A DNA stretch of 64,000 nucleotides from Escherichia coli (GTDB taxonomy: Bacteria; Pseudomonadota; Gammaproteobacteria; Enterobacterales; Enterobacteriaceae). Positions 1-64,000 of this stretch are shown here, piece after piece (within the stretch, counting starts at the first letter, position 1; the number at the start of each line of letters is the position of its first letter). The stretch lies in assembly GCA_025544715.1 (NCBI GenBank), contig GCA_025544715.1_4109.1. One strand, given 5' to 3'. The notes beneath the pieces were generated by a model. The model was not told the origin of the DNA, did not search any database, and was given only the letters and a program-made list of their open reading frames with translations. Both the position numbers and the translations under genes were made by a program.

Positions 1-1773
1 CTAGAAATATAATCACCAAATGAATTCATTTTTTCTTCAAAATAATTATTAACTTTTTCTGCACCATCGGTAACAGAATTGTTTTCTACTTTTACTTTGT
101 CGTCTGAACCACCAAACCAACCTTTAACAGAATCCCAAAGTTTACCAGGAAGATCCATTAGGTTATTCATAAAGCTATCAAATGCTTCTGAAACTTTATT
201 ATATCCACTACCAAAAATTTCAGTACCTAACCCTTCTAACCACTGCTCAAACTCACCACCAATCCTATCCAAATACGCAACTGCATCTTTCGCAATAGGA
301 ACCAAACCAAAACCATCAAGTGCTAACTCTCCGATAAATTCCCATGCACCATCAGTACGGTCTGCAATATCAGTAAGGTAATCCGCAATAGAATTTTGTG
401 TATCTGCATACATTTTATTAAATGGTTCAGTAAATTCTTTACTAATCCATCTATTGAATCTATCAGTGAATTGTGTTAGTTTATCTGCTGGTTGACTCTT
501 AGGATCATTAATCGCAGCTTCCATATCAAGTAGCTGTTGGTTGAAGGTTGCTGCCGTAGTATTTCCTAATTGTATCTGATTTAATAAATCTTGCTTTATT
601 AGTTCTTTGTTCTTTTTAACAAATTCCAATTGTTGACGGCGAATTTCTTGTGAATCAGTAACGCCACTACGTACCAAGTTCTCACCTAAATCAGCAAATT
701 GGTTCAGTACTGGAGTCAATAAATCATCTGGTACTCCACCAATAGTTAAACGATGTGAAATTAAACGTAGAAAATCTGCACCAGCATCACCCATACTGGC
801 AGCAGCTTCGTTAAATGCTTTTGATGTTGCAACTGCTGCTTTACTAGATAATCCAGAATAGTTTTGTAATGCGATTTGCATTGAACGTGTGTCTAATGAT
901 TTATCTAAGTTTTGTGTTTTATTTAATAGTGCATCAACTGACTCACCCATACTTTTACTGAACTTAGTCATGCTCATGATAAACTGTTCAGTACTTTTTG
1001 CTTGATCCATACTACGTAACATTTCTCTTCCACCAAATTGCTTTTGGAATTTAATATTACGTGCAGTTAAATCAGTTAATGTTTTTTGTGAAACACCATA
1101 TAAACCTAATTGATTTTGTGCTTGTTGCACAGTACCCAATAATTTACCAAATGTAGAAACACCATCACCATATGCACCATCTAATTGTGCAACAACGGCA
1201 CTATGAGTTTGTAATGCTTCACCAAATGCATCAATACTCATCATTGATGCACCAGCACCTTTTAATATGGAGCCGTAACCTTCAGATAGAGCGACACCAG
1301 CACTGTTTATTCTATTATAAACTTCAAGCTGTGCATTTAACACATTATAAACTGCTAAACCAGCGTCAGCAACCAATTTGAAGGCAGATGCTGCTGCACC
1401 AACTGGACCTGGGATCATTGCTAATGAACCAGCAAATGAAGATGCACTCATTCCTAGTGAGTTTACAACATTGCTAACGTTTGCAGACGTACTCATCATA
1501 GTTTTGCCGACATTCGATACTTCAGATGATAATGATTTAAATATTTTTCCAAATTCTTTACCATCATCAGCTTTGTTATTTGTTCGAGAGCCACGGTTTC
1601 CAGTACTTGATGAATTACTTCCATTACGTTTTCCACTTTTAGAACCGGATTTCTTTCTATCATTTTTTATATTTTCAGCCAATAACTCACGTATAGCACT
1701 CAAACTATCGTTGTTATCTTTAGTTTGATTAACCAACTGCTGGAGTAGGTAATCACTTGTATTTCCAGCCATA
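1..1773 (-). CDS. Large tail structural protein, partial (tape-measure / tail-length-determinator-like); N-terminal ~590 aa in window, C-terminus beyond window start
   Basis: Minus-strand frame is open from ATG at 1771-1773 to the window edge by manual translation (MAGNTSDYLLQQLVNQTKDNNDS...), no stop in ~590 codons. Gly/Ala/Ser-rich and helical segments resemble tape-measure proteins. Absent from ORF track because it has no in-window stop. Confidence 0.5.
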
Positions 1774-1860
1774 ACATTCCCTTTTAATAGATGTATTATA
1801 GAAATATTTATGAAACTATAGAGAATATAAAAATTAGTTTAATTTAATCTTTTTTGGTCT

Positions 1861-1868
1861 TATAAATA
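1861..1868 (+). promoter_or_regulatory. T4-type late promoter motif TATAAATA
   Basis: Exact TATAAATA about 35 nt upstream of ATG 1903. Confidence 0.55.
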
Positions 1869-1902
1869 CTAAAACACATTTATTACATGGAGATTTAATA
1901 AA

Positions 1903-2739
1903 ATGGCTATGAATCCACTTGCTAAGTACACTAAAATTGAAGAGATCAGTACTAAGTTAGTTACAAACGGCGTTATTCCTTATAAAGAAGGAGTTCTAGG
2001 TCCAAAAGGTGTCAAATGTGGAGTTTGTGCACGTAGTGCACGTGATGAAATGACACTTAATACCCCCGATATGTTACTAAACGGAGATGCAGTATCCCGT
2101 GTTATTGAAAACTGTGTTCCTAATGTAATTGACGCTGATGAGTTGTATGTAAATGACGTTGAAATGCTTCTTATTGCTATTAAAGTTGCTTCTAAAGAAG
2201 AAACATATGATATTAACGTTGTATGTCCTGAATGTGAAAAAGAAGGTCGATTTGAACGTAATCTATCATATCTTCTTGAAACTGCACAAGCATTTGAAGA
2301 AATCCCATCAATTGATTTAGATAATGGGCTACGTTTGGAATTTAGACCACTGACATGGAAAGAATATTCATCGTTTGCTGAACGCATGTTCAGTGAGCAG
2401 CAGAAGACTAAGTTTCTTGAAACTGCTGATATTGATAAAGATGAAAAAGTAAAAATATTTTCTGAAGTATTTGAAAACATGGCTCAACTTAACTTCGATA
2501 TGATTGGTGGAGTTATTGCAAAAATTATAACACCAGATGGTGATGAAGTAGTTGAAAAAGAATTTATTAATGAATGGCTTGGACAACAATCGAAGGGAGT
2601 ACTTAAACTAATTCGTGAAAAAATGGATGAAGTACTTGAAATTGGAGTATCACATAGTATGGAAGTAGAATGTGATGGATGTAATCATCAATGGGAAATT
2701 GATGGACTAAAATATGATCCTAGTCATTTTTTCGAGTAA
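1903..2739 (+). CDS. Hypothetical protein with three CxxC pairs (zinc-ribbon-like), late-expressed
   Basis: 278 aa ORF; GGAG 10 nt upstream of ATG; exact TATAAATA at 1861-1868; motifs CGVC, CPEC, CDGC. Confidence 0.6.
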   Translation: MAMNPLAKYTKIEEISTKLVTNGVIPYKEGVLGPKGVKCGVCARSARDEMTLNTPDMLLNGDAVSRVIENCVPNVIDADELYVNDVEMLLIAIKVASKEETYDINVVCPECEKEGRFERNLSYLLETAQAFEEIPSIDLDNGLRLEFRPLTWKEYSSFAERMFSEQQKTKFLETADIDKDEKVKIFSEVFENMAQLNFDMIGGVIAKIITPDGDEVVEKEFINEWLGQQSKGVLKLIREKMDEVLEIGVSHSMEVECDGCNHQWEIDGLKYDPSHFFE

Positions 2740-2948
2740 TGCTTCTCCAGTCATCTCCTGAAGAAATACAAGAAGTACTGAAGGAGATAGAACTGAATAA
2801 GTCAGAAATCAAAAATGCACTAATGGAATGTTCTGTATATATGGATAACATTGACTATGGAACACTCCTTAATATGCCATTAATAGATAGAGACTTATTA
2901 GTTAAGTCTTTTAATAAAAAAATTAAAAAACAAAACGAGAAGCACTAA
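2739..2948 (+). CDS. Small hypothetical protein (69 aa), translationally coupled to upstream gene
   Basis: ATG overlaps the upstream TAA stop (TAATG); followed by a hairpin plus T8 terminator. Confidence 0.45.
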   Translation: MLLQSSPEEIQEVLKEIELNKSEIKNALMECSVYMDNIDYGTLLNMPLIDRDLLVKSFNKKIKKQNEKH

Positions 2949-2959
2949 TTTTCATATAG

Positions 2960-2985
2960 CCAGCACATTGTTGCTGGTTTTTTTT
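2960..2985 (+). terminator. Rho-independent terminator
   Basis: Hairpin CCAGCA-cattgt-TGCTGG followed by T8. Confidence 0.7.
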
Positions 2986-3159
2986 GGTTTTAAACTACAG
3001 AATTATTTGAATTGAATTATGAAAGGATTAATTTTAATATTATTGGATTCATCTAACTCATTTCATTCGTTAGCTGAAGAATATTCGTTACTACGTAACT
3101 CATATTCATTTAATTAAATTAATTATAAAGAACTTTAAAAGATTTAATACTTGACGGGA

Positions 3160-3620
3160 TTTGTTGAGGACATTTTCATCCCCCCGCAGGGGAATGAAGA
3201 CAATAAAAAAGAGACAATGAAGTCTCTATTTCTTGACGCTGATGGTTTCAGCATTTATTGTATTGCGAATTTCTTAAAAATATATTAAGAACGAAAGCGG
3301 GTTGCTCTGTTTCTCTCTATCGCAGTCATGTGCAACGGTCGTCAGTCTTAATCATCCTGACACTCACCTGAAAGTCTATACAATCAAACTTCAGGCTGTT
3401 TATTAAAATCACTTAATAAACTCCCTTAGCAAATCTGGTAAGGTGCGATCCTTATATGTCTATCGAGGAACTCTCTGTATGCTTATCGGAGTTCTTTATT
3501 GAGCCGCATTGCCGTGAGGGGTTCAAACTATGCCCACATCTAACGGGTTTCTTTTGCTCATCGCACTGTTGAACTGCTCATCTGCCATCTACATTTTCGA
3601 TAGGATCAGGTTCTAATTTA
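3160..3620. other. Structured ORF-free segment; candidate non-coding RNA or regulatory region
   Basis: No ORF of 60 aa or more between 2949 and 3784; locally higher GC than flanks; several dyad symmetries (e.g. AGAGAC-AATGAA-GTCTCT at 3209-3226; AGGAACTC...GAGTTCTT around 3468-3502). No tRNA cloverleaf recognised. Confidence 0.25.
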
Positions 3621-3784
3621 TATGCATTTCTGCATTCAACAGGATTGTCATTACTACAACAAACATTATAGCACAAACTTTAAAGTTGTCTCACTATTTT
3701 TATAAAAATATTCATTAAGTACTTAAAATATTGCAAATAACTAATCCATAAATATTTTGATAACAAATAGTTTGGTGAGGAATT

Positions 3785-4276
3785 ATGAAAAAAAGATTAA
3801 AAGATAGTAAGGATGCTGCAAACTATCGAAACGAATTGCTAAAGAAACAAAATGGAATAGATCCTATAATTAACGAACCAATAACTAAACCAGTACTGGA
3901 TCACTACCACTATGGTAACCAACATTGTAGACAAGTTCTTCAAAATGAAGTCAATGCTTGGGAAGGAAAGGTGCAAAACAGCTTCAATCGATATATGAAG
4001 CACTTAACTGATAAACCATTATATGAGGTACTCAGAAATCTTGCTGATTACCTAGAGCGTAATAACAGCATTCCTGACGATGAACAAGTTATACATCACA
4101 CTGCACTAACTGTTGATGTTAATAAGTTTAAAAGGCTCCCAGCAACACAGCAAAACGCGATTCTGGAAGGGTTAGGAGTTGTCCCTGGTAGCAACACTAC
4201 TGCTCGTGTAAAGCAAGCTAGAAAGCTGATTAAAGACGGTAAATTAAATATGGTTGATATAAAAAAAGGGAGCTAA
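3785..4276 (+). CDS. HNH / endonuclease VII-like domain protein (zinc-binding cysteines not conserved)
   Basis: 163 aa ORF with GAGGAA RBS; segment LDHYHYGNQHCRQVLQNEVNAWEG aligns by eye to the endonuclease VII core (DHDH...RGLLCxxCNxxEG) with Cys positions replaced. Confidence 0.45.
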   Translation: MKKRLKDSKDAANYRNELLKKQNGIDPIINEPITKPVLDHYHYGNQHCRQVLQNEVNAWEGKVQNSFNRYMKHLTDKPLYEVLRNLADYLERNNSIPDDEQVIHHTALTVDVNKFKRLPATQQNAILEGLGVVPGSNTTARVKQARKLIKDGKLNMVDIKKGS

Positions 4277-4292
4277 GGCTCCCTTTATCTTT
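4268..4292. terminator. Bidirectional Rho-independent terminator between convergent genes
   Basis: GGGAGC-taag-GCTCCC with A7 upstream and TTTATCTTT downstream; the plus-gene stop codon lies in the loop. Confidence 0.75.
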
Positions 4293-4294
4293 AA

Positions 4295-6442
4295 TTAGAA
4301 AACATCATCAAGAGTTGCATATTCAACAGTACTGAAACCGTCTTCTTTAACAACTTTGAGGATTTTTTCAGTCTTAGAAAGTAACTCTTCTCTATGGGAA
4401 ATAGCATAAACGTTCTTACCACGTACAGCAGCCATATCTTGGAAGATAGACCACACACGTAGAACACCACTTGAGTCAAGACCTTGGTCAATCATCTCAT
4501 CAATGATAAGAATATTAATACTTTGGTATAATGACTCATATGTATCACGGAAAGCACAAGATAATGCGATGTTTACCCTTGTACGCTCACCTCTACTAAG
4601 CTGTTTATAGTCAAAGTACTGCCCACTCTTCTCAATTTCAACACTCAAATCATTCAAAAACACAACATTATGCTCAGAACCGCACATATCGATATAGTAC
4701 TGAAGTCGTGTATTCAAATATGAGATATTTTGCTCAATAATACGTTTACGGACATAAGAATCCTTGTTTAAAAGTAATTTAACCAAGAAATCTTGGTGAT
4801 TTGACATTTTATCAAGATTATTATAGTCGCTATAATCGATTGGTACTAAAGAATCAGTCTTCAGAGTATTAATTTGGCTAATAAATGTGTTAGTAGTCTT
4901 CAATTCACGATCTAATTGCTGTGATAATGAATTTACAGTCATTTCTAACTCTTTAACTTCATATTTGTTTAATGTATCTGGAACTTCCATTAGTTCATAT
5001 GAGTTAAGTTCATCATATGATGACATAAGTTCATTTGCATAGATGTTTATTGGTTCTTCTTCACTCTTTCTGACCAATTCTTGAAGCTTATGTTCATGCA
5101 TTTGTGCTTCCGAAAGTGTATTATAATATGTCACAGGTTTAGGTGGCATATCAAAAATCTCAATACTATCAATTTCTTGAAGTAATGTTTCAATTTCAGA
5201 AGAAGAACTATCAATTTTAGCTTGAAGATCATTAATAGTACTTTGGATTTTGTCTTTAATTGAAGAAGTATGTTCGTTATGTTCCAATTCAGACATACAA
5301 AGTGGACATTTGCTGTTTTCAACTGTTGATAATTTGTCAATTTCAGCATTAATTGAACATTCATATCCTTTTAAAGCTATTTTTAGTGAGTTTAGTTTTT
5401 GTTCTTTGAAACGTTTTTGGTTATTATTCTCTTTTAGAATACCCTCTAACTGTTTCCATATCTCCAACTCATTATGATTTTCCAATTCTGCACTAATATC
5501 AATAGTTTTTAGCTTATCAATGCTTAGATTTAATGCTCTTTTAGATCTTTCAAGTTCACGGTCATATGCATCAAATTTTAAAGCCAACTCTTGTACACGG
5601 CGTTCAATTTCACCACGCTTTGCGTTATGAATAAGAGCTTTCTCTTTTATGTCAGCAGCTTCATAGAGGTCATTAAAGTCTAAAGTTTTATATATATTCA
5701 ACTCTTCATTTAACTTAGATACTCTATTATTTTTATCAATTTCAAACTGGTTTGCCTGTTCTTGTAGTGCCTCAATACTTTTTTGAATACGTTCATTACT
5801 TGCAGCTACAGTTTCATTTTTGAACTTTTCTTGTTCGGCTAAACGTTTAGTATCCTTATACATCTCCTTTAGCATTTCAGCTTTTTCCGTCAACTGTGTT
5901 ATTCCAAGAAGTTCTTCTATCATATCACGTTGTTTTTGTGTGGATAAAGCTAAGAAAGGTTCAACGTTAGCATTCAGTACTACAATATGTTCAAATAATA
6001 ATTGAGATATACCAAGAATTTCATTCAAATCTTCTTGTGTGTCTTTCTTTTCTCCCCTTGATTCATCTTCAATTTTATTATCTTTCCCTAAAGTAACAAA
6101 ATTGAAATACGTGGGACTTCTCCCACGTTCAACCAAATATTGTACACCATCTTTTTCAAACTCTACAACTACTTCACAATTTTTTCCATTAGTTTTATTG
6201 ACTAGGTTAGGAATTTTAATATCGTTACCAATACTTTTACCAAATAATCCAAAAACTAATCCTTGAATAATAGCACTTTTCCCTACACCATTTCGACGTC
6301 CGGTACTGTCACCACCTTCAATAACTGCATCATTATTTTGACCCAGTACTAATGAAATGTCGGAACCATTCAAGTCAATTGATTGTGGTGCATTACCAAA
6401 TGAAAAGAAGTTCCTCATAGATATACGTGTAATGTTTAGCAT
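4295..6442 (-). CDS. Rad50/SbcC-like recombination ATPase (T4 gp46-like)
   Basis: 715 aa; Walker A RNGVGKSA, long coiled-coil middle with CPLC zinc-hook, signature LSRGE, Walker B LIIDE. Confidence 0.85.
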   Translation of the reverse strand: MLNITRISMRNFFSFGNAPQSIDLNGSDISLVLGQNNDAVIEGGDSTGRRNGVGKSAIIQGLVFGLFGKSIGNDIKIPNLVNKTNGKNCEVVVEFEKDGVQYLVERGRSPTYFNFVTLGKDNKIEDESRGEKKDTQEDLNEILGISQLLFEHIVVLNANVEPFLALSTQKQRDMIEELLGITQLTEKAEMLKEMYKDTKRLAEQEKFKNETVAASNERIQKSIEALQEQANQFEIDKNNRVSKLNEELNIYKTLDFNDLYEAADIKEKALIHNAKRGEIERRVQELALKFDAYDRELERSKRALNLSIDKLKTIDISAELENHNELEIWKQLEGILKENNNQKRFKEQKLNSLKIALKGYECSINAEIDKLSTVENSKCPLCMSELEHNEHTSSIKDKIQSTINDLQAKIDSSSSEIETLLQEIDSIEIFDMPPKPVTYYNTLSEAQMHEHKLQELVRKSEEEPINIYANELMSSYDELNSYELMEVPDTLNKYEVKELEMTVNSLSQQLDRELKTTNTFISQINTLKTDSLVPIDYSDYNNLDKMSNHQDFLVKLLLNKDSYVRKRIIEQNISYLNTRLQYYIDMCGSEHNVVFLNDLSVEIEKSGQYFDYKQLSRGERTRVNIALSCAFRDTYESLYQSINILIIDEMIDQGLDSSGVLRVWSIFQDMAAVRGKNVYAISHREELLSKTEKILKVVKEDGFSTVEYATLDDVF

Positions 6443-6450
6443 ATAGTCCC

Positions 6451-7500
6451 TTATAACGATCTGTAAATTTGGATTAGAAGATTTTTATCAAACATTGGTG
6501 AATCAATTTCCATAATTTGCTGCAAAACTATCTCATCAACTGATTCAGTACTTTCAAAACTAACACCATCTTCGATTAATTCTGAAATACTTTGCTTGCT
6601 TGTCACAACATTAAACTCTCTAATGTTATAAAGTTTAGTAAATGTATCACGAATAAAACTAATCTCATCAGTTGTTATTGATATATCAACTTGAACTTTT
6701 GATATTGTGTTATCTTGTAGATAATAGCTTGGATCAGTCAACAATTCAGAAAGTGTGAATGTTCTATATTTTGGTGCATTATCCCATGACTTGAAAATAG
6801 GTTCTTTGCCATGTTCAAGAATCATCACACCTCTTGCATCATCCCATGTATCGGAAAAATTATGTGGAAAACAATTACCAGTATAAACTACACGAGTTCC
6901 TTTTGAAGTTGTTTTTGACTGTCGTTTATGAAAATGTCCACTAAAAACATACTCACATCCACCAAAAGAACCTTCTGTTTCTTTTCCATGATCAGGCATT
7001 TCTACCATCTTGTTAAGTAAGTAACCTGGTAACTCTAAGTGACCAAAAACATACTTACTTTTTAGTTGAGGTAACAACTTATATTCATCTTCAATCATAA
7101 ATGGAATGAAAGTACAATCATCAAAGGTTGTAATTTCATTAATGAATTCTATATTTTCATAAACTTGAGCCATATTGATACTTGTTATATCACGTTTGTT
7201 TTTATGATACATATCATGGTTGCCTACTAAAAAATATACTTTTTCAAAATTATCATTTAATAATTGAAGAATTTGTAAACCATAGTTTAGTGTTTGAATA
7301 TTGATATTACTTCTATTATGAAAATAATCTCCCATAAAAACACAAACTTTGATATTATTTTTTTTAGCTACATCAATCATGAATTTAATGAAGTTTAAAC
7401 AATCTTCATTGTGTTGCTTGCTGTTATTCTTTAAACCTAAGTGAATATCAGTGAATGTAATTGCTTTATCAAACAGAGCCATCTTCATTTTTCCTTTCAA
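6451..7500 (-). CDS. Mre11/SbcD-like nuclease (T4 gp47-like)
   Basis: 349 aa; phosphoesterase motifs DIHLG, GDYFH, GNHD, GHLE, GHFH; directly upstream of the Rad50-like gene. Confidence 0.85.
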   Translation of the reverse strand: MKGKMKMALFDKAITFTDIHLGLKNNSKQHNEDCLNFIKFMIDVAKKNNIKVCVFMGDYFHNRSNINIQTLNYGLQILQLLNDNFEKVYFLVGNHDMYHKNKRDITSINMAQVYENIEFINEITTFDDCTFIPFMIEDEYKLLPQLKSKYVFGHLELPGYLLNKMVEMPDHGKETEGSFGGCEYVFSGHFHKRQSKTTSKGTRVVYTGNCFPHNFSDTWDDARGVMILEHGKEPIFKSWDNAPKYRTFTLSELLTDPSYYLQDNTISKVQVDISITTDEISFIRDTFTKLYNIREFNVVTSKQSISELIEDGVSFESTESVDEIVLQQIMEIDSPMFDKNLLIQIYRSL

Positions 7501-8308
7501 TCATGTTCAATTCAATTTCAATTTGACGTGTATGTGATGGCGTAAAGCCATGCATTTCAAGTAAATCATCACGTATATTTCGAACATTTTTCTCACTATT
7601 CAATATAGAACGAAAACTATTGTTTACGAATGATGTATAGTAAGAGAAAGGATTTAGCTGAACTGCTGGTTTATCTTTTTTATAAAGAATGCTCTCTTTA
7701 AAGAGAAGTGCGTTTTTAACTAATTGTATTCTTGCATCACCCATCATTTCATCTAAGTATGTATAGTTTCTGTAATTAGATTTATGAGAGATTTCCTCAG
7801 CAAGTTTAATGAACATCTTCCCTAGTTCATTTGTAATTTTACCATGAACAGTACTGAATTCACCAGTTTCAAGATCTCCTTTCCAATGAGAACGACATAC
7901 TTCATAGAGAATTCCTTCATTATCTACAATGTAATGCTTGAATGGTTCAAAGTTAACTCTAGTGTCGGGTGGAATATGTTCATCAGTGATAACACGAATA
8001 ACAACTTCATCGATTGGAACATCAGTGATAACTAAATTATTTTCATCTGCATATTCTTTAGCTTTTTTAGCACTCATACTTTCCTTTTCACGAATACTAT
8101 CAAGCATTTCATTGTTTAGTCGTTTGATTCGTGCTGCTTTGGCTTTTTCAAGTAACTCAGCAGTAATTTCTGACTCATGAAAAACAATATAATCATACAT
8201 ACTATATGATTTGTCTAATAACCAGCAGTATGAAATCTTACTTTTTTGTATTTCACGAAGTAAATCAGCATTATTGAGATACTTTTTACGCTTTGGCCTA
8301 TTTGTCAT
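7469..8308 (-). CDS. Late-transcription sigma factor, T4 gp55-like (with insertions)
   Basis: 279 aa; N-terminal KYLNNADLLREI and C-terminal NPFSYYTSFVNNSFRSILNSEKN resemble T4 gp55 segments as recalled from memory; supported by exact TATAAATA motifs upstream of structural genes. Overlaps the Mre11-like gene by about 30 nt. Confidence 0.55.
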   Translation of the reverse strand: MTNRPKRKKYLNNADLLREIQKSKISYCWLLDKSYSMYDYIVFHESEITAELLEKAKAARIKRLNNEMLDSIREKESMSAKKAKEYADENNLVITDVPIDEVVIRVITDEHIPPDTRVNFEPFKHYIVDNEGILYEVCRSHWKGDLETGEFSTVHGKITNELGKMFIKLAEEISHKSNYRNYTYLDEMMGDARIQLVKNALLFKESILYKKDKPAVQLNPFSYYTSFVNNSFRSILNSEKNVRNIRDDLLEMHGFTPSHTRQIEIELNMIERKNEDGSV

Positions 8309-8396
8309 TGTATTTTACTCTCCATGTTTAAATCCAATAGGTACAATCCTTGTACCATCAATGTTATTATAGCACCAAAAAGCATTTTGTCCCACG

Positions 8397-8404
8397 TATA
8401 AATA
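8397..8404 (+). promoter_or_regulatory. T4-type late promoter motif TATAAATA
   Basis: Exact TATAAATA 36 nt upstream of ATG 8440. Confidence 0.55.
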
Positions 8405-8439
8405 CATCAAATGTTCCCTTATTATGGAGAATCAAAAAG

Positions 8440-9171
8440 ATGATTGATCGTAGAATTCGATTACGACCTAAAGCCGCAGGTGCTAACTATGTATATGGTG
8501 ATTTCGGAGATAGCTCCGAACCAACACTACTTTCGTTTCTGCGTCCAACTAATGGGTTGGTTTGGACTGTAACACCAACAATTACTGAACAAAGGTCAAT
8601 TCAGTATGAAACACAGTCTCCTATACATACCAACAGTAACTATAACAACTATAAGAACACTACTAATACAGTTTTCACGATTCAGGGTGAATTTTATGCA
8701 AATACAGCAGCAGAAGCTATGTATGCATTGGCATGTGTTCATTTTATACGTTCTGTTTCATTGATGGATTTTGGTAGACAAGCTGCTTCGGCTAATAACC
8801 CCGAACTCGCAATTGCGGGTGCACCACCACCAATCTTACTTCTAAGTGGATATGGTCGTTATACATATAATGATATTCCTGTTATTTTAAAATCTTATAA
8901 TTTTACTTACCCAAATGATGTTTCTTATATTCAAGTTCCGTTGAATAGTAGCGATAGTACTTTTAATTTATCCGACATGGATAGTAGAAAATTCTTCGAA
9001 CAACTTAGAAGTACTGGGTACATGAATCCACAAGATGAAGTTTGGGTTCCACAAAAAATTTCAGTTATGTTACAACTTGAAGAACAACCTACATCTGATT
9101 ATATGACTAAAACGTTCAACCTAAATGCATTTAAACGTGGTGAACTATTACGTAAAGGAGGATTTATTTAA
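8440..9171 (+). CDS. Putative baseplate/tail protein (late gene)
   Basis: ORF track starts at TTG 8350, but the exact late promoter TATAAATA at 8397-8404 lies inside that extension; ATG 8440 with GGAG RBS is taken as the start. Confidence 0.5.
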   Translation: MIDRRIRLRPKAAGANYVYGDFGDSSEPTLLSFLRPTNGLVWTVTPTITEQRSIQYETQSPIHTNSNYNNYKNTTNTVFTIQGEFYANTAAEAMYALACVHFIRSVSLMDFGRQAASANNPELAIAGAPPPILLLSGYGRYTYNDIPVILKSYNFTYPNDVSYIQVPLNSSDSTFNLSDMDSRKFFEQLRSTGYMNPQDEVWVPQKISVMLQLEEQPTSDYMTKTFNLNAFKRGELLRKGGFI

Positions 9172-9485
9172 TGTCCAACTATAGTCAATACTCACCTTAC
9201 GCTAAGGTGAAACAAACATGGTATCTTGGGTATAATTTACCACGTGATATTGTTCCGGCTGATACTGATGATTTTTATGAGATCCCATTGAAATATGAAT
9301 ATCAACCTTGGCGTTTAGCATACGAAATGTATGGTAATGAACGCTTATATTATATTTTCGCATTGTTAAATCCAGACATACTAGGAGAAGATCCTATATA
9401 TAATTTTAAAAGTGGAGTAACAATTAGAATACCAGCAAATCAAAGAGTACAAAATTATCTTAATGGTACTCGAAACATAGGCTAA
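9171..9485 (+). CDS. LysM-like small baseplate protein (P2 gpX / T4 gp53 LysM-like)
   Basis: 104 aa; start overlaps upstream stop (TAATG) with AGGAGG RBS; C-terminal pattern ...NPDILGEDPIYNFKSGVTIRIP resembles the LysM-like tail protein X fold. Confidence 0.45.
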   Translation: MSNYSQYSPYAKVKQTWYLGYNLPRDIVPADTDDFYEIPLKYEYQPWRLAYEMYGNERLYYIFALLNPDILGEDPIYNFKSGVTIRIPANQRVQNYLNGTRNIG

Positions 9486-9496
9486 TGGAGTAACGT

Positions 9497-11746
9497 ATGG
9501 CAGATTTACGAAGTACAGTTGATAATTTTCAAAATGATATTACAAGTATTACTGGTAAGGCTAAAACCACCACATCTAATGCACTTGATAGTTTGAAAGC
9601 TACAGCAAATACATTACAAAATGATGTAAAAACTATTACAAAAAATAATTACAAAGCAAATGTAAGTAATGTAGTATCATTACCAAAACAAAGTGCTAGT
9701 GTCGATCAAGTTTATGAAGATCTAGATTTAAGTCAGTTTGTAATACCGTATGACAATAAATTATTGAAATATGATAATCCAACATGGCACTTTTGTTTAT
9801 TTGCCTTAGATAAAGATGATTTTAAAAACTTTTGGCTTTACCCAGATGCAGAAGTGCAACGACATGTAATATCAGAAAGTGGTGTTACTGGCAAATATAA
9901 TATCACTAGTGTACAAATGACACAAGCTGGCCCGTCAACACCAGGAATGACAACAAACTATTGCTTTAATACAGCAGTACTTAATATGTCTGAAAATAAT
10001 AGTATGAGTCTATATGACGAATTAATTTCGTTAAGTAACAAACTTAGATATCATAAATTCATGGACTTGCCATTGATCTTGGAATTAAAGTTTATTGGCT
10101 TTAATAAAAATGGAATACCTGAAATTATCCCAGAAACAACAAGACGCTGGTCAGTTAAAATTAATAGTGTTACTGCAAGTGCTTCACAAAGTGGTAGTAC
10201 TATGATGTATACTATGAACTTAGTTCATAATAGAGCAGCTTTAGTTGATAACATTGAATGGACATTAAAAGAACCATTCAATTGTACTGCTGAAAACTTT
10301 GGTGACTTCTGTTTTGATTTAGAAGATAAATTAAATCAGATGGCTGACCAACAATATGGTTATCTTAGATATAAATTTGGTGAATTATCCGAAGGTAAAT
10401 TTTTCGAATTTAAAGTAGCTCCTGATTTGCAAGATTTGTTTATAAACTATGATTCTAAACAAATGGCAGAGGCTGGAACAACTAAAAGTGGTGCACAAGG
10501 TTCTAAAAACTTTTCATGGAACCCAAGTACTCCTATATCTCGAATTATTGATGACGTTATTGATACATGTACTGTACAAGCAGATGATAGTACTAGTGTG
10601 CGTCAATTTGTAAACATTATACCAGTTAAACAATACGTTGGTTTTGATAATTATCGTAATACTTCTGTTTATAAAGTAATTTTTTACATTGTTAGATTTA
10701 AAATAGGTGATATTGTTCATGAATCTGATTTACAACCTGAAAATTTCACATTTGAGTACTTTTTTGAGAACGCAGAAAAATACGTAGATCCTAATGATCA
10801 AAAACCAAAAATAAACATGAAAACTTATAATTATCAATTTAGTGGGCTTAATAGTGAGATACTTGATTTGGATTTGAAATTTGATCAGCAATTTTTCGTA
10901 GCCACTACACGTAACCCTGGTCCGATACAAGATGTAGCGAACCATGCAGGTACACATACATCCCAAGAACTCAATATTCAAGGTGTACAATACAATAGTA
11001 TACCAGACGCATGGGCAAAAACAAGTGATTTACGTGTAACTCGTGATTTAGGAGGGATGTTAACACAAGCCCAACAACAATTGTTAACTGAAGTTGAAAC
11101 TTTAGCAAAAAATCAAATGCAGGTTGGTAACGCAGAAGAACAAGACCGTTATAATAACTATCAAGTCAATGTTTTACCTCAATATATTGAAGATTATGTA
11201 ACCACTTATGAAGAAAACGATGGCGGTACTGATGGTGTTGGTCACCGTTATGGTGAAGTGTTCACAATGCCAACCGAAGCAACTAACAATGAAACAACGT
11301 TATCCGCTTCGTTAAACGATAACAGCAGCACATATGAAATGGATAGACGTAAAATACGTGACAACTATTACAATAGACCTTTTTTGTGTAAACTCGATAT
11401 GCGTGTAGTAGGCGACCCGTACTGGTTAGGGTGGAGTGATTACTCTTACTTACAATATCTAGAACAAGTAATTAATGGTGAAGATATGGAAATTAACCCA
11501 GATGATTATCATGTAGCAAATTATATAACATCTGAAGCGTATCTATTACTAAAATTACAACCAGTAATATCAATAAATGATAACACTGGTGTTTTGGATA
11601 TTAATACACCAACTACATTTAACCAAACAATTTATCGTGTTAATAAAATTGTTCATGATTTTGGTGCAGGTGGTTCTTTTACACAACAAATTCAAGCTGC
11701 AATTGTAATTCGTGCACTCAAACGTCACGATAGTATAGTTGATTAA
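9497..11746 (+). CDS. Structural protein, candidate baseplate hub component
   Basis: 749 aa ORF immediately upstream of the central spike gene, same operon; helical N-terminus. Function assigned by position only. Confidence 0.45.
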   Translation: MADLRSTVDNFQNDITSITGKAKTTTSNALDSLKATANTLQNDVKTITKNNYKANVSNVVSLPKQSASVDQVYEDLDLSQFVIPYDNKLLKYDNPTWHFCLFALDKDDFKNFWLYPDAEVQRHVISESGVTGKYNITSVQMTQAGPSTPGMTTNYCFNTAVLNMSENNSMSLYDELISLSNKLRYHKFMDLPLILELKFIGFNKNGIPEIIPETTRRWSVKINSVTASASQSGSTMMYTMNLVHNRAALVDNIEWTLKEPFNCTAENFGDFCFDLEDKLNQMADQQYGYLRYKFGELSEGKFFEFKVAPDLQDLFINYDSKQMAEAGTTKSGAQGSKNFSWNPSTPISRIIDDVIDTCTVQADDSTSVRQFVNIIPVKQYVGFDNYRNTSVYKVIFYIVRFKIGDIVHESDLQPENFTFEYFFENAEKYVDPNDQKPKINMKTYNYQFSGLNSEILDLDLKFDQQFFVATTRNPGPIQDVANHAGTHTSQELNIQGVQYNSIPDAWAKTSDLRVTRDLGGMLTQAQQQLLTEVETLAKNQMQVGNAEEQDRYNNYQVNVLPQYIEDYVTTYEENDGGTDGVGHRYGEVFTMPTEATNNETTLSASLNDNSSTYEMDRRKIRDNYYNRPFLCKLDMRVVGDPYWLGWSDYSYLQYLEQVINGEDMEINPDDYHVANYITSEAYLLLKLQPVISINDNTGVLDINTPTTFNQTIYRVNKIVHDFGAGGSFTQQIQAAIVIRALKRHDSIVD

Positions 11747-11759
11747 GGAATAAAATATT

Positions 11760-14423
11760 ATGGCAGATACAAGTAAAAAGTATGCACAACAGCAGTTGGG
11801 TCGTTTTGACCCATCTTATCCGCAGTTAGCAACTGTTATGGATAACAGAGATCCAACTAAATCAGGAAAACTGAAAGTTTGGATACAAGGTTCACAGAGT
11901 GATAAAAACTCAAAAGAATCATGGATAGAAGCATCTTACATGTCTCCTTTTGCTGGCAAAACACCAGGCATTCCAAGTGCTGATGCATATGGTCAATATC
12001 CAAAAGGATACGGTTTTTGGGCAGTACCACCAGATGTAGGGTGTACAGTTGTTGTAATTTTTGCACAAGCCCGTACATTCCAAGCATATTGGATTGGTTG
12101 TGTATATGACCAGCGTATGAATACTATGGTTCCAGGTATGGCAACTGAAGTAAGTAATTATGGTGGAACTGATATGCCACTTCCTGTTACTGACTATGAT
12201 CGTAACACTATCACTACCGATATGCAAGACAAATATGCTAACGTTCCAATCATCGCAGGTCTTAAAAAGCAAAACCTTTTATATGACGAAGAAGCTGGGT
12301 TGGCGAATCGTAGTAGTACTCGACAAACCACAAGTACTGTATATGGGATGTCATCACCGCGTGGAAATAGTTTCATTATTGATGATGGATATACTGAAGA
12401 GGAATTAACTGCACCCACATGGGATCAAGACCCAGATGGATATCAAGATACGCAATTTAATAACCCAGTAAACGATACCCGTGTTGGTTCTCGTAAAAAT
12501 GAAGGTGTTGTAATAAAAACACGTAGTGGTGCACAACTTCTTTTATCAGAAGCAACTGGTGATGTTCTTTTAATTAACCGTGACGGTACTGCACGTATTA
12601 AATTCACTGGTGAAGGTGATATTGACATGCATTGTGACAAGAATATCAATATTCGTGCAGGACAAGATATTAATATTACGGCTGGACGTTCATACAACAT
12701 TGAAACCGGACAAGATTTCAATGCACGCGTTGGTGCAAATACTAAATTAGATCTAATTGGTGCTCTTGATGCAAAAGTTGGTGGACAAGTGGTGGTTAAT
12801 TCAGGTGCTGACCTTCGTTTAGTTACGGCTGCATCATTGCGTATGCAAAGTGGTAGCAGTACTGATATTACTGCTGGTTCAAATGCGTCTATTTCTGCTT
12901 CTACATCTGCAAACTTAATTGGTTCATCTTCAGCAATTGTTAGTGGTGGAGGTCAAACATTAACAGTTAATAGTGGTGGTAATAGCGGTACTGCTGAATT
13001 TACTGCACCAAATTTCAGAACACCATCTGCTGGTCTTAATGAACACATTCATGATATTGCCGCTTGGGTTAATGCTGAAAATCATGGTAGTTATGTTGAA
13101 CCACCAAGACAAGGTGGGGGGAGTGGCTCAAGTGAATCACCAGTTCAACCCCAGCCAGCAAACGATGTATCACCAGAACTACCAGTTGCACAAGATACAG
13201 AAGCTGTTCAGTTTGTAAACTATACATCAGAAACTGAACAAGTGCAATCTCAAGATTTAATGACATCTGACCCTGGAATGACTGGATATAGTATTACATA
13301 TGAAGGTTTACATATGTTCATGCCATGTAGTGGTACTATTCGCCAATATGGTTATTGGGGGAAAGGTGTTCCAACACAAAGTGGTGGGAAGTCAGATCGT
13401 TCTGGATGGGAAATACAATGTAAAGGTGACATAGTTGCACCCGATGGTGGTGTAATAGTAATTACTAATGGTGCACTGTTAATACAACATAAGTCAGGAT
13501 ATAAATCTGTATTTTATAATATTCAATCTGATTTATTAAACAAAGATGTTGTTCAAAAAGGACAAGTTGTTGGTAAAGCAAATGGTGTTATACAGTTTGA
13601 AATACGTGTTACATCAGCTAACGTGCTTGGTTTTAGCGGTTCAGTTGATCCTGGTCTATTTTATGCATCTCAAACTGGTACTGGTTCTGACGCAGCCAAT
13701 AAAACATTAATTGCAGGAAAAGCAACCAATCAATCTGCACCTCAAGCAGTAGTGCAACCTTCTGTTGATAGTGATGAATTAGTAGTTACTACAAAAATTA
13801 AAACAATTGGTACAGGTTATTCACAACGTGGTTCACGACATGTTCCTCGTCGAAGAAGAACACAAAGAAGTGGTGTTTCAACTACGCCAGTTGAGCAACC
13901 AACTTATAATATAGGTAATGTTGATAAAACAGCCATAGATTGGAAAGTTGTTCCAGGTGATGCTCAGTTTATTTCTGAATTAAAAGAATATGAGGGTACA
14001 TTACAATATCAACAAGCAAAGGGATATTATCGTAATGGTAAGTTCTGGCGTTATTTAGACAGTCGTGGATATCCAACTATTGGTTACGGTCACTTAATTG
14101 TTAGCGGTGAAAACTTCTCTGATGGAATAACTGAACAACAAGCAAATGATATGTTAGTTCGTGATAGTAGTAAAGCAATTTATGATGCCAAATCAATTTA
14201 TGCTTCATATAACATGAAAACTCCTTATCTTGCTCAACAAGTACTATGCCAAATGGTATTTCAGATGGGTAAAGGTGGTGTATTGAAATTTAAAACTATG
14301 TTATCAGAAATGGCAAAAGGTAATTATAAACAAGCAGCGGCACAAATTCGTAATTCTGCTTGGTATCGCCAAACCACACGCCGTGCGGAGTTAATGGCTC
14401 GTCGTTTGGAGGCATGTCAATAA
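11760..14423 (+). CDS. Central baseplate spike (gpV/gp5/VgrG-like) with beta-helix, degenerate M23-like domain and C-terminal GH24 lysozyme
   Basis: 887 aa. N-terminal OB-like region (GKLKVWIQG...GFWAVPPDVGCTVVVIF...YWIGCVY); repeat-rich beta-helix-like stretch (NINIRAGQDINITAGRSYNIETGQDFNARVG...); Gly/Ser/Pro linker; LytM-like segment lacking the HxxxD and HxH zinc ligands; C-terminal lysozyme (EYEGT...YLDSRGYPTIGYGH). Confidence 0.8.
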   Translation: MADTSKKYAQQQLGRFDPSYPQLATVMDNRDPTKSGKLKVWIQGSQSDKNSKESWIEASYMSPFAGKTPGIPSADAYGQYPKGYGFWAVPPDVGCTVVVIFAQARTFQAYWIGCVYDQRMNTMVPGMATEVSNYGGTDMPLPVTDYDRNTITTDMQDKYANVPIIAGLKKQNLLYDEEAGLANRSSTRQTTSTVYGMSSPRGNSFIIDDGYTEEELTAPTWDQDPDGYQDTQFNNPVNDTRVGSRKNEGVVIKTRSGAQLLLSEATGDVLLINRDGTARIKFTGEGDIDMHCDKNINIRAGQDINITAGRSYNIETGQDFNARVGANTKLDLIGALDAKVGGQVVVNSGADLRLVTAASLRMQSGSSTDITAGSNASISASTSANLIGSSSAIVSGGGQTLTVNSGGNSGTAEFTAPNFRTPSAGLNEHIHDIAAWVNAENHGSYVEPPRQGGGSGSSESPVQPQPANDVSPELPVAQDTEAVQFVNYTSETEQVQSQDLMTSDPGMTGYSITYEGLHMFMPCSGTIRQYGYWGKGVPTQSGGKSDRSGWEIQCKGDIVAPDGGVIVITNGALLIQHKSGYKSVFYNIQSDLLNKDVVQKGQVVGKANGVIQFEIRVTSANVLGFSGSVDPGLFYASQTGTGSDAANKTLIAGKATNQSAPQAVVQPSVDSDELVVTTKIKTIGTGYSQRGSRHVPRRRRTQRSGVSTTPVEQPTYNIGNVDKTAIDWKVVPGDAQFISELKEYEGTLQYQQAKGYYRNGKFWRYLDSRGYPTIGYGHLIVSGENFSDGITEQQANDMLVRDSSKAIYDAKSIYASYNMKTPYLAQQVLCQMVFQMGKGGVLKFKTMLSEMAKGNYKQAAAQIRNSAWYRQTTRRAELMARRLEACQ

Positions 14424-14435
14424 ATATTTTAGCAC

Positions 14436-14443
14436 TATAAATA
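14436..14443 (+). promoter_or_regulatory. T4-type late promoter motif TATAAATA
   Basis: Exact TATAAATA 17 nt upstream of the lysozyme ATG at 14460. Confidence 0.5.
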
Positions 14444-14459
14444 AAACGAGGATATCTTT

Positions 14460-14948
14460 ATGAGTAAATGGGAAATTAAAAATACAGATGAGCAATTTTT
14501 TAAGGAAATTAAAGAATTTGAAGGAACTATTGCTTATCAGAAAAAACTTGGTTATTTTAAAAATGATAAGTTTTGGGTATATAAAGACAGTTTAGGTCTT
14601 GATACTATTGGTTATGGTCATCTAGTTCTTCCTGGTGAAAATTTCAAGAATGGTTTGACCGAAGCTCAAGCTGACCAACTTCTTCTCAAAGATGCTCAAA
14701 CTGCGTACAATGATGCAAAATCAATTTATGAACAATTCGGTATGACCGCACCAGTACAGGTACAACGTGTATTATGGTTAATGGTATTCCAAATGGGAAA
14801 AACCAAAGTTTTGAAATTTAAAAAAGCAATGACCGCATTAGGTAAAGCTGATTACAAAACTGCTGGTAAAGAATTGCGTGATAGTACATGGTATAAACAA
14901 ACCACTTCACGAGCGGAAAAGATGGCACGTATCGTTGAATCCGTATAA
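14460..14948 (+). CDS. Lysozyme, glycoside hydrolase family 24 (T4/P22 type); probable endolysin
   Basis: 162 aa; EFEGT...YKDSLGLDTIGYGH catalytic region; paralogous to the C-terminal domain of the spike; TATAAATA at 14436-14443 and GAGG RBS upstream. Confidence 0.85.
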   Translation: MSKWEIKNTDEQFFKEIKEFEGTIAYQKKLGYFKNDKFWVYKDSLGLDTIGYGHLVLPGENFKNGLTEAQADQLLLKDAQTAYNDAKSIYEQFGMTAPVQVQRVLWLMVFQMGKTKVLKFKKAMTALGKADYKTAGKELRDSTWYKQTTSRAEKMARIVESV

Positions 14949-14963
14949 TAAAGGAAATAGACA

Positions 14964-15359
14964 ATGGCAGTTGTTTTTAAAGGGTTTTCTACCCCTGTAG
15001 TTGGTAGAACTGAAACATTGTATGATAGTGAATTGGTTCGCCAAGATTTAATGAATCATTTCAATACAAAAAAAGGTGAACGAGCATTTGATGCTGACTA
15101 TGGGTTTATTGCATGGGATTTGCTATTTGAATTGGAAGGTTATAATACTATCAACCTTTTAGAAGCAGATGCCCGTAGAATAATTAGCTTAGACCCACGT
15201 TTAAATCTTAAAAAATTACAAATTTCAAGAATAGAATATGGATACCAAATGAATATTGTATTACAGTACGTAGTATTGGACACATTAGAAGAACTTACTA
15301 TAGTATTTGATGCAAGAAGTAATAATCGAATGGCAACATATTCAGTTTCGTCTTTATAA
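14964..15359 (+). CDS. Baseplate wedge protein, gp25 / P2 gpW-like
   Basis: 131 aa; segment TKKGERAFDADYGFIAWDLLFE resembles the gp25 family core (RKGSRPFDPEFG...LFE, recalled from memory); sits between spike and gp6/J-like gene as in P2 (V-W-J). Confidence 0.65.
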   Translation: MAVVFKGFSTPVVGRTETLYDSELVRQDLMNHFNTKKGERAFDADYGFIAWDLLFELEGYNTINLLEADARRIISLDPRLNLKKLQISRIEYGYQMNIVLQYVVLDTLEELTIVFDARSNNRMATYSVSSL

Positions 15360-15365
15360 TTATAA

Positions 15366-15393
15366 AAGCACTCTTCGGAGTGCTTTTCTTTTT
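15366..15393 (+). terminator. Rho-independent terminator
   Basis: AAGCACTC-ttcg-GAGTGCTT followed by TTCTTTTT. Confidence 0.8.
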
Positions 15394-15460
15394 GAATAAA
15401 TATTTCTATATATAATTCCCAGTACTGAACTAGTACTTTACTGATTTAAAGGAATAAATT

Positions 15461-18400
15461 ATGTCACAACAAAAAAGGCAATCAAATTTATACGCTGGTG
15501 AGGATTGGACTCAAGTATATGAAAGTTTTTATAAAATCAATCTAACAGCTTATGATTTCGATACTATCCGTCAGAGTATGATTGATTATCTACGTGCAAC
15601 TTACCCAGACTCATTCAACGACTGGATCGAAAACGACCAGTTTATTTTTATTTTAGATACGATTTCTATGCTAGGTCAGAACTTGGCATTTCGTATGGAT
15701 TTGAACACACGTGAAAACTTTTTAGATACTGCAACTCGTCGTGCATCAGTACTAAAACTAGCTAAAATGATTTCTTACTCACCACGCCGCTCATATCCAG
15801 GTCGTGCAGTTGCTAAATTAACCGAAATTAAAACAAACCAAGATGTTCGTAATAGTTTTAATGAATCATTAAAAGATAAAATCATTCGTTGGAATGACCC
15901 GATGGATGCTAACTGGTATGAAAACTTTATTCTAGTAATGAACAGTTCATTTGTCAGTACTAACCAATTTGGTAATCCAGTCAAGCGTATTGATGTTAAT
16001 GGTGTCTCCCGTCAACTATATCGAATGAACACCATCCCAATGACAGCACCCAGTATTCCATTTATTGCAACTGTCAATGGTGAATCTATGACATTTGAAG
16101 TAGTGAATCCTGACATTACGTCTGTTGGTGTTGAAGAACGACATCCAGAACCACAAGAGCAAAAATATATTGTTTATCAAAATGATGGTAATGGATTTAG
16201 CTCACCAAATACTGGGTTTTTTGTATATTTCGTACAAGGTACATTAACATATCAAGATTATCAATATGCTATCCGTGAAGAGAACCGTATACAAGATATT
16301 AACGTTGATAATATCAACGAAACTGATGTATGGGTTCAAGAAATAAATGAAGATGGTATTGTTCGTACCAAATGGACAAAAGTTCCATCAATGGAAAGTA
16401 TTGCATATAACACTGTTAATCGTCAATTAAAAACAATTTTTGCTGTTACTACTCGTGATAAAGACCAAATAACAATTAAGTACCCAGACTCAAGAAGTGG
16501 TGTTGTTCCCCGTGGGACGTTCCGTGTATGGTATCGTGTTAGTAATGGTAAAACATATAACATTAAAACTTCTGAAATTCAAAACAAAAGCGTAAAATAT
16601 ACATATCGCACAAAAACACAGTCAAGTTATGAATCTAGTACATTGGATATACGTTTTTCATTACAATATGAGTCTGACCGTGCACAAAGTGCCGAAACTA
16701 TTGAGCAAATTAAAGCACGTGCACCACAAATGTACTATACCCAAAACCGTTTTGTCAATGGTGAAGATTATAATATAGCACCACTTAGTTTAGGAAATAC
16801 TGTACTTAAATCTAAAGCTATTAATAGAATTTATAGTGGTCAATCAAGGTTCATTGATATCAATGATCCTACGGGTAAGTATCAGAATACCGACGTTTTT
16901 AGTGATGATGGTGCATTATATCAAGAAAACACGCAATTTAATAGATCGTTATTGCTCCCAACTACAAAAACAAATGCTAGTATTGTTATTGACAATATTC
17001 AACCATTGATTGGGGAAAATGCAGTAATACAACGTTACCAAGCGTATCCATCCAATACAATTGGTATTGAAATACAACAAGCATGGACTCCTGTGTACAA
17101 TTCAAATTACACAACCAATACATATGGCAGAATTTTGGGTTCGTCTGGAACAGTGTATGGTTCGTATCAGGTAGGTACTCTTATTAAATTTTCTAATTCT
17201 GGTACTACGATATGGGCAAGTGTTGTAAGTGTGTTAGATAATGGTTTTTATGTACTAAGCACATCTGTTCCTAGTGGAATGCAAGCAATAGAGTACATAT
17301 TACCATATAGAACTAGATTTAACACAGTTGAAGTTCAGTCTATTTCTGCTATGTTGGATAAAAAAACCGATTTTGTAATTGTACATGATAAAGAAACAAC
17401 TTCATGGGTTCCAATCGAAGCAAGTACTAATGACGATACTATTGTGTATAATGGTAATGAAGTTTTAATTATAATAAATGTAAAATATACTGCTGAAACT
17501 TGGGAATTTGATGCTAATGGTATTGAATATATATTTGTGGGTGGGGATAAAGTAAGATTTTATTTTGTATCATCTAAAAAAATCACTGATATAAGTACTG
17601 GTACAGTTCAAAGTGATAAGATTGAAATTTTATCATCTAACACTACTAGTAGTAGTAATTCAGGATTGACAAGTAATATAGATTTTCAAATTTATGACAC
17701 AATTCAACAAGAGAATGGCTATCTAGATGGTTCTCGTGTTATTGTTACATCTAGAAAAGTAGATAGTAATGGTATACCGTTGGAACCAAACCAATTTAAA
17801 GAAATTGTTCCTACCTGGACAGGAACTGATGCATTAAAATATGGTGGTATTTTGGTATTTCAGGAAAATAGTGATTTCACTATATCAGTACTGTCTTTAC
17901 CAAATGATACCTTCACACTTCTTGATTCATCGTGGTCTTATACAATGGAACAAGCCTTGGCAGAGCCGAATGCATATAAAAGAACTGAATTTGTTAGAAA
18001 TAACGCAATTCGTTCAACCACATTGAGTGGATTATATAGTAAAGGTTCTGGATTTTTAGTTGGTTTTAACTATGATGGTAAATATTATTTTATTGAACAA
18101 ACAGTTGGCAATAACAATGATCGTTTGGGACAACTAATTAGTAATTTAACTTATTCCGATGATACTGGCACTGTTAGTCCTGAATTGGCTTTTTATCGTG
18201 CAATTAATAACATGGGAACTAATGCTGACGAGAATCAGAAGCTAGATTATTATGGATACAAAGATGTTACTTCACAGTACACTGTTAAAACTAATGCACG
18301 TACTAGTATAGACTTCCATTGGAAACACTATGCACCTGACGACAATAGAATTGATCCTAGTAGAACAAACTTAATTGATATGTATGTATTAACCAATTCA

Positions 18401-18922
18401 TATAAAACTGAAGTTGACGTTTGGTTGAAAAATAATGCTGTTGGTAGTATTCCTAAACCACCAACATCGGTTGAATTGAAAGATATGTTCAAAGATGTTG
18501 AACAAAAAATAGTCATTAGTGATAGTATCATTTGGCATAGTGCTGAGTACTTACCTTTATTTGGAAACAGTGCTGCTGAAGATTACAAAGCTGATTTTAA
18601 AGTAGTGAAATTACCAAACAGCACAATGAGTGATGATGAAATTCGTCAAAATGTCATAGCATTAACTAATGAATACTTCAATGTTGATAACTGGGATTTC
18701 GGTGAAAGTTTCTATTATACTGATTTGTGTACTTACATACACTCACAGTTAGGTAGACATATTAGTACTATTGTTATAGTTGCACAAAATCCAAATTCAA
18801 AATTTGGCTCTCTATTTGAAATCCCTTCACGTTCAGACCAAATATTCTTGAGTACTGCATCTGTTGAAAATGTTCAAATTGTTAACTCACTAGCTAAAAG
18901 TAATATTAATATCGGTTCTTAA
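15461..18922 (+). CDS. Large baseplate wedge protein, candidate gp6 / P2 gpJ-like
   Basis: 1153 aa ORF with AAGGA RBS; follows the gp25/W-like gene; strong terminator downstream. Confidence 0.5.
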   Translation: MSQQKRQSNLYAGEDWTQVYESFYKINLTAYDFDTIRQSMIDYLRATYPDSFNDWIENDQFIFILDTISMLGQNLAFRMDLNTRENFLDTATRRASVLKLAKMISYSPRRSYPGRAVAKLTEIKTNQDVRNSFNESLKDKIIRWNDPMDANWYENFILVMNSSFVSTNQFGNPVKRIDVNGVSRQLYRMNTIPMTAPSIPFIATVNGESMTFEVVNPDITSVGVEERHPEPQEQKYIVYQNDGNGFSSPNTGFFVYFVQGTLTYQDYQYAIREENRIQDINVDNINETDVWVQEINEDGIVRTKWTKVPSMESIAYNTVNRQLKTIFAVTTRDKDQITIKYPDSRSGVVPRGTFRVWYRVSNGKTYNIKTSEIQNKSVKYTYRTKTQSSYESSTLDIRFSLQYESDRAQSAETIEQIKARAPQMYYTQNRFVNGEDYNIAPLSLGNTVLKSKAINRIYSGQSRFIDINDPTGKYQNTDVFSDDGALYQENTQFNRSLLLPTTKTNASIVIDNIQPLIGENAVIQRYQAYPSNTIGIEIQQAWTPVYNSNYTTNTYGRILGSSGTVYGSYQVGTLIKFSNSGTTIWASVVSVLDNGFYVLSTSVPSGMQAIEYILPYRTRFNTVEVQSISAMLDKKTDFVIVHDKETTSWVPIEASTNDDTIVYNGNEVLIIINVKYTAETWEFDANGIEYIFVGGDKVRFYFVSSKKITDISTGTVQSDKIEILSSNTTSSSNSGLTSNIDFQIYDTIQQENGYLDGSRVIVTSRKVDSNGIPLEPNQFKEIVPTWTGTDALKYGGILVFQENSDFTISVLSLPNDTFTLLDSSWSYTMEQALAEPNAYKRTEFVRNNAIRSTTLSGLYSKGSGFLVGFNYDGKYYFIEQTVGNNNDRLGQLISNLTYSDDTGTVSPELAFYRAINNMGTNADENQKLDYYGYKDVTSQYTVKTNARTSIDFHWKHYAPDDNRIDPSRTNLIDMYVLTNSYKTEVDVWLKNNAVGSIPKPPTSVELKDMFKDVEQKIVISDSIIWHSAEYLPLFGNSAAEDYKADFKVVKLPNSTMSDDEIRQNVIALTNEYFNVDNWDFGESFYYTDLCTYIHSQLGRHISTIVIVAQNPNSKFGSLFEIPSRSDQIFLSTASVENVQIVNSLAKSNINIGS

Positions 18923-18929
18923 TATAACG

Positions 18930-18955
18930 GGCGTTCTTCGGAACGCCTTTTTTAT
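18930..18955 (+). terminator. Rho-independent terminator
   Basis: GGCGTTC-ttcg-GAACGCC followed by TTTTTTAT. Confidence 0.85.
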
Positions 18956-19001
18956 ATCATAAATAAATCAAATGAATGAACGAATTATATGGAGTCCAAA
19001 A

Positions 19002-22000
19002 ATGACTAATAATTTTAAGTTTCAACCTACACAGATGGCTGAAGCAGTACAGAAGAAGCTTTTTATTAAAAGATTGCCTGAGTGGATGCAAGGCTTAGAA
19101 GATATTCAAAAAGTCAGTGATGATGTTATTCAACAATGGTTTAATCCGGCTGAAAACGAATTAGTTGACGGCTATATTGGTGATATGGGTTCTCCTGCCG
19201 CTGCTGGTAATATCTTCTTACATGAAAGTACTGTAGCACGTCAACTTTATCAGTTGTCCACTGCTTACGTCTCAAAAAATGATGATTCGACAATTCGTTC
19301 AATTCAATTTTATGATGATCTAGTTGGATACATGAATCATTATGGAGCACTAACCGATAATGAAAGCCGTTTGTTCAACGGTAAGTTTTATGCATGGACT
19401 CCAGCTATTAACCCAAATAAAATGAACAATTTTAGCTCATATCTTTGGGACACTAAAAACTCTTATAATATTACTTCACCTGATTACATTGTAATGGAAC
19501 GTGGAGCACTTAATGGTAATACATGGTCACTACAAAACTTTTGGTATACTTTAGGTGAAACTTTAGAAGATGGTTCAATTTTAACTGAAGAATTAATGCA
19601 AGATTCTCGCTTTATTCGTGCCCGTGCTCCAATTATCGAATATAATAAAAATATTGAACTAATTAACTACGGTACAAAATTCCGTGGAACTGTCGATCTA
19701 TTCTCAGATATAATCAAACCTGAAGATATCGTACAAAAAGATATTAATAGTGGCATCCGTATTGATGGTATTATTCCACAAGATGGTATGCGTATTCTAT
19801 TCACCAGTATTGGTAACAATGGTGAAAATAATAGAATTTATAATGTATATGTCAAAAAAATGCAGGATGGTACTCGTGTTTATGGTTTGGCATTAGATCC
19901 AGAAGAAGAAACCGAATCACGCCCAAGTGGTGAACCTCAAGATGGTGATGTTGTTCTAATCACCAAAGGTAATGAGTATGGTAACAGTTCTATGTACTGG
20001 AATGGTTCTTTGTGGGTTCGTGCACAATCAAAAACTAGTGTTAACGTATTCCCTAAATTCCAACTTTATGATCGTAATGGTATCAAACTTGACAACAGTA
20101 CTACATATCCATCCAGTAACTTCAACGGTTCACAATTGTTTGGATTTAAAATAAATTACAACTATGCAACTGATAGTGTATATGGATATAACATCGAACT
20201 TGGTGATTACAATTATTACATGTATGAAAACTTTTTACAATCACAACGTTATACCTATGACCATCTTGGAATTGAAGTTGAAATTGATGGTTTATACTAT
20301 TATAATATTATTGATGAAAATAATGAAATGAATCTCCAAACTGATTGGGTTCGTTCAGAAGAGTACTCTAAACAATATGTAAAACAAACACCACAAGTAC
20401 AACGTACTGACATGTATCGTGTGTTCAGCACTGTTTATGATATGGAAGTTTTTAAAGAACCTGTTGATGGTATGTATGCATATGTTGTTGAAGTTGATAG
20501 AACCTATCAGTACTATAAAGCAGACCGCGAAACTTATCTAGACTGGCATCCAATCACTGGTGATGGTGTTCAGATTGTAAAATATGACCACACATTCGAA
20601 TTAGCACAAAAAGTTTTAGATAATGATTCTGACATAATTGAAGTTGTTGTTGATGGTGTTGATGTATCAAAATATACCAAAAATGTATCAAAAGGTCAAG
20701 TTCAAAGTATCACCTTAGATAGCACTGTAGATTTGGATGAAGATTCAGTTATTCAAATTAGAACTTATAGCAGTACTGTAACTCCTAATAAAGAATTAGG
20801 TGCATATGAAGTTCCAATTAACTTACAAAATAACCCATACAATTCCAATATTATATACATTAACCAAGGAGACTACACTCTACATTTTCAGGATATTATT
20901 CAAAAGAACATTACAAGTGGTTCATCTGACGATTTTAATGATTATGAAGAACGTTTAGCGAAAGGATTGGTTAATAATGGTGTTGGCACTAAAATTATCC
21001 AAAATGAAGCATCTATGCTTCCATTGATGGCACATACTGCAAATGAAGACATTGATTTGTTTGAAGCAACTATGTTTATGCAATCTGAATATTTTAGATT
21101 TATTAATAAGTTTAATACTCAAATGCTTCGTATGTATGATGAAAATCCATCAGATTTTTTGCAAAATAGTGCTGCAAATATTGTTGATTCTATTTTAACT
21201 ACTATCAATATGGGGCGTGATAGTTCATTCCCATTCTATTATGATAATGTTGGGAGTACTTCTGGATTTATTCGTGCATTTATACCACCAACACCACAGT
21301 TCTTGGGTATTCTACAAGCATATGTTCCAGAAAAAGCGACATTCCTTACTGCTGGTAGTAAACCAAGCTGTTATAACATCAGTCATACTGGTATTATTTC
21401 GAAAGCATATCGTGTCATCAATGGTGTTGATAAAATGGATGATGTTGTATATGAATTAGAAAATAGAATTTTTAATAGTATCGATAATAAATTCAAAGAT
21501 GTTGATTATGTTCCAGTTTTGAACAGTGATGATCTTTTTCCTACACCATATTTCACAAAAACCGAATATAGTGCAGAAGAGAAACAAACGCTATTGTTAC
21601 GTGGTTATATTAACTTTACTGCATCTAATGGTATCAGTAATAGTACACATGATTATGATCCTAATAATTGGAGAACTTGGAACTATACCGGAACCTATTA
21701 TGTAGTTAATGGTCAAAGTACTGAAATTCCTGCTCGTGGTTCATGGCGTGCAATTTATACTGACCAATATGGTACATATCGCCCTGCAACACATCCGTGG
21801 GAAATGTTTGGCTTTTCACAGCGTCCAACTTGGTGGAACCAAGAATATGAACCAACTGCTGTTCAAGTTGGTGAGCGTGATAGTGATGTGGTATATGTAT
21901 ATGAAGCACTTGTTATGAATGAACAAGGAGATTTAGTTCCTAGTGGTCTATGGGATATCGACGGCACTATCGGAGATAGTAGTACTGGTACTATTTTGTC

Positions 22001-25000
22001 TGGTGATCGCCGTGGACAGTATGACAAATATAAAAGATTTGGTGTACAGCCATTTAAAATCACAAAAACTGGTAATAAAACATCTTCCGGTATTGATATT
22101 TGTGTTGTTGAATATATTGCACCTGAAATTTTAGGTTTAGTGTCTGGTTCTTTAAATCATAGAGCAGAACCTTGGGCATATGGTGACATGGGTGACATGG
22201 AATTTACATACATGAACACTACATTGTTTGCATATGACCAAATGCTACTTTTGTATAAAGCTAAACCTGCACAATTTGCTAACTATTTTTGGGATACCCG
22301 AAATGACAATTTAAAAGAAGTATTCACTGATGGTTCACAATTCCTTTATGGTGATACACGTAAGCGTATTAATTTTGATAAAAACACTGTAGTTCATGGT
22401 GAAAATAACACAAGAACAATTGGTTATCAAATGTTTGTTAGTGATTATTTGATGTATCAAAATAAAAACATTACAACCAAATATGGGGATGTAGTTCGTT
22501 CTTCTTATATAAATGTTGGTCATAAAATTGGTGGTTTTACTAAAGCAGATCAGCTAACATTCAATGCTAAATCATTTGGTCTTATTTCACAAGAAAACCA
22601 AACTATTGGTCTTGTTCGCTCGAATAATATTCGTGATGAACAAATGAGTGCTATCAAAATTACTTGGAATGGTAGTGCATATCAGATTGATGGATATGAT
22701 TTAGTTGGTGCTAAATTCAAATATAAACTGCCAGTGAAAAATGGTAGAAAAGTAACTCTTAAATTAGAAAACCGCAATGTTGTTCATTATAACGAATGGA
22801 AATCTGAAGCTTCCATTGAATATGGTAAAGTTTTTAATAGTTACCAAGAAGTTTATACTTTTATTTGTGGTTATGGTGAATATCTTAAAGAACATGGCTG
22901 GATTTTTGAAGATGTAAATGATAGTGGTGCTCAACAAGATTGGAACACTATTGCTAAAGATTTTGTGATCTGGAGTCAGAATTCTCTGGTAACGGGTGAA
23001 TTTATTTCTTGTACACCAAGTGCAGCAAATGCTAAATTTGGTGCAGACTTTGGTTCAGTTCAATCTATTACACAAAATAACGGTGGTGTGTGGTCATTAC
23101 TTGATGATAACAACCAAGGTATACGTCAATATGAAATTGAAACTTCTCGTATTGGTAATATCTTTACTGTTAGAACTTTAGAATCCAATAAACGTATAGC
23201 ATTAATTCGTTTAAGTTTGTGTTCATATGAACATGCTGTTATTTTTGATGATAAGACTATTTTTGGTGATTATATCTATCAGCCAACTTATGGTTCTATT
23301 CAAGAATTAATTAAAATGTATGGCTACATTACTGGTTCATGGACTGGTCGTCTACAAGCTCCTGGATTTATTATCTTGGAAGCTGGAACACTACCATCAT
23401 TTGAAAAATTAGTGTCGGATTTCCAACATTATTATGATAGTGAAACTCCAGTAAGTGATGTACAATTACAAGAGTTGTCAAACCATTTGATTGGTTATCA
23501 ATCTCGTGATTATCTACAGCGTATGATTAGTAGTGATGTTAGTCGTGTTGATTTCTATAAAGGATTCATTCATGATAAAGGTACTAACCAAGTTTTAGAA
23601 CGTGTACTTCGTGTTTCTAAATCATATGACACTGATGAATATAAAGCATTACAAGAATGGGCATTTAAAATTGGTACATATGGTAATATTGATGGTAAGA
23701 AAAATCTTCAATTTAAATTGATTAATGACCAATTTAAACAACAACCTCAAATGGTTTCTTTTGATGTAAATGCAACTTCAAATGGTAATGGTAATCATAT
23801 TGTATACTTTGGTGAGCAGGGTAAAGATCCTCGTTGGATTACACGTCCAAATGGTAAGTTCTCATTCCCAATGCGTAGTGGAAGAAGTGAAAATATCCAA
23901 CTTCCAGATATTGGTCCAGTAACATTGGATGAAGTATCGTACACAACAAAAGATTTCAGTACTGCATATAATGACCGCATAACTTATACTAATGGTAAAG
24001 GTGAAAATCCTGAATCTGTGTGGATGTTTAAAGACGGTAATGGCTTGTGGAACATTTTTGAATTGGTTGATACTAATGTGCAAATGGTTTCTATAACACC
24101 TATTGAAAATACCGATGTGTATGCTGAACAATTTTGTAAAGTAACTTTAACTGATAATGTACCACTTGAAGATGGTGATTATTATTATTTTGTTGATGAA
24201 ACTAACTTTATGCCAGATACTTTAACAGTAGAAAGTCAATATTATACTGCTGGTTCTGATCCTAAAGTTATGGTAGTTCCATTTGACACTTCTATTGATA
24301 TTGAATTTACTGATCCAGATACACGCCCACGTTTGTATCGTTATGTATCACGTTTTGTCAGTACTGATGAACGTCAAGCTTACATTGACAAGAAATATAG
24401 TTTTAAAGCACCACAAAGTACTTTATTTGATCGTCCAACAACATATGACGAACGTACTAACATTACTGAGCTATATCTAAACGTTTATGACCCAATTAAT
24501 GGTGTTATTCCAGGTGCGGCTATGCAAAACGTAACATATACTTCACCAGTTGATCCTGCACAGTATAATAGTAATGGAGAGTTAATCCAAGCTTGGGGTG
24601 CTGATAAAGTTGGTCAAGTATGGTGGAACACTAGCACTGCATTTTATTTGGATTATACTCGTGCAATTTATGACGCAGACGGTAATGTTGACATTGATGC
24701 AACAAATGAATACAAACGTTACAACTGGGGTCGTTTATTACCACATAGTACAATTGATGTGTTAGAGTGGGTTTGTTCACCAGTTGAGCCATATAACTGG
24801 GACAAATACTGTAAAGATGTTGCTAAGAAAAACAAAAATAATACTATGTATCTACCAAGTGGAACTGCACTTGAAGATAATTATAGTACATTTTTGGAAT
24901 ATGATAGTTCAACTGATAGTTATGTGACAAAATACTATTTCTGGGTACGTGATACAATTTATGTACCACCACTACATACCAGAACAAAATCATGTACTGA

Positions 25001-28000
25001 CATTGCTCGTATTATTAAAGATCCAACACAGCTAAACATTCCTTGGTTCGCTCCAATCAATGAAAACTCGTTTATTCTTAGTAATATGCAATTTAAAGTT
25101 AATGATGATACCAGTATTTTAACTGTTTCTTATTACATGGATAGTACTGAAGTTGTTAAACATGACCAGTATCAACTATGTAAAGAAGGTGACAGCTATA
25201 ACTTTAACCCACTAATTTGGGATTCAATGTGGAACTCACTAATTGGTCAAGAAACAACTGAATCAGGTTCTGTGATTAATTTATTATATCCAGATGTTGA
25301 TAACGGTTTAGGATCAAACAAAACTTGGTTCCAAAATGTTATAGAAGCTCGTAGAAACTTTGTAGAAAGTGCTAATAATTATTATAGGTCACAAAACATA
25401 ACCACTAATAGTGTTGTTATGGAAGATGTGTTTAATGTTAAAACCACTGAAGTTAACCCGAATGAAGTTTCTTTCCGTGTATTGTCTTACAATAATGAAT
25501 TAGTTATTGCAGTTGAAAGTGATAAATTTAAAGAAAATGACGCTGTTATTTTAAGTACTAGTGGATATCTACCAAATCCATTAACTTCTAGTGCTGTTTA
25601 TTTTATTCACTTCGACGAAAATGGATATATTCAGTTAATGAATAGTCCAGCAAACGCGGGTAGTGTTGTTACTATAACGTTAGAGAACAAAGGTGAGGGT
25701 CAACATAAAATGATTAAACAATCTGATTATGTTGAATCACTAGGAACTTCATTGGACATGACTCAGTACTGGTCATATGCTGATTGGTATGATGTTGGGT
25801 ATGATAGTAACACGACTTATACTCAAGAGTCAAGCTTAGAAGATGCTAATACTAAAAACTACCAAGTTGGTGATATTATCAGAGTTACCGATAGTGAAAA
25901 CATTTGGACATTGTATATTAAATCACAATCACGCGATTCAATTTATTGGAAAGCGATTGGTCGTGAAAACAGTACAGTTGAACTCAATGATATGCTTTAC
26001 GCAGATTATAGTGTTCATAATGATAATGGTTCACTAAGCAATCGTGAAATCAACGTTCGTAAAGCACTCGCTTTACTCAAAAATTCTTTCGATTTACATC
26101 AAAGCGAAATTGTTTTTGATATGGTCAAATATGTACATGTTGAACAAAGTGTTGTGGATTGGGTATTTAAAACATCATATATCTATATTGTTGGTTTGGA
26201 ACAATCATTAGTTCAAAACTATTCAAACGATAATTTGATTAATCAAATTGTTGAATATTTTGAAGAAGTTAAACCTTATAGAACTAAAATTCGTTCACAA
26301 ATAGAGCAAAAGACATCTGATGATGATTTAATAAAAGGTCTGTGTAATGATTTAGATCCTAATGGATATATTTTCGTTGACGGTTCTTGGGTCAAAACTG
26401 AAAAAGATATTTGGGATTATGAGTACGCTCAATTTAATGAAATTACCCAAAAATGGGAACAGGTAGGTTCACTACCAAGCGATTTCATTACACCAAATAG
26501 AAGATTCCAAGAAATTGATATTATTATGCATTACGATAACATTCAATGTAAACCAAATGCAGATTTGGCAAGCATAAATGAATTAGTAAGTGTTAATAAC
26601 AAATATCAATCCAATGAAAAGGATGCTGTTAGTAACTATGAATTACAACGTTATATATATTCTTTCCCAGAATATAGTGAAGAAACTTTCGATCTTCTTA
26701 TTGCTTATCAAATGCAAATCTACTATCCAGAATTGGATGTAACACTAGGAACAGCATATGGCGTTAACCAGTGGTATAAAGACCATGCGGAAGATTTAGA
26801 AGCAACTGATGAATTTACTGCTACATTGGAGCGTGTTTATAAAGAATCAACGCAGAACGATATGTTTACTGACCTTAGACAATATGTTCAGTATAACACA
26901 TTGGCAAACCGTTTGAAACTTTATAAAGATATAAGTGATGAGAAAATTCACGATGAAGTTGGTTGTGGATTTAGTGGACTTACTTATAATGACAATCCTA
27001 GTACTAGACTTCCATTAGGCTTTTCTTCTAGTAATGATTATAACTATGGATATTTTGAAATAAGCAGTGAACTGTATCAAAAATATATTTCATTAATTAA
27101 AGATAAAAATCCTGACGCATCAGACTATGAAGTAAAAGTTAAACTTGAAGTTGAGTATGGTGTATATGTTTATCGTTATGATGAAGTCGGTGGTGATACC
27201 CGTTTCTATACTGATGCTATTCACGTATTAGCAGGTATGAGAGGGTTATTCGACAAAGACGCTACTGATAAGTACGAAAAAGCTGAAGAGATTCTTAGTA
27301 AAACCCCAATTGATATCTATGCAATTACAATGATTCCAAGAAAATATGTTTACTTAAATGTTAACGGTGTATATCAAAGTATACCTGATGAACAAAGTAT
27401 TGATGATTTCATGGAAGATTATTTTATCACAAATGGTGAAATGATTGAACTAGCTGAAATAAATCTAGATGATTTACCACTAGATCAAAATAACCCAATG
27501 TATTCAGATTATCAATATATACTTGATAGTATTACTGAAGCTAAGTACTTCAATGATATGAATGCATTTGATAACCTAGCATTAGAATCTCAAACTTCTT
27601 CAATAAAATGGGAAGTTAAAGATGATGAAGTTGATCCTTATATTGTGGATATATCTGATATAAACCCTTCTGGGCGTGATGTTGGTCAAATTAGATTTAC
27701 AGTTGATGGATATGGGTTTGACAATGTATCTCTTGTACAACTACGTGATAACAGCAGATATCAAACTGAAGGTATGGCAATTATCAATCCATATAAACAT
27801 ACAGAAGCAATTGTTAGTATTCCTTCATATGCTAAGATTGAAAATGATATTAATAAAACAACATCGAAGTTTGATGAAAAATATTTCTATCGTGTGAGAT
27901 CTATTAATAGCTTAACTGAAGCAGAAATAGTTGACAATGACCTATCTGATGGTGATAAGGTGATGATTTTCACTCCTGATGGTGAAGATTTTGTGAGATA

Positions 28001-28973
28001 TCAAAATCACACATGGGAAACAATCTTGCGTGTATCTAATATCAAAAACAATACAACTCCGATCCTATTCACTGTAAGAAATACAGGTAAAGAAACGATT
28101 GAATTGATTGATGAGAGTACTGGTGCAGTTCTCCGTTATGATAATATCACTCTTGCACAACAAAATGAGCCAGTACAGCCTCTTGCATTGAACATTGTTC
28201 GTGTTAGAACATTTGCTGACCCAGAATTTGTGAAGAATGGTATCAAATTGTACGAACAAAATAGAAATTACACAATTGATGTAATTAATTATGATGTTTT
28301 CTACGATACTACTTTAAATGGTGGTAAGTACAATGACGGAATAACACCAGATGACGTTGACGTTTGGGTAATCTCTAACGAAATATTTGATGTTGATGGA
28401 ATTACTATCGACAACGGTTATAACCTACCAATTACTGGTGCGGGAGTTCTTAGTGAATTAGCAAGAACTAAAATGACTGATAGTTTAGAAATCAACGTTA
28501 TTGAATATGATTCAAGTGTTATTCAACCGTTTAGAAATAATGAAGGTATATGGGTTTATGGATATCCAATGGTTGACGGTATGTACATCGGTGTTGTTGG
28601 TGGTACGGTTACTAACATCACAACCATTAGTGAAGAAAATACAACCTATGTTTCTCAACCTAAATCAATAAGTCCTTATAGTATTAGAAATAATGTTTTA
28701 TCCGGTTCAGCCGCGAACATGAATGATATTATATCGATTGGATATGAAAAAGTTGAAGTTAGAAATGCAAATAATTTACTTCGTGGAGTAATGTATAGTG
28801 CAGAACATGATTTTAAACTTAATACTACATATTCATTCAATGGAATTAATTTAGGTAATTATGATATGTTAAAACGTTACACACAAAATAGTTACACTAT
28901 AGATCTTTCAGTATACACTGATAGTCTACAAGTTAGTGGTAATGATATTAAAAATATATTATTAGTTAAGTAA
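19002..28973 (+). CDS. Giant virion structural protein (~3,323 aa), candidate expanded baseplate/host-recognition protein
   Basis: Uninterrupted ORF; ATG 19002 has a GGAG RBS 7 nt upstream (ATG 18972 has none); bounded by strong terminators. Confidence 0.7.
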   Translation: MTNNFKFQPTQMAEAVQKKLFIKRLPEWMQGLEDIQKVSDDVIQQWFNPAENELVDGYIGDMGSPAAAGNIFLHESTVARQLYQLSTAYVSKNDDSTIRSIQFYDDLVGYMNHYGALTDNESRLFNGKFYAWTPAINPNKMNNFSSYLWDTKNSYNITSPDYIVMERGALNGNTWSLQNFWYTLGETLEDGSILTEELMQDSRFIRARAPIIEYNKNIELINYGTKFRGTVDLFSDIIKPEDIVQKDINSGIRIDGIIPQDGMRILFTSIGNNGENNRIYNVYVKKMQDGTRVYGLALDPEEETESRPSGEPQDGDVVLITKGNEYGNSSMYWNGSLWVRAQSKTSVNVFPKFQLYDRNGIKLDNSTTYPSSNFNGSQLFGFKINYNYATDSVYGYNIELGDYNYYMYENFLQSQRYTYDHLGIEVEIDGLYYYNIIDENNEMNLQTDWVRSEEYSKQYVKQTPQVQRTDMYRVFSTVYDMEVFKEPVDGMYAYVVEVDRTYQYYKADRETYLDWHPITGDGVQIVKYDHTFELAQKVLDNDSDIIEVVVDGVDVSKYTKNVSKGQVQSITLDSTVDLDEDSVIQIRTYSSTVTPNKELGAYEVPINLQNNPYNSNIIYINQGDYTLHFQDIIQKNITSGSSDDFNDYEERLAKGLVNNGVGTKIIQNEASMLPLMAHTANEDIDLFEATMFMQSEYFRFINKFNTQMLRMYDENPSDFLQNSAANIVDSILTTINMGRDSSFPFYYDNVGSTSGFIRAFIPPTPQFLGILQAYVPEKATFLTAGSKPSCYNISHTGIISKAYRVINGVDKMDDVVYELENRIFNSIDNKFKDVDYVPVLNSDDLFPTPYFTKTEYSAEEKQTLLLRGYINFTASNGISNSTHDYDPNNWRTWNYTGTYYVVNGQSTEIPARGSWRAIYTDQYGTYRPATHPWEMFGFSQRPTWWNQEYEPTAVQVGERDSDVVYVYEALVMNEQGDLVPSGLWDIDGTIGDSSTGTILSGDRRGQYDKYKRFGVQPFKITKTGNKTSSGIDICVVEYIAPEILGLVSGSLNHRAEPWAYGDMGDMEFTYMNTTLFAYDQMLLLYKAKPAQFANYFWDTRNDNLKEVFTDGSQFLYGDTRKRINFDKNTVVHGENNTRTIGYQMFVSDYLMYQNKNITTKYGDVVRSSYINVGHKIGGFTKADQLTFNAKSFGLISQENQTIGLVRSNNIRDEQMSAIKITWNGSAYQIDGYDLVGAKFKYKLPVKNGRKVTLKLENRNVVHYNEWKSEASIEYGKVFNSYQEVYTFICGYGEYLKEHGWIFEDVNDSGAQQDWNTIAKDFVIWSQNSLVTGEFISCTPSAANAKFGADFGSVQSITQNNGGVWSLLDDNNQGIRQYEIETSRIGNIFTVRTLESNKRIALIRLSLCSYEHAVIFDDKTIFGDYIYQPTYGSIQELIKMYGYITGSWTGRLQAPGFIILEAGTLPSFEKLVSDFQHYYDSETPVSDVQLQELSNHLIGYQSRDYLQRMISSDVSRVDFYKGFIHDKGTNQVLERVLRVSKSYDTDEYKALQEWAFKIGTYGNIDGKKNLQFKLINDQFKQQPQMVSFDVNATSNGNGNHIVYFGEQGKDPRWITRPNGKFSFPMRSGRSENIQLPDIGPVTLDEVSYTTKDFSTAYNDRITYTNGKGENPESVWMFKDGNGLWNIFELVDTNVQMVSITPIENTDVYAEQFCKVTLTDNVPLEDGDYYYFVDETNFMPDTLTVESQYYTAGSDPKVMVVPFDTSIDIEFTDPDTRPRLYRYVSRFVSTDERQAYIDKKYSFKAPQSTLFDRPTTYDERTNITELYLNVYDPINGVIPGAAMQNVTYTSPVDPAQYNSNGELIQAWGADKVGQVWWNTSTAFYLDYTRAIYDADGNVDIDATNEYKRYNWGRLLPHSTIDVLEWVCSPVEPYNWDKYCKDVAKKNKNNTMYLPSGTALEDNYSTFLEYDSSTDSYVTKYYFWVRDTIYVPPLHTRTKSCTDIARIIKDPTQLNIPWFAPINENSFILSNMQFKVNDDTSILTVSYYMDSTEVVKHDQYQLCKEGDSYNFNPLIWDSMWNSLIGQETTESGSVINLLYPDVDNGLGSNKTWFQNVIEARRNFVESANNYYRSQNITTNSVVMEDVFNVKTTEVNPNEVSFRVLSYNNELVIAVESDKFKENDAVILSTSGYLPNPLTSSAVYFIHFDENGYIQLMNSPANAGSVVTITLENKGEGQHKMIKQSDYVESLGTSLDMTQYWSYADWYDVGYDSNTTYTQESSLEDANTKNYQVGDIIRVTDSENIWTLYIKSQSRDSIYWKAIGRENSTVELNDMLYADYSVHNDNGSLSNREINVRKALALLKNSFDLHQSEIVFDMVKYVHVEQSVVDWVFKTSYIYIVGLEQSLVQNYSNDNLINQIVEYFEEVKPYRTKIRSQIEQKTSDDDLIKGLCNDLDPNGYIFVDGSWVKTEKDIWDYEYAQFNEITQKWEQVGSLPSDFITPNRRFQEIDIIMHYDNIQCKPNADLASINELVSVNNKYQSNEKDAVSNYELQRYIYSFPEYSEETFDLLIAYQMQIYYPELDVTLGTAYGVNQWYKDHAEDLEATDEFTATLERVYKESTQNDMFTDLRQYVQYNTLANRLKLYKDISDEKIHDEVGCGFSGLTYNDNPSTRLPLGFSSSNDYNYGYFEISSELYQKYISLIKDKNPDASDYEVKVKLEVEYGVYVYRYDEVGGDTRFYTDAIHVLAGMRGLFDKDATDKYEKAEEILSKTPIDIYAITMIPRKYVYLNVNGVYQSIPDEQSIDDFMEDYFITNGEMIELAEINLDDLPLDQNNPMYSDYQYILDSITEAKYFNDMNAFDNLALESQTSSIKWEVKDDEVDPYIVDISDINPSGRDVGQIRFTVDGYGFDNVSLVQLRDNSRYQTEGMAIINPYKHTEAIVSIPSYAKIENDINKTTSKFDEKYFYRVRSINSLTEAEIVDNDLSDGDKVMIFTPDGEDFVRYQNHTWETILRVSNIKNNTTPILFTVRNTGKETIELIDESTGAVLRYDNITLAQQNEPVQPLALNIVRVRTFADPEFVKNGIKLYEQNRNYTIDVINYDVFYDTTLNGGKYNDGITPDDVDVWVISNEIFDVDGITIDNGYNLPITGAGVLSELARTKMTDSLEINVIEYDSSVIQPFRNNEGIWVYGYPMVDGMYIGVVGGTVTNITTISEENTTYVSQPKSISPYSIRNNVLSGSAANMNDIISIGYEKVEVRNANNLLRGVMYSAEHDFKLNTTYSFNGINLGNYDMLKRYTQNSYTIDLSVYTDSLQVSGNDIKNILLVK

Positions 28974-28974
28974 T

Positions 28975-29011
28975 AAAAAAGGAGAGCATATTGCTCTCCT
29001 TTTCTTTTTTT
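28975..29011. terminator. Bidirectional terminator between the giant structural gene and the ClpA-like gene
   Basis: A6 then GGAGAGC-atatt-GCTCTCC then TTTTCTTTTTTT. Confidence 0.85.
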
Positions 29012-31298
29012 ATGCCAGTGCTTTATCTACAGCTTTGGAACGTTTCGGTTTAATACCGATTTTACCATCAATAACATCAAATGTAATGTTACCACCATTC
29101 ACAAGTGAACCACACAACATTTCTTTAGCTAGTGGTACACGAATGTTTTGTTCAATGGTACGTTTCATTGGACGTGCACCCATGCCAACTTTTACCCCAT
29201 TTTTCGCAAGCCATTCACGTGCAGCTTTTGTCAATGTAACTTTAACATTGCGGTCTTTGACTTGTTCATTCAAACTGCCCATGAACTTATCAATGATGCT
29301 GTCAATAGCTTCACTGCTTAGGTCTTTAAACGTAACGATACTATCAATACGGTTAATGAACTCTGGTGGCAAGAATGCTTTAATTGCCTTGTCTTGTGCA
29401 GTATCACTACCGCTCATACCAATGCTACGCTTCGTTGAATCTGCCGCACCAAGGTTTGTAGTCATAATAACAGTTACGTTATTAAAATATACAGTTTTAC
29501 CTTGTGAACCAGTCAGGCGACCTTCATCCAAAACCTGTAGGAAGGTTAGTAGTACTTTACGATCTGCTTTTTCAATTTCATCAAGTAACAGTACTGCATT
29601 AGGGAACTGCTCAATTTTATCCAACAGTAAACCGTTACCAGAATCATGACCAACATAACCTGGAGGTGAACCAATTAGTTTAGAAACAGTATGTTCTTGA
29701 GAAAATTCTGACATATCAAAGCGAATCAGTTCCGCACCAGTTGCATCTGCTAATGCTTTGGTAATTTCTGTTTTACCAGTACCAGATGGTCCAACAAACA
29801 TAAATGCACCCTGAACACTAGATTTGTCACGCAGTCCTGCACGAGCTACCATCACGTTATCAACTAATTTTTGAATAGCTTCCTCTTGACCGTATACACG
29901 TGAGCGTAGTGCATCTGGTAGATTACGCATACGATCACTTTCAGTACATGCAACCACGTTGATATCCAAATTGGCAATGCCAGCAACAACTTCTTGAATC
30001 AAATTGGCAGTAATAAGCTTACTATTGTTGTCACGTGAACGAACTTTAGCAGCAGCAGCGTCCATTAGATCAATCGCTTTATCTGGGAAGTGCTTATTCT
30101 TCAGGAATTTATCACTGAGAGAAATTACAGCATCCATTGCATCAGTTGTGAACTCAACATTATGGAATTTTTCATAAGTTGGTTTCAAACCATTAACAAT
30201 TGCACGAGTTTCATCAATTGTCGGCTCAACTACATCAATTTTCATAAAACGACGAGTTAATGCACTATCTTTCTCGATATTTTTACGATATTCATCATAT
30301 GTTGTTGCACCAATTACACGAATCTCACCACGTGAAAGTGCTGGCTTAAGCATATTGCTCATGTCCATAGAACCATTACTTGCGGAACCAGCCCCAACCA
30401 TAATATGAATTTCATCAATGAAAACAATAGTATTTTCACGTTTCTTTAGTTCTTTTAGCAAATTGTCGATACGTTCTTCAAACTCACCACGATACTTAGT
30501 ACCAGCAGTCAATGCACCAACATTTAGTGAAAGAATTTCAACGTCTTTCAGGTGTTCAGGTACGTTGCCGTCAGCAATAGCTTGTGCAAGACCGTCGATG
30601 ATTTGTGTTTTACCTACACCAGCTTCACCAGTGAGAATAGCATTCTTTTTGGTCTTGCGAGCAAGAGTCTCAATCAATGCAGACAATTCTTTCTGGCGAC
30701 CAATCATAGGATCTAGTTTGCCTTCTTTTGCAAGAGCAGTTAGATTCGTTGTATAGTCTTCCAAACCTTTTTGTTTAGATGATTGCTGCTGTTGGGCCAC
30801 TTTTTTATCTCCAATCGGTTCGTCATTAATGCTTTGTAAGTTGATACCCTTATCAAGTGACTCAACGTGTTTTTGTAATGCACGTGCAGCTTCAGTACAG
30901 CTAACACCTTCTTCTTTTAACGCAGCTTCTAGTGCTGTGTTAGGGAAAGACAGACATTCGAATAGAACAAAATATGCATCAATCGAAAAATCATCACTTT
31001 TTAGTTGTTCAATAACTGATTTTTTAGAAAGCTCATGTACAACGCGATTCACTAGAAGTGAAGTACGATTCGCGTCTTCATCTTTAACACTTTTTGGTGC
31101 ATGTGGAACTGTTGTATTTTTAAGATAGTTCATCAGGCGGTTGTGCAGTTTGTCTGCATCAATGTTCATATCTTCAAATACGTTCTTGATGCTATCAATA
31201 GTCAGTACTGTGGCACTTACGTGGTCAATAGTCAAGAATGTATGACCTAGAGATGTTGCCAGTTCGTCGCTTTTTTTGAACAATTGAGTAAGATTCAT
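29010..31298 (-). CDS. clpA: ClpA-like two-ring AAA+ unfoldase (Clp N-domain, D1 and D2)
   Basis: 762 aa; D1 Walker A GEAGVGKT, Walker B IVFIDEIH; D2 Walker A GPSGTGKT, Walker [10 protein letters not shown]; collinear similarity to E. coli ClpA (recalled); IGM tripeptide (SIGMSGSD) at the position of the ClpA IGL ClpP-docking loop. Start taken as ATG 31298 with AGGAG RBS; ORF track GTG 31319 overlaps the RBS. Confidence 0.85.
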
Positions 31299-31338
31299 GT
31301 ATTCTCCTATGTGATTCACGTCACTCTAATTAATAAAC

Positions 31339-31366
31339 ATTATATCACATTCTTACGGTTTGTCTA
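31339..31366 (-). promoter_or_regulatory. Sigma70-like promoter (-35 TAGACA, 16 nt spacer, -10 TATAAT with upstream TGTGA) for the ClpA-like gene
   Basis: Minus-strand reading: TAGACA-aaccgtaagaatgtga-TATAAT; about 40 nt upstream of ClpA ATG 31298. Confidence 0.6.
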
Positions 31367-31408
31367 CAAGGTAAATAAAGATATACCCGATTTATTTTGG
31401 AGACAAAC

Positions 31409-32902
31409 ATGACATATAGAATGTGGAAAAAAGGTAGAACCAATGATTACAAGTTCATTGATTCTGCCATTGCTGAACAATACAACATTGGTGGAGTTGA
31501 CATGTGGCTTTATGCATATGTCGGTCCAAAACAAGTTGCTGACAACACTGACTTATCCTATGGAGGTGATTATACATCTTCAGGATCAGTTGTGTCAAGT
31601 ATTGGCGATTTAATTTTTGGTGACACACCAAACAGAAACTACAACCTTGAAGCTATCACACTTAGTTGTGTCTATCAAGTTCAAGAAGCAACTCCAGACT
31701 TGAAAATCCCAGGATTGTTCTTTAATTTCAACACTATGGACATCACAATCCATTATAATACAATGATGCAGCGTTTAGGTAGAAAAATCATGCCAGGGGA
31801 TGTGATAGAACTACCAAATTTACGTGATTTTGATGTATTGGGTAAAGATACAGGTCTAAACCGCTTCTATGTCGTCCAAGATGCATTTCGTACATCTGAG
31901 GGATACTCGGTTACGTGGCAACATCACATTTATAAACTTAGAGTTAAACCGCTAACCGACTCACCTGAGTACTCCGATTTACTCGGTAACAATAATTATC
32001 CTGATAATCCAGATGACCCTAATAATGGTAATGGAAATACCGATGATGGTTCGTCGGAAAACAGTAACTATGACAATGAAATGGATATCATGAACCGTAT
32101 CATCATGCAAGCTGATGATGAAGTACCCTACATTCATTTTACAAATGAACATTTGTATGATGATCGACCTGATACTGTAGATTTATCAAAATATATGCTT
32201 AATGGTTATGATTTCCCAGAAGAACCTGCCGATGGAATGTATTTTTTGAAAAAAACATACCCAGTACTCAAAGAGTTTGTTAATGATACATGGATTTCTG
32301 TGGAAGTCAAGCGTGGAACTATCTTTCCCAGAAAACCAATGGATGGTGACTTCTTCTTTAAAGAAAATGACGCAGATGTGACAGGTTATACGTTGTATCA
32401 ATATGATAAAAGTGCTAAAAAATGGTTAAATTGTGATGTAGAATATACTACCAGTGATGTTCCACCAGAAGATGTGGAAGATTTTTGTATTTTTTATAAA
32501 GAACCACACATTTATCAGTATAATGATGACAAGTGGGGGGAACCAAAGGTAACTTATGTCAATGAACCATTCACGTCCAATTGTGTATATGGTAATATTG
32601 ATTCCCAACAAGATTATCGTCCTAAAATTCCACCAGCACGAGGTACTGTCCCTGAAGGAAATATGTTCCCGACTGATGCAGTAGATGGTGACTATTTCTA
32701 TCGTACCGATTATACCCCAGTTACGTTATGGGAATTCAATGCAACTAAGAATTCATGGGTTATTTTTGATTATGGTGGAAGAAAACCGTGGGAAGGTGCA
32801 GACCTAGCACTTACACAGTTTGTAAATAGTGATAACAAAGTTCCATTACATGACGCAGTTAAACCTAATACTGTTTATCGCATACATAAGGACACAGAAT
32901 GA
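31409..32902 (+). CDS. Hypothetical protein (497 aa), probable virion/baseplate component
   Basis: ORF with GGAG RBS 6 nt upstream of ATG 31409 (ORF track begins at TTG 31397). Confidence 0.5.
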   Translation: MTYRMWKKGRTNDYKFIDSAIAEQYNIGGVDMWLYAYVGPKQVADNTDLSYGGDYTSSGSVVSSIGDLIFGDTPNRNYNLEAITLSCVYQVQEATPDLKIPGLFFNFNTMDITIHYNTMMQRLGRKIMPGDVIELPNLRDFDVLGKDTGLNRFYVVQDAFRTSEGYSVTWQHHIYKLRVKPLTDSPEYSDLLGNNNYPDNPDDPNNGNGNTDDGSSENSNYDNEMDIMNRIIMQADDEVPYIHFTNEHLYDDRPDTVDLSKYMLNGYDFPEEPADGMYFLKKTYPVLKEFVNDTWISVEVKRGTIFPRKPMDGDFFFKENDADVTGYTLYQYDKSAKKWLNCDVEYTTSDVPPEDVEDFCIFYKEPHIYQYNDDKWGEPKVTYVNEPFTSNCVYGNIDSQQDYRPKIPPARGTVPEGNMFPTDAVDGDYFYRTDYTPVTLWEFNATKNSWVIFDYGGRKPWEGADLALTQFVNSDNKVPLHDAVKPNTVYRIHKDTE

Positions 32903-34242
32903 AAATAGATTATTATTATGACGGTCAATTTCGCAGAGTACTGAAACATCTTATCAGAGTTTTTGGTGAATTTCAAGTACAAAATGGTGTTGATGCTAAT
33001 GGAAACCCAAAATACAAAAAGGTTCCATGTCGCTATGCCGATATTTCAAGAATGGCAGCAGCAATTATAAATGGGAATAGTGAAAATGTTCTCCCATCAG
33101 CACCTATAATGACCATAAGTGTTAATCAACTAAAGTTGGATCGTAAAAATATTCGTTCTAATGCCAACGAAACTATAGTAATGGGGTCTAACAAGACCCC
33201 TGCTATTAATGAGTACACAAAAGAACTTGACACACAATACAAAATTGTAAGACATAACCCAGTACCTTGGACTTTTACGTTTGATTTGAATATTTGGGTA
33301 ACTCAAACTCAAACTAAAATGGAATTATTCGAACAAATCTCAACTTTGTTTGCACCTAGTATACAACTTCAATTATCTGATAACCCGTTAGATTGGACAT
33401 CGCTTAGTGATGTTGAACTAATAGATTGTCAGTTTTCTACTCGTGGTTTTCCACAAGGAACTGACCCAGATTTGGATATAATGGTTTTAACATTTGAAAC
33501 GACAATATGGTTTTCTTTACCAGCTATTGTTGAAAAACCAAAATTAATTCAACAGATTACTACAAATATTAAAGGTGCTCGTGACGAATTTGATTTTGAA
33601 ATGGGAAATTATTCAGATATAATAACAGATGTTTTTACACCAAAGAACTTATGTATTAAAGTTGAAGAAATTACTAATTCCAAGTATAATTTACCTGATA
33701 CATACCAACTTACCTTGGTTAGCCAATCGCTATCTGCGGTTTCTCCCAACGGTGGAATATATTCATGGGAAAAATATCTTAAATATCTAGAACCAAATTT
33801 TGATGATAAAAAAGTAGGGATTAAATTTCAACAATCTATTGAAGAAGACAACCCACTAAAAGGTCATATAGCGTCGTATGGTGAAAATGAAGATGCCAAC
33901 AAAATTATAGTACAGCTTGATAATACAAATTATACTGTTGATTATACTATACATGGGTTTGTGCAGAAAGATTCAGTACTTTCAAATGCATTACCTGAAC
34001 AATATTATGTAAATAACAGTATACATAACATCATTTATAAAGAAACCGAAATCCCATCAAATTATTTGTTTAAAATTACAAATGATGGTGCACAATTAAT
34101 TGAACCATCTACTGTACGAAATTACATTTATAATAAAGAAGACAATGGTTATTATAGATATAATGACAAATTTAAATGGCATAAAAGTATAATGCCTGTG
34201 TATCGTCAGGGATATTGGAAAATAACTTTCACTGACAAATAA
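32899..34242 (+). CDS. Hypothetical protein (447 aa), probable virion component
   Basis: Start overlaps upstream stop (ATGA), indicating translational coupling. Confidence 0.5.
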   Translation: MKIDYYYDGQFRRVLKHLIRVFGEFQVQNGVDANGNPKYKKVPCRYADISRMAAAIINGNSENVLPSAPIMTISVNQLKLDRKNIRSNANETIVMGSNKTPAINEYTKELDTQYKIVRHNPVPWTFTFDLNIWVTQTQTKMELFEQISTLFAPSIQLQLSDNPLDWTSLSDVELIDCQFSTRGFPQGTDPDLDIMVLTFETTIWFSLPAIVEKPKLIQQITTNIKGARDEFDFEMGNYSDIITDVFTPKNLCIKVEEITNSKYNLPDTYQLTLVSQSLSAVSPNGGIYSWEKYLKYLEPNFDDKKVGIKFQQSIEEDNPLKGHIASYGENEDANKIIVQLDNTNYTVDYTIHGFVQKDSVLSNALPEQYYVNNSIHNIIYKETEIPSNYLFKITNDGAQLIEPSTVRNYIYNKEDNGYYRYNDKFKWHKSIMPVYRQGYWKITFTDK

Positions 34243-34255
34243 AGGAGGTGTTGTT

Positions 34256-34720
34256 ATGAATGAAGCGGTTGGTGCTATATTTTTATCAAAAAGTACTGGA
34301 CATATGATGTTAAACTTGCGTTCTGAAAGAAGTACCTATTCTAACAACTGGGCATTTGTTGGTGGAAAGCTTGAACATAACGAAACACCATTACAAGGTC
34401 TGATGAGAGAAATTAAAGAAGAGTTGGGCAACTCAATACCTAACATTATTGATATTATACCGTTTGATGTATTTTGTACAAAAAATGGTAAATTTAAATA
34501 TTATTCATTTGTTATTGTAGTTGAGAATGAATTTGTACCGACTTTAAATCATGAAAGCTCTGGTTATGCTTGGGTTAGAATTGGTTCTTGGCCTAAACCA
34601 TTACACCCTGGTGCTAAAAATACTTTACTTAACACAAACTTAATGAAAGATTTTTACTCACTATGGGAAAGTATACGTGAAGGTACACAGTTTGTCAACA
34701 GTTTACCATATAGATATTAA
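34256..34720 (+). CDS. Nudix hydrolase
   Basis: 154 aa; exact Nudix box GGKLEHNETPLQGLMREIKEELG (Gx5Ex7REUxEExGU); AGGAGG RBS. Confidence 0.8.
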   Translation: MNEAVGAIFLSKSTGHMMLNLRSERSTYSNNWAFVGGKLEHNETPLQGLMREIKEELGNSIPNIIDIIPFDVFCTKNGKFKYYSFVIVVENEFVPTLNHESSGYAWVRIGSWPKPLHPGAKNTLLNTNLMKDFYSLWESIREGTQFVNSLPYRY

Positions 34721-34723
34721 AAC

Positions 34724-34752
34724 AAAAAGGAGCCGTGTGGCTCCTTTTTTTA
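34724..34752. terminator. Bidirectional terminator between the Nudix gene and the minus-strand cassette
   Basis: A5 then GGAGCC-gtgt-GGCTCC then T7. Confidence 0.85.
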
Positions 34753-35850
34753 TACTCCAATAATCGGAATACCTGTAATATTTAACAACACGGATGCTTG
34801 TAGTTTAACGGATTCACCAGCAGTTAGATTACTAATGCTACCATCAACTCGAAAACCTAAATTTTTATTTGAGTTTAGAGAATTGATAACCCAATTTTCA
34901 TAATCAGCTTTAGATGTTCCATTAGGATTTGGAATAGATGGATCTACACCATTAATAACAATATTTACGTCCCAGTTTGGGCGACTACTGGTAATAACAT
35001 CTTTTATGGATTCTAATTGTGTAATCCTACGTGGGTCTGGCATTTGACTTGCCCCAACCGAACCAGGAACAAAAGTTCCTTGATTATCTACATAGAATTG
35101 CCCTTTTATAAAAAAGGTTTTTGAATTATAGGGAAGAGAAACTATCTCACCAGAAGAATCATTTACTTCTCTAATCATAATTTTTAATTCATAGAAATAG
35201 TTGCTACCAAATTCAAATACACCAGTACCATTAGTTAATGTTGTCCAGTTATTTGTATCTACTTGTGAAGTACCACCTAAGTTAAAATACGCAATTGGTT
35301 TAGTACTGTTACTTTGTGTGAACTCTATATATTTTTTACCATTATCATAGTTAATATCTAATAATGATGAATACTCTTTGTTTTCTGGTCTAGATGTTTG
35401 AATTTCACGCCATTCTTTGTTTTTCATTAACACACGAAGAGAATCACCGTTACTAGTTAATACCATACGACCCATAACACTATTTTCACCATCAGGTACT
35501 GTGTTAAAAACAGTAATCATAGGTATAGACGCCCATTCAGCTTCAGTTACAATATCAGCAGGTTGTCTAGCATTATCAACTAATGATATCAATAACTCAC
35601 CAGTACTACCAGTGTTTCTATACCAAAGTTGACCATTGACGTTACCACGTGGTGCAGATGCTGAACTGAAATTTTCAACTAAATGTAAAAAGTTTTCGTT
35701 CCATGCTTGACCATAACTTACTTTGTTTCTACCAACTAAATTTAACGGAACTGGGTTACTTCCTGGCTGGTTTGGTCCTAAAATAACATTATTTGGAATG
35801 GTAGCATAAACACTACCATTACTTCTATAAATTGTATAATTAACACTCAT
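34750..35850 (-). CDS. Hypothetical protein (366 aa)
   Basis: First gene read into the 34724-34752 bidirectional terminator; part of a three-gene minus-strand cassette. Confidence 0.5.
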   Translation of the reverse strand: MSVNYTIYRSNGSVYATIPNNVILGPNQPGSNPVPLNLVGRNKVSYGQAWNENFLHLVENFSSASAPRGNVNGQLWYRNTGSTGELLISLVDNARQPADIVTEAEWASIPMITVFNTVPDGENSVMGRMVLTSNGDSLRVLMKNKEWREIQTSRPENKEYSSLLDINYDNGKKYIEFTQSNSTKPIAYFNLGGTSQVDTNNWTTLTNGTGVFEFGSNYFYELKIMIREVNDSSGEIVSLPYNSKTFFIKGQFYVDNQGTFVPGSVGASQMPDPRRITQLESIKDVITSSRPNWDVNIVINGVDPSIPNPNGTSKADYENWVINSLNSNKNLGFRVDGSISNLTAGESVKLQASVLLNITGIPIIGV

Positions 35851-35862
35851 TATATGTCCCCA

Positions 35863-36471
35863 TTATTGTAATTGTACACGAACTGTGTATTTAATTTGTA
35901 AGACACGGTTTGCACTTTTCTCAACTGGGTGAAAAATGATATGGGTTAAAGGAATACCACTATCTCCATCCGTGTACAATCCCAATTCATCAAATACATA
36001 AGTTCCATCCATGCTTGTCCCTGAGCTTACACCTTGGTCGGATGGTTCACCTAACCCTAGAGTACAAATACATACAATATCAGTATAGGACTGACCTGGT
36101 ATATGTACAGTTGTAATATTATTGTATTGTGAATCAATACCTGCCGTAATTCGTGGGTTGATTTTTTTCAAATATGTTTGTGAATACAAACCACCAAATG
36201 ATGTAACACGTGGTTTTTTATAAGTAACACGCCCAGTACTTAAAACTACTGTACCACCATTACCAAAACGCATCTCGCTAATAGAACCAATAGGAATACC
36301 AGTACTGTCTTGATTATATGCTAACGCATTAGCAATGGCAGTACTCATATTTTCAGGGTGAATAGCGTTAGATTTATCTAAAACGATTTTTTGATTTGAT
36401 GGATCAGTAACGTCAGTAATTAGGACATGACCTTTAACAAATAGTTTTGGTTGTTCTGTTTCTAATTTCAT
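35863..36471 (-). CDS. Hypothetical protein (202 aa)
   Basis: Tightly packed ORF in the minus-strand cassette. Confidence 0.5.
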   Translation of the reverse strand: MKLETEQPKLFVKGHVLITDVTDPSNQKIVLDKSNAIHPENMSTAIANALAYNQDSTGIPIGSISEMRFGNGGTVVLSTGRVTYKKPRVTSFGGLYSQTYLKKINPRITAGIDSQYNNITTVHIPGQSYTDIVCICTLGLGEPSDQGVSSGTSMDGTYVFDELGLYTDGDSGIPLTHIIFHPVEKSANRVLQIKYTVRVQLQ

Positions 36472-36480
36472 TTCTAATCC

Positions 36481-36978
36481 TTAGTAGTTAATTAAAATTT
36501 GTTCTAACTTCCCAGCTAAACTTTTTTGGACATCTGATGGATACTTACTAATATAATCACGGTCTATACCAACTTTAAGGTAAGTAAAATTACCAGTTAC
36601 TGTTTCAGCAAATGTTCCGGTAGTTCCTTGTTGTCTAATTAAATCCCCACCATTTGGATTTAAAATAACCATATCAGTAAATTCAAGATAATAATTACAA
36701 CTTTCAGTGAATTTAATTGGAAACCAATCATCATCAGTAGGATTACTAGCTAATGTAGCTAACACATAAATTCTACCAATAAAATTACGTAGTGTAAATG
36801 AAATCGTATGTAAACCTGTAGTACAGCCATAGTAGCCACCACTAGCAAGTGGTAACGTTTGTTCATTCCAGTGATAATCCAAGTTAGCTGGATACCAGCT
36901 ATCAGATTCAGGAAAATCTTGCCATGAACCATCTTTTGTTTTTCTTCTGAAGAGAAAGTCTTTTGATCTTAATGCCAT
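36481..36978 (-). CDS. Hypothetical protein (165 aa)
   Basis: First ORF of the minus-strand cassette; divergent from the fibre gene at 37089. Confidence 0.5.
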   Translation of the reverse strand: MALRSKDFLFRRKTKDGSWQDFPESDSWYPANLDYHWNEQTLPLASGGYYGCTTGLHTISFTLRNFIGRIYVLATLASNPTDDDWFPIKFTESCNYYLEFTDMVILNPNGGDLIRQQGTTGTFAETVTGNFTYLKVGIDRDYISKYPSDVQKSLAGKLEQILINY

Positions 36979-37088
36979 TGTTTAAGCCCTTTTAGTAGTG
37001 AACTTTCATTTATTTATTAATGATAACGAAATGTATTTTGTACTGATAAATATTGGTATATGACATTAACTCATACAAGGGAAATATT

Positions 37089-38204
37089 ATGACAATTTCA
37101 TTTAATGGTTCATGTAATAACTCCGGCATCAAAAGTCTAGTTATTAATGGTGCTGGGCATTTAATTGTAACCTATGCAGATAACACAATTCAAGATTTAG
37201 GTCTTGTTGTAGGACAGAATGGCGAGAATGGTAAAAACTTTTATCCTAATGAGATTGGTTTTGAAATTCCTTCCGAACAATTTAAAGTTGGTGAACCACT
37301 TGGGTGGTGCTACTTAAGCTTGGCTAACAACACCAGTACTCTATACTTTAAATCAAACGATGCACAAGATCCGACAAGTACATGGATTAGTGTTGAGTTT
37401 GGTAAAGGTGATACTGGTGAAGCGGGTAAGCCGTTCCACATTGATAGTGCTGGGACTTCTTTCCCAACAACTGGTCTTTTTAATAACTATACATTTTATA
37501 ATACTCAAGATGGTAAGCTTTATTTCTATCAAAGTGTAACTGCCACTTGGAGTGATGGTATCCCTTTCCGTGGTGAACAAGGTCCGCGTGGTCGTTTCCA
37601 TATTGATAGCAGTGGTGATCAATTTCCAAGTATTGAAAATCTTCCAGTTGATTATTGTTTTTATAACAACACTGATGGAAAACTATATTATGTTGATGAA
37701 GTAACTACAACTACCCCTCCTTCAAAAGAGTGGAGTGATGGTATTCTATTCCGTGGTAAAGAAGGTCAGCAAGGTATTCAAGGTATACAAGGCGAACCAG
37801 GTGCACCAGGTAAAGATACAATTTCTATTAGAAATACCATAGATAGCTCATGGACTAACGCACTATTAGTTATTGGTACATGTCCTGCTGGATATGTAGT
37901 TTCTAATATTGATGTAAACGTTATACAACCTTATTCTCTTCCTGTAACTGATATGTTTGTACGTTTTGGTGGTGAAGCACAAGAAGATATTGGCGGGACG
38001 GTAATTGCACCAACTTCCTACTTTGATATCAATCGTCAGATGCGTTTTATTGTTAATGAAACTAATCATGCAGCATCCGATGTTGATGAAATTATTTCAT
38101 GTGTATTCAACGATTCTGTTAACAACAGTCCTTATGGAAAAATGGAAATTATTTGTACTCTTTCATGGCAAGCTCCTATCCAACCGATTCAAGATAATAT
38201 TTAA
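37089..38204 (+). CDS. Tail fibre-like protein with short collagen-like (Gly-X-Y) stretch and internal duplications
   Basis: ATG 37089 with AAGGGA RBS (ORF track TTG 37053); GKEGQQGIQGIQGEPGAPGKD; duplicated FHIDS(A/S)G...DGKLY(F/Y)...WSDGI(P/L)FRG units. Confidence 0.55.
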   Translation: MTISFNGSCNNSGIKSLVINGAGHLIVTYADNTIQDLGLVVGQNGENGKNFYPNEIGFEIPSEQFKVGEPLGWCYLSLANNTSTLYFKSNDAQDPTSTWISVEFGKGDTGEAGKPFHIDSAGTSFPTTGLFNNYTFYNTQDGKLYFYQSVTATWSDGIPFRGEQGPRGRFHIDSSGDQFPSIENLPVDYCFYNNTDGKLYYVDEVTTTTPPSKEWSDGILFRGKEGQQGIQGIQGEPGAPGKDTISIRNTIDSSWTNALLVIGTCPAGYVVSNIDVNVIQPYSLPVTDMFVRFGGEAQEDIGGTVIAPTSYFDINRQMRFIVNETNHAASDVDEIISCVFNDSVNNSPYGKMEIICTLSWQAPIQPIQDNI

Positions 38205-38218
38205 GGGAGGATGTCATA

Positions 38219-40360
38219 ATGGCAGTATTTTCTAATTTTGAAGGAACTATGCAGCCCAAATTCATATTGGGGAAAAAAGGTGCTTCAATAAATTTTATCA
38301 ATGATTCAGTTTCTATAAAAGATTATCTAGGAGAACAGTTCCTGCCACTTAAGGTAGGAACTTCATCTGATCCTAATTCAGCAGTTAACGTAAAATATCT
38401 TGAAGATAATCCTAATGCATTATTTGGTGTTGTACCACCTACCGATGATATAGGAAAGAACAATAATACGTATTTTCAAATTGATGAAGATGGTATTGTT
38501 GATATTTTTGCAAAAAGCAATGGTACATGGGTAAAATCATTATACATTAATAAAAAAGTTCTATCCAGTAAAAATGGTGGAGATTTCATCGGACTTATTA
38601 CTGGAGGTACAGTTCAACAGGCACAGTTTTATATAACACCAGAAGAATTTGGTGCTAAAGGTGATGGTGAAACTGATGACACTGCTGCTGTAAATTTATG
38701 TGCTGCTTATGCTAAAGAAAATAAAATCCAAATTCAGGCTGGTGGTAATTACCGTATCAAAACTGCAATATATCTGGAAGATGTAACTTGGTTTGGGGGA
38801 ACTATTACTGGTAACGGTGGTACTATGGTATCCGTTATTAATTCCCAAATACAATTTGCAACACTTACTGGATGTTATTTAAAATTCTTCGGTGGCGATG
38901 GTAAGTTTTATTTTAATAAATTTATAAACATCACAAGTACTGCTGCATTTTTAATGCAAGGCATGACACAACCAGGTACAATAGATTTTTGCTTTAATGA
39001 AATGACCCAATGTAAGTATGGTGTTCTTCAACAAGGTACTGGTGAGAAAATGAAGGTTGGTAGATATTCATATAACCACATACATGATATATATGGTGAT
39101 GCAATTGAACTAAACGTAATTAACTCACACTATCCTGATGGTTTTGTTATTGAAGGGAACATAATTGAAAACGTTGATGGTTCTAACGCTCCAATCCCAC
39201 TTTCAAACTGGGGTATTGGTATTGGTGTTGCTGGTTCTGGTCCTTATGGTTTAGATGCACCAGATACACAATATGTCAGAAACTTTGTTATTAAAAATAA
39301 CAGACTATATAATGTTAGACAATGTATCCACGTTGAATTAGGCATGGACTTTAAAATACTTAATAATGAAGTTTATCCATCATCTTTAGTTTCTGTTGGT
39401 ACTGGATTAACCACTGCTGGTGTTATAACTTATGGTTCAAAGGAATTCATTATTGATGGATTGACTGGTCATTTGCTTAATGATCCTTCTATCACAAATA
39501 GAATGGTTTCAATAAACTGGGGTGTAACTTCTGGTCGTTTTGCTGGACCACCTAGAAACTTTAAAATTTCTAATCTCTATATTCCAGAGTCTTCTATACT
39601 TGTTTATACTTCCGGTTCTGACAATTGGTTAAATAATACAGAATTGAGCAATATCACCTGTTCTAAAATTCTTTGGCGTGGTTTACCATCATCATCTAAA
39701 TTTAGTGATATTAGAACTAAAGAATTAGATGTAATTGGTCAACATCTCTCTACAGAAGGCGAAGGTGGTGGTATCTATACTCGCTCTAAATATACTTATA
39801 CTAATTGGACTAACTGTGTTGTTCAAGATGATTGTAATGTTTCAAAATATAGTTTTTCTAAAATGTATGTAGACAGAATAGACCAATCATCTAATAACTT
39901 TAAAGTTACAACTGCAATCGATGGTACAGGTCACCGTGGCCCAGTACTGATACCTGTAGTTGAGCAATATTATATTCCATACGATACTTTTCCTGGGGGA
40001 CGCTATTTCTCTGAAGGTACGATTATTCATAAACAATCGGGTGGAAAATATATTGTAACTGTTGGTGGTTCTTTTTTCGGAAAATATGACACAATTAGAC
40101 AAACGGTAGCAGGACAAACATACATAGAAGCATTGGGTGTGTCATGGGGTGAAAACCAATATGCAAAAGCTGCTGGTACTGAGATTATTATATCTGGTGC
40201 TGGTGAAAATGGTGGTGATTTGAGAACGTATATAACTCGTGCAGTGTATGTTGTAAACAACGTATATAGAATTGATATTGCAGATCCTATCATAACAGCA
40301 ACTGCCGCTGGTGCAGCATTAAAAGCCGCCCAACCCGTAACTTACATAACCCTACCATAA
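38219..40360 (+). CDS. Tailspike with pectate-lyase-like right-handed beta-helix (putative polysaccharide depolymerase)
   Basis: 713 aa; conserved N-terminal anchor (MAVFSNFEGTM...) followed by FGAKGDGETDDTAAV, a hallmark of pectate-lyase-fold tailspikes. Confidence 0.7.
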   Translation: MAVFSNFEGTMQPKFILGKKGASINFINDSVSIKDYLGEQFLPLKVGTSSDPNSAVNVKYLEDNPNALFGVVPPTDDIGKNNNTYFQIDEDGIVDIFAKSNGTWVKSLYINKKVLSSKNGGDFIGLITGGTVQQAQFYITPEEFGAKGDGETDDTAAVNLCAAYAKENKIQIQAGGNYRIKTAIYLEDVTWFGGTITGNGGTMVSVINSQIQFATLTGCYLKFFGGDGKFYFNKFINITSTAAFLMQGMTQPGTIDFCFNEMTQCKYGVLQQGTGEKMKVGRYSYNHIHDIYGDAIELNVINSHYPDGFVIEGNIIENVDGSNAPIPLSNWGIGIGVAGSGPYGLDAPDTQYVRNFVIKNNRLYNVRQCIHVELGMDFKILNNEVYPSSLVSVGTGLTTAGVITYGSKEFIIDGLTGHLLNDPSITNRMVSINWGVTSGRFAGPPRNFKISNLYIPESSILVYTSGSDNWLNNTELSNITCSKILWRGLPSSSKFSDIRTKELDVIGQHLSTEGEGGGIYTRSKYTYTNWTNCVVQDDCNVSKYSFSKMYVDRIDQSSNNFKVTTAIDGTGHRGPVLIPVVEQYYIPYDTFPGGRYFSEGTIIHKQSGGKYIVTVGGSFFGKYDTIRQTVAGQTYIEALGVSWGENQYAKAAGTEIIISGAGENGGDLRTYITRAVYVVNNVYRIDIADPIITATAAGAALKAAQPVTYITLP

Positions 40361-40376
40361 AGGAGATTATATTAAA

Positions 40377-41273
40377 ATGGCAGTTTTTTCTAATTTAGAA
40401 GGAACCATGAAGAAGTCCTTCATTCTTGGGAAGAATGGTGCACAGATTACCACAAATGGTAGTGTTGTGCAAATTCAAAACTACTCAGGAACACAACTTC
40501 TTCCAATTTCAGCAGGTGAACCAACTGCAAACACACACTTGGTTACATTGGGATATTTAAACGCACACAGTGGTGGTGGTAGTTCTGGTATCTTACGTGG
40601 AACAACAGCACCATCCGATTCTATTGGCCTAGATGGTGACGTTTACTTTTTGGTTGATAGTACTAATGTTCTTCAAATTTATATTAAAGATCTTGGTATT
40701 TGGAAACCATTTAAAGGTAGCTCACCTGGAACTGATAGCTCATATGTAACTACTGAAATAGTTCCTGTTTCTGCATTTACATTAGTACCAGATACTACTG
40801 ATCATTATACTTACACACTACCAGAATCAGTTCATGGTAGAGGTTCTGATATTATGATTCAACTACAAGGTGACCCAGGTAATGTTGCATTGGAATCAGT
40901 ATTCCAAACCACAGTAACAGTTAGTGGTATTGGGGATATAACAATTGATGTGATTGGTCAAATCACAGATTATGCAAGTGTTAAAGTAAACATTATAGGA
41001 GCAACCACAATGACAGTACCTTATAGTAAATTAGTAAACCAAGCAGATTGGGTTTCTAGTGCTGGTGATTTCACAATCACTATTCCAGCATCCGAACACA
41101 ATCAAACCCCAGATAATTTGTATATTTCAATTTATGCAAATAAAACACCTGGAAGTGTTGCGTCATCTCCATTCGAGTTGGTAGTGACTGATACACAAAT
41201 TAGTAGTACTGGTGATGTAATCTTCACTTCTGATATTTCTTTCAGTGGTAAGATTGTCATCTCCGGTAAGTAA
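40377..41273 (+). CDS. Tail fibre/spike protein sharing the N-terminal anchor of the preceding tailspike
   Basis: 298 aa; N-terminus MAVFSNLEGTMKKSFILGKNGAQ... is homologous to the 38219 gene, C-terminus unrelated; strong terminator downstream. Confidence 0.55.
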   Translation: MAVFSNLEGTMKKSFILGKNGAQITTNGSVVQIQNYSGTQLLPISAGEPTANTHLVTLGYLNAHSGGGSSGILRGTTAPSDSIGLDGDVYFLVDSTNVLQIYIKDLGIWKPFKGSSPGTDSSYVTTEIVPVSAFTLVPDTTDHYTYTLPESVHGRGSDIMIQLQGDPGNVALESVFQTTVTVSGIGDITIDVIGQITDYASVKVNIIGATTMTVPYSKLVNQADWVSSAGDFTITIPASEHNQTPDNLYISIYANKTPGSVASSPFELVVTDTQISSTGDVIFTSDISFSGKIVISGK

Positions 41274-41280
41274 AAAATTA

Positions 41281-41315
41281 ACCAGACTTGTTCTAAATAA
41301 GTCTGGTTTTTTATT
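41281..41315 (+). terminator. Rho-independent terminator
   Basis: ACCAGACTT-(9 nt loop)-AAGTCTGGT followed by TTTTTATT. Confidence 0.8.
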
Positions 41316-41410
41316 ATATTTGCTTTTGTCAAATAATGTATTAATTGTTGGATAACAGCATAATAAAACTAAATATATACATATTAACAAGGTTATAATG
41401 GAGGGTATAA

Positions 41411-44400
41411 ATGTACTCAATAAAAACTGACTTAGATATTACTGGTGCTGGTACGGTTGGTAAGGATCTTTTAGTCAAAGGAAATGCTGTTTTCAATAAT
41501 AACCTAACTGTAAATGGTACTGTAACTTTTGCAAATGCAACTTTTACTGCCATTGAATCATCAACTGCCAACATTACATCTACTTTAGATGTTGGTGGCA
41601 AAGCAACACTTTCTGGTGGTCTTGGTGTTGAGGGTAATACTACAATCGGTAGTGCAGTTGTCGGGTCTGATACAGCAACAATTAATTCAAACGCTACCTT
41701 TAACGGTACTGTATCAGTTGGTTCTGATTTTACACAAACTGCTGGTACAACCACTCTACAAGCAACTAAAGTTAAAAACTTAGAAGTTGCTGAAACAACA
41801 GCATTTAAAGGTAATATTACTGCTGATGTTGGCACTACTGCTGCATTTGATAAAATTACTGCTAATACCGCAGAAATTACTAATGTAAGTACAACCGATA
41901 TTAGTAGTACTGGAACTGCTACTTTTAAAGATGTAACCATTAGTGGTACATTAGGTGGTCAGTTTAATCTTTCTGACTTAAATGCAGTAACATTGAACGT
42001 TTCTGGTGCATCTAACCAACAAGGTGCAGTAACTTTCGGTGCTAACGTAACTGGTATTAACAGTACTGCTACTTTTAAAGACATTCGTATTGGTTCTAAC
42101 TCTGAATCACAAACCTTCAGATTAAGCTTCCCTTACACTGCTCCTGGTAAACGCCCAACTGTTATTCTACAAAACGAAATTCAGTCCGAGCTAATGTCAC
42201 CTGCAAACTTGACAGTATTGACCTCTGCTTCTTTTGGTAATGCGTCATTATCTTCTTATGGTATTACTGGTAATGGTCTAAACAAATTGGATTATCTAAC
42301 AGTTTCTGGTAACAACACACAATCTCCAGACACACCACTATTAGAAGTTCAAAAAGGCAAAACCAAAGTTGCTGACTTTGAAGTAACCGGAACTGCAACT
42401 ATTCCAAATATTGAAAGTACTGGGACTGCTAATTTTAATAACATTAATGTTTCTGGTCTTCTTGGTGGATCATTCCAACTAGACGATATTAATGCAGTAT
42501 CATTGAACGTTACTGGTGCAACTTCATTAGTTGGTGGTGTTACTCTTGGTTCTAATATTACTGGTTATAACAGTACTGCATCCTTTAAATCTATCAGCTT
42601 AGGCCAAAATAGTCAAGATGCGGCAGTGAAACTAGGTTTTGGATATACTGCACCTGGTCAACGTCCAACAGTTATTCTACCTAACGAAGTTCAATCAGAA
42701 GTCGTTTCTCCTTCTACATTGAACGTTCTTAAAACAGCAACTTTCGGTAACGCTTCGCTTTCCACTTATGGTATTACTGGTAACGGTCTAAACAAACTAG
42801 ATTATCTAACTATTACTGGTAACGAAACACAAGCTCCAGGTACACCATTCCTACAAGTTGGTGGTAAAGCAATTCTTAATGATGTTGATTTTACTGGTAC
42901 AGTAACTGGACTAACTGTTGATGTTAGTGGTCAGGATCTAACACCTAATTCTGTTGTCGCGGCAGCAAATATTAAAGGTGCAACACTTGAAAGTACTGGT
43001 AACACTACTGTGGGTGCTAAACTAACTGTTACTGGTGATATTGCTGGTACAACTGCAACTCTTTCTGGTGCATTATCTGCTGGTTCAGTAAGTTCTGGTA
43101 CTATTACTGGTACAACTTCAGTTTCAGCACCAACAATTAGTGCATCTACTGAAGTAACTGCTCCTACTATCACTGCTAGTGGAACTTTAAGTGGTCAAAC
43201 CATTAACGGAACTAATATTAGTGCAACAACTCTTACTGCACCAACTATTAGTGGTAATACAAACTTTACAGAAAATGTTGATATTACTGGAAATCTAACA
43301 GTTACTGGTACAGTAACCCCAGGTACAATTGATTTGAGTACTACTGATGTTAGTGCTAAATCAATCACTACTACCGCTGGTGCAAATATTGGTGGCGATC
43401 TTGTGGTTCAAGGTTCTTTTGATTTATCAGCAGCAGACATTAACGTTAAATCACTAACTTCTTCTGGTATTGTTAAAAGTAATGACCTTGTTAATGCTAA
43501 CGTACTTCCAGTACTTAATAGTACAACAGTCACATCAACAACTGTTAATGCTGATGATATAACTGTTACTGGTTCTGCAACTCTTGGAACTGTATATGCA
43601 AGTACATCTGTTCTAGTTGGGTCAACTTTAACTGTAACTGGTGAAACTACAACTGCATCTTTGGTTACCCCAACCATTTCAAATGCAAGTGGTGTCACTA
43701 TTTCCAATAATACAAATGTAACTGGTGATCTAACCGTTACTGGTGCAGTTATTCCAGGCTCTATCGATCTAGCAACAACTGATGTAAGTGCGAAATCTAT
43801 TACTACTACTGCTGGTGCGACTATTGGTGGTAACCTAACTGTTAATGGTACAGTAGATCTTACTACTGCTGATGTTACTGTCAAATCTTTAACTAGTACT
43901 GGTGCAATTGTTAGTAATGAATCCACAATTAGTAGTGTTCTACCTAAACTTCAAAGTACTGATGCAACTATTGCAACCCTTGGTTCAACAACTGCAAATA
44001 TTACTAATTTGAATGTTACTGGTGCATCTACCGTAGCTGACGTAACTTCTTCAGGTAAAGTTAAAGCAGTTTCTGTAGAAACCCCAACAATTAGTAACGT
44101 TGATGGTGTATCTATTTCCAATAATACATCTATTACTGGTGACCTAACAGTTTCTGGTACAGTAACCCCAGGTGCGATTGATTTGAGCACAACTGATGTA
44201 AGTGCGAAATCTATTACTACTACCGCTGGTGCAAATATTGGTGGTGATCTTGTTGTTTCTGGTACAGTTGATTTAAGTGGTGCTGATGTATCTGTTAAAT
44301 CTCTAACAAGTACTGGTATTATTACAGTTAGTAGTGCAGAAGGTATTAACGTTCTACCTAAAGTTCAAAGTACTGAAGTTACAGTGTCTGCTCTAAATGC

Positions 44401-47390
44401 AACAAATGCAGTAGTTTCTGGTGATGTTTCAGCAGCAACAGCTTCAATCTCAGGTGCAATTACTGGTGGTTCAGCAACACTATCTGGTGCTGGAACTGCT
44501 CTAAATGTAACTAATAATGCAACTGTCGGTGGTACACTTACTGTTGGTTCTATTACTTCAGCGGCAGAAAATGTATCCATTACTAAAAATACCGCTGTCA
44601 CTGGTAATTTAGCAGTATCTGGAACTCTAACTGCTGGTGTTATTGATTTGAGCACAACTGATGTTTCTGTGAAAACTTTAACTTCTCTTGGTGACGCAAC
44701 AGTTCGTGGTAACTTAACTGTTGATGGTTCTATTGACCTAAGTTCCGCAAACATCGTTGGTGTAACACTAGAAAGTACTGGCTCCACTACCGTAGGTACT
44801 GATTTGATACTAACTACTGGTAACATTACAGGTAGTCCATCTATTTCTGGTAACTTAGGTGTAACTGGAACTACAACTTTAACTGGTGCAACAACAGTTT
44901 CAAACACATTGAATACTGCTGGTAAACTAACAGTTAATGCTGGGGGAATTCAGGTTGTTGCAGGTGATATACAAGTTGATTCTGGAACTATTAATGCTCC
45001 TAGTGCTAATATTTCTGGTAGTTCAACACTTAATAGTGCTACTGTAACCACTACACTCGGTGTTACTGGGGCAGCAAGTATGAATGGTGGTTTAACTGCT
45101 TCTACTTTGGATGTAACAGGTGATAGTACAGTACAAAAACTAACTGTTAAAGGTGTATTTGTTCCTGAAGGTGGTTTGGACCTTTCCGGTGCTGATCTTA
45201 ACGTGAATAGCGTAACTGCTGCAACCACATTAAGTGTTACTGGTGCTAGTACTCTGACTGGTGGTGTTTCCACTTCAACAGTATCTGCATCCGGTAAGGT
45301 AACCGCACAAGAACTAAGTACTGGTACATTGGATGTAACCACAAATGGAACTGTTGGTGGAACTTTAGGTGTAACTGGTAAAGCAACTGTTGGCTCACTA
45401 GATTCAGGTGCAATATCTGCTACATCTGGTACATTTAGTACTACACTGGATGTAACTGGAGCAGCAACATTTGGTAATAATGTTAATATTACTGGCACAT
45501 TAACACCAGGTGCATTGGATTTAACTAGTACTGATGTAGTTGCTAACAGTCTTTCTGTTGCATCAACCCTACATTCAGATGGCAATGCAACAATTGGTGG
45601 TACATTAGGTGTAACTAGTGCAGTAACTGCTCCATCAATCGCTCTTAATGGTGAAGGTACTGCGTTGGCAGTTACTAATAACGCAACCATTGGTGGTACA
45701 TTAGGCGTAACTGGTAAAGCAACTGTTGGATCACTAGATACAGGTGCAATCTCTGCAACATCTGGTACATTTAGTACTACATTAGATGTGACTGGTGCAG
45801 CAACCTTTGGTAATAATGTTAATATTACTGGCACATTAACACCAGGTGCATTGGATTTAACTNNNNNNNNNNNNNNNNNNNNNNNNNNNNNNNNNNNNNN
45901 NNNNNNNNNNNNNNNNNNNNNNNNNNNNNNNNNNNNNNNNNNNNNNNNNNNNNNNNNNAACTAGTACTGATGTAGTTGCTAACAGTCTTTCTGTAGCTAC
46001 AACTCTACATTCAAATGGTAACGCAACCATTGGTGGAACATTAGGCGTAACTGGTGCAGTAACTGCTCCATCAATCGCTCTTAATGGTGAAGGTACTGCA
46101 TTAGCAGTTACTAATGACACAACGATTGGTGGTACATTAGGCGTAACTGGTGCTACAACTTTAGGTTCTCTAACAACCTCTGGTGCAGTTAAAACTGGTG
46201 CTAATGTTATTATCGGTACTAAAATTGGTGAACAACCAGAGACAGTTCAGATTTTCCCTAATACTTACATTGCAGGCTCCTTGCGTGTAGATGGTGGTAT
46301 CAACGCTGATATTGACGTTAGTGGTCAAACAATTGAACCTTATGCAGTTGTTGCGGCTGACACTATTAGTGCAGCGGGTAATATTACTTCTGGTGCAGAG
46401 TTGATTTCCAAATCAGCAACTATTGGTGATGTTGGTTCACAAAACAACAACTTAACAATCAATGGTAACGTAGTTAACAACGGTAACTTTACAGTAACTG
46501 GTCTACTAAACGCAACACTAAACCAAGCAAACTCTGACGTGGCTGTTAAATCATTAACTGCAACCAACAGTGTTGCTGCTGGTACTAGTATTACCGCAGG
46601 TACAAGTATTACTGCAACTGGTCTACTAAAAGGGAACACCCTTGAAGTAACTACTACTGGTTCATTTGGTGGTGCAGTAACAATGTCAAGTGGTGCTAAC
46701 ATTACTGGAACCGTTGGAATTACTTCTGGTAACCTAACTGTTGGTGGTGATATTTCTGCAACAGGTACTGCAACCCTAGCAGCAACTTCAGTAACTACCA
46801 TTACTACTTCTGGTGCAGCAACACTTGCTAGTGCATCTGTTACTGGAGCAGCAACAATCGGTGGTACTTTAACTGTTACTGGTTTAATGACTGCAAATGG
46901 TAGTGTTGTTTTAGGTGACGCTGCTGCTGATACATTAACTGTCAATGCAACATCTTCTTTCAAAGAAAATGCAGTATTTGATAAAGATGTAACTGTAACT
47001 GGTCAATTAACAACTACTAATGCTGACCTAACTACTACAACAGTAACTACTAAAAAATATGATGTTATTCCTAATCAAGTAACTTCTTCTGTTATCGCAC
47101 CAACTGGTACTTGGACCCCAGACGGTACTAGCAACGTATACTTTATCACTCTAGATCAAGATACCACTCTAGCACCAATCACTGGTCTAATCGGTGGTGG
47201 TAAAGCATCTTCAGTATACATTTATGTGAAACAAGATGCAACAGGTAATAGAAACTTTACTACTGATGGTACTTATGCGGTTGTTGATGGCACACTGAAC
47301 AAAACTGCAAACTCTGTAACTATCTACCAAGTCATTTATGACGGTGTGAGTCCAGTAACAGATATGTTTATTGCACAACGTACTGCTTAA
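41411..47390 (+). CDS. Giant repetitive tail fibre protein (about 2,000 aa or more), interrupted by an assembly gap
   Basis: ORF track splits this into 41411..45964 and 46281..47390, but the stop after the N-run is a frame artefact: sequence after the gap continues the same repeat in an open frame (TSTDVVANSLSV...). Thr/Gly/Val-rich beta-strand repeats of about 112, 140 and 155 aa. Confidence 0.65.
45377..46150 (+). repeat. Tandem 336 bp (112 aa) near-identical repeat units within the fibre gene, copy number unresolved
   Basis: Unit starting GGTAAAGCAACTGTTGG at 45377 recurs at 45713, and a third partial copy follows the gap. Confidence 0.8.
45863..45958. other. Assembly gap (96 N) inside the tandem-repeat region of the giant fibre gene
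   Basis: Run of N; flanking sequence is the same position in consecutive 336 bp repeat units (pre-gap ends ...GGATTTAACT, post-gap begins AACTAGTACT...). Confidence 0.95.
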
Positions 47391-47406
47391 TAATTATAAT
47401 AATAAA

Positions 47407-47431
47407 GGTGTCACTCATTTTGGGTGACACC
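47407..47431 (+). terminator. Stem-loop after the giant fibre gene (no clear U-tract)
   Basis: GGTGTCAC-(9 nt)-GTGACACC; downstream sequence is not T-rich. Confidence 0.35.
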
Positions 47432-47454
47432 ATCATAACAAGTGAGGTAGTTAT

Positions 47455-48234
47455 ATGTTCACATATGTGAAAGGAAATTCAAAAGAAAATTATGAATTGG
47501 GAAACATTATTTCCAATCCAATTGGTGTAAAAGGACTCAAAGAACGTCCTGGTGCAACACCAGAAGATCCACAAACCTATCGTTATCTTTATAGTGATAT
47601 TAGAACTCTTTATGGTATTTCAAGTAAAGATGGTTCACCAGTAGAACCAAATGATGCTGTTAGAAAAGAAGAAGGTTTTTGGTGGTTAGTGTATAAAAAT
47701 GTTGGAAATGTTAATGCTATTGAACAACCGTTGGAGTTTATTAAATTAAAAGATGAAAATCAACCTATTGTTGAATTTTTTGAAGATGCCACAGAAGAAT
47801 ATAAAGCACTAACTGTTCTTAAAACATATCATTATATTGATATACCAATAGCAGATGTTAAAGCTGATTTAAAAGCAAGAACTATTTCAGAACGTACAAA
47901 TCGTATGAATTCTGGTTATATGTTCAATGGTCATCGTTACAGTACTGATATGTCTGGTCGTCAAATGCTTCTTAATTATTATACACAAGTCACTTCAGGT
48001 TCTGAAAGTGTTTCTATTTTTCTTGATGACGCAATTGTAAAATTATCTGCTGCTGAAATGACACAACTATACACTGAAGCCTTTGCTATGATTGAGCAAT
48101 TGTTTACAGAATGTGACAATCAGTGTGCTGCAATTGACGCAGTTGATGATTTAGATCCTGATGCAATTTATAAGGCACAACAAGCTGCAACTTGGGTATA
48201 TGAAGGTGTTGATATTCCTGAACGTATACGTTAA
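47455..48234 (+). CDS. Hypothetical protein (259 aa), possibly fibre-associated (assembly/chaperone?)
   Basis: ORF with GAGGT RBS between two fibre genes; function assigned by position only. Confidence 0.45.
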   Translation: MFTYVKGNSKENYELGNIISNPIGVKGLKERPGATPEDPQTYRYLYSDIRTLYGISSKDGSPVEPNDAVRKEEGFWWLVYKNVGNVNAIEQPLEFIKLKDENQPIVEFFEDATEEYKALTVLKTYHYIDIPIADVKADLKARTISERTNRMNSGYMFNGHRYSTDMSGRQMLLNYYTQVTSGSESVSIFLDDAIVKLSAAEMTQLYTEAFAMIEQLFTECDNQCAAIDAVDDLDPDAIYKAQQAATWVYEGVDIPERIR

Positions 48235-48242
48235 TTAATAAT

Positions 48243-48275
48243 AAAGGTCAACTATGGTTGGCCTTTATTTGTTTC
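48243..48275 (+). terminator. Rho-independent terminator (AAGGTCAA...TTGGCCTT family)
   Basis: AAAGGTCAAC-tatg-GTTGGCCTTT (one G-U pair) followed by ATTTGTTT. Confidence 0.7.
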
Positions 48276-48291
48276 AATATAAGGAAAATAT

Positions 48292-49905
48292 ATGTATAAT
48301 ATAAGAACAGATATTATTGTAAATGGTGATATCAGCTATGACGGTGATCTAATAGGTAAGATTCCAGTACCTGATATTAGTTCTAAAAATAAAAATATTT
48401 TAATTCATGAAAGTGATGGTTTATATGTTCCAGATAACACTATTAACTATCAAGGTGGTACTGGTATATCAATATCCTCTAATTTAATATCTACAAAAAT
48501 CAGTTCAACTGAAGGTAATATCCTTAGTAATGATTCTAACGGGTTGTATGTTCCTGATAATACGGCAAGCTACATAGCTGGAAATGGTATCAATGTTAAT
48601 ACAAATGTTATATCTGCTAAAGTGAGTTTAAATTCTGGAAACATTCTGATTTCTGATACTAATGGTCTGTATGTTCCTAATACATCAATTGTGTATTCTG
48701 AGGGAACTGGTGTAGAAATAAGTAATAATACTATTTCAGCTAAAATAAGTACATCTCCTAATAACATAGTTACTATTGCAGAAGGTGGTTTATATGTCCC
48801 TGATAATACAGTAACATATACAGGTAGTGACAGTATTAAAATAGATAATAATATTATATCATCAAAAGTAAGCACATCTTTAGGAAATATCCTTACAACT
48901 GATAGTACGGGTCTATTCGTACCTGATAATTCGATAACGTACAATGCGGGTAATGGGATTGTAATTAGTGATGAAGTGATTAGTGTTGAGGTTGACCCTA
49001 CGCCAGAAAATATATTATCTTCTACTAGCAATGGTTTATTTGTTCCTAACAATACTGTAACTTATAATGCTGGCAACGGAATTTCAATTAACTCTGATAT
49101 AATAAGTGCTAAAATTAGTTCTACTTCTGGTAATATACTATCTACTGACAGTACTGGATTGTTTGTGCCTAATACAAGAATAAATTACGTTGGTGGTACT
49201 GGTATATCAATTAGTTCAGAAACAATTTCAACCAAAATAAGCACAACACCAGGAAATACTTTAACAACTGACGTAAATGGGTTATATGTACCGACTGGTC
49301 CATCCTCATATACTGCTGGAAATGGTATAACTATTGACAGTAATGTTATTTCGTCTAAAATAAGTAATACCTCTGGTAATATATTAACATCAGATAGTTC
49401 TGGATTATTTGTTAATGGTAATAATACTACTAACCTAGTTCGTAGAAAAAGAGAATTATATTATTCAAACTTAAATATACAATTCACAGATGGAATTGAA
49501 CAGAATTTAATTCAAATACTTAAATCATTGACCCCCACTAGTGGAACACTAGATAGTTTCTTCAATACAACAAGTAATAAGCTAAATGTTTATAATTTCA
49601 ATTCATCTCTAAATTTCAAATTAAATATATACGGTACATGGACTACTAGTTCATCTAATATGAGTTTTGCTATTAATTTTACAAATACTCAATTTAATAA
49701 TATTAACCAAGTTAGAACACCAACAATCACAGTTGATACTATTTCATTTAATACATTTTTAAGTGTTGATGAAAATGGTAACCTAGTAACTAATGGAACA
49801 CCTATTACGTTAATGTCACATGGTGGCAAGTTTACAGTCACTAATTTATTATTAATTGCTGAGCAAATCGTTCCACCTTCAATGAGTGGGGTTTCTGTAG
49901 TGTAA
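48292..49905 (+). CDS. Tail fibre-like protein with about nine tandem ~40 aa repeats
   Basis: 537 aa; repeated unit ...S(D/N)GLYVPDNT..Y.(A/G)GNGI.I..N.IS.K(I/V)S...GNIL...; N-terminus MYNIRTD... resembles the giant fibre N-terminus MYSIKTD.... Confidence 0.55.
   Translation: MYNIRTDIIVNGDISYDGDLIGKIPVPDISSKNKNILIHESDGLYVPDNTINYQGGTGISISSNLISTKISSTEGNILSNDSNGLYVPDNTASYIAGNGINVNTNVISAKVSLNSGNILISDTNGLYVPNTSIVYSEGTGVEISNNTISAKISTSPNNIVTIAEGGLYVPDNTVTYTGSDSIKIDNNIISSKVSTSLGNILTTDSTGLFVPDNSITYNAGNGIVISDEVISVEVDPTPENILSSTSNGLFVPNNTVTYNAGNGISINSDIISAKISSTSGNILSTDSTGLFVPNTRINYVGGTGISISSETISTKISTTPGNTLTTDVNGLYVPTGPSSYTAGNGITIDSNVISSKISNTSGNILTSDSSGLFVNGNNTTNLVRRKRELYYSNLNIQFTDGIEQNLIQILKSLTPTSGTLDSFFNTTSNKLNVYNFNSSLNFKLNIYGTWTTSSSNMSFAINFTNTQFNNINQVRTPTITVDTISFNTFLSVDENGNLVTNGTPITLMSHGGKFTVTNLLLIAEQIVPPSMSGVSVV
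48409..49420 (+). repeat. About nine tandem ~120 bp coding repeats (approximate bounds)
   Basis: Recurring GLYVPDNT / GLFVPDN-containing units in the translated ORF. Confidence 0.6.
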
Positions 49906-49914
49906 TAACATATT

Positions 49915-49946
49915 AAGGTCAAGCCTATGCTTGGCCTTTTCTTTTA
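49915..49946 (+). terminator. Rho-independent terminator (same family as 48243)
   Basis: AAGGTCAAGC-ctat-GCTTGGCCTT followed by TTCTTTT. Confidence 0.75.
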
Positions 49947-49992
49947 ACTAAAATAAATACATCATATAAATCTATTCTGAGGAAATATTTAA

Positions 49993-51957
49993 ATGAGTAT
50001 AAATCGAATTAGAGGTGATGGTGGTGTAATTATCGATAGTAAATCTTTTTTAGAGTTACCGAAAGCACCATCAAAAGAAACCGCTGATGTAATAAGATCA
50101 GGGATGATTAGATACAATAAGGAATGGAAATCATTTGAAGGTGTTCTGGATTTTGAAGATGGTACTATGGCATATCGCCGCTTTGCAAACTTAGATGCAA
50201 ATGGTAAACTTCTTACTTCCCAATTACCAGATTCAGTAACTAGTGGTTTACAGTTTGTTGGTACATACAATCCTATCCCAGATGATATTGATCCACCTTT
50301 AGCACAAACACCACTACCAGCACCAGCAGCATCACTAAATGGTGATTATTATGTTGTTCGTGGTATTATGGATGCAGCACAAGCACACTTTGAAGCAAAT
50401 AACCCACAAACAAGTCCGGTTACATTTACACCTACGAACCCAACTGGTCAAGGTAATTGGATTGAAATTTTATATTATATTGACTCCAATCCAAATATAT
50501 CTGGTGCTAAACTTGTAACATACGCTTTTGCAAGAATTATTACTGCATCTATTCCTAGTACTGGTCATGAAGGTCTTGAAAATTTAGCAACTGATGCTGA
50601 CTTAACTAAACCATTTGCTTCTGGCGTTCCAATGAACCAGACCGCACTATCAGATGGTGATTGGATCATTATAACTGAAGATAAAAACATACGTCTACGC
50701 CAGTCAAGAACAAGCATTTCTGCTGCTTCTGTATTATATGACAATACAGTAATGATTGCAAACCATCGTCAATTTAGAACGAACGCAGGAACCGTACAAA
50801 CATCCATAGATAACGTTGTGATTGAATGTTTGCGTAGAACTGGCGATTCCATGTATAATGATGGAACAAGCGGCTCAGGGCGTTTTGGTGTGGTCTATGG
50901 TAGTGCAGCAGCACCAGCATTGACATTTAATAACAATCCATTTGATCCAACCAATAACCCAGGTAATGATCCTACCAAATGGTCAGACGCTAATACTGGT
51001 ATATTTCATCCAGCAGATGATGCAATTGGTTTCAGTACTGCTGGAACTGAACGTATTAGAATTAATAATTCAACATTAACATTATACCAAACAACTTCAA
51101 CCCCAGCATCAACCCCAGTACTAAGATTTGATAATGCAACCAATACTAATGTTGGACTAAGTGCTAGTAGTAATATTATTTCATTTAGTTCAATGAATAA
51201 AGTACAAGTTGAATTTAAAAATGGTGAAAGTGCGTTTCATGGTAATATTGTGGTTGATGGTACAAGCACATTGACTGGTGATACATCAGCTAGTAATATC
51301 ACTGCTAGTGGTAATTTGAACATTCAAGGTAATACCATATTAGGCGATGCTGCATCAGATACAATTACAGTTAATGGAGTTAGTACGTTTACAGCAAACA
51401 CCAATTTCAATGGAACAACTAATAAATTTAAAAATATAAATCTATTAGCTAATGGTATAATTACATTAGAAAGTACTACTAACCAAAGTACAATCCAATT
51501 AGTTAGTTCTGATTTAAAACTATCAATGGGTAATTATGCTGATGTAAGTATCTATGATAATGGAACTATAAGAGCACGTTTTAATAGATATGGTATCCAA
51601 TTACCAGTACTAGCTACTATTGATAACTCTGTTGGCGTTGATGGTATGATTGCATACTCCAATACCGAGCGTACTTCAATGCAAAAAGTTCAAGGTCAAT
51701 GGGTTCCAATTGGTTCAGGTTCAGTGAGAACCGATGCTTTTACCATTTCATCTTGGGTATTAAGTGGTAACTACTACACCCTTACTGTAACAGCCTCAAA
51801 CATCGTCACAGCAGAGATACAGGAACAGGTTAGTCCTGGTGTCTATACTCGTGTTGAGGTCGATAGCGTTACGTTTAACGGCACTAACGTAGTGTTTAGT
51901 ATACCTTCAACTCCTGATGTACGTTTCGACGGAAGAACATTGGTAACAATTAGATAA
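49993..51957 (+). CDS. Tail fibre protein (654 aa)
   Basis: Last gene of the plus-strand fibre block; Thr/Ser/Asn/Gly-rich C-terminal half; strong bidirectional terminator downstream. Confidence 0.5.
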   Translation: MSINRIRGDGGVIIDSKSFLELPKAPSKETADVIRSGMIRYNKEWKSFEGVLDFEDGTMAYRRFANLDANGKLLTSQLPDSVTSGLQFVGTYNPIPDDIDPPLAQTPLPAPAASLNGDYYVVRGIMDAAQAHFEANNPQTSPVTFTPTNPTGQGNWIEILYYIDSNPNISGAKLVTYAFARIITASIPSTGHEGLENLATDADLTKPFASGVPMNQTALSDGDWIIITEDKNIRLRQSRTSISAASVLYDNTVMIANHRQFRTNAGTVQTSIDNVVIECLRRTGDSMYNDGTSGSGRFGVVYGSAAAPALTFNNNPFDPTNNPGNDPTKWSDANTGIFHPADDAIGFSTAGTERIRINNSTLTLYQTTSTPASTPVLRFDNATNTNVGLSASSNIISFSSMNKVQVEFKNGESAFHGNIVVDGTSTLTGDTSASNITASGNLNIQGNTILGDAASDTITVNGVSTFTANTNFNGTTNKFKNINLLANGIITLESTTNQSTIQLVSSDLKLSMGNYADVSIYDNGTIRARFNRYGIQLPVLATIDNSVGVDGMIAYSNTERTSMQKVQGQWVPIGSGSVRTDAFTISSWVLSGNYYTLTVTASNIVTAEIQEQVSPGVYTRVEVDSVTFNGTNVVFSIPSTPDVRFDGRTLVTIR

Positions 51958-51995
51958 TAAAAAAGGGAGAACATTAGTTCTCCCTTTTCGTTTAT
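51958..51995. terminator. Bidirectional terminator between the last fibre gene and thyA
   Basis: A-run then GGGAGAAC-atta-GTTCTCCC then TTTTCGTTT. Confidence 0.85.
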
Positions 51996-52921
51996 ACAGC
52001 CATAGGTGCTTTAATTGTTGGCATTGGGTTGTAATTCACTAATTTGAAAGAATCCATTGTGAAATCTTCAATATTAGTAATTGTAGGATCAAGCCACAAT
52101 TCAGGTAATTCACGAGGTTTTCGCTGTAGTTGTTCTTTTACTTGTTCAACGTGGTTTTTATAAATGTGACAATCACCACCATTCCAAATAAATTCACCAA
52201 CATCTAAACCAGTAATTTGTGCAATCATATGAGTTAGTAGTGAGTAACTACTGATATTAAATGGAACTCCCAAAAATAGATCAGCGGAGCGTTGATGTAG
52301 AATGCAGCTTAGTTTCCCTTGTACTACACAAAATTGCACAAAGCTATGACAAGGTGGCAACGTCATATCATCAAGCTCACCAACGTTCCAGGCACTTAGA
52401 ATGTGGCGACGACCATATGGATCGGAATGTATACCTTTGATTAGTTCTTGTAATTGGTCAGTTGTACGTTTCATAACAACACCATGTGAACCAGTATAAT
52501 CGATAACTTTGTATCCTTTATCTTTTAATTCTTGAATTTCTTCAGTACTGGAACTAAATTTATAATCTTCCCATTCACGCCATTGCTTACCATACACTGG
52601 ACCCAATTCACCATCAGTATAACCAAGAGCAACGCCTTGATTTAGGTAATTATCTGTCCAAATTGTTTTCTTTTCAGTATCACGAGTTCCATGCAAAATT
52701 TCACAAAGGCGACGCTCATCATGGGAACCTTCAATAAACCATAGTAATTCTGAAGTCATTGCTTTCCAAGCTAGACGTTTTGTCGTCACTGCTGGGAAAC
52801 CATCGTTAAGGTCGAAACGCATTTGTTGACCGATAAGTTTGATTGTCCCAACACCAGTACGGTCAACGCTTTCTACGCCTTCATCTAGAATTTTTTGATA
52901 TAGTTCTTGTAGTTGTTTCAT
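51992..52921 (-). CDS. thyA: Thymidylate synthase (ThyA family)
   Basis: 309 aa; catalytic LPPCH, HQRSADLFLGVPFNISSYSLL, GGDCHIYKNH, C-terminal IKAPMAV; Asn in the PFNI motif implies a uracil-type substrate. Confidence 0.9.
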   Translation of the reverse strand: MKQLQELYQKILDEGVESVDRTGVGTIKLIGQQMRFDLNDGFPAVTTKRLAWKAMTSELLWFIEGSHDERRLCEILHGTRDTEKKTIWTDNYLNQGVALGYTDGELGPVYGKQWREWEDYKFSSSTEEIQELKDKGYKVIDYTGSHGVVMKRTTDQLQELIKGIHSDPYGRRHILSAWNVGELDDMTLPPCHSFVQFCVVQGKLSCILHQRSADLFLGVPFNISSYSLLTHMIAQITGLDVGEFIWNGGDCHIYKNHVEQVKEQLQRKPRELPELWLDPTITNIEDFTMDSFKLVNYNPMPTIKAPMAV

Positions 52922-53514
52922 TATACTTCCTTGAAAAATGTAATAAAATGTTCCATATGTTTTTCTGTGGCATTGCGTGAACCAATACCAGTCCAGTTTC
53001 CATGTGGAGGTGGAACCACGAATGATTGTTGGAACTCTTTCAGTACTGTATCGAAATAAAATACTGAACGTGAATTCATATCATAACAATAAATTTCAGG
53101 ATTTTCAACTGAATCCATATACATCTGTACTGCCCATGCAGTACCACCACTTACCTTAGTTGGTGATGTGATATTTGCAATACAATATATTCTTTCTGTA
53201 TTAAGTATCTGATAACTATTCCTTGCAAGTAAGTTGTAAACATAAGAACCAGGCTTCGGTACTTTTCGCTGTAACGAGTAACATGCAATGTTTAGTTGAT
53301 TTAATATAGAAATATCAGATAGAATATTGGATGGTATTTCTAATATAGTACTTTCATCTACACTATGCTCATGACCTTTGAATGAAAAATTAATAACTTC
53401 AAATCCATTATTTTTTGCATAGATAGAAAAAAGGCGGTCAGCACCTGCTGCCCCGCCACTAAAACATACATTAGATAAACCTTTTATTGCTTCATCTAAT
53501 TCATTCTTTTTCAT
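52921..53514 (-). CDS. Hypothetical Rossmann-like protein with SGGAAGAD loop (SLOG/DprA/YpsA-like?)
   Basis: 197 aa; stop overlaps the thyA start (TAATG); Gly-rich loop FSGGAAGADRLFS resembles the DprA/YpsA/LOG nucleotide-binding loop. Family assignment is a guess. Confidence 0.5.
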   Translation of the reverse strand: MKKNELDEAIKGLSNVCFSGGAAGADRLFSIYAKNNGFEVINFSFKGHEHSVDESTILEIPSNILSDISILNQLNIACYSLQRKVPKPGSYVYNLLARNSYQILNTERIYCIANITSPTKVSGGTAWAVQMYMDSVENPEIYCYDMNSRSVFYFDTVLKEFQQSFVVPPPHGNWTGIGSRNATEKHMEHFITFFKEV

Positions 53515-53517
53515 ATT

Positions 53518-54174
53518 TTATTTTGCTTTACGTTCTGCAAATAGTTGTTTTACTTTCTCAATAGCTTTAGTCTGTGAAATACCTTCTGGAATTTCTAGAT
53601 AAATTGTTTTACTATCTTTCGGTTGTTCAACAACTTGTGTTTGTGGACGCAAACTTGGCTCTAAATTATATGCACGTTCATAATGTTCTTTAGCCAGTTT
53701 TTCATATTTTTGTGCATCAGTGAGAAGTTGTTCTACAATAGTAGCTTCTTCTACTTTAGTGTCAGCTTCTTGTGGATTGAATGGGTTAAAGTCTTTTACT
53801 TTACCATCTTCTTGTACTTTTGCTTGATTTTCATCTAATGCTTTGTTTAGAACATCAAGAGAAATTTTATTATTACCACCAGTGTGCATATCAATGTCAC
53901 AAGTACGAACGCGACGTAGATGCTGCATATTGTGTAGAACATCTAGCATTTTGCGTCCATCGAGATAACCAATTTTATGCATTACTTCCCACAAATCAAT
54001 ATTAGATTGACCATGACCCATAACAATATCAGTTACTGCGTGAACATATGCTTCTGGTAGTGAATCACGATAAACAATAAGGCAGTGTTCAGGATCATCT
54101 GGTAGTGAACGCCAAACAACAAAAACACGAGAACCTGTATTACGCATTACACCAACATGACGAATAGCTGCCAT
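53518..54174 (-). CDS. Hypothetical protein (218 aa)
   Basis: Tightly packed in the same minus-strand operon. Confidence 0.5.
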   Translation of the reverse strand: MAAIRHVGVMRNTGSRVFVVWRSLPDDPEHCLIVYRDSLPEAYVHAVTDIVMGHGQSNIDLWEVMHKIGYLDGRKMLDVLHNMQHLRRVRTCDIDMHTGGNNKISLDVLNKALDENQAKVQEDGKVKDFNPFNPQEADTKVEEATIVEQLLTDAQKYEKLAKEHYERAYNLEPSLRPQTQVVEQPKDSKTIYLEIPEGISQTKAIEKVKQLFAERKAK

Positions 54175-54176
54175 AA

Positions 54177-54437
54177 TTATTCTCCTTTATCTTCTTGAGT
54201 TTCACTATCTTGTGATTCAGCTTCTTCTTTAGCTGCATCTTCTTGTGCTTTAATATCTTCAAGAGCTACATTTGCAAAAGAAACAAATTTAGATACAACT
54301 GGAGCAACCTCAACAAGTTCTTCAACTTTAAAGGTGTTTCGTGCAACAGCAGCTTCCATAATTTTTGCAGCATTGATTAGGTCTAGAAGGGTTAGTTGAA
54401 TTTGATTATTTTCTTGTTCCATTTTAATACTCTCCAT
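54177..54437 (-). CDS. Small acidic hypothetical protein (86 aa; may start at internal Met, 54422)
   Basis: Second ATG has a GGAGAG RBS; sigma70-like promoter immediately upstream. Confidence 0.4.
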   Translation of the reverse strand: MESIKMEQENNQIQLTLLDLINAAKIMEAAVARNTFKVEELVEVAPVVSKFVSFANVALEDIKAQEDAAKEEAESQDSETQEDKGE

Positions 54438-54445
54438 GTATATTG

Positions 54446-54473
54446 GTACATTAACTATTATATCATATTTTTA
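54446..54473 (-). promoter_or_regulatory. Sigma70-like promoter (-35 GGGACA, 16 nt, -10 TATAAT), same family
   Basis: Minus-strand reading: GGGACA-acttataaaaatatga-TATAAT; just upstream of the 86 aa gene and downstream of a minus-strand terminator. Confidence 0.5.
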
Positions 54474-54486
54474 TAAGTTGTCCCAC

Positions 54487-54520
54487 TTATAAAAAGAAGA
54501 GAACGGAAAATTCCGTTCTC
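54487..54520 (-). terminator. Rho-independent terminator (minus strand) after the vWA gene
   Basis: Minus-strand reading: GAGAACGG-aatttt-CCGTTCTC followed by TTCTTTTTATAA. Confidence 0.7.
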
Positions 54521-54532
54521 ATTATTTAGTAC

Positions 54533-55957
54533 TTAACTACGTTGACGCTTTTTATCAGCTTCATATTCGTAGTGTACAGTCTCACCAAATGGTGCAACTT
54601 TATTTGGGTTACTGTGAATCACGAACAGTGTTTTACAGTAGTTTGGATCACCCCACGACTGCCACGGTTCACCATCTGTAAACATTACAAGCTGTTTAGG
54701 CTTGTAGTTGTCGTTCTTCATATGAACCCATACTGCTTCAAAGTCAGTACCACCACCACCTTTTACTGGATATTCCAGAATCTTACGTTCTTCGCCAGTT
54801 TTGTAATCCTTTACAGTATAAACTTCAGTATCAAAAGTCATGATACGAATCTTAAACTGTTTGAATTGTTTAGTGATACCTAGAACTTCACTAATGAAAT
54901 CACGAAGCATATCTTCAGAAATAGATCCAGAAGCATCTAGTGCAATCGCAATATCAATGTCATCATCTGGTTTCATCCCTGGGTAAATTGGATTACCATA
55001 GAATGAACCATTAGAACCAAAACCTGCACCCCAAGAACGACGATTCGGATTTTGATATGTTGCATCAGACTTCAACCAACTACGAAGTGTGCGTTGAAGT
55101 TTTGAACGCCAGTCAATCTTTGGTTCTTTAAAGTTGTTAATCATACGAGCGATTTCTGCTGGTGTACCACCTGCACGAGCAGCATTCATCATTGCTGTTT
55201 TGAAATCATCCATGTAATCACGTTTTTGTTTCTCACTTGAACCACCCTCTTGACCTTCTTGTGGAACGTCATGCTGGTCAATTGTAGTACCTTTTGGTTT
55301 ACCCTTACCATCTTTAATATCGCCAAAAGTACCGCGATTTTTACCTTCACCTTCGCTACCACCACTTTGTGGTTGACCTTCACCTTCACCATCTTCTTTT
55401 TGTTCTTCTTCTTCAAGAAGAATGTAAATCTCTTCTGCGGTCATACCTTCATATTTTTTATCATACAACCATGAACTTTGGATTTTTCCAATTTTCTCAC
55501 GAACGATGATTTGGTTAATGGCATAATCCGCTGCACGGTTATAACGTTGTGGATCACGCATACCACGACGAAGGAAGTGATCGTAAGCACAGTGTAGAAT
55601 TTCATGACAAATTACAGCAATAAGGTTTTCATCAGTCAAACCTTCAGTCATTTCTTTTAATTGTTCGTCTGTAACTTCAGGGTGCTTTTCACGAATAGCT
55701 TCTTCATATTCTTTCTTTTTAGATGGGTCTTGAATGCCCATTACAAATTCTACGTTGTAGAATAGATGTTTACCATCCACTGCTAGAGTACGACACCATG
55801 TATTATTAGGAACTGGACGTAAACGTGAAGCGAGTACGCCAAAGAATGGTGCAGTTAACATCAAAGATGTACGAGCCAGAACCAGACGATCTTGACATTC
55901 TTTCTGAAGTGCAGGAGATACTTCATTGAATATGGAAGTAGATTTGTTATCTGACAT
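54533..55957 (-). CDS. vWA-domain protein with N-terminal zincin-like metallopeptidase motif (DUF2201-vWA type)
   Basis: 474 aa; HEILH (HExxH) in N-terminal half; vWA MIDAS motif DASGS in C-terminal half; acidic Gly-rich linker. Confidence 0.75.
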   Translation of the reverse strand: MSDNKSTSIFNEVSPALQKECQDRLVLARTSLMLTAPFFGVLASRLRPVPNNTWCRTLAVDGKHLFYNVEFVMGIQDPSKKKEYEEAIREKHPEVTDEQLKEMTEGLTDENLIAVICHEILHCAYDHFLRRGMRDPQRYNRAADYAINQIIVREKIGKIQSSWLYDKKYEGMTAEEIYILLEEEEQKEDGEGEGQPQSGGSEGEGKNRGTFGDIKDGKGKPKGTTIDQHDVPQEGQEGGSSEKQKRDYMDDFKTAMMNAARAGGTPAEIARMINNFKEPKIDWRSKLQRTLRSWLKSDATYQNPNRRSWGAGFGSNGSFYGNPIYPGMKPDDDIDIAIALDASGSISEDMLRDFISEVLGITKQFKQFKIRIMTFDTEVYTVKDYKTGEERKILEYPVKGGGGTDFEAVWVHMKNDNYKPKQLVMFTDGEPWQSWGDPNYCKTLFVIHSNPNKVAPFGETVHYEYEADKKRQRS

Positions 55958-56031
55958 GTATATTTCCTCGTTTAGTTAAGATAAAAGAAGGATACCATTA
56001 GGCATCCTTCTTGTCAACAACTCTTTGTTAA

Positions 56032-57357
56032 TTAGCCAAGAGAGCGTGCTTTACGTACAAGTTCAGAGTACTTAGCGATGAAATCTTTAAACGCTGGTAC
56101 ATCTTTAATGGAAATCGCAACCTTATGAAGCGTGATGGTACGAATTGCCAGTACTGCCAGTTCTGCTTGAGTTGCAGAGAAGTTATGGTCTAGGAAGGTG
56201 ATGAAGTTGTTACACAGTTTACCCCATTCTTCCACTGGTAGACGTTGTTCTTGCTTCTCATTGAACAGGTCGATAATTTTATAAACCAAGTTCAGAGTGA
56301 TAAAGTAGTTCGCAGAAATATCCAGCGTTGCGTCGATTTCTTTGATTTCACCAGACAGAATAGACATAGTATCTGGTAGTTTAGCAACGTTCTCAACGTA
56401 CTCAATGTATTCAGTCGCAACACCTTCACCAACACGACCAGCAATCATTGCACGGAACACTTCTTTATCAATTGTCTTATTTTTCTTGAGATCTTCGTAG
56501 CGTGCTACTGCTTCCCATGAACGTGGAGAAGTACCACCGCTGTGAGAAGGATCTTGTGGGCTAAGTGTGTTAAAGTACTTAGAACCAGTGTTGTTGATGA
56601 ACGCAACAGTTGCTGGGTTCAAACGTTTTGCAATCGCATAATCGTTAATCCAATCTTGATGATAAGGAATCATCTCAATGTGAGTCATACGGTCACGCAG
56701 TGGTGTAGCAAGAGAGAACGTTACACCGCCATCAGTTTCACGGTTACCTGCTGCAAGAATCAGTGCAGTCTTAGGTAGCTTCATCTCACCAACACAACGG
56801 TCGAGGATTAGCTGATAAGACGCTGCCTGAACAATAGGCATTGCAGAGTTAATTTCGTCAAACAGAATAACACCTTTCCAATCTTCGGACAATTTCAGTA
56901 CTTTAGGTGCAGCCCATACTACCGCTGTTTCAGCTACATAATCTTTTGCTTCGGCAAGCTCAGATTCTTTCAGAAGAGAACCGTCAGTTTTACGGAAAAG
57001 CTTCTCTGGAACTGGAATACCGCGAAGGTCACTTGGTTCAATTTGAGACAAACGGAAATCGATAAAGTTAGTATCTTGGTCGATTAGTTTTGCTTCAAAT
57101 GCAGCCAGTTCACGGCGTAGCTGATCAGCATTTTCAGGGTCAGCTTCGATTTGTTGTTTCATGAACTCGATTTTAGCTACGTTATCTTTACGCAGTGGGT
57201 AATTTTCATCAGCATATTGACGAGCGATAGCAGACTTACCGATACCTGGGCTACCCCAAATCATCAGGCTATCTTGAATCATGTCAGCCAGTGCCATTGC
57301 TTCTTTAGCTTTCTTTGGAGTCAGTTTAACGTTCAGGATATCGTTTTGAGTAGTCAT
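56032..57357 (-). CDS. MoxR/CbbQ/CobS-like AAA+ ATPase (AAA_5 type)
   Basis: 441 aa; Walker A GSPGIGKS, Walker B ILFDEINS; AGGAAA RBS; immediately upstream of the vWA gene. Confidence 0.8.
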   Translation of the reverse strand: MTTQNDILNVKLTPKKAKEAMALADMIQDSLMIWGSPGIGKSAIARQYADENYPLRKDNVAKIEFMKQQIEADPENADQLRRELAAFEAKLIDQDTNFIDFRLSQIEPSDLRGIPVPEKLFRKTDGSLLKESELAEAKDYVAETAVVWAAPKVLKLSEDWKGVILFDEINSAMPIVQAASYQLILDRCVGEMKLPKTALILAAGNRETDGGVTFSLATPLRDRMTHIEMIPYHQDWINDYAIAKRLNPATVAFINNTGSKYFNTLSPQDPSHSGGTSPRSWEAVARYEDLKKNKTIDKEVFRAMIAGRVGEGVATEYIEYVENVAKLPDTMSILSGEIKEIDATLDISANYFITLNLVYKIIDLFNEKQEQRLPVEEWGKLCNNFITFLDHNFSATQAELAVLAIRTITLHKVAISIKDVPAFKDFIAKYSELVRKARSLG

Positions 57358-57526
57358 GTATATATTTCCTTTTGTTGGATAAAATCGTTTAAGTTTCTAT
57401 TATAGCCAATCCGTGGGCAAAAGTAAAGGAACTGTGTTAAAATAATTTAACTTATCAGTTCCTTTGTTACTTCATGAATCATCCGTGTGTTTAAAAGGTA
57501 AATCTCTTTGCTGTCTTGATGTGAAC

Positions 57527-57554
57527 ATTATATCACATCGTTTCAACTTGTCAA
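57527..57554 (-). promoter_or_regulatory. Sigma70 consensus promoter (-35 TTGACA, 16 nt, -10 TATAAT), proximal copy
   Basis: Minus-strand reading: TTGACA-agttgaaacgatgtga-TATAAT; about 170 nt upstream of the AAA+ ATPase start. Confidence 0.65.
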
Positions 57555-57621
57555 TCACTTTTTTTCTTTTTTTTTTCAAACTCACATCTTGTGACGCTTG
57601 AAAACTTTATGTATGATGCTT

Positions 57622-57649
57622 ATTATATCACATCATTCTATCTTGTCAA
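57622..57649 (-). promoter_or_regulatory. Sigma70 consensus promoter (-35 TTGACA, 16 nt, -10 TATAAT), distal tandem copy
   Basis: Minus-strand reading: TTGACA-agatagaatgatgtga-TATAAT; 95 bp upstream of the proximal copy. Confidence 0.65.
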
Positions 57650-57672
57650 CATTTATTTTTAATTCATTTTTC

Positions 57673-58053
57673 TTACATATGAATAGAAAATAACTGTTTA
57701 AAATCATCACAACACAATGTTAATTCAGTTATTATCATTGCATCTGTCAGATATATGTACTGACCTTCAACATAGTAAGGTGAAGTACATATTCTGTCAA
57801 GTGATGTAAACATTATAGAACTTTTAAATTCTCTTTGCAAGGGGATTTTTGTAAATTCATAAAGATTATTTTCTTTACAAATTCCATATCCAAACTTACT
57901 AAGACGTAAACCACCGCCAGTTCTGAAATTTTCAAAAATTGACATCAGAAGCATACGGTCTGTTATTTCTGAATCTGATTCATGTACTTCCCTAACTTTG
58001 GAAAGTACATTATTTTGATATTCAGTACTGTTATGTGATGGTTCTGGAAACAT
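57673..58053 (-). CDS. Hypothetical protein (126 aa)
   Basis: ORF in the minus-strand cluster. Confidence 0.45.
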   Translation of the reverse strand: MFPEPSHNSTEYQNNVLSKVREVHESDSEITDRMLLMSIFENFRTGGGLRLSKFGYGICKENNLYEFTKIPLQREFKSSIMFTSLDRICTSPYYVEGQYIYLTDAMIITELTLCCDDFKQLFSIHM

Positions 58054-58056
58054 ATA

Positions 58057-58452
58057 TTAGTCTCCAACAAAACCTTGACGTGCAGCATAAGATGGTGCAC
58101 CAGGTTCATTATAGTGTTGTACACCTTCTTTGTCAATTGTTGGTCCCATACCTTCAGTACCAAAACAACCTGCAATGGCTTCCAACACTTCATCATCAGC
58201 AACTTCAGTACTTTCATCATTATATCGAATGTCAGACAAAATGTCACAGGCTTTTTGTAGTTTATCTACAATTTCTTTTTGGTCTTCACCAGATTTAATC
58301 TTATCAACAATGTTAATAAGACATTTGGTAATATCCTTAAGAACATCAACTGCTACAACATCGGATTCAACTTCAACTGAAAAACTTTCGTCTTCATCTC
58401 TTCCGGTAATTTCGTCTAACGCTTCAACTAGTTCACGATAATTATATTGCAT
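58057..58452 (-). CDS. Hypothetical acidic protein (131 aa)
   Basis: ORF in the minus-strand cluster; Asp/Glu-rich. Confidence 0.45.
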   Translation of the reverse strand: MQYNYRELVEALDEITGRDEDESFSVEVESDVVAVDVLKDITKCLINIVDKIKSGEDQKEIVDKLQKACDILSDIRYNDESTEVADDEVLEAIAGCFGTEGMGPTIDKEGVQHYNEPGAPSYAARQGFVGD

Positions 58453-58453
58453 A

Positions 58454-59434
58454 TTATTTGTCTCCTAAAAATTTCTTGTATTTTTCTTGGAGACTTTCAA
58501 AAATATCTTCTACTTCTTCATCAGAATCATCTTCCAAGTCAATGTTACCTTCAGGTGAATCATCTTCTTCACTTTCATTAACATTTAGTGGGTTATCTCC
58601 TAATGCAGTGCCTGGGAATTTTGGTTCAAATTTATGAACACGATTTTCGTTCCCTTCATTATCATAATACTCAGGTTCTGGACGATTGTCAAGATCTTCA
58701 TCTACAACACGTCTCCAATAAAACTGATTGCCTTTTGCAATTACAACAAAATGGTCACCTTCAACACCATTAGTCTTTAGTTGACCATCACGAACTGCAT
58801 CAGCTTCTGTTCCATATGGACCGTAATCAGTACTGTTAGATGGTTCTTCATCTTCAGAGATACTTAGATCTGGTAGAAATTGGGTATCTTTCATTTCTTT
58901 ATCGGTGGCAGGATTACCCTCTACGGAAAAATCTTCGTCTTCTTCTTCGTTAATACCAGCAAGGGATAGCATACGACTAAAATCGAATTCTTCTTCAATA
59001 ATTTCTTCTTCTTCCTCATCGTCTTCTTCAACTGATTCTAGTTGAGGTTGACCACTAAGGTCAAGAGAAAAATCTTCTTCACCTTCTACACCTGGTTCTG
59101 AAAATTCAGCATCCATACTAACTTCATCTGAGTCAGCACCAAAATCACCAACATCAGCGGAAAGATCATCAACTGCCGCTGCTAGTGGGTCTTCAACTGA
59201 AGTTTCAATTCCACCAATTTCTTCTTCAGCACCAATAGAATCTAGATCTAGTGGAGCAATAGGTGGAAGAGATGGAGTCATAGACCCCATTGATGGTACT
59301 GGAGCAGCAACAACTGGGTCTTGACGTTCAGCTTGACCAGCAAGTGCTAACATACGTGATAGTGTTTCCAAATCATCAGATTCTAAACCTGCGATATCGA
59401 TTTTAACTTGTGCTTCATTAATTTTTTTAGCCAT
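58454..59434 (-). CDS. Highly acidic hypothetical protein (326 aa) with repeated RML(A/S)LAG motif
   Basis: Long Asp/Glu runs (EEDDEEEEEIIEEE); two copies of SRMLALAG / SRMLSLAG. Confidence 0.5.
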   Translation of the reverse strand: MAKKINEAQVKIDIAGLESDDLETLSRMLALAGQAERQDPVVAAPVPSMGSMTPSLPPIAPLDLDSIGAEEEIGGIETSVEDPLAAAVDDLSADVGDFGADSDEVSMDAEFSEPGVEGEEDFSLDLSGQPQLESVEEDDEEEEEIIEEEFDFSRMLSLAGINEEEDEDFSVEGNPATDKEMKDTQFLPDLSISEDEEPSNSTDYGPYGTEADAVRDGQLKTNGVEGDHFVVIAKGNQFYWRRVVDEDLDNRPEPEYYDNEGNENRVHKFEPKFPGTALGDNPLNVNESEEDDSPEGNIDLEDDSDEEVEDIFESLQEKYKKFLGDK

Positions 59435-59456
59435 TTTAAATAAATCCTTTTAGTTA

Positions 59457-60962
59457 TCAATCATTATTATTTAATGATTTTAAAATTTGCACTGTTTCAT
59501 CCTTTTTACCTGAAAGTAAAATGTCAGCAGCAAGTAGAGAAACCTCATCACCACGAGTTAGAAGTACTGTGATTTTTTTAGCATAAGGTGACTCTTTAAT
59601 TTTAGAAGCTAATGATTGTACGTCATCACCAGCAATTGTTTCAGATTTAGTTTCTGGTTCGGAAACTTCGTCTGGTTTTTCTTCAGACTCTGGTTCTTTC
59701 TTAGGTTCTTCTTTTGATTGAATTTGATCAGTACTAGAATCATCTGGTTTTACATCATCTTTATCTTCTTCATACTTAGCAAGTAATTTAGCTGCGGTTG
59801 CTTTCGGAATAAATTTACCATCAGCACTAATGAATCGGTCACCACCAACATAAAAATATTCTTTGCCTTGTTTGGATTTAACTTTTGTTCCAATTTTCAT
59901 AGCACCAGAATTGTTATGACGGAAAATGTCACGTTGGGCTGCTCTTTCAACACTTTTAGAAGCACTCGTGTTAAGTTGCTTTTTACTTTCAATATCATAC
60001 CACAAGTTATTTTTCTTAGTGTATGTTTTTCCTTTAGAAGAAGTCATTCTATAACCATCAGGTACTGTAATACTTTCAAATTCTTCAATTTCTTCATCTG
60101 CTTCATTAATTGATTCTTTGGTTGCAAATACAGGCTGTTTAACAGGTTGTGTTGATTGTTGTGGCTTTTCACCTGATCCAAAACGCTGTTCACTGTGTTC
60201 TTGTTCACCAGTTAAGGTAGGAAAATCACTTGGGTTGTTCTTCACAAATTGCTGATATGCATTAATAATGGAATGTGCACTTTGTTCAGGAATTACAACG
60301 TTGCCATCATTATCACAAAATTCTTTACCATTCCACTCACAACGGGTATTGCCTTGAACTAATGTTGATTTGATTGGAATTAATTTATTTTTTGAAGCCA
60401 ACTGACGAGCAATACGCATACCTTCATCGGAAAGCTTACGAGTCATTGCTGGATCAACTGGTCGGCCTGATTTTATATCAACAAAACGATGATTCTTTGG
60501 AATAAATTTAAAACCACTAACTTCCATACCTGCTGGAATTGAAATATCATCAGCATATGGTGGAAGAATATAGAATTTTAGTGCATTCCATTCTTTTTGA
60601 AGTGTTTCTTTCGAAACATTATATACTCGATGGTCATCAGCCATTAATTCTGTGATGAATTCACTTTCTGTTAATAGAATTCCATCTTTTGAGTTGAAAC
60701 GGTTTTCACCAATAAATGTACACTCTTTACCTTCAACAATATATTTGTTACCAATTTTATATTCATTTGAAGCTAGATTGTGCTCGACAATCTGTTGTCG
60801 AGCACTTGCGTACATGGATGGGTATTTTCTAGGGTCTACCATTAACATATTACAGTCATTGAACCAGAATCCTTCAAGAAATACATATTTTGCACCAGTA
60901 TGTGACGTATATACATATCCATTAGGAACGGTGGTAGTTTCAGTACTGAAAAAATTATCCAT
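59457..60962 (-). CDS. Hypothetical protein (501 aa) with internal duplication and acidic C-terminal region
   Basis: Two similar modules (VPNGYVYTSHTGAKY / VPDGYRMTSSKGKTY; YKIGNKYIVEGKE...DGILL / MKIGTKVKSKQGKE...DGKFI). Confidence 0.55.
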   Translation of the reverse strand: MDNFFSTETTTVPNGYVYTSHTGAKYVFLEGFWFNDCNMLMVDPRKYPSMYASARQQIVEHNLASNEYKIGNKYIVEGKECTFIGENRFNSKDGILLTESEFITELMADDHRVYNVSKETLQKEWNALKFYILPPYADDISIPAGMEVSGFKFIPKNHRFVDIKSGRPVDPAMTRKLSDEGMRIARQLASKNKLIPIKSTLVQGNTRCEWNGKEFCDNDGNVVIPEQSAHSIINAYQQFVKNNPSDFPTLTGEQEHSEQRFGSGEKPQQSTQPVKQPVFATKESINEADEEIEEFESITVPDGYRMTSSKGKTYTKKNNLWYDIESKKQLNTSASKSVERAAQRDIFRHNNSGAMKIGTKVKSKQGKEYFYVGGDRFISADGKFIPKATAAKLLAKYEEDKDDVKPDDSSTDQIQSKEEPKKEPESEEKPDEVSEPETKSETIAGDDVQSLASKIKESPYAKKITVLLTRGDEVSLLAADILLSGKKDETVQILKSLNNND

Positions 60963-60975
60963 GTGTTGATTCTCC

Positions 60976-61518
60976 TTAAGAAAGCATACGTAACAGTTGG
61001 TCGCGTTGCTCTGGACTTAATTTTTGTAGAGCATCAGGGATACTGGAACCTTGTGCTTTTGGTTGTTCTTGTTGTGCTGGTTGCTCTGGTGCATTTGTTT
61101 GTGACTGTTGTGGTTCGGAACGTTCTTCTTCCCCTTGTTGGTCACGGTAATCATTCATTAAATCACGAGCCGCATTTAATAGAGCACTACCTACATCTTT
61201 TGGTGTAAAAGAACGACGAGGATTGTTCCCTAAATGTTTAATATCAAGATTGTTACCTTTAAAAAACTGTGCAACATCAGCGTAAGGCACTGATGGTTGA
61301 GCTTTACCATATTTACGTCCAACATATCGTTTAAACTCGGCCCACAATCGGTTAGCTTCAGCACCAACCTCTTGTGCACCTTGTTCTATCTGTCCACTAC
61401 CAAAAAAGCCTTTTACTTTTCCTTTTGCACTATCAACTGCACTTTGTGAACGACTATAAGGACGAGCTTCATTTAACTCATTGTCTTCATAATCTAACAT
61501 TTCATTAAGTATACTCAT
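60976..61518 (-). CDS. Hypothetical protein (180 aa)
   Basis: ORF; Gln/Pro/Glu-rich C-terminal tail ending LLRMLS. Confidence 0.5.
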   Translation of the reverse strand: MSILNEMLDYEDNELNEARPYSRSQSAVDSAKGKVKGFFGSGQIEQGAQEVGAEANRLWAEFKRYVGRKYGKAQPSVPYADVAQFFKGNNLDIKHLGNNPRRSFTPKDVGSALLNAARDLMNDYRDQQGEEERSEPQQSQTNAPEQPAQQEQPKAQGSSIPDALQKLSPEQRDQLLRMLS

Positions 61519-61521
61519 GTG

Positions 61522-62058
61522 TTAATCCTTTTTACCAAAACCAGCACTCATATATTGAGAGTATTTATTGTCTTTTTTAGATGCTTCAATTGCATCATCA
61601 ACTGCTGTTTCAGCACGTTGTTGACCAGCTAAATCATAACTGTCTTCTGGTTTACCAAAATCTACACCAATAATTGGCTCATCAACATCATCAAAATCGA
61701 TATCATCTTCTAGGTCAGTCATTTCAATTTGACGAGGTTCATCTTTACTGCGTACACGAATCAGTGCTTCGGTCATACTTAGTAAATTACCGATTTCATA
61801 CATTAGTACGTTTGATTGAACACCACGATGACATTTAAAATCAAACATCCAAATTTCACCACAATCTAATTCATAGAAATCTAATGGTTTTTCCATAAAA
61901 ATTGTTTTCTTAAGTGCACCAATTTCAAATGCATCATAGCGGTCCATTAGTCGCTGTGTTACTTTACTAAGTTGTTCCGGTGATGGTTCAACTGCAAACT
62001 TAACTCGGTATTCATAAACTGGTTTTTTTTCAGTTAGGATTTGTTGTAATCTATTCAT
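61522..62058 (-). CDS. Hypothetical protein (178 aa)
   Basis: ORF in the minus-strand cluster. Confidence 0.5.
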   Translation of the reverse strand: MNRLQQILTEKKPVYEYRVKFAVEPSPEQLSKVTQRLMDRYDAFEIGALKKTIFMEKPLDFYELDCGEIWMFDFKCHRGVQSNVLMYEIGNLLSMTEALIRVRSKDEPRQIEMTDLEDDIDFDDVDEPIIGVDFGKPEDSYDLAGQQRAETAVDDAIEASKKDNKYSQYMSAGFGKKD

Positions 62059-62085
62059 TTTAATAACTCCATAAGGTCGTTTAAG

Positions 62086-64000
<1,915 letters not shown>

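Follow-up and report, generated by a model that had tools for sequence, protein, structure and literature searches.

GOLLD and ROOL are large orphan structured RNAs that are often found in phages or prophages, and ToxI together with pseudo-ToxI represents an RNA that is common to a host defence locus and to the phages evading it. RNA II of ColE1, with a length of about 550 nt, is a further RNA of this size range. To our knowledge, large RNAs whose elaborate folds are conserved are rare in bacteria and phages, only about a dozen classes being known, each of which has brought new RNA biochemistry to light or is still a well-known puzzle. Among jumbo phages, RNA-seq has defined four ORF-free RNAs of 236-619 nt in the genome of PA5oct (ncRNA001-004), two of which account for about 5% of the phage reads in early and mid infection (PMC7318152).

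The DNA analysed here, a stretch of 64 kb that is referred to as the window, belongs to an Asteriusvirus jumbo phage and shows 99.9% identity to 121Q. A sequence-only reading had singled out positions 2949-3784 as a GC-rich, hairpin-bearing segment devoid of open reading frames, and had proposed a structured non-coding RNA. ORFs of 60 aa or more are indeed absent from both strands of this segment, the longest comprising 45 aa. The raised GC content was borne out for the centre, which reaches 0.39-0.43 (windows 3151-3600) against 0.24-0.33 in the flanks, and failed for the rest of the segment, whose very AT-rich ends (2949-3150 and 3650-3784) have a GC content of 0.24-0.27; given these low values the elevation is limited to the central ~500 nt (about 3150-3650). 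Inverted repeats are numerous, with six terminator-like sites in 2700-4400 where 0.9 are expected, and the upstream terminator was found near the position claimed for it (2958-2979 plus a T-run in the terminator scan); the same terminator is annotated as such in the G17 and UE-S1 records. The gene downstream of the ORF-free stretch (3785-4276) is annotated as a T4-type endonuclease VII in more than 20 related GenBank records, and SbcCD genes also adjoin the RNA copy in the window. A putative late promoter ahead of endonuclease VII, of the ATAAATA type described for late genes of CBB and GAP32 (PMC5259590), points away from the RNA promoter. In several genome records the RNA region is covered by short 'hypothetical protein' genes, four or five in number, which are spurious, and an ncRNA feature should take their place.

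The RNA gene is a self-contained unit on the minus strand (3150-3692), opposite to its neighbours (Table 1). Transcription is predicted to start at about 3658, which would give an RNA of about 454 nt to the terminator and about 509 nt including the conserved tail, both ends being predicted from sequence motifs. A promoter of the form T(G)GRAAC/GGGACA-N16-17-TGnTATAAT precedes nearly every family member and resembles the 'divergent RpoD-like' TGAAACG/TATA class of CBB and GAP32 (PMC5259590). As sequence motifs, both promoter and terminator lie on the structure-bearing strand and are conserved across members; all five pairs of the terminator stem (helix 13) covary, and two of the copies in 121Q (c3 and c4) have no terminator. 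The 3' tail is kept in all members, the terminator-less ones included, and the stem of its G-hairpin (helix 14) is conserved in sequence, with no covariation. The short direct repeats R1 and R2, which stand on either side of the terminator, change jointly by lineage (CGUCAAG, CGUCAG, CUUCAAG in K64-1 and ACGAAG in L197). When the DNA 3' of R2 was compared, the downstream hairpin module was found to match a GAAUUGAGUU...ACGAAGUGA...AACGAAAAUUC hairpin, with TTGACA after it, that lies behind most copies.

Table 1. Features of the RNA gene and its surroundings, in the direction of the predicted transcript (positions are those of the window).
Feature	Position	Strand	Description	Basis or evidence
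Late-promoter-like motif	3748..3754	+	Putative; ATAAATA, 30 nt ahead of the start codon (3785) of endonuclease VII	Read from sequence
RNA promoter	3665..3692	-	-35-like GAGACA (3692-3687), 16-nt spacer, extended -10 TGcTATAAT (3673-3665)	Consensus scan
Structured RNA, short form	3205..3658	-	~454 nt, predicted start to end of terminator U-tract	Family alignment, consensus fold, pair counts, MFE
P1	3622..3635	-	Variable 5' hairpin UGCAG-aaa-UGCAU	MFE and centroid fold
H1	3585..3604	-	Hairpin CCUAUC/GAUGG, nearly invariant 9-nt loop GAAAAUGUA (3598-3590)	5/5 pairs compensatory
H2	3563..3577	-	Hairpin, invariant CAGAUGAG (3584-3577) just before	Pair 120/133 = CG:9 AU:8 UA:7
H3	3500..3560	-	UGAGC/GCUCA, encloses H4, a variable insert and conserved blocks AAACCCGUUAG and CACGGCAAUGCGGC	
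H4	3546-3543 with 3515-3512	-	CCGU/ACGG	Invariant
PK2 candidate	3458-3456 with 3509-3507	-	CAU with AUG	97% paired; pair 227/278 GC:13 / AU:10
H5	3468..3494	-	Hairpin GAACUC/GAGUUC	6/6 pairs compensatory
H6	3439..3464	-	Conserved GAUAGACAUAU, then hairpin UAAG/CUUA	2 H6 pairs compensatory
H6b	3398..3429	-	Invariant CUAAGGGAG (3429-3421) into variable hairpin GUUUAUUAA/UUAAUAAAC	H6b in MFE fold
H7	3366..3397	-	13-bp hairpin, hexaloop AUUGUA (3384-3379) = 5' strand of PK1	10/12 pairs compensatory
3' core	3264..3362	-	H8 (3362-3340), GACCGUUGC and H9, then H10, H11, H12	
H10	3324-3320 with 3268-3264	-	UGCGA/UCGCA, closes three-way junction with H11 and H12	
H11	3317-3293	-	GAGAG/CUUUC, invariant central G.U, conserved 15-nt loop AAACAGAGCAACCCG	
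H12	3290-3272	-	Third arm of the H10 junction	
PK1, 3' strand	3257..3262	-	UACAAU, just 3' of H10, pairs with H7 loop	
R1	3232..3244	-	CAUCAGCGUCAAG, first copy of short direct repeat; 3' arm of small hairpin in most members	Member comparison
RNA terminator	3205..3227	-	Intrinsic, AGAGAC-uucauu-GUCUCU plus UUUUU	Terminator scan
Conserved 3' tail	3150..3198	-	Beyond the terminator; G-hairpin UUCAUUCCCC-UGCG-GGGGGAUGAA (3198-3175), then R2 CAAAUCCCGUCAAG (3163-3150)	
Downstream hairpin module	3079..3107	-	GAAUAUGAGUUAC-GUA-GUAACGAAUAUUC	Inverted repeat
Operon terminator	2958..2989	+	Intrinsic, convergent operon (baseplate hub and 69-aa ORF); outside RNA unit	Terminator scan

The comparison with relatives proposed in the sequence-only reading revealed both conservation and covariation. 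In an alignment of 24 family members, evaluated against 500 shuffles and against slid alignments, the consensus fold predicts 76 pairs; the 14 helices that were counted comprise 72 pairs, 50 of which show compensatory double changes, and such changes are spread over 11 of the 14 helices. Paired cells amount to 95.8% versus 79.6% in the shuffles (0/500 as high) and 38-47% in the slid controls. The minimum free energy of 3205-3658 corresponds to a z-score of -2.92 on the minus strand, with none of 100 shuffles as good, compared to -1.76 on the plus strand, and the two strands also differ in that, among mostly Watson-Crick pairs, minority cells are G.U in 62 cases and A.C in 23; invariant G.U pairs occur within covarying helices. 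P1 is a hairpin in every member with differing sequence, H3 is paired in 100% of cells with compensatory changes in four of its five pairs, and in the 3' core H8, H10, H11 and H12 all carry compensatory changes, H10 and H11 being paired throughout (H11 reads AGGGG/CCUCU in K64-1). AAGGGA is invariant in 24/24 members and alignment columns 328/395 covary, and at the site of H6b other members have GNRA-capped hairpins or long inserts.

The loop of H7 forms a 6-bp pseudoknot, PK1, with the strand just 3' of H10, in which 143 of 144 cells are paired and four of the six pairs show compensatory changes, the variants being AUUGUA/UACAAU, GUCGAA/UUCGAC, CUUGAA/UUCAAG and UUCGCA/UGCGAA. Its covariation score is 0.60 versus 0.18 in shuffles (0/500), and slid controls pair at 20-45%. 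PK2 is regarded as tentative because it comprises 3 bp only and one slid control pairs well too. Other candidate elements did not hold: the long-range helices GGGA/UCYC and GAUG/CGUC of R2 suggested by RNAalifold find no support in K64-1 and L197, for which reason they were rejected or left open, a CUGANGA resembling a hammerhead motif on the tail's plus strand was rejected by eye (the copy in the window reads UUGACGG), and mimicry of the anti-Shine-Dalgarno sequence by the H6 loop was discarded because this loop is variable. Covariation in 11 of 14 helices together with a pseudoknot upholds the proposal of a structured non-coding RNA, and it is considered nearly certain that the structured RNA gene is real.

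The Rfam and tRNA searches that had been recommended for the region returned no relevant match. Across the whole 64-kb window, Rfam 15, whose families include GOLLD, ROOL, group I and II introns, RNase P, tmRNA, 6S and riboswitches, gave no match at gathering level and ARAGORN no tRNA or tmRNA gene; at E<=10 there was only terminator-like sRNA noise outside the RNA core, and among 11 other members no Rfam family was found within the element at E<=5. The literature yielded no description of this RNA and no transcriptome of Asteriusvirus or a close relative, and the predicted transcript is assigned to a new RNA family. Of two further possibilities raised earlier, the first was rejected and the second is not supported. 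A frameshifted pseudogene would leave a conserved ORF, and none exists: the longest ORFs per member (18-74 aa) vary in strand, frame and position, a minus-strand ORF of 36 aa (3254-3144) is interrupted elsewhere in the family, and 64 of 408 indel runs are divisible by three (260 leave a remainder of 1 and 84 of 2). A decayed intron or homing-endonuclease remnant finds no intron model match, no conserved ORF and no interrupted gene, the element sitting between complete genes at all four loci of 121Q.

The core of the element (3143-3628) shows 70-76% DNA identity to distant Rak2-like genera, where it occurs at 4-5 places per genome, a conservation far above chance; no further copy of the family was found within the 64-kb window. 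121Q has four copies, at 90, 193, 247 and 327 kb, which are co-oriented even against the local gene direction and consist of the same blocks with hairpins of varying length between them. These paralogs predate the phage genera and keep conserved positions, they have not been homogenised, and their gene neighbours differ from copy to copy. The best-conserved locus is that of the window copy (12 loci, several genera), where the genes for the RNA and for endonuclease VII are oriented away from each other and the RNA runs towards a convergent operon. A sigma-70-family gene immediately precedes copy c4 and two metagenomic members that are very divergent; a sigma-factor neighbourhood as a general rule was rejected, since the CBB and BF copies closest to c4 of 121Q are not beside such a gene. 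Pattern scans for distant members gave mostly chance matches, with additions that include three divergent members and RaK2; a pattern scan of genome contigs, which yielded the Citrobacter copy, also hit a Lewinella contig that nhmmer did not confirm. The family seems limited to Rak2-like phages, bacterial islands and a small number of divergent contigs from metagenomes, and no copy was found in the plasmids searched.

Two genomes of E. coli and one of Citrobacter have islands with an integrase on which intact copies with phage-type promoters are present. The E. coli and Citrobacter copies form 72 of 78 model pairs and differ from their nearest phage paralog by 13 and 23 compensatory double changes, respectively. 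They belong to a widespread family of small integrative islands in Enterobacterales characterised by an integrase, conserved genes of 257 and 118 aa, variable defence cargo and phage-type TGAAAC promoters, and no protein common to the islands and the phage was found except for an incidental DUF4326 match. In Klebsiella islands the RNA core is gone and the promoter, R1, the terminator and R2/tail are retained just ahead of a core gene. Transfer probably took place from phage to island, because the RNA is universal and ancient in the phages and rare in hosts. The minus-strand location, the 4-5 paralogs per genome, the confinement of the RNA unit to about 3150-3665 and the island copies all go beyond what had been read from the window initially.

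The best overall explanation is probably that the gene specifies a stand-alone RNA that acts through its fold, to which a probability of roughly 0.55 is given; that this would be a free, trans-acting folded RNA is judged about as likely or marginally less so. Such an RNA would be transcribed from an extended -10 promoter of the phage TGAAAC/GGGACA class, would mostly stop at its own intrinsic terminator, and could, as an abundant molecule, act via its three-dimensional fold either as a protein scaffold or decoy or as a ribozyme, base-pairing in the manner of small regulatory RNAs not being the proposed mode. A protein-binding scaffold or decoy is considered about twice as likely as a ribozyme, since both the number of copies and the strength of the promoter suggest stoichiometric amounts; the analysis identified neither a partner protein nor a catalytic motif.

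A position-dependent role in cis fits several features at least as well, namely the fixed positions of unhomogenised paralogs, the tail beyond the terminator and the core-less islands that keep promoter and tail. A replication-origin pre-primer is judged unlikely: the 350-kb genome would have several origins, each element being one, at which a transcript from a middle-class promoter would fold, form a persistent RNA-DNA hybrid near the G-run and tail, be processed and prime the leading strand in the way of ColE1 RNA II and T4 oriF/oriG, and an island would carry one copy so that an infecting phage amplifies it. The spread of 4-5 unhomogenised copies along the genome in one orientation and at conserved positions would suit this explanation, as would capture by integrative islands, although co-orientation is weak evidence because most genes of 121Q share that strand anyway. 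The promoter class has been reported chiefly ahead of DNA-synthesis genes (PMC5259590), a sequence-conserved G6 run lies just past the terminator and is followed in the window copy by a stretch of 24% GC, and in T4 oriF and oriG combine a middle promoter with an unwinding element, origin plasmids being replicated in infected cells (PMC3016281). However, R-loops in T4 have no need for a specific sequence and about 100 bp are enough (PMC3016281), and a 450-nt pseudoknotted fold with invariant loops is therefore left unexplained. Moreover, an efficient-looking terminator precedes the G-run in most copies, and the AT-rich spacer is not conserved, the next gene beginning only about 40 nt past R2 at c3 of 121Q.

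Quite improbable is an infection-responsive leader, in which the folded RNA would decide whether transcription passes its terminator into downstream genes, by processive antitermination or in a riboswitch-like manner, island cassettes being switched on when the phage transcription machinery arrives. Genes in the same orientation do follow the RNA at c2-c4 of 121Q and in both islands, one gene on a Cronobacter island is preceded by a promoter of the form TGAAACG-N17-TATAAT, and the conserved post-terminator tail and jointly changing R1 and R2, which could pair by turns with a single upstream segment, would make sense in a switch. The Klebsiella arrangement can be read both ways: promoter, R1, terminator and R2 stand immediately ahead of a core gene, and since the RNA core is missing there, the cassette can do without it. 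The locus that is conserved most widely (that of the window copy, with 11 syntenic loci) has no downstream gene to regulate, the RNA running away from endonuclease VII and into the convergent operon with its terminator; in addition, no conserved terminator/antiterminator alternative was found, the terminator stems covary freely, and c3 and c4 of 121Q have no terminator to control. A DNA-level repeat without RNA function (a hot spot for recombination, a site for packaging or partition, or the decayed form of a mobile element, an intron or a homing-endonuclease gene) is largely refuted and scarcely credible, for although the element is dispersed, is labelled merely 'repeat_region' in one GenBank record, lies in the window beside endonuclease VII and SbcCD, and shares the 121Q genome with several homing endonucleases located elsewhere, selection at the RNA level has left its marks in compensatory changes that keep G.U-tolerant pairing on one strand and in a pseudoknot between a loop and a strand, terminal inverted repeats and target duplications are absent, there is no conserved ORF or remnant, no Rfam intron match and no interrupted host gene, and the copy positions are stable across genera.

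The RNA is a readily testable candidate class, given its unusually clean covariation, its defined promoter and terminator and its occurrence in tractable E. coli systems with 121Q, PBECO4 or G17, and it comes with built-in natural experiments in the form of the 4-5 old paralogs that each genome has, the copies on islands and the island derivatives whose core is deleted. The island copies are a first hint of jumbo-phage satellites or of dedicated sentinel islands wired to the phage promoter class and, if this is true, they would bear on phage therapy that uses such phages and on the understanding of their gene regulation. The boldest version of this idea, possible yet rather unlikely, holds that a new large ribozyme- or cage-like RNA is a shared currency in the conflict between jumbo phages and their hosts, the islands being satellites or sentinels of Rak2-like phages and some of them having taken up the RNA module of the phage, whether as a decoy against it or as a signal through which the helper phage acts on the island.

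Compared with described systems, the phage RNA resembles ColE1 RNA II and the T4 origins oriF and oriG in its similar size, the G-run near its 3' part and its middle-type promoter. As in T4, there are several sites per genome (PMC3016281). It differs from these in that T4 R-loops require no specific RNA fold whereas that of the phage RNA is elaborate and conserved, in that most copies terminate before the G-run, and in that no conserved unwinding element seems to follow. The PA5oct ncRNAs are likewise large and ORF-free, number four per genome and come from a distantly related jumbo phage; two of the four, ncRNA001 and ncRNA002, showed no similarity to the phage RNA family in nhmmer and blastn comparisons. 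With 6S RNA and CsrB it would have in common that an abundant stand-alone RNA acts on a protein by its shape, but its fold is not one long hairpin opened by a central bubble, no Rfam 6S match was found, and no short motif for protein binding was seen to recur in it. GOLLD and ROOL resemble it in being phage-borne RNAs of several hundred nucleotides with many covarying helices, pseudoknots, invariant loops and their own promoter and terminator; the phage family differs from them in that neither the window nor any of 11 further members gave an Rfam 15 match, in its 4-5 diverged paralogs per virulent jumbo-phage genome and in having no tRNA gene in the window. Finally, ToxI consists of tandem 36-nt repeats with a known toxin partner whereas the phage RNA is a single fold of ~500 nt, and the two are alike in that this family, too, is found in host chromosomal islands with defence cargo; its presence in both phages and such islands suggests mimicry or decoy use in phage-host or phage-satellite conflict.

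The 0.8-kb segment at window 2949-3784 is flanked by a 69-aa ORF (2739-2948), which itself follows a baseplate-hub gene, and by a gene at 3785-4276 annotated as a T4-type endonuclease VII in GenBank records of relatives. The window derives from an Asteriusvirus jumbo phage, identity over the region being 99.9% with Escherichia phage 121Q and 99.8% with PBECO4; published records over it are mostly empty, some showing four short 'hypothetical proteins' and one a 'repeat_region'. The sequence-only reading had described an ORF-free, GC-rich stretch with multiple hairpins. The lack of ORFs was confirmed on both strands (longest, 45 aa), as were the hairpins, terminator-like ones numbering six versus 0.9 expected, whereas the elevated GC applies to about 3150-3600 (0.39-0.43) and not to the two ends of the region (0.24-0.27). 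The region contains no tRNA or tmRNA gene, and Rfam returned zero family matches at the gathering score and zero inside the core at E<=10.

Comparative evidence places the RNA on the minus strand of the window, because invariant G.U pairs, a minus-strand promoter and terminator, and better minus-strand folding agree. The covarying helices hold invariant G.U pairs that become C.A mismatches if the other strand is read, minority G.U cells among mostly Watson-Crick pairs number 62 versus 23 A.C cells, and the folding z-score is -2.92 for the minus strand (0/100 shuffles) versus -1.76 for the plus strand. Across the homologous copies (members) the extended -10 is near-invariant and the terminator stem covaries at 5/5 pairs. 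The -35-like element, with variants TGGAAC, TGAAAC and GGGACA, is similar to that of the 'divergent RpoD-like' promoters reported in CBB and GAP32, a class in which TGAAACG is combined with a TATA -10, mainly ahead of DNA-synthesis genes (PMC5259590). A protein-coding function is ruled out by the absence of a conserved ORF, the longest ORFs varying in strand, frame and position among members, and by indel runs of which just 64/408 are divisible by three.

Elements of the RNA gene and its immediate surroundings, in window coordinates
Feature	Position	Strand	Remarks
Terminator of plus-strand operon	2958-2989	+	
Further hairpin module	3107-3079		position in the window's copy; about 40-70 nt after the tail; common to most copies
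R2	3163-3150	-	repeat of motif R1
G-run hairpin	3198-3175	-	sequence-conserved
Intrinsic terminator	3227-3205	-	predicted, terminator scan
R1	3244-3232	-	just before the terminator
Pseudoknot PK1	3384-3379 with 3262-3257	-	helix 7 hexaloop AUUGUA with UACAAU, just 3' of helix 10; covariation scan
Second contact, 3 bp (tentative)	3509-3507 with 3458-3456	-	AUG with CAU; covaries G-C 13 : A-U 10
RNA promoter	3692-3665	-	GAGACA-16-TGcTATAAT; consensus motif, predicted
ATAAATA late-promoter-like motif	3748-3754		30 nt upstream of endonuclease VII start, back to back with RNA promoter

Covariation was assessed on a 24-member family alignment with the window's copy as first sequence, for which RNAalifold predicted 76 pairs, 50 of them with compensatory double changes. 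When 72 pairs, distributed over 14 helices, are counted, the paired fraction of cells is 95.8% versus 79.6% in column shuffles (0/500 reaching the observed value), and the covariation score is 0.467 versus 0.169; control registers slid by 1-3 columns are merely 38-47% paired. Compensatory changes occur in 11/14 helices, and PK1, formed by the helix 7 loop, is paired in 143/144 cells (slid controls, 20-45%) through the variants AUUGUA/UACAAU, GUCGAA/UUCGAC, CUUGAA/UUCAAG, UUCGCA/UGCGAA and AUUGCA/UGCAAU. The second contact is accepted only tentatively as real pairing because it is so short. Near-invariant loops and joining segments in this alignment comprise GAAAAUGUA, CAGAUGAG, AAACCCGUUAG, GAUAGACAUAU, CUAAGGGAG, GACCGUUGC and the 15-nt loop of helix 11. 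With helices and PK1 exceeding shuffles and slid controls, the earlier proposal of a candidate structured non-coding RNA is borne out, and the alignment indicates that the minus-strand element is a structured RNA with a conserved pseudoknotted fold, which membership tests recognized only in the generic terms of a structured RNA gene.

The core (~3143-3628) retains 70-76% DNA identity in distant Rak2-like jumbo-phage genera (Munch, GAP32, CBB, BF, fHe-Yen9-04 and, more weakly, RaK2 and K64-1), every such genome having 4-5 matching places. The whole 121Q genome carries four copies, at 326.5 kb (the window's copy), 247.5 kb, 192.8 kb and 90.3 kb, which share one orientation, lie each in an ORF-free gap and are all preceded by GACA...TGnTATAAT on the strand equivalent to the window's minus strand; their alignment reveals shared sequence blocks and intervening hairpins of variable length. 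Pattern scans of viral and metagenome collections, with an nhmmer screen, yielded 33 non-identical members, three of them very divergent metagenomic ones. The arrangement at the window's locus, where the RNA runs divergently from endonuclease VII towards the convergent hub operon, is conserved in synteny at 12 loci from several genera; the K64-1 copy shares its synteny with 121Q copy c3, and other genera have a fifth locus adjoining an ADP-ribosylglycohydrolase gene. BF-CBB orthologs diverge by 0.15-0.19 versus 0.24-0.30 for within-genome paralogs, so the copies are older than these genera and have not been homogenised.

A sigma-70-family gene directly precedes 121Q copy c4 and two of the very divergent metagenomic members (L171:894-1565 and L246:525-1208, the gene here showing Pfam regions 2, 3 and 4), and these two metagenomic members bear an additional 5' extension of ~150 nt rich in GCAUAAGC-like repeats; as a general neighbourhood this was rejected, the CBB and BF copies nearest to c4 having no adjacent sigma-70 gene. 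In Lewinella sp. IMCC34191 (Bacteroidota; L289, NZ_QNQZ01000013.1, 1505-1530) the 22-base core pattern GAGAGAAACNGNNNNACCCGCTTTCG is matched exactly, but the family profile (nhmmer) gave no confirmation, and the match is probably due to chance. A 2-kb stretch of 121Q without annotated gene amid densely packed ~60-aa ORFs (135194-137161; L007:35194-37161) has no match to the RNA family.

Conservation extends past the terminator into a tail, and R1 and R2, short direct repeats before and after the terminator, shift in concert between lineages (CGUCAAG, CGUCAG, CUUCAAG, ACGAAG). Since the tail and the downstream hairpin module are conserved, nearly all of the 0.8 kb can be assigned to one composite unit plus the back-to-back RNA and endonuclease VII promoters, the plus-strand operon terminator excepted. 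With the ATAAATA late-promoter-like motif, the 120-nt spacer 3665-3784 would accommodate two divergent promoters that differ in temporal class. At 4265-4286, where the endonuclease VII and SbcC-like genes converge, a perfect 9-bp hairpin flanked on each side by T-runs resembles a bidirectional terminator. Elsewhere in the window, about 766 bp of 121Q (314112-314877) are absent at 15416-15446; this segment corresponds to gene 584, an HNH endonuclease that carries an intron-associated annotation and lies between baseplate wedge and gp25-like genes, so that the difference is a presence/absence polymorphism of a homing endonuclease. At 45690-49913 the 121Q alignment is broken and partly missing (121Q 281.7-284.2 kb, tail-fibre and structural genes), and because 48266-49913 has no megablast match this is read as a variable segment, probably concerned with host range.

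A sensitive search of 5,426 complete E. coli genomes recovered the RNA from two, with 70.6% identity across 89% of the RNA, and in both genomes it sits in a ~10.7-kb integrative island inserted beside ffs. The island begins its gene order with an IS3-split integrase and a 303-aa gene, after which come the complete RNA, an ORF-free 0.7 kb, genes of 257, 118 and 150 aa, a candidate defence system (PDC-M45: DuOB, DUF488, mSLOG-DUF4326), a resolvase and a DUF2188 gene, and its RNA keeps the phage-type promoter, all conserved blocks, PK1, terminator, G-hairpin and R2. A further complete copy came to light in Citrobacter amalonaticus through a second pattern scan; upstream of it are a large serine recombinase and, in tandem, two TGAAAC-N17-TGGTATAAT promoters, and downstream a CI-like repressor and the 118-aa gene as in E. 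coli. The island RNAs form 72/78 model pairs and, compared with the nearest phage paralog, display 13 and 23 compensatory double changes, and the nearest sequenced phage copy is just 80.6% identical. A plasmid search found no carrier, and no island-phage shared content was found besides the RNA. The 118-aa core gene marks an island family of varying defence cargo in Klebsiella, Enterobacter, Citrobacter, Cronobacter, Yersinia, Serratia, Pectobacterium and others, genera that largely coincide with the hosts of Rak2-like phages. Klebsiella islands keep promoter, R1, terminator, G-hairpin and R2, with the RNA core missing; in the Cronobacter and Yersinia islands that were inspected the RNA is absent, and one Cronobacter island gene has a TGAAACG-N17-TATAAT promoter.

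This ~10-kb Enterobacterales island family (L287:7958-18302, E. coli LR-29-1, NZ_AP027515.1; also L290, L288 and L291-L297) is located at ffs or beside a serine recombinase, conserves the 257-aa and 118-aa genes with resolvase and DUF2188 at the far end, and carries cargo such as PDC-M45, SMODS cyclase or PAAR; some islands hold the phage RNA or a promoter-and-tail remnant, and some have phage-type TGAAAC promoters. Three iteron-like repeats (TTATCGATCGTT) in the ORF-free stretch between island RNA and 257-aa gene (L287:12950-13030), also retained by Klebsiella islands (in L291 near 6100-6200), may serve as an operator or as an origin belonging to the island itself. In the Klebsiella pneumoniae island L291 (3525-3790), R1-like ATCTCGTCA comes within ~15 nt after promoter TGTGATATAAT, and terminator, degenerate G-hairpin and R2 come next; this looks like a natural deletion derivative, its RNA core apparently either excised from between the repeats or never placed there. 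The same island has two occurrences of the downstream hairpin module (3729-3785 and 5467-5559).

We propose from sequence, with a probability of about 0.5-0.55, that this is a stand-alone, abundant RNA that would act through its fold, as a protein-binding scaffold or decoy or as a ribozyme, because its best-conserved locus offers it no gene to regulate, its invariant loops and pseudoknots resemble those of protein-binding or catalytic RNAs, and the module occurs in unrelated genetic contexts. A scaffold or decoy is preferred over a ribozyme, as 4-5 copies and strong predicted promoters suggest stoichiometric amounts. The replication cis-element raised by the sequence-only reading survives in part as the main rival, an unlikely one, namely a pre-primer RNA at replication origins: multiple fixed, co-oriented sites, promoter class, G-run and island capture all fit, but T4-type R-loop origins depend on no specific sequence or fold (PMC3016281) and most copies terminate ahead of the G-run. 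Still less probable is an infection-responsive cis-acting leader, which accounts for the tail and the islands but is a misfit with the window's locus. Essentially excluded are a repeat acting only as DNA and a decayed gene or intron, the last also suggested earlier.

No transcriptome was found in the literature for phages carrying the proposed fold-acting RNA; the RNA-seq-defined ncRNAs of PA5oct are analogous, and the two compared (ncRNA001 and ncRNA002) have no detectable relatedness to the family. GOLLD and ROOL are large orphan phage RNAs, and the jumbo-phage RNA is of the same kind but falls outside both and outside every Rfam family; we class it as a new family of an already known kind, of value for being well defined, experimentally tractable and tied to a possible jumbo-phage/island relationship. 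With ToxI and pseudo-ToxI it has in common an RNA present in both phages and host islands, but it differs from them in the RNA itself, in size and in the likely direction of transfer.

Follow-up and report, generated by a model that had tools for sequence, protein, structure and literature searches.

The locus raises the question of whether an open reading frame that resembles the gene for phage endonuclease VII, but in which the cysteine pairs of the zinc-binding site are replaced, encodes a functional enzyme. A preliminary description of the sequence left the choice between a divergent junction-resolving nuclease, a homing nuclease, and an inactivated remnant. The window, a 64,000-nucleotide stretch of DNA deposited as Escherichia coli (GenBank assembly GCA_025544715.1), belongs to an E. 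coli jumbo phage of the 121Q/PBECO4/G17 type. Its region 3000–8400 is 99.5% identical to the Escherichia phages vB_EcoM_G17, Sharanji, 121Q, and PBECO4, which are RaK2-like jumbo myoviruses of the genus Asteriusvirus with genomes of ~350 kb. The open reading frame at positions 3785–4276 of the plus strand starts with ATG, encodes 163 amino acids, and ends with the stop codon TAA. It corresponds to gene 594 of phage 121Q, annotated as "DNA endonuclease VII", and its product is 99–100% identical to database entries. Public records of the RaK2-like phage group already list the gene as endonuclease VII.

The product of the open reading frame is homologous over its full length to T4 endonuclease VII (gp49), which is the textbook junction resolvase of phages and a widely used reagent for the cleavage of mismatched and branched DNA. 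The PHROG 423 "endonuclease VII" profile matches the complete protein with E = 1.9e-35, and a family profile built from 70 orthologues (A2) matches T4 endonuclease VII from the PDB (1e7d/1en7) with E = 1.8e-6 across T4 residues 33–140. Aligned by hhalign with nine canonical four-cysteine endonuclease VII proteins (A3), the family profile reaches 99.95% and E = 1.1e-38 over 147 columns. The T4 reference sequence in the alignments was confirmed to be identical to 1e7d_A. Chance cannot account for so strong a resemblance to endonuclease VII, and the objection that it might represent a chance motif fails. Searches with the single sequence are weak or empty, as Pfam Endonuclease_7 gives E = 0.034 and 14.5 bits, below the gathering cut-off of 23.6, and phmmer finds no match in the PDB; therefore, profiles were needed to detect the homology. 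Pfam Endonuclease_7 recognizes 35 of the 70 family members at E ≤ 0.01, with 4.2e-6 as the best value, and misses half of the family genes because their zinc-binding cysteines have been lost. The classical HNH profile PF01844 does not match the protein even at E ≤ 10, and PHROG 36860 "HNH endonuclease" matches it weakly (8.3e-5). The only link of the protein to the wider His-Me finger superfamily is through endonuclease VII; of the two affiliations considered beforehand, the one to Endonuclease_7 is confirmed by hhalign and PHROG 423, whereas that to HNH is not.

The AlphaFold2 model of the protein, computed without metals by a method that may return the family fold irrespective of how stable the protein really is, has a pLDDT of 94.6, with residue blocks 21–30 and 51–60 at 98. 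It contains β-strands 36–41 and 47–53 and an α-helix formed by residues 54–70. Foldseek aligns the model end to end with T4 endonuclease VII (1e7l_A, E = 5e-7, TM score 0.66, 157 columns) and finds no other significant neighbor in the PDB. The protein is thus predicted to have a ββα-metal finger and a helical C-terminal domain, as in 1EN7. T4 endonuclease VII (PDB 1EN7, 1E7D, 1E7L, 2QNC, and 2QNF; PF02945) is 157 residues long and shares with the window protein an N-terminal helix, a β-hairpin carrying the DHxH motif, a finger helix with N and E, the helical C-terminal domain, and identical catalytic D, H, H, R, N, and E residues. However, the two sequences are only ~22–27% identical, and the window protein lacks a five-residue insertion in the hairpin loop (ELNGPKAG in T4, YGNQH here). 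The endonuclease VII genes of RaK2-like phages (121Q gene 594, RaK2 gp449, CBB_248, and those of PBECO4 and G17) are orthologues with 60–100% identity and the same synteny, with no difference of substance. The paper describing CBB already treats the protein as a T4-like resolvase; it is silent, as are the annotations, on the missing zinc site. Structurally, the window protein represents a modest variation on a well-known enzyme.

Catalytic residues and the replaced zinc site

The segment DHYHYGN…RQVLQNEVNAWEG, in which the resemblance was noticed by eye, comprises residues 39–61 of the window protein. It begins with the DHxH catalytic motif D39-H40-Y41-H42 (positions 3899–3910, plus strand), whose invariant D, H, and H align with T4 D40, H41, and H43. 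The part from R49 to G61 (RQVLQNEVNAWEG, positions 3929–3967, plus strand) constitutes the start of the His-Me finger helix, modeled as helix 54–70, and contains R49, N57, and E60, which align with R54, the metal-binding N62, and E65 of T4. The catalytic residues of the T4 enzyme include D40 and N62, which bind the metal, as well as H41, H43, and R54 (PMC6083498). Residues D39, H40, H42, R49, N57, E60, and G61 do not vary among 121 orthologues with at least 58% identity, and the D-H-x-H…N constellation is retained in 146 of 148 more distant representatives. Pairwise dN/dS values of the gene against those of 121Q, WPEC3, ECO103, and Munch are 0.03–0.12. Because the catalytic residues are invariant and the dN/dS ratios are this low, selection acts strongly on the protein as an enzyme, and the gene is no remnant.

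Two unusual relatives were observed. The gene of ECO103 4-12-1 (L010) is a mosaic in which residues 100–163 equal those of the window protein and residues 1–99 differ at 22 positions, many of the differences being common to Salmonella phage Munch, which points to a recombination breakpoint within the gene. A 446-residue homologue of endonuclease VII from the profile search (P0179) carries an insertion of ~290 residues exactly inside the DHxH motif (…PVLDH/CFDEE…VAVVGN/CHQNGH…, with slashes at its borders). Because it begins with cysteine and ends with asparagine followed by cysteine, the insertion resembles an intein placed in the active site.

The claim that the zinc-binding cysteine pairs are replaced holds: the zinc ligands C23, C26, C58, and C61 of T4 gp49, which has one zinc per monomer, align with D26, I29, Q53, and V56, and the sole cysteine of the window protein, C48, is aligned with T4 V53. 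The codons of the former first zinc knuckle, D26-P27-I28-I29 (positions 3860–3871, plus strand), correspond to C23-L-I-C26 of T4. D26 and P27 are invariant in the 121 sequences of the jumbo-phage family, and none of these orthologues contains a CxxC…CxxC pattern. A profile search of 1.84 billion cluster representatives yielded 594 matches at E ≤ 0.001, and the zinc columns were counted in the best 148 usable matches, which represent clusters at 50% identity. Within these best 148 of 594, none of the four cysteines is present in 75 proteins, only the first in 56, only the last in six, two or three in five, and all four in six. At most one of the four cysteines was counted in 131 of the 148 nearest representatives. 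Of the 148, 79 have D and 67 have C at position 26; T or L predominates at position 29, and V, A, S, or T is found at position 56. Position 53, which directly precedes the finger helix, is mostly H, D, S, or Q, with Q, D, or E in the jumbo-phage family.

A neighbor-joining tree rooted on T4, which is crude, places the cysteine states in the order CCCC, CCxC, CxxC, Cxxx, and Dxxx, and a stepwise loss of cysteines would fit this order. The zinc-less state is an ancient and widespread trait of a lineage and is not peculiar to the window gene. Judged from the sequences, the lineage with the Asp-Pro "zincless knuckle" dominates the sequence neighborhood and includes RaK2-like jumbo phages, rV5-like phages, and several groups of podophages. 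The endonuclease VII proteins of rV5-like phages (ORF97) and of the Autographiviridae Ralstonia phage BMB50 and Vibrio phage Vp670 belong to this lineage as well, being zinc-less or nearly so; their knuckle reads D/C/S-P-I-T/L, and the catalytic asparagine is not preceded by a CxxC motif. Their full-length identity to the window protein is 31–35% (A1 alignment), with differing C-terminal regions, and the local identity according to tblastn is 33–50% over 56–82% of the query. By contrast, gp21 of K1E and the protein of Campylobacter phage F379 keep all four cysteines.

The loss of the zinc site departs from what has been described for these enzymes. The CX2-4C/DHDH/CX2C pattern of the endonuclease VII motif family is presented as highly conserved (PMC6083498), and the T4 mutants C23S and C61S have lost both activity and DNA binding according to Giraud-Panis 1995, as cited there. 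Therefore, activity without the zinc site is not to be assumed. A review of His-Me finger nucleases lists endonuclease VII among the possessors of a zinc knuckle, which many other members of the superfamily lack (PMC5714182); in those unrelated families, packing of the protein alone replaces the zinc motif and catalysis is kept. No description of a zinc-less endonuclease VII was found in a literature search of incomplete coverage; the loss of the site is real, lineage-wide, and, as far as found, undescribed.

The fold of the window protein is presumably held without zinc, because an Asp-Pro turn and capping residues replace the Cys4 site. The invariant turn D26-P27 would fill the first knuckle, and polar, mostly helix-capping residues would occupy the position of T4 C58 at the N-terminus of the finger helix, as judged from sequence and secondary structure. 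Residues that typically cap helices include D, S, N, and T. In NEIL1 of the Fpg/Nei family, which is unrelated in fold and family, the "zincless finger" similarly consists of protein packing in place of a zinc motif, with catalysis kept. A genome-wide avoidance of zinc proteins was considered and rejected, given the Rad50-like neighbor and a DksA-like C4 zinc finger in 121Q.

Genomic setting and expression signals

In phage 121Q, the endonuclease VII gene is located between a gp26-like baseplate hub gene and the convergent genes gp46, gp47, and gp55. The window contains the corresponding Rad50-like gp46 gene at 4295–6442 and the Mre11-like gp47 gene at 6451–7500, both on the minus strand, and a gp55-like late sigma factor gene at 7469–8308, assigned from the 121Q annotation. 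The convergence with the Rad50/Mre11 pair pointed out in the preliminary description is borne out, as the Rad50-like gene ends at position 4295 of the minus strand. Pfam searches confirmed the Rad50 zinc hook, the metallophosphoesterase domain (Metallophos) of the Mre11-like protein, and the T4 baseplate domain. Residues 364–410 of the Rad50-like protein keep the CxxC zinc hook KCPLCMSEL (Rad50_zn_hook, E = 4.9e-5).

The order portal, structural gene, gp26 hub, endonuclease VII, gp46, gp47, and gp55 is kept in 121Q, RaK2, and CBB, and the endonuclease VII gene is found at the same position in the genera Asteriusvirus, Alcyoneusvirus (RaK2), and Mimasvirus (CBB), with one copy per genome. RaK2 has an additional gene for a hypothetical protein between the endonuclease VII gene and gp46 (L007, 5492–6523), and CBB has one annotated as "structural protein" (L008, 5479–6213), whereas there is none in the window. 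Therefore, the direct adjacency of the endonuclease VII and Rad50-like genes is not conserved. As in T4, the gene is accompanied by recombination and packaging genes of the T4 type, and 121Q also encodes UvsX, UvsY, UvsW, Dda, RNase H, and a T4-type terminase; however, the window gene adjoins gp46/47 and does not occupy the position of T4 gene 49. No resolvase of another type was found in the ~170 kb of the 348-kb 121Q annotation that were examined, and the assumption that the whole genome has none draws in part on Iyer et al. 2021.

The start codon of the endonuclease VII gene is preceded at a distance of 3 nt by a Shine-Dalgarno-like sequence (GGTGAGGA, positions 3774–3781, plus strand), as read from the sequence, and at a distance of 30 nt by a candidate T4-type late promoter (CATAAATA, positions 3747–3754, plus strand). 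The 7-mer ATAAATA is depleted approximately threefold in the window, with 13 copies seen against 36 ± 5.8 expected, and 12 of the 13 precede the ATG of a long open reading frame on the same strand by 6–58 nt. The copies start at positions 1862, 3748, 8398, 14420, 14437, 15396, 18959, 37046, and 49953 of the plus strand and 1805, 37011, 61562, and 62087 of the minus strand. The one upstream of the endonuclease VII gene is kept in WPEC3. In its distribution, ATAAATA behaves like a T4-type late promoter that would be read by the gp55-like sigma factor, and this statistic of motif positions indicates that endonuclease VII is probably expressed late. Downstream, a bidirectional terminator-like hairpin (AAAGGGAGC-TAAG-GCTCCCTTT, positions 4265–4286) is common to the endonuclease VII and Rad50-like genes, and the stop codon of the former lies inside its loop. 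The annotations of G17 and Munch show a terminator at the corresponding site.

Proposed role and competing explanations

Very probably, the gene encodes the phage endonuclease VII orthologous to T4 gp49, which would function independently of zinc, late in infection, and debranch DNA before packaging. A function like that of T4 gp49 is the most likely because of the homology and the conserved context of recombination genes. By analogy with T4, the protein would be a domain-swapped, homodimeric His-Me finger nuclease that recognizes and cuts Holliday junctions, Y-branches, and heteroduplex loops, with catalysis at a metal site formed by D39 and N57 and assisted by H40, H42, R49, and E60. Its likely job, suggested by homology and context, would be to debranch the network produced by recombination-dependent replication and so enable headful packaging of the 350-kb genome. 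According to Iyer et al. 2021, a T4 endonuclease VII-like protein serves as the Holliday junction resolvase in a subset of jumbo phages, and its distribution is nearly complementary to that of RuvC. The phage biology is ordinary in this respect, since such a resolvase is expected for a T4-like recombination and packaging system.

The divergent junction-resolving nuclease proposed in the preliminary description is thus supported by homology, predicted fold, invariant residues, purifying selection, and synteny, and the other explanations have to account for the same observations. A free-standing homing endonuclease of the endonuclease VII-motif ("DHHRN") type, similar to the cyanophage nuclease F-CphI and spreading its own gene, would share the catalytic motif family with the window protein, and further HNH endonucleases are annotated in 121Q. 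However, the gene is single-copy, fixed near gp46/gp47 across three genera, and, along with the phage core, subject to strong purifying selection. Moreover, the protein matches T4 endonuclease VII over its full length, including the C-terminal domain, and has the motif in an N-terminal position as in T4, whereas the motif of F-CphI is C-terminal, behind an extra N-terminal region (PMC6083498). F-CphI, other "DHHRN" nucleases, and Hpy99I have the D-H-H-R-N constellation in common with the window protein but differ from it in the CX2-4C and CX2C zinc motifs flanking DHDH (PMC6083498), in domain architecture, and in their sequence-specific functions. Homing is extremely unlikely. It is also very improbable that the protein is a dead or decayed remnant surviving as a DNA-binding or scaffolding protein. 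The zinc site essential in T4 is gone and the window sequence falls below the Pfam threshold, as would be expected of a remnant; however, the catalytic residues are invariant in the 121 orthologues and present in nearly all of the 148 distant representatives, the dN/dS ratios are low, the predicted fold is confident, and the ancient, widespread zinc-less state is at odds with ongoing decay. The gene is regarded as neither a homing nuclease nor a remnant, because it is an annotated endonuclease VII in its phage group and its neighborhood is conserved across genera.

Two further explanations accept an active nuclease. The former zinc site might still hold a metal through new ligands, such as D26 together with Q, D, or H at position 53; the wider lineage has no residue other than D or C at position 26 and for the most part H, D, S, Q, or E at position 53, and such residues can ligate metals. 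In the window protein, however, Ile occupies position 29 and Val position 56, two ligands are insufficient for a structural zinc site, and there is no correlated His or Cys elsewhere, with C48 and V37 varying independently of position 26. A residual metal site is therefore quite unlikely, because D26 and Q53 are the only residues that could ligate. Alternatively, the role of the nuclease may have shifted to the processing of mismatches or nicks, the degradation of host DNA, or a partnership with Rad50/Mre11. Such a shift would be consistent with the convergent gp46/gp47 next to the gene and with the broad substrate range of T4 endonuclease VII itself, but the intervening genes of RaK2 and CBB, the lack of another type of resolvase in the examined part of 121Q, and the treatment of the protein as the phage Holliday junction resolvase by Iyer et al. 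make it highly improbable.

For the presumably zinc-independent gp49 orthologue, a separate matter is whether the loss of the cysteines was a selected functional shift as opposed to tolerated decay, and selection for a shift is considered unlikely. If it did occur, the enzyme would be freed from zinc supply or thiol oxidation during infection, and its stability, regulation, or substrate range may differ from those of T4 gp49. The Cys4 zinc site is counted in the family signature, and T4 endonuclease VII cannot do without it; however, a large lineage has none or one of the cysteines. Having an active site under strong selection, this lineage provides a ready-made set of proteins for probing the purpose of the zinc knuckle, and resolvases that depend on neither zinc nor redox conditions may be obtained from it for use in the laboratory.

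Structured RNA-like element upstream of the gene

The 836 base pairs upstream of the endonuclease VII gene (positions 2949–3784) contain no open reading frame longer than 45 amino acids, and the equivalent region is unannotated in 121Q, PBECO4, and G17. Covariation and conservation identify in it a structured RNA-like element of ~450–500 nt, located at ~3140–3690 and probably encoded on the minus strand (~3660 to 3203). Sequences similar to ~3134–3628 recur, according to blastn, at four to five places per genome of RaK2-like phages, with 67–79% identity between genera, and the phages carrying them infect Escherichia, Salmonella, Klebsiella, Erwinia, Serratia, Yersinia, Cronobacter, Pectobacterium, and Xanthomonas. 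In IMG/VR, 21 full-length copies were found by a pattern scan. The genome of 121Q contains four copies, at ~90.3, 192.8, 247.5, and 326.6 kb, all in the same orientation and each in its own intergenic gap of 600–840 bp, while the window contains no second copy and no tRNA genes. A gap of almost 2 kb without annotated genes follows an array of tiny open reading frames at 135,195–137,160 of 121Q (L014, 35195–37160); nhmmer and blastn detected no copy of the element in L014, this gap included.

RNAalifold predicts ~80–107 base pairs for the element on either strand, and the 58 pairs common to the predictions for both strands are 95.4% paired. Changes on both sides of a pair occur in 33 of the 58 shared pairs as against 3–8 in slid controls, and none of 500 shuffles reaches 33. 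Regarding the strand, wobble pairs in 24 sequences favor the minus strand by 27 to 6, whereas in eight sequences the counts of G-U and A-C were nine each and made no distinction; the alifold energy of the 24 sequences is lower on the minus strand (−54.3 versus −49.6 kcal/mol). The minus strand of the element also contains an extended −10 promoter TGcTATAAT at 3673–3665 and a canonical terminator with a T6 run at 3227–3210, the stem of which covaries and the T-run of which is kept in seven of eight copies.

A comparison with Rfam 15 gave nothing meaningful at the gathering score or at E ≤ 10. The distantly related phage PA5oct expresses four non-coding RNAs of 236–619 nt, and nhmmer found no similarity of the element to its ncRNA001/002 region. 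Judged by its sequence and predicted pairing, the element looks like a member of an undescribed family of structured jumbo-phage RNAs ~450–500 nt long. As guesses, its copies may be origin or primer RNAs, in view of the four that are scattered in one orientation over a T4-like replicon; alternatively, they may have a regulatory or anti-defense function. The element is probably more novel than the zinc-less endonuclease VII encoded next to it.

Follow-up and report, generated by a model that had tools for sequence, protein, structure and literature searches.

The central spike of the T4 baseplate, gp5, is a trimer built from an OB fold, a GH24 lysozyme (residues 190-326 of the gp5 chains) and a beta-helix (residues 444-543), in that order, and it is processed during maturation. 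It is capped by a PAAR protein, gp5.4 (bioRxiv 10.1101/2023.02.25.529910). The Fe-binding Apex-type spikes P2 gpV and phi92 gp138 consist of an OB fold and a beta-helix with an HxH motif right after the helix, and gpV ends ~12 residues past that motif. In the 'evolved' VgrG proteins of the T6SS, a VgrG-type beta-helix is followed by a C-terminal cell-wall-directed enzyme; VgrG-3 of Vibrio cholerae, a peptidoglycan-degrading protein with a C-terminal effector, is one of these. The closest described systems are the Rak2-like jumbo myophages. The 2013 description of RaK2 reported a spike of 'very unusual domain composition', with the same architecture as the one discussed here, and recorded three lysozyme paralogues, of which gp073 and gp078 are 66% similar (PMC3622015). 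In 2017, a central M23 match was recorded in the spike of CBB (PMC5259590).

The spike encoded at the present locus shares with gp5 the OB fold, GH24 lysozyme and beta-helix of a baseplate spike, and its lysozyme is homologous to that of gp5 (E ~1e-8 to gp5 chains), but the order is opposite: OB fold, VgrG/gp5-type beta-helix, HxH motif, degenerate M23/LytM-like domain (dLytM) and, last, the lysozyme. T4 gp5 has neither a LytM domain nor an HxH. As in gpV and gp138, the HxH directly follows the helix, but ~456 further residues then lead to the C-terminus of the 887-aa chain. The 'evolved' VgrG proteins offer a parallel for an enzyme placed beyond the helix, although the present spike is a phage virion protein without a fused gp27-like module, and its effector portion is GH24 plus dLytM.

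The locus and its relatives

The window, a 64-kb stretch of DNA, is 97.6% identical in nucleotide sequence to coliphage 121Q. Its + strand encodes the 96-kDa spike (11760..14423), an orthologue of 121Q gp587, RaK2 gp078 and CBB_240, and next to it a free GH24 lysozyme of 162 aa (14460..14948, +; 18.7 kDa, pI 9.3), assigned by reading frame, Pfam, alignment and tree. Both reading frames coincide exactly with those of the original prediction, which had also proposed a domain order unlike that of T4 gp5; Pfam, PDB alignments and the VgrG profile match agree on that order. Taken as a whole, the reading that we favour, at a probability of roughly 70%, is of an Asteriusvirus (121Q-like, Rak2-like) jumbo myophage whose baseplate bears the 887-aa protein as its central spike, in a predicted trimer.

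The layout had been put forward as noteworthy. It is real, but it is not new: papers of 2013 and 2017 had described it in orthologues from sister phages (PMC3622015, PMC5259590). The orthologous pairs 121Q gp587/gp586, RaK2 gp078/gp073 and CBB_240/CBB_239, as well as phAPEC6 gp241, have the same domain order, and the window departs from the published Rak2-like orthologues by strain-level differences only. Absent from the published descriptions are the degeneracy of the M23 domain and the internal HxH.

The neighbouring genes, which include gp53-like, gp25-like and gp6-like ones, place the spike in a baseplate cluster, and the synteny (gp53-like, a protein of ~750 aa, spike, 162-aa lysozyme, gp25-like, gp6-like) is common to Rak2-like phages. 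The protein upstream of the spike (749 aa in the window) gave no matches against the PDB. Mass spectrometry has found spike orthologues in virions: CBB_240, phAPEC6 gp241 and a 96.3-kDa protein of pEa phages, the masses in the phAPEC6 and pEa tables being theoretical only. The C-terminal modules are missing from the PA5oct-like spike of Callisto, which has 477 aa; because this shorter spike does without them, we regard them as an add-on.

Divergence from 121Q is mosaic, dS being 0.13-0.44 over spike residues 1-505 but no more than 0.03 over the stretch that begins at residue 506 and includes the free lysozyme. In the spike there are 73 synonymous and 2 non-synonymous differences from 121Q. Measured against phage A4, dN/dS is 0.20 for dLytM, 0.15 for the spike GH24 domain and 0.11 for the free lysozyme, and the substitution patterns point to purifying selection on every domain. 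The sequence signals for the spike domains, the M23 homology, the loss of histidines and the paralogy of the lysozymes are far beyond chance.

The N-terminal half of the spike

A gp5/gpV-type OB fold occupies residues 23-116 (11826..12107, +; Pfam PF04717, Phage_base_V, E 7.8e-7, 29.8 bits against a cutoff of 23.8). It is followed by a triple-stranded beta-helix of the VgrG/gp5 type at residues ~251-415 (12510..13004, +), within which DUF2345 matches residues 278-329 (E 1.6e-8, 34.9 bits, cutoff 30.7). When a profile of the N-terminal half was searched against the PDB, the best matches were VgrGs, with VgrG1 (4uhv) at the top over residues 251-432 (E 4.5e-6); the phage central spikes 9f4a and 8kea were also matched. 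A PF04717 OB fold leading into a triple-stranded beta-helix is the arrangement expected of a gp5/gpV/VgrG central spike.

The end of the helix carries H-I-H (H429 and H431; 13044..13052, +), a putative histidine-cage (Apex-type) metal site recognised by motif conservation: in the context S/G-L-x-x-H-x-H it occurs exactly once per protein in 18 of 18 family members. HxH has been used as the criterion for an Apex domain (bioRxiv 10.1101/2023.02.25.529910), in which the motif lies at the tip near the C-terminus; here it is internal and mid-chain. Because the profile search of the N-terminal half against the PDB matched neither P2 gpV nor phi92 gp138, the Apex assignment is drawn from the HxH itself. 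We discounted the 4uhv alignment as support for the motif, as part of it overlaps the C-terminal His-tag of that chain. The HxH probably forms a metal-clamped tip, with H429 and H431 as the candidate metal ligands and a tip geometry that is likewise predicted.

Linkers and possible processing

Alignment and composition define two linkers beyond the HxH. The first, at residues 446-505 (13095..13274, +), is acidic (pI 4.05), rich in Gly, Ser and Pro, and contains a conserved PANDV. The second, at residues 641-727 (13680..13940, +), is basic (pI 10.1) and holds the conserved motif ELVV...IGxGYSQRGSRHVPRR, in which RHVPRRRRTQR is encoded at 13836-13868; as a matter of speculation, it could serve as a processing site. 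An alternative that we consider unlikely is that dLytM and GH24 are cut off during assembly, at the basic RHVPRRRR or in the acidic linker, and are then bound non-covalently or lost. The conservation of both linkers, together with their extreme composition and the highest dN/dS values in the spike, the basic linker ranking first and the acidic one second, would suit such cleavage, T4 gp5 maturation provides a precedent, and a tip formed by an HxH within the protein fits poorly with 450 more residues per chain. Against it, the RaK2 proteins detected show no post-translational cleavage, the spike not being among those detected (PMC3622015).

The spike lysozyme and its free paralogue

The C-terminal domain of the spike, residues 728-887 (13941..14423, +), is a T4-type GH24 lysozyme by Pfam, PDB, alignment and motifs. 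PF00959 (Phage_lysozyme) matches residues 765-882 (E 2.3e-11, 44.5 bits) and the free lysozyme (37.0 bits) above the cutoff of 22.3, and the spike domain matches both the T4 gp5 lysozyme and T4L in the PDB. Its Glu745, Asp767 and Thr773 align with E11, D20 and T26 of T4L, as do the corresponding EFEG, KDS and TIGYGH motifs of the free copy, such that the catalytic Glu, Asp and Thr are kept in both; from these residues the spike lysozyme is apparently active. An insertion of ~13 residues between the catalytic Glu and Asp sets the spike domain in a different GH24 subfamily from that of gp5.

Spike residues 728-885 and free-lysozyme residues 4-161 align without gaps at 52% identity (E 7e-57), so that the two are paralogues, as had been anticipated, and belong to one GH24 subfamily. 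Orthologues set aside, the free lysozyme comes closest to the spike domain among 50,697 phage records (51-52% identity), followed by the endolysins of the T5-like phages AAS21 (Pantoea; gp136) and KEY (Erwinia) at 44-45%. These are the closest relatives of both copies outside the Rak2-like phages, and they carry the same Glu-Asp insertion. In contrast to the free copy, they adjoin a holin in a true lysis cassette.

The suggestion that the duplication was recent did not survive the wider comparison. The tree separates a clade of spike C-terminal domains (bootstrap 100%) from one of free lysozymes (76%); each follows the phage phylogeny of Asteriusvirus, Alcyoneusvirus, Mimasvirus and Eneladusvirus, four genera in which the 162-aa gene also keeps its place in the gene order. 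A split between orthologous spike and free clades that is shared by at least four genera makes the duplication, on the evidence of the tree, ancient. Within single genomes the two copies are 44-60% identical.

Transcription signals and the role of the free lysozyme

The free lysozyme lies in a baseplate operon, where in all genera its neighbours are the spike gene on one side and the gp25-like gene on the other. A T4-type late-promoter-like motif, TATAAATA, is found at 14436..14443 (+), 16 nt 5' of its ATG. There are 3 copies of TATAAATA in the 64 kb against 10.1 +/- 3.1 expected, all of them on the + strand, intergenic, and 16-35 nt 5' of + strand structural genes. The copy at the free lysozyme is present in 121Q and RaK2 and absent in GAP32, CBB and BF. 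Downstream is a gp25-like baseplate wedge gene (14964..15359, +; Pfam GPW_gp25, E 1.2e-8), separated from the lysozyme by 15 nt here and by 9-15 nt across all genera. The transcription unit then ends at a terminator-like hairpin, 15364..15387 (+), beyond which the gp6-like gene has an ATAAATA-type promoter. Both signals, the hairpin with T-run and the (G/T)ATAAATA after it, recur in 10 of 10 further Rak2-like loci with a free lysozyme that we examined. A scan for sigma-70 promoters was uninformative (50 sites, 51.7 expected); only TATAAATA and the hairpin gave signal.

The original prediction had named the free copy as the endolysin. In the literature, the predicted endolysin is another gene, the third paralogue CBB_187 / 121Q gp532, with a TM segment, LysM and GH24 (PMC5259590). 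In 121Q, gp532 lies at 254191-255117, at a distance of ~60 kb and beyond the limits of the window, and we found no third lysozyme within the 64-kb window. No holin or spanin gene adjoins the free lysozyme, and the N-terminus of its product, MSKWEIKNTDEQ, is hydrophilic.

We weighed the view that the 162-aa protein is the phage endolysin and that it shares a recent origin with the spike domain, the virion lysin, through duplication or shuffling of domains between the two. The two copies are mutually closest non-orthologous relatives, and their nearest outside relatives, in AAS21 and KEY, are true endolysins adjoining holins. LysUE1, an orthologue of the free copy, is muralytic in vitro and lysed cells with EDTA (PMC12805682). 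In virions of CBB and phAPEC6, which stand for two genera other than Eneladusvirus, mass spectrometry did not detect the free lysozyme. These points are outweighed by the separation of the clades in at least four genera with only 44-60% within-genome identity, by the position of the gene 9-15 nt from the gp25-like gene with neither holin nor spanin nearby, by the existence of another gene with TM, LysM and GH24 as the predicted endolysin, and by detection of the free copy in Eneladusvirus virions, and we judge the endolysin assignment unlikely. That detection concerns an 18.1-kDa orthologue found at trace level in virion preparations of three Eneladusvirus phages, from 1-2 peptides and in preparations that also hold non-structural proteins; one detected peptide cannot derive from the spike. 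Peptides of the free lysozyme are SIYEQFGMTAPVQVQR and NGLTEAQADQLLLK.

By inference, the free lysozyme most likely either accompanies the baseplate in low copy number or acts as an auxiliary lysin in soluble form. A Vibrio-phage relative has the spike and lacks the free lysozyme, and thus the free copy appears dispensable for spike function there.

The LytM/M23-like domain

Residues ~506-640 (13275..13679, +) form a degenerate LytM/M23-like domain, recognised through Pfam matches of orthologues, a PDB profile search and hhalign. The window protein by itself matches PF01551 below the cutoff (E 9e-4, 19.8 bits against 28.7), but PF01551 is the best family for 9 of 9 orthologues (best E 3.3e-6). 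As a single sequence the domain found no matches in the PDB; as a profile, its top 8 matches were all M23/LytM proteins, DipM and SpoIIQ included. Alignment with the LytM domains of E. coli MepM, NlpD and EnvC by hhalign gave 91.5% probability (E 8.7e-7). A single-sequence AF2 model of the domain is all-beta, with a pLDDT of only 37.5.

Where MepM has H, D, H and HxH, the window protein has R, E, N and V-x-Q. Most or all of the M23 metal-binding and catalytic residues are missing in 18 of 18 family members examined, and no member has either His of the HxH or the YxH histidine. This is an M23/LytM homologue whose metal ligands have been lost, and the expectation that the zinc-binding histidines would prove absent was borne out against the family alignment, in which the catalytic histidines are missing too. 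From its residues, the domain is catalytically dead, and because those histidines are missing it is most sensibly read as non-catalytic.

M23 homologues without metal-binding or catalytic residues are known in EnvC and NlpD of E. coli, DipM and SpoIIQ, all of them bacterial regulators, of the divisome or of sporulation, that come with coiled-coil or LysM partners. The domain described here differs from EnvC and NlpD in being fused into a phage spike and in having family-specific motifs, and its likeness to them is one of sequence. We looked for it among 1.84 billion representative proteins, where it is confined to this spike family; a word-indexed search of 5.8 billion proteins, with the segment and with a 9-sequence profile, returned solely a 159-aa Morganella assembly fragment.

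The domain might act as EnvC and NlpD do, recruiting or activating host periplasmic amidases or another hydrolase, the adjacent GH24 included, at the site of penetration. It would share with them the loss of metal ligands and an FEIR motif, it is under purifying selection although apparently dead, and it has invariant surface-type motifs (GYWG, GW.I, GF.G.VDPG) specific to the spike family. Active M23 enzymes have FEIR-like motifs too, however, and the restriction of the domain to these spikes allows no functional transfer from characterised relatives, such that we hold this role to be quite improbable. That the domain is instead an active peptidase with non-canonical residues is very improbable: RaK2 and P0004 keep the first His, the Asp position is Glu in the window, RaK2 and A4 and Asp in P0009, and one His (H577) is invariant, but no member has either HxH His or the YxH histidine, the retained positions differ among orthologues, and H577 is also kept in the non-catalytic EnvC and NlpD.

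A model for wall penetration

Returning to the central-spike reading, the N-terminal half would be a conventional puncturing device, docked on the hub or tube through its OB fold. Past the HxH would come the acidic flexible linker, the dead LytM, the basic linker and a GH24 whose catalytic residues appear intact. Contraction of the sheath would drive the spike through the outer membrane and carry three tethered dLytM-GH24 modules into the periplasm, where the lysozyme would cut glycan strands locally while dLytM may bind, but not cleave, the stem peptides of peptidoglycan or some other partner in the periplasm. In function, such a spike would resemble the 'evolved VgrG' proteins, which bear an effector at the C-terminus. 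The free lysozyme would be expressed late within the baseplate operon, alongside the gp25-like gene, and by analogy with LysUE1 is probably enzymatically active.

A fuller version of this model seems to us a long shot: a counterpart of the 'evolved VgrG' with an internal metal-clamped HxH tip and three flexible dLytM-GH24 arms beyond it, in which the dead LytM mimics EnvC and NlpD by switching on host amidases or the spike's own lysozyme, and the free lysozyme is loaded separately, as a baseplate enzyme associated with gp25. If true, it would amount to a multi-component cell-wall breaching kit undescribed for any myophage.

The neighbouring lysozyme should be annotated neither as an endolysin nor as a recent copy. 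The gene products are candidate enzybiotics, an orthologue of the free lysozyme having already been purified to that end. For the Rak2-like family, what the present analysis adds is an HxH conserved mid-chain and a conserved, selected and apparently dead LytM module, which poses a testable question about dLytM function outside bacterial division. In this giant myophage, puncture by mechanical force would go together with enzymatic opening of the cell wall, through a domain layout that is the reverse of the T4 textbook case.

Locus and source phage

The spike ORF (11760-14423, + strand, 887 aa) and the adjoining free lysozyme ORF (14460-14948, + strand, 162 aa) were located exactly as in the original prediction. 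Their DNA is 97.6% identical to genes 587/586 of Escherichia phage 121Q and ~93% identical to PBECO4, G17, phAPEC6 and others, and we therefore assign the window to an Asteriusvirus, a Rak2-like jumbo myophage. The neighbors include gp53-like (9171-9485), gp25-like (14964-15359) and gp6-like (15461-18922) baseplate genes. Directly upstream of the spike is a 749-aa virion protein (9497-11746) that matched nothing in Pfam or the PDB. It is conserved among enterobacterial Rak2-like phages, its orthologues have been seen by mass spectrometry, and Vibrio phage 2.275.O lacks it at the corresponding position. This protein may be a candidate gp27-like hub.

Several other features of the region were recorded. 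A sigma-factor gene is annotated beside the cluster in 121Q (gene 591). Downstream of the gp6-like gene, a 3333-aa ORF (18972-28973; orthologue of 121Q gene 582) encodes one of the largest phage structural proteins, orthologous to 381 kDa virion proteins detected by mass spectrometry in phAPEC6 and Eneladusvirus phages. Between its gp25-like and gp6-like genes, 121Q carries a 765-nt homing-endonuclease-like gene (584), annotated as "protein associated with group I intron"; this gene is missing from the window phage, whose spacer is 101 nt versus 838 nt in 121Q, and the conserved terminator and promoter 3' of the gp25-like gene are kept in both (window 15364-15460).

Domain order of the spike

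Three Pfam matches scored above their gathering thresholds: a gp5/gpV OB fold (spike residues 23-116), a VgrG-type beta-helix (DUF2345, residues 278-329) and Phage_lysozyme (residues 765-882). A profile built from ten N-terminal halves aligned over residues ~251-432 with type VI secretion VgrG beta-helices (4uhv, E 4.5e-6) and with phage central spikes; we left out as an artefact the stretch of the 4uhv alignment that enters the His-tag of that chain. In T4 gp5 chains the lysozyme (190-326) precedes the helix (444-543), and the predicted reversal of domain order in the window spike is thus borne out.

All 18 members of the spike family have one HxH motif directly after the beta-helix, in the context S/G-L-x-x-H-x-H (H429/H431 in the window). 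A study of the P2 gpV Apex describes HxH after the helix as the hallmark of an Fe-binding histidine cage forming the spike tip, with spikes lacking HxH using a PAAR cap (bioRxiv 10.1101/2023.02.25.529910). In the window spike, by contrast, the motif lies mid-chain, followed by an acidic Gly/Ser/Pro linker (pI 4.05), the degenerate LytM domain, a basic linker carrying the conserved ELVV...GYSQRGSRHVPRR (pI 10.1) and finally the lysozyme. Because the 477-aa spike of Callisto, a PA5oct-like phage, has no C-terminal modules, we regard these modules as an addition in the Rak2-like lineage.

The intermediate domain

The window segment alone scored below the cutoff against Pfam M23 (E 9e-4, 19.8 versus 28.7 bits), yielded no match in a single-sequence PDB search and gave a single-sequence structure model whose pLDDT of 37.5 was too low for use. 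PF01551 was the best family for each of nine diverse orthologues independently (best E 3.3e-6), the top eight PDB places for a nine-sequence profile were all M23/LytM (LasA, zoocin A, SpoIIQ, DipM and TagE among them), and hhalign against the LytM domains of E. coli MepM, NlpD and EnvC gave 91.5% probability (E 8.7e-7). In a joint alignment the window protein has R and E at the positions of the MepM H and D of HxxxD, N at that of the H of YxH, and V-x-Q in place of HxH. Neither histidine of HxH, nor that of YxH, is present in any of the 18 members, and at two other active-site positions the residues kept differ among them. Judged from these alignments, the domain is an M23/LytM homologue predicted to be catalytically dead, as had been proposed.

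The spikes of the window and 121Q differ by 73 synonymous and 2 non-synonymous changes, and dN/dS against phage A4, approximate with dS near saturation, is similar for the intermediate domain (~0.20) and the lysozyme domain (0.15); the former is therefore constrained despite the loss of its active-site residues. When 1.84 billion representative proteins were scanned exhaustively with HMMER, the intermediate domain was found in only nine clusters, seven of them full-length spikes of ~870-985 aa with the domain at the matching position and two short fragments. The only match in a 5.8-billion-protein database was a partial Morganella morganii protein (NCBI, 159 aa), 100% identical to spike residues ~471-513 and encoded on a 479-bp contig; it is probably phage DNA carried within a bacterial assembly.

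Synonymous divergence from 121Q is mosaic: it is 0.13-0.44 over spike residues 1-505, and from residue 506 through the free lysozyme gene it does not exceed 0.03, with no differences in that gene itself. The pattern points to a recombination breakpoint near nt ~13270, where the puncturing half meets the enzymatic half.

Paralogy and age of the lysozymes

Spike residues 728-885 align with the free lysozyme without gaps (52% identity, E 7e-57), and both copies retain equivalents of T4L Glu11/Asp20/Thr26. Between Glu and Asp they share a ~13-residue insertion, which explains why the Pfam lysozyme match starts only after Glu. This insertion, ~13 or more residues long when compared with T4 lysozyme (EGT-LQYQQAKGYYRNGKFWRYL-D; window 13986-14069 and 14505-14585), also occurs in the gp532 paralogue of 121Q and the AAS21/KEY endolysins, and marks a distinct GH24 subfamily.

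In a neighbor-joining tree (200 bootstraps), enterobacterial spike domains formed one clade (100%) and free lysozymes another (76%; 46% with XaC1 included), the two being sisters (68%), with the AAS21 endolysin and the Vibrio spike domain just outside. Identity between the copies is 51-52%, versus 44-45% to T5-like endolysins. Each copy thus has the other as its nearest non-orthologous relative, as anticipated. The order spike, 162-aa lysozyme, gp25-like is kept in 121Q, A4, RaK2, GAP32, CBB, BF, fHe-Yen9-04, Munch, XaC1 and Hallingskeid; a distant Vibrio phage encodes the spike and lacks the free lysozyme. In RaK2 a 1.8-kb insertion with four small ORFs, two of them in reverse orientation, separates spike from lysozyme, and the lysozyme-gp25-like gap is still 14 nt. 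The separate clades contradict the proposed recent duplication: on this tree the split is older than the separation of at least four genera.

Expression and role of the free lysozyme

The T4 late-promoter consensus TATAAATA occurs at 14436-14443 (+) in the 36-nt spacer before the free lysozyme, at 1861-1868 (+) upstream of a structural gene starting at 1903, and at 8397-8404 (+) upstream of one starting at ~8440. The octamer is under-represented (3 copies in 64 kb versus 10.1 +/- 3.1 expected), and all three copies are intergenic and on the + strand, each preceding a + strand structural gene by 16-35 nt, a pattern that suggests a gp55-like late sigma system. It precedes the free lysozyme in 121Q and in RaK2, whose lysozyme has its own copy, and is absent in GAP32, CBB and BF, where the lysozyme must therefore be read through from the spike. 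All genera with a free copy have a lysozyme-to-gp25-like gap of 9-15 nt and a conserved hairpin terminator with an ATAAATA-type promoter 3' of the gp25-like gene, placing the free lysozyme in a late baseplate transcription unit.

A third GH24 locus is present in all Rak2-like genomes; it lies outside the 64-kb window. The 121Q copy, gp532 (308 aa; 33-37% identical to the other two), combines a hydrophobic N-terminal segment, a LysM match and Phage_lysozyme, and in the CBB paper CBB_187/121Q gp532, which has a signal-arrest-type transmembrane segment, is the gene predicted to encode the endolysin (PMC5259590). The free protein has neither such a segment nor lysis-gene neighbors, which argues against calling it the endolysin. 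LysUE1, its UE-S1 orthologue, is muralytic in vitro (PMC12805682).

In virion mass spectrometry the spike orthologue is represented by 3 peptides in CBB and by 7 in phAPEC6, and as a 96.3 kDa protein it was also identified in three Eneladusvirus phages; RaK2 virions did not yield it (PMC3622015). Virion mass spectrometry of CBB and phAPEC6 did not find the free lysozyme, and virion preparations of the three Eneladusvirus phages gave an 18.1 kDa orthologue at trace level (1-2 peptides). The BF free lysozyme (18.1 kDa) has no tryptic peptide in common with the BF spike, and it has a single 14-aa peptide that accounts for 9% coverage, so the identification is specific but thin; preparations yielding it also hold non-structural proteins. 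The free lysozyme could be either a virion component or a lysis factor.

Relation to earlier work and proposed function

The original observation is correct, well beyond chance. Because the architecture has been published for near-identical and related phages, little of the core finding is new: the 2013 RaK2 paper lists three lysozymes, puts the similarity of the gp073 and gp078 lysozyme domains at 66%, and describes gp078 as one of the largest baseplate lysozymes, with a "very unusual domain composition" compared with T4 gp5 (PMC3622015). The 2017 CBB paper records an M23 match in the middle of the CBB spike (PMC5259590). Our literature search turned up neither a Rak2-like baseplate structure nor any mention of M23 degeneracy in these spikes. 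The modest new points are the internal HxH, which the original prediction missed, the family-wide LytM degeneracy together with constraint, and a corrected view of the origin and role of the free lysozyme.

Most likely, the puncturing spike would work like an evolved VgrG and carry three tethered peptidoglycan-targeting arms across the outer membrane, each arm comprising the degenerate LytM domain and a GH24 domain predicted to be active from its kept catalytic residues, and the ancient paralogous lysozyme would be co-expressed with the gp25-like protein.

Follow-up and report, generated by a model that had tools for sequence, protein, structure and literature searches.

What would a jumbo coliphage do with a complete ClpA-like unfoldase, and with which peptidase, if any, would this unfoldase work? 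The question is raised by a minus-strand gene in the stretch of 64,000 nucleotides analysed here, which we call the window and whose source is a PBECO4/121Q-type Rak2-like jumbo coliphage (98.5-98.9% nucleotide identity). The gene is real and is already known: GenBank carries the label ClpA for 121Q gp581, RaK2 ORF069 and CBB_235, the homologues of PBECO4 and GAP32 are annotated as well, and the phage ClpA is discussed in PMC5259590, PMC6102473 and PMC7824862, where it is described as kept in most Rak2-like phages (PMC6102473) and counted among the AAA+ chaperones of the group 2.2 jumbo phages (PMC7824862). The promoter and the terminator of the CBB gene are tabulated in the supplement of PMC5259590. 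Our literature search found no functional study of the phage ClpA, ClpP or ClpS, and the text of the PA5oct RNA-seq paper makes no mention of Clp. As it stands, clpA belongs to the conserved and annotated core genes of a phage group that has been well sampled; the new context presented here is the presence of a phage ClpP and a ClpS-like adaptor in the same genomes, a promoter class shared by clpA and clpP, and a variable docking tripeptide.

The features of the locus are collected in Table 1. The mechanical open reading frame (29010..31319, minus strand) counts 769 aa from a GTG at 31319; the most likely start is the internal ATG listed in the table, and the homologue of phage G17 (G17_00342, GenBank) is annotated with the same ATG and a length of 762 aa.

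Table 1. Features of the clpA locus; positions are those of the window.
Feature	Position	Strand	Basis
Bidirectional intrinsic terminator, common to the 3333-aa gene (+) and clpA (-)	28977..29003	.	hairpin folding
clpA-like CDS, 762 aa, ATG 31298 to TAA 29010-29012	29010..31298	-	collinear with E. coli ClpA, 43% identity
IGM tripeptide at the ClpP-docking (IGL) position, D2 helix-loop-helix	29415..29423	-	alignment to E. coli I617-G618-L619
D2 ATPase core	29571..29792	-	motif check
D2 Walker B VLLLDEIE	29571-29594	-	motif check
D2 pore loop GYVG	29649-29660	-	motif check
D2 Walker A GPSGTGKT	29769-29792	-	motif check
D1 ATPase core	30405..30629	-	motif check
D1 Walker B IVFIDEIH	30405-30428	-	motif check
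D1 pore-1 loop KYRG	30486-30497	-	motif check
D1 Walker A GEAGVGKT	30606-30629	-	motif check
N-domain (about aa 1-150), divergent Clp N-domain, two four-helix repeats	30849..31298	-	Pfam, AF2 model, Foldseek
Ribosome-binding site AGGAG, about 5-6 nt ahead of ATG 31298	31304..31308	-	sequence check
clpA promoter: -35 TAGACA (31361-31366), 16-nt spacer, extended -10 TGATATAAT (31339-31347)	31339..31366	-	motif scan
GGTAAATAAAGATA, resembling a late promoter and directed at the divergent virion-protein gene (ATG 31409), outside clpA	31370..31383	+	motif search

The initial annotation described the product as a complete two-ring unfoldase of the ClpA type, with a Clp N-domain and both Walker A/B sets collinear with ClpA, and this description is borne out. 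The Pfam profile search identifies Clp_N, AAA, AAA_lid_9, AAA_2 and ClpB_D2-small, and the protein contains two AAA+ modules, D1 and D2, each with a Walker A, a Walker B and a pore loop. The top match among solved structures is E. coli ClpA, aligned in one collinear stretch (24-748 with 20-734, E = 1.4e-180); the alignments to ClpB, ClpC and ClpV are split into two stretches. With E. coli ClpA (PDB 1ksf, 6w1z), the phage protein shares the domain order N-D1-D2, the Walker A/B motifs, KYRG, GYVG and the helix-loop-helix that bears the tripeptide, for a length of 762 aa against 758, but the identity, which reaches 51% in D1 and 47% in D2, is only 18% in the N-domain. The Pfam Clp_N match of this domain is weak (21.7 bits for a cutoff of 20.7, one repeat detected); its AF2 model (pLDDT 80) contains 8 helices, and the top Foldseek matches of the model are all Clp N-domains, with a TM of 0.72 for the ClpA-N/ClpS complex (1r6o_B). 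ClpB/Hsp104 and ClpC share with the phage protein the class-I Hsp100 two-ring architecture and the Clp N-domain, but they possess a coiled-coil middle domain which is absent from the phage ClpA according to the alignments and the length, and the ClpP-loop insertion is kept in the phage protein, unlike in ClpB. A ClpB/Hsp104 identity is rejected because of the absence of the M-domain and the single collinear alignment to ClpA, and the presence of the ClpP-loop insertion likewise excludes it. On profile evidence, the best family for the protein is still ClpA, of which it is, by the NCBI thresholds, a divergent relative and no equivalog (755 bits with NCBIfam TIGR02639 for an equivalog cutoff of 993, and 655 bits with PRK11034 for a cutoff of 1350).

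Could the gene nevertheless be an artefact or a relic, that is a piece of host DNA joined in by misassembly, an insertion recently acquired from the host, or a gene in decay? The local GC content (0.388), slightly above that of the neighbours (about 0.33), and the missed ClpA equivalog cutoff would speak in this sense, but the comparison of genomes makes it extremely improbable. In the window, clpA is the sole minus-strand gene within a plus-strand baseplate/tail block, flanked on one side by the baseplate hub, the wedge and a 3333-aa virion protein, and on the other side by a virion protein, a gp15-like protein, a depolymerase and a tail fibre. The same junctions recur in at least 36 phage genomes that are independent of one another, and also in distant genera, the layout being common to RaK2, GAP32, XaC1 and EJP2; since the junctions are shared by so many genomes and by these four distant lineages, the contig is not misassembled, and the suspicion of a chimera that had accompanied the initial annotation is dispelled. 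The phage proteins form a clade with 54-93% identity, carried by contigs of about 350 kb, from which the cellular ClpA proteins stand apart at 45% or less, and the Walker and pore-loop motifs of D1 and D2 are kept intact across the whole clade. Because this clade is discrete and the GC3 of clpA is 0.26, the data point to an old and vertical inheritance; a recent capture from the host is ruled out by the same GC3 and by an identity of only 43% to E. coli ClpA. Judged from these genomes, the layout is ancestral, and clpA is an ancestral core gene of the Rak2-like jumbo phages. The 121Q/PBECO4 ClpA is the same gene as that of the window (99.5% identity), and the ClpA proteins of RaK2 and of GAP32/CBB are 75% and 62% identical to it; in 121Q, PBECO4, RaK2, GAP32 and CBB, the position, the orientation, the terminator and the promoter logic are those of the window, and beyond the tripeptide, the Rak2-like homologues show no material difference from the window gene.

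The view of clpA as a single-gene cassette of opposite orientation, with a promoter of its own, is likewise upheld, the cassette being conserved and the promoter non-late. A generic sigma-70 scan alone proves nothing, because it returns no more sites in the window than in shuffled sequences (22 versus 24.5). The motif TGNTATAAT is over-represented in the window (16 occurrences versus 8.1 +/- 2.5, none of 100 shuffles reaching 16), and six copies of the full motif xxGACA-16-TGnTATAAT are present, always in an intergenic position and facing a downstream gene. The promoter of clpA fits a class defined by an xxGACA or TGRAAC -35-like element, a spacer of 16-17 nt, an extended -10 TGnTATAAT and an intergenic position ahead of non-structural genes; in the window, the xxGACA-16-TGnTATAAT class is also found ahead of the gp55-like late sigma gene and of DNA-metabolism genes. 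Upstream of clpA, the same class is found in RaK2 and EJP2, and a TGGAAC-type relative takes its place in GAP32/CBB; the phage clpP is preceded by the same class too, clpA and clpP each having their own terminator. In CBB, the promoters of clpA (Porf_235) and of the sigma gene (Porf_244) belong to one published class (Table S6, PMC5259590 supplement), and the CBB/GAP32 class has been published as a divergent RpoD-like promoter; we infer that the xxGACA form of Asteriusvirus and the TGAAACG form of CBB are one class. Since the class shared by clpA and clpP also drives the late sigma-factor gene, the expression of clpA is probably pre-late. The initial annotation had deduced from a sigma70-like promoter an early expression by the host polymerase: the promoter stands, but the phage has its own RpoD-like sigma factor (PMC11895373, PMC5259590), which is equally compatible with it, and the data support only the term "pre-late".

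The gene had also been described as insulated by bidirectional terminators on both sides, which is true of its 3' end only. There, the hairpin is bidirectional, because a stable fold (-16.9 kcal/mol on one strand, -19.1 kcal/mol on the other) is accompanied by U-runs on both strands, and this strong terminator is conserved in RaK2, GAP32, XaC1, EJP2 and CBB (Torf235/236 in the latter). On the 5' side, no terminator is found in 31299-31408, a divergent promoter region of 110 bp, and the only hairpin nearby (31436-31465, minus strand, -15 kcal/mol) is unidirectional and falls within the coding sequence of the adjacent gene. Within the 110 bp, GGTAAATAAAGATA, whose counterpart in CBB is Porf_234, ATAAATACGGTATA, marks a back-to-back promoter region. 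The flanking virion genes carry late ATAAATA-type motifs; the search for these relied on the less stringent ATAAATA, which is the published late consensus of CBB, and the exact T4 late motif TATAAATA is depleted in the window (3 occurrences versus 10 expected, all 3 directly upstream of plus-strand ORFs).

With which peptidase would such an unfoldase work? The ClpP-loop insertion is present in all the members of the phage clade, and the D2 helix-loop-helix varies very little in length across the clade and keeps a hydrophobic residue in first position. As noted in the initial annotation, IGM occupies the IGL position of E. coli ClpA; the phage loop is two residues shorter, and the tripeptide departs at position 3 from the canonical docking motif, (L/I/V)-G-(F/L) (PMC8745299), the loop itself being present. 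The tripeptide is IGM in the window phage and in 121Q, IGV in RaK2, LGM in GAP32 and LGL in A4, and elsewhere in the clade it can be IGG, IGA or MNM, three forms that would be expected, judging from the cellular systems, to weaken the docking. The variability of the tripeptide within D2 lies at the 92nd percentile in the phage clade versus the 19th in the cellular relatives, and as far as the sequences tell, the canonical motif is not conserved within the clade.

The conclusion formerly drawn from IGM, namely that the coupling to ClpP is retained and that the phage ClpA docks on the host ClpP and turns host proteolysis on host or defence proteins, does not follow, and we hold this use of the host ClpP to be rather improbable. 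In its favour, IGM is hydrophobic and near the canonical motif (PMC8745299), the loop architecture is collinear with that of E. coli ClpA, the host ClpP is available from the start of infection, and such a docking would be compatible with the parallel use of a phage ClpP. But a methionine at position 3 is found in only one of about 150 cellular representative clusters, EJP2, a coliphage infecting the same host species, has IGG, and the tripeptide varies among enterobacterial phages even though ClpP is highly conserved among enterobacteria. Above all, the phage family has its own ClpP and ClpS-like adaptor, and for this reason another role of the phage ClpA is likelier than the hijacking of the host protease.

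Both proteins are found in the same roughly 70 phage genomes as ClpA. No ClpP or ClpS gene was found by our search of the 64-kb window, but a phage ClpP is encoded by the nearest relatives of the window phage, SD-6_S16, PBECO4 and 121Q (gp464), as well as by phages across the clade, and its genus counts (Escherichia 34, Klebsiella 10, Salmonella 8, Erwinia 8, Yersinia 4) equal those of the ClpS-like adaptor (121Q gp48; 72 records) and match those of ClpA. The three genes are unlinked, with about 85 kb between clpA and clpP in 121Q. The phage ClpP matches Pfam CLP_protease with 141 bits, and its Ser/His/Asp triad is intact. It is 34% identical to E. coli ClpP, from which the pocket of the 121Q protein differs at 11 of the 14 contact positions listed in bioRxiv 10.1101/820209, with the loss of several hydrophobic or aromatic residues (Y60T, F82S, F112L). 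The likely partner of the phage ClpA would then be the phage's own ClpP rather than that of the host. Among 11 phage ClpP sequences, 10 of which have a known ClpA tripeptide, the long-range covariation of tripeptide and pocket is suggestive, IGF or VGF being paired with more aromatic pockets; strict covariation is not seen, and it fails at short range because the pocket residues of A4 (LGL) and 121Q (IGM) are identical. The RefSeq label "head maturation protease" given to the phage ClpP is judged unreliable: the phage ClpP is not needed for head maturation, because a T4 gp21-like prohead protease is encoded separately (see also PMC11895373). The mass spectrometry of CBB virions reports ClpP with one peptide, which would be a faint hint of a head-associated role.

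The ClpS-like protein (181 aa) passes the Pfam ClpS threshold, with a score of 24.7 bits for a cutoff of 23. The Asteriusvirus adaptor is not retrieved at E < 1e-3 with E. coli ClpS as the query, and it was retrieved through the GAP32 ClpS-like protein used as a bridge. The residues which we take to form the N-degron pocket of E. coli ClpS (N34, D35, D36, M40, M62, H66) are mostly not conserved in it. Compared with E. coli ClpA, the phage unfoldase would also differ by its likely partners, which are phage-encoded and divergent. A similar set exists elsewhere, since the PA5oct-like Pseudomonas phages and Atu_ph07 also encode ClpA, ClpS and ClpP (PMC6102473); we found ClpA and ClpS in PA5oct and ClpP in the related phage MIJ3. 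These ClpA proteins are only 38-41% identical to that of the window, the PA5oct tripeptide is the canonical IGF, the MIJ3 ClpP is more E. coli-like (48% identity), and clpA adjoins dnaJ in PA5oct and Atu_ph07 instead of lying in a baseplate module (PMC6102473).

This dnaJ neighbourhood is one of the observations that fit a different role, in which the phage ClpA would act independently of ClpP as an unfoldase or remodelling chaperone, alone or with phage DnaJ-like proteins, while its ClpP loop drifts; its targets would be virion proteins of large size, for instance its 3333-aa neighbour, which it would unfold, disassemble or hold, or else host complexes. The position of clpA beside a giant virion protein in the baseplate/tail module of every Rak2-like lineage checked, the hypervariable tripeptide (IGG in EJP2) and the translocase or assembly function proposed in PMC7824862 are consistent with such a role. 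We nevertheless find it unlikely: clpA has a promoter of the pre-late class, in contrast to the late ATAAATA-type motifs of the virion genes on either side, ClpA is not detected in CBB virions in which both its neighbours are detected, the ClpP-loop insertion is kept in all the members of the clade, and a catalytically intact phage ClpP co-occurs with ClpA with matching genus counts.

The model we propose, to which we give about an even chance on the strength of gene content and conserved motifs, makes clpA one arm of a phage-encoded ClpA/ClpP/ClpS set acting on host or early phage proteins; we infer in it the physical pairing of ClpA with ClpP and with ClpS, as well as the timing of expression. 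From its own xxGACA-16-TGnTATAAT promoter, clpA would be transcribed ahead of the late genes, and the product would assemble as an ATP-driven hexamer, a double-ring unfoldase. The substrates would enter through the fast-evolving N-domain, possibly aided by the homologue of the 121Q gp48 ClpS-like adaptor, and would be fed into the homologue of the 121Q gp464 ClpP by the D2 loop bearing IGM. The set would then degrade host or early phage proteins. A more specific form of the model, which we advance tentatively and would not yet favour, adds together a rebuilt ClpP pocket and a conserved ClpP C-terminal tail, an adaptor with a ClpS fold that is blind to N-degrons, a pre-late expression and the degradation of host, possibly defence, or early phage proteins. 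It also supposes a docking interface that has diverged from that of the host, so that the phage machinery would neither titrate, nor be titrated by, the host ClpP, ClpA and ClpX.

If the phage ClpA, ClpP and ClpS-like protein do form a private protease, the Rak2-like phages would possess a virus-encoded system of regulated degradation, which could be a possible route to the takeover of the host or to the removal of its defence proteins. If so, they would also offer a natural, re-engineered docking interface between an AAA+ protein and its peptidase, useful for the construction of orthogonal degradation tools.

The minus-strand gene under study, clpA, encodes a protein of the ClpA type, as the initial annotation had it: among solved structures E. 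coli ClpA matches best (E = 1.4e-180, a single collinear stretch), and the top NCBIfam model is ClpA TIGR02639, matched at positions 4-732 of its 734 with 755 bits, short of the equivalog cutoff of 993. The Pfam domains are, in order, a weak Clp_N, AAA, AAA_lid_9, AAA_2 and ClpB_D2-small. Both Walker A/B pairs, the KYRG loop of the first ATPase module (D1) and the GYVG loop of the second (D2) are present and conserved across relatives, and BLASTP gives 43% identity to E. coli ClpA over 732 columns. A ClpB/Hsp104 identity was rejected: for want of a middle domain in the phage protein, the alignments to ClpB, ClpC and Hsp104 are split in two. The likely start codon is also that of G17_00342 in GenBank (762 aa). 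A model of the N-terminal 183 residues, built from a 41-sequence alignment, has eight helices and a pLDDT of 80, and its top Foldseek matches are all Clp N-domains, including ClpS-bound ClpA-N (1r6o_B, TM 0.72). Identity to E. coli ClpA is 18% in the N-domain against 51% in D1 and 47% in D2, and within the phage clade 26-88% against 59-97%; the N-domain is the fastest-evolving part of the protein. The family assignment was already known, several records carrying it (121Q gp581 'ClpA-like protein', slurp01 'clpA').

A 3.5-kb query comprising the gene and both junctions matched 64 phage records, 36 of them with at least 80% coverage, and is 98.5-98.9% identical to Salmonella phage SD-6_S16 and Escherichia phages PBECO4, 121Q, phAPEC6, slurp01, G17 and Sharanji. 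These nearest relatives are members of the genus Asteriusvirus, which comprises Rak2-like jumbo myoviruses with genomes of some 350 kb. The homologues form a discrete clade (54-93% identity; next relatives at most 45%) on contigs typically of about 350 kb, named for Escherichia, Klebsiella, Salmonella, Cronobacter, Erwinia and Xanthomonas phages. In RaK2, GAP32 and XaC1 clpA converges with the gene for a giant virion protein (3333 aa in the window) and diverges from a gene for a virion protein of about 500 aa, followed by gp15-like and NUDIX genes; in EJP2 the two flanking genes keep the same arrangement. In the window, clpA has a GC content of 0.388 and a GC3 of 0.26. The suspicion of a chimeric contig is dispelled by the recurrence of the junctions and of the layout in distant genera, and the discrete clade, the common gene order and the base composition argue against recent capture and for an old core gene of vertical descent.

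PHROG searches bore out the baseplate/fibre block around clpA (Table). The giant protein measures 3332-3341 aa in GAP32, XaC1 and CBB, its gene being always convergent with clpA; its EJP2 counterpart is oddly annotated as a D-Ala-D-Ala carboxypeptidase.

Coordinates of features in the window
Feature	Position	Strand	Remark
clpA ORF	29010..31319	-	opens at GTG
Likely clpA start (ATG)	31298	-	7 codons inside ORF; AGGAG upstream, 5-nt spacer
Docking tripeptide IGM, codons	29415-29423	-	aa 626-628
Baseplate hub and lysozyme	11760-14423	+	PHROG; upstream
Wedge	15461-18922	+	PHROG; upstream
3333-aa virion structural protein	18972-28973	+	phrog_10938; directly before clpA
Virion protein	31409-32902	+	PHROG; downstream
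gp15-like tail completion protein, depolymerase, tail fibre		+	PHROG; downstream of the preceding gene
Inverted repeat, 8 bp	31358-31408		GTTTGTCT ... AGACAAAC
One-directional hairpin	31436-31465	-	-15 kcal/mol, then U-run
xxGACA-16-TGnTATAAT copies	3692, 8393, 31366, 54484, 57554, 57649	-	all six
gp55-like late sigma factor gene	7469-8308	-
TTG-start ORF	8350-9171	+	overlaps promoter of the divergent sigma-factor gene; start looks over-extended
ATPase gene	56032-57357	-
T4 late motif TATAAATA	1861, 8397, 14436	+	3/3 directly upstream of plus-strand genes

Terminators had been proposed on both sides of clpA, and the one at the 3' end holds. Between the stop codons of clpA and the giant gene lies the hairpin AAAAGGAGAGC-ATA-TTGCTCTCCTTTT, whose two strands are predicted to fold with -16.9 kcal/mol (z = -5.4) and -19.1 kcal/mol (z = -7.7); with U-runs in both directions it is a bidirectional terminator, and one is listed for CBB as Torf235/236 (PMC5259590 supplement). 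The 5' side has no bidirectional terminator; it is instead a 110-bp divergent region with back-to-back promoters, TAGACA-16-TGATATAAT for clpA and a late-type GGTAAATAAAG towards the virion gene. The only other hairpin there, one-directional, lies inside the neighbouring CDS, antisense to its first codons and a short way ahead of the clpA promoter, and could halt leftward read-through into clpA. Of the inverted repeat (fold z-score only about -2), one arm overlaps the clpA -35 element and the other the ribosome-binding/start region of the virion gene (GGAGACAAACATG); it may be due to chance or be a shared operator.

A generic sigma-70 scan of the window gave no enrichment; TGNTATAAT is enriched (16 copies, 8.1 +/- 2.5 expected), and all six copies of xxGACA-16-TGnTATAAT are intergenic and aimed at a gene. 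Two stand in tandem before the ATPase gene, and single copies precede clpA and, at 3692, an unannotated stretch. Another stands before the gene for the gp55-like late sigma factor, which has SbcCD-like nuclease genes behind it, and the last before an uncharacterised gene with DprA-like and thymidylate synthase genes behind it. Many virion genes, the giant gene included, are preceded by ATAAATA instead, and the GACA-type element has the look of a signal for the phage's pre-late regulon. Copies of the exact T4 late motif are scarcer in the window than expected (3 against about 10). Upstream of clpA, RaK2 has TTGACA-18-TGaTATAAT, EJP2 GAGACA-16-TGaTATAAT, and GAP32 and XaC1 TGGAACG or TGAAACA with a TATAAT-like -10. 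For CBB, the published clpA promoter Porf_235 (CBB_235 being ClpA) belongs to a class with a TGAAACG-type -35, found mainly before DNA-synthesis genes and also before the gp55-like sigma gene (Porf_244), and late ATAAATA promoters are listed for both flanking virion genes (PMC5259590 supplement). The late sigma factor gene is under this class, which must therefore be active ahead of late transcription, so that clpA is most likely pre-late. Of the early, host-driven sigma70-like promoter of the initial annotation, the existence and a pre-late class are supported; its reader may be either host sigma-70 or the RpoD-like sigma factor that these phages also encode (PMC11895373; PMC5259590).

A tblastn search with E. 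coli ClpP matched Asteriusvirus genomes, the window's nearest relatives among them, at 36% identity over 90% of the probe. The protein (Ecwhy1_313, 121Q gp464; 231 aa; Pfam CLP_protease, 141 bits) retains Ser97, His122 and Asp171, and its distribution mirrors that of ClpA (Escherichia 34, Klebsiella 10, Salmonella 8, Erwinia 8, Yersinia 4). In 121Q, TGGACA-16-TGaTATAAT stands 35 nt before its gene, and a hairpin closely follows the stop codon; RaK2 and EJP2 have promoters of the same kind, the annotated RaK2 start (L005, the RaK2 clpP locus, 2953-3702) lying within the promoter and the true one probably 48 nt downstream. The RefSeq label 'head maturation protease' is probably a family-name artefact, as CBB, GAP32, RaK2 and Sharanji encode a separate gp21-type prohead protease. 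Family-derived names mislead elsewhere too (NC_025447 gp464, gp48, gp581 and other RefSeq records), with 'ATP-dependent protease' on both ClpA and the ClpS-like adaptor. Around 121Q clpP (208364-221056) lie further proteostasis-type genes: gp473, a further but weak ClpP/S49-like protein, hydrophobic at its N-terminus; gp475, annotated HslV-like, with no Pfam match; and gp457, DnaJ zinc-finger-like (75 aa).

A ClpS-like protein (GAP32_314, 121Q gp48; 177-181 aa) is encoded in 72 records, and its counts per genus equal those of ClpP; neither gene was found within the window. It clears the Pfam ClpS cutoff, has a 70-residue N-terminal extension and lacks most of the residues that we take to form the E. 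coli N-degron pocket, keeping the glutamate equivalent to E79. It may be a ClpS-fold adaptor of altered specificity. A KTSC-domain protein gene (gp49) adjoins it. Pseudomonas phage PA5oct (ClpA, ClpS), its relative MIJ3 (ClpP) and Atu_ph07 have all three genes between them (PMC6102473).

The docking tripeptide is indeed IGM, aligned to I617-G618-L619 of E. coli ClpA, which together with I620 are docking contacts (bioRxiv 10.1101/820209); the canonical motif is (L/I/V)-G-(F/L) (PMC8745299). Among the 150 representative clusters nearest the query, 118 have [ILVM]GF, about 130 have F at position 3, and M occurs there only once besides the window. The phage clade has IGM, LGL, IGV, IGA, IGG, MNM, MSM, MGM, LGM, VGM, LGH and VGF; coliphage EJP2, with IGG, has all ATPase motifs intact. 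By column entropy, the variability of position 3 within D2 stands at the 92nd percentile for the phages (97 sequences) and at the 19th for cellular representatives (147); for the glycine the figures are the 62nd and the 8th. The ClpP-loop insertion is kept everywhere in the clade, with a hydrophobic first residue. In the initial annotation ClpP coupling looked retained and the unfoldase could redirect host ClpP; the loop is in place, but the phages have a ClpP of their own and the tripeptide drifts across the clade. Hijacking of host ClpP is not a logic conserved across the clade; for the IGM-bearing window phage we hold it possible but improbable.

The E. coli ClpP contacts are L23, L48, F49, A52, Y60, Y62, F82, I90, M92, F112, L114 and L189, plus E26 and R192 (bioRxiv 10.1101/820209), and the phage pockets depart from most of them (Y60T/V/S; F82S/N/C/Y/M; A52S in all but one; F49W/Y; F112L; R192 variable). 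At long range, canonical tripeptides accompany pockets richer in aromatic residues (IGF in PA5oct, VGF in XaC1); at short range, the pockets of A4 (LGL) and 121Q (IGM) are identical, so that covariation of tripeptide and phage ClpP pocket is not demonstrated. Rak2-like ClpPs (L003, the 121Q locus, 6001-6696, and homologues L002, L005-L009, L014, L015, L018) all end in a conserved extension about 20 residues long (consensus ...GxRNExGxYxVKRRGGVEEWV), which follows the C-terminal strand lining the docking pocket and is absent from E. coli and PA5oct-type ClpP.

Literature searches found no functional study of the phage ClpA, ClpP or ClpS. Virion mass spectrometry of CBB detected both neighbours of clpA, one peptide of ClpP and no ClpA (PMC5259590). 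The drifting tripeptide and the fixed position of clpA in the baseplate module favour a ClpP-independent remodelling role, the main rival, which we judge unlikely, if somewhat less so than hijacking of host ClpP. The best-supported mechanism, to which we give about an even chance on genomic grounds, is that a ClpA expressed before the late genes would team with the ClpP that the phage itself encodes, the ClpS-like adaptor perhaps taking part as well.
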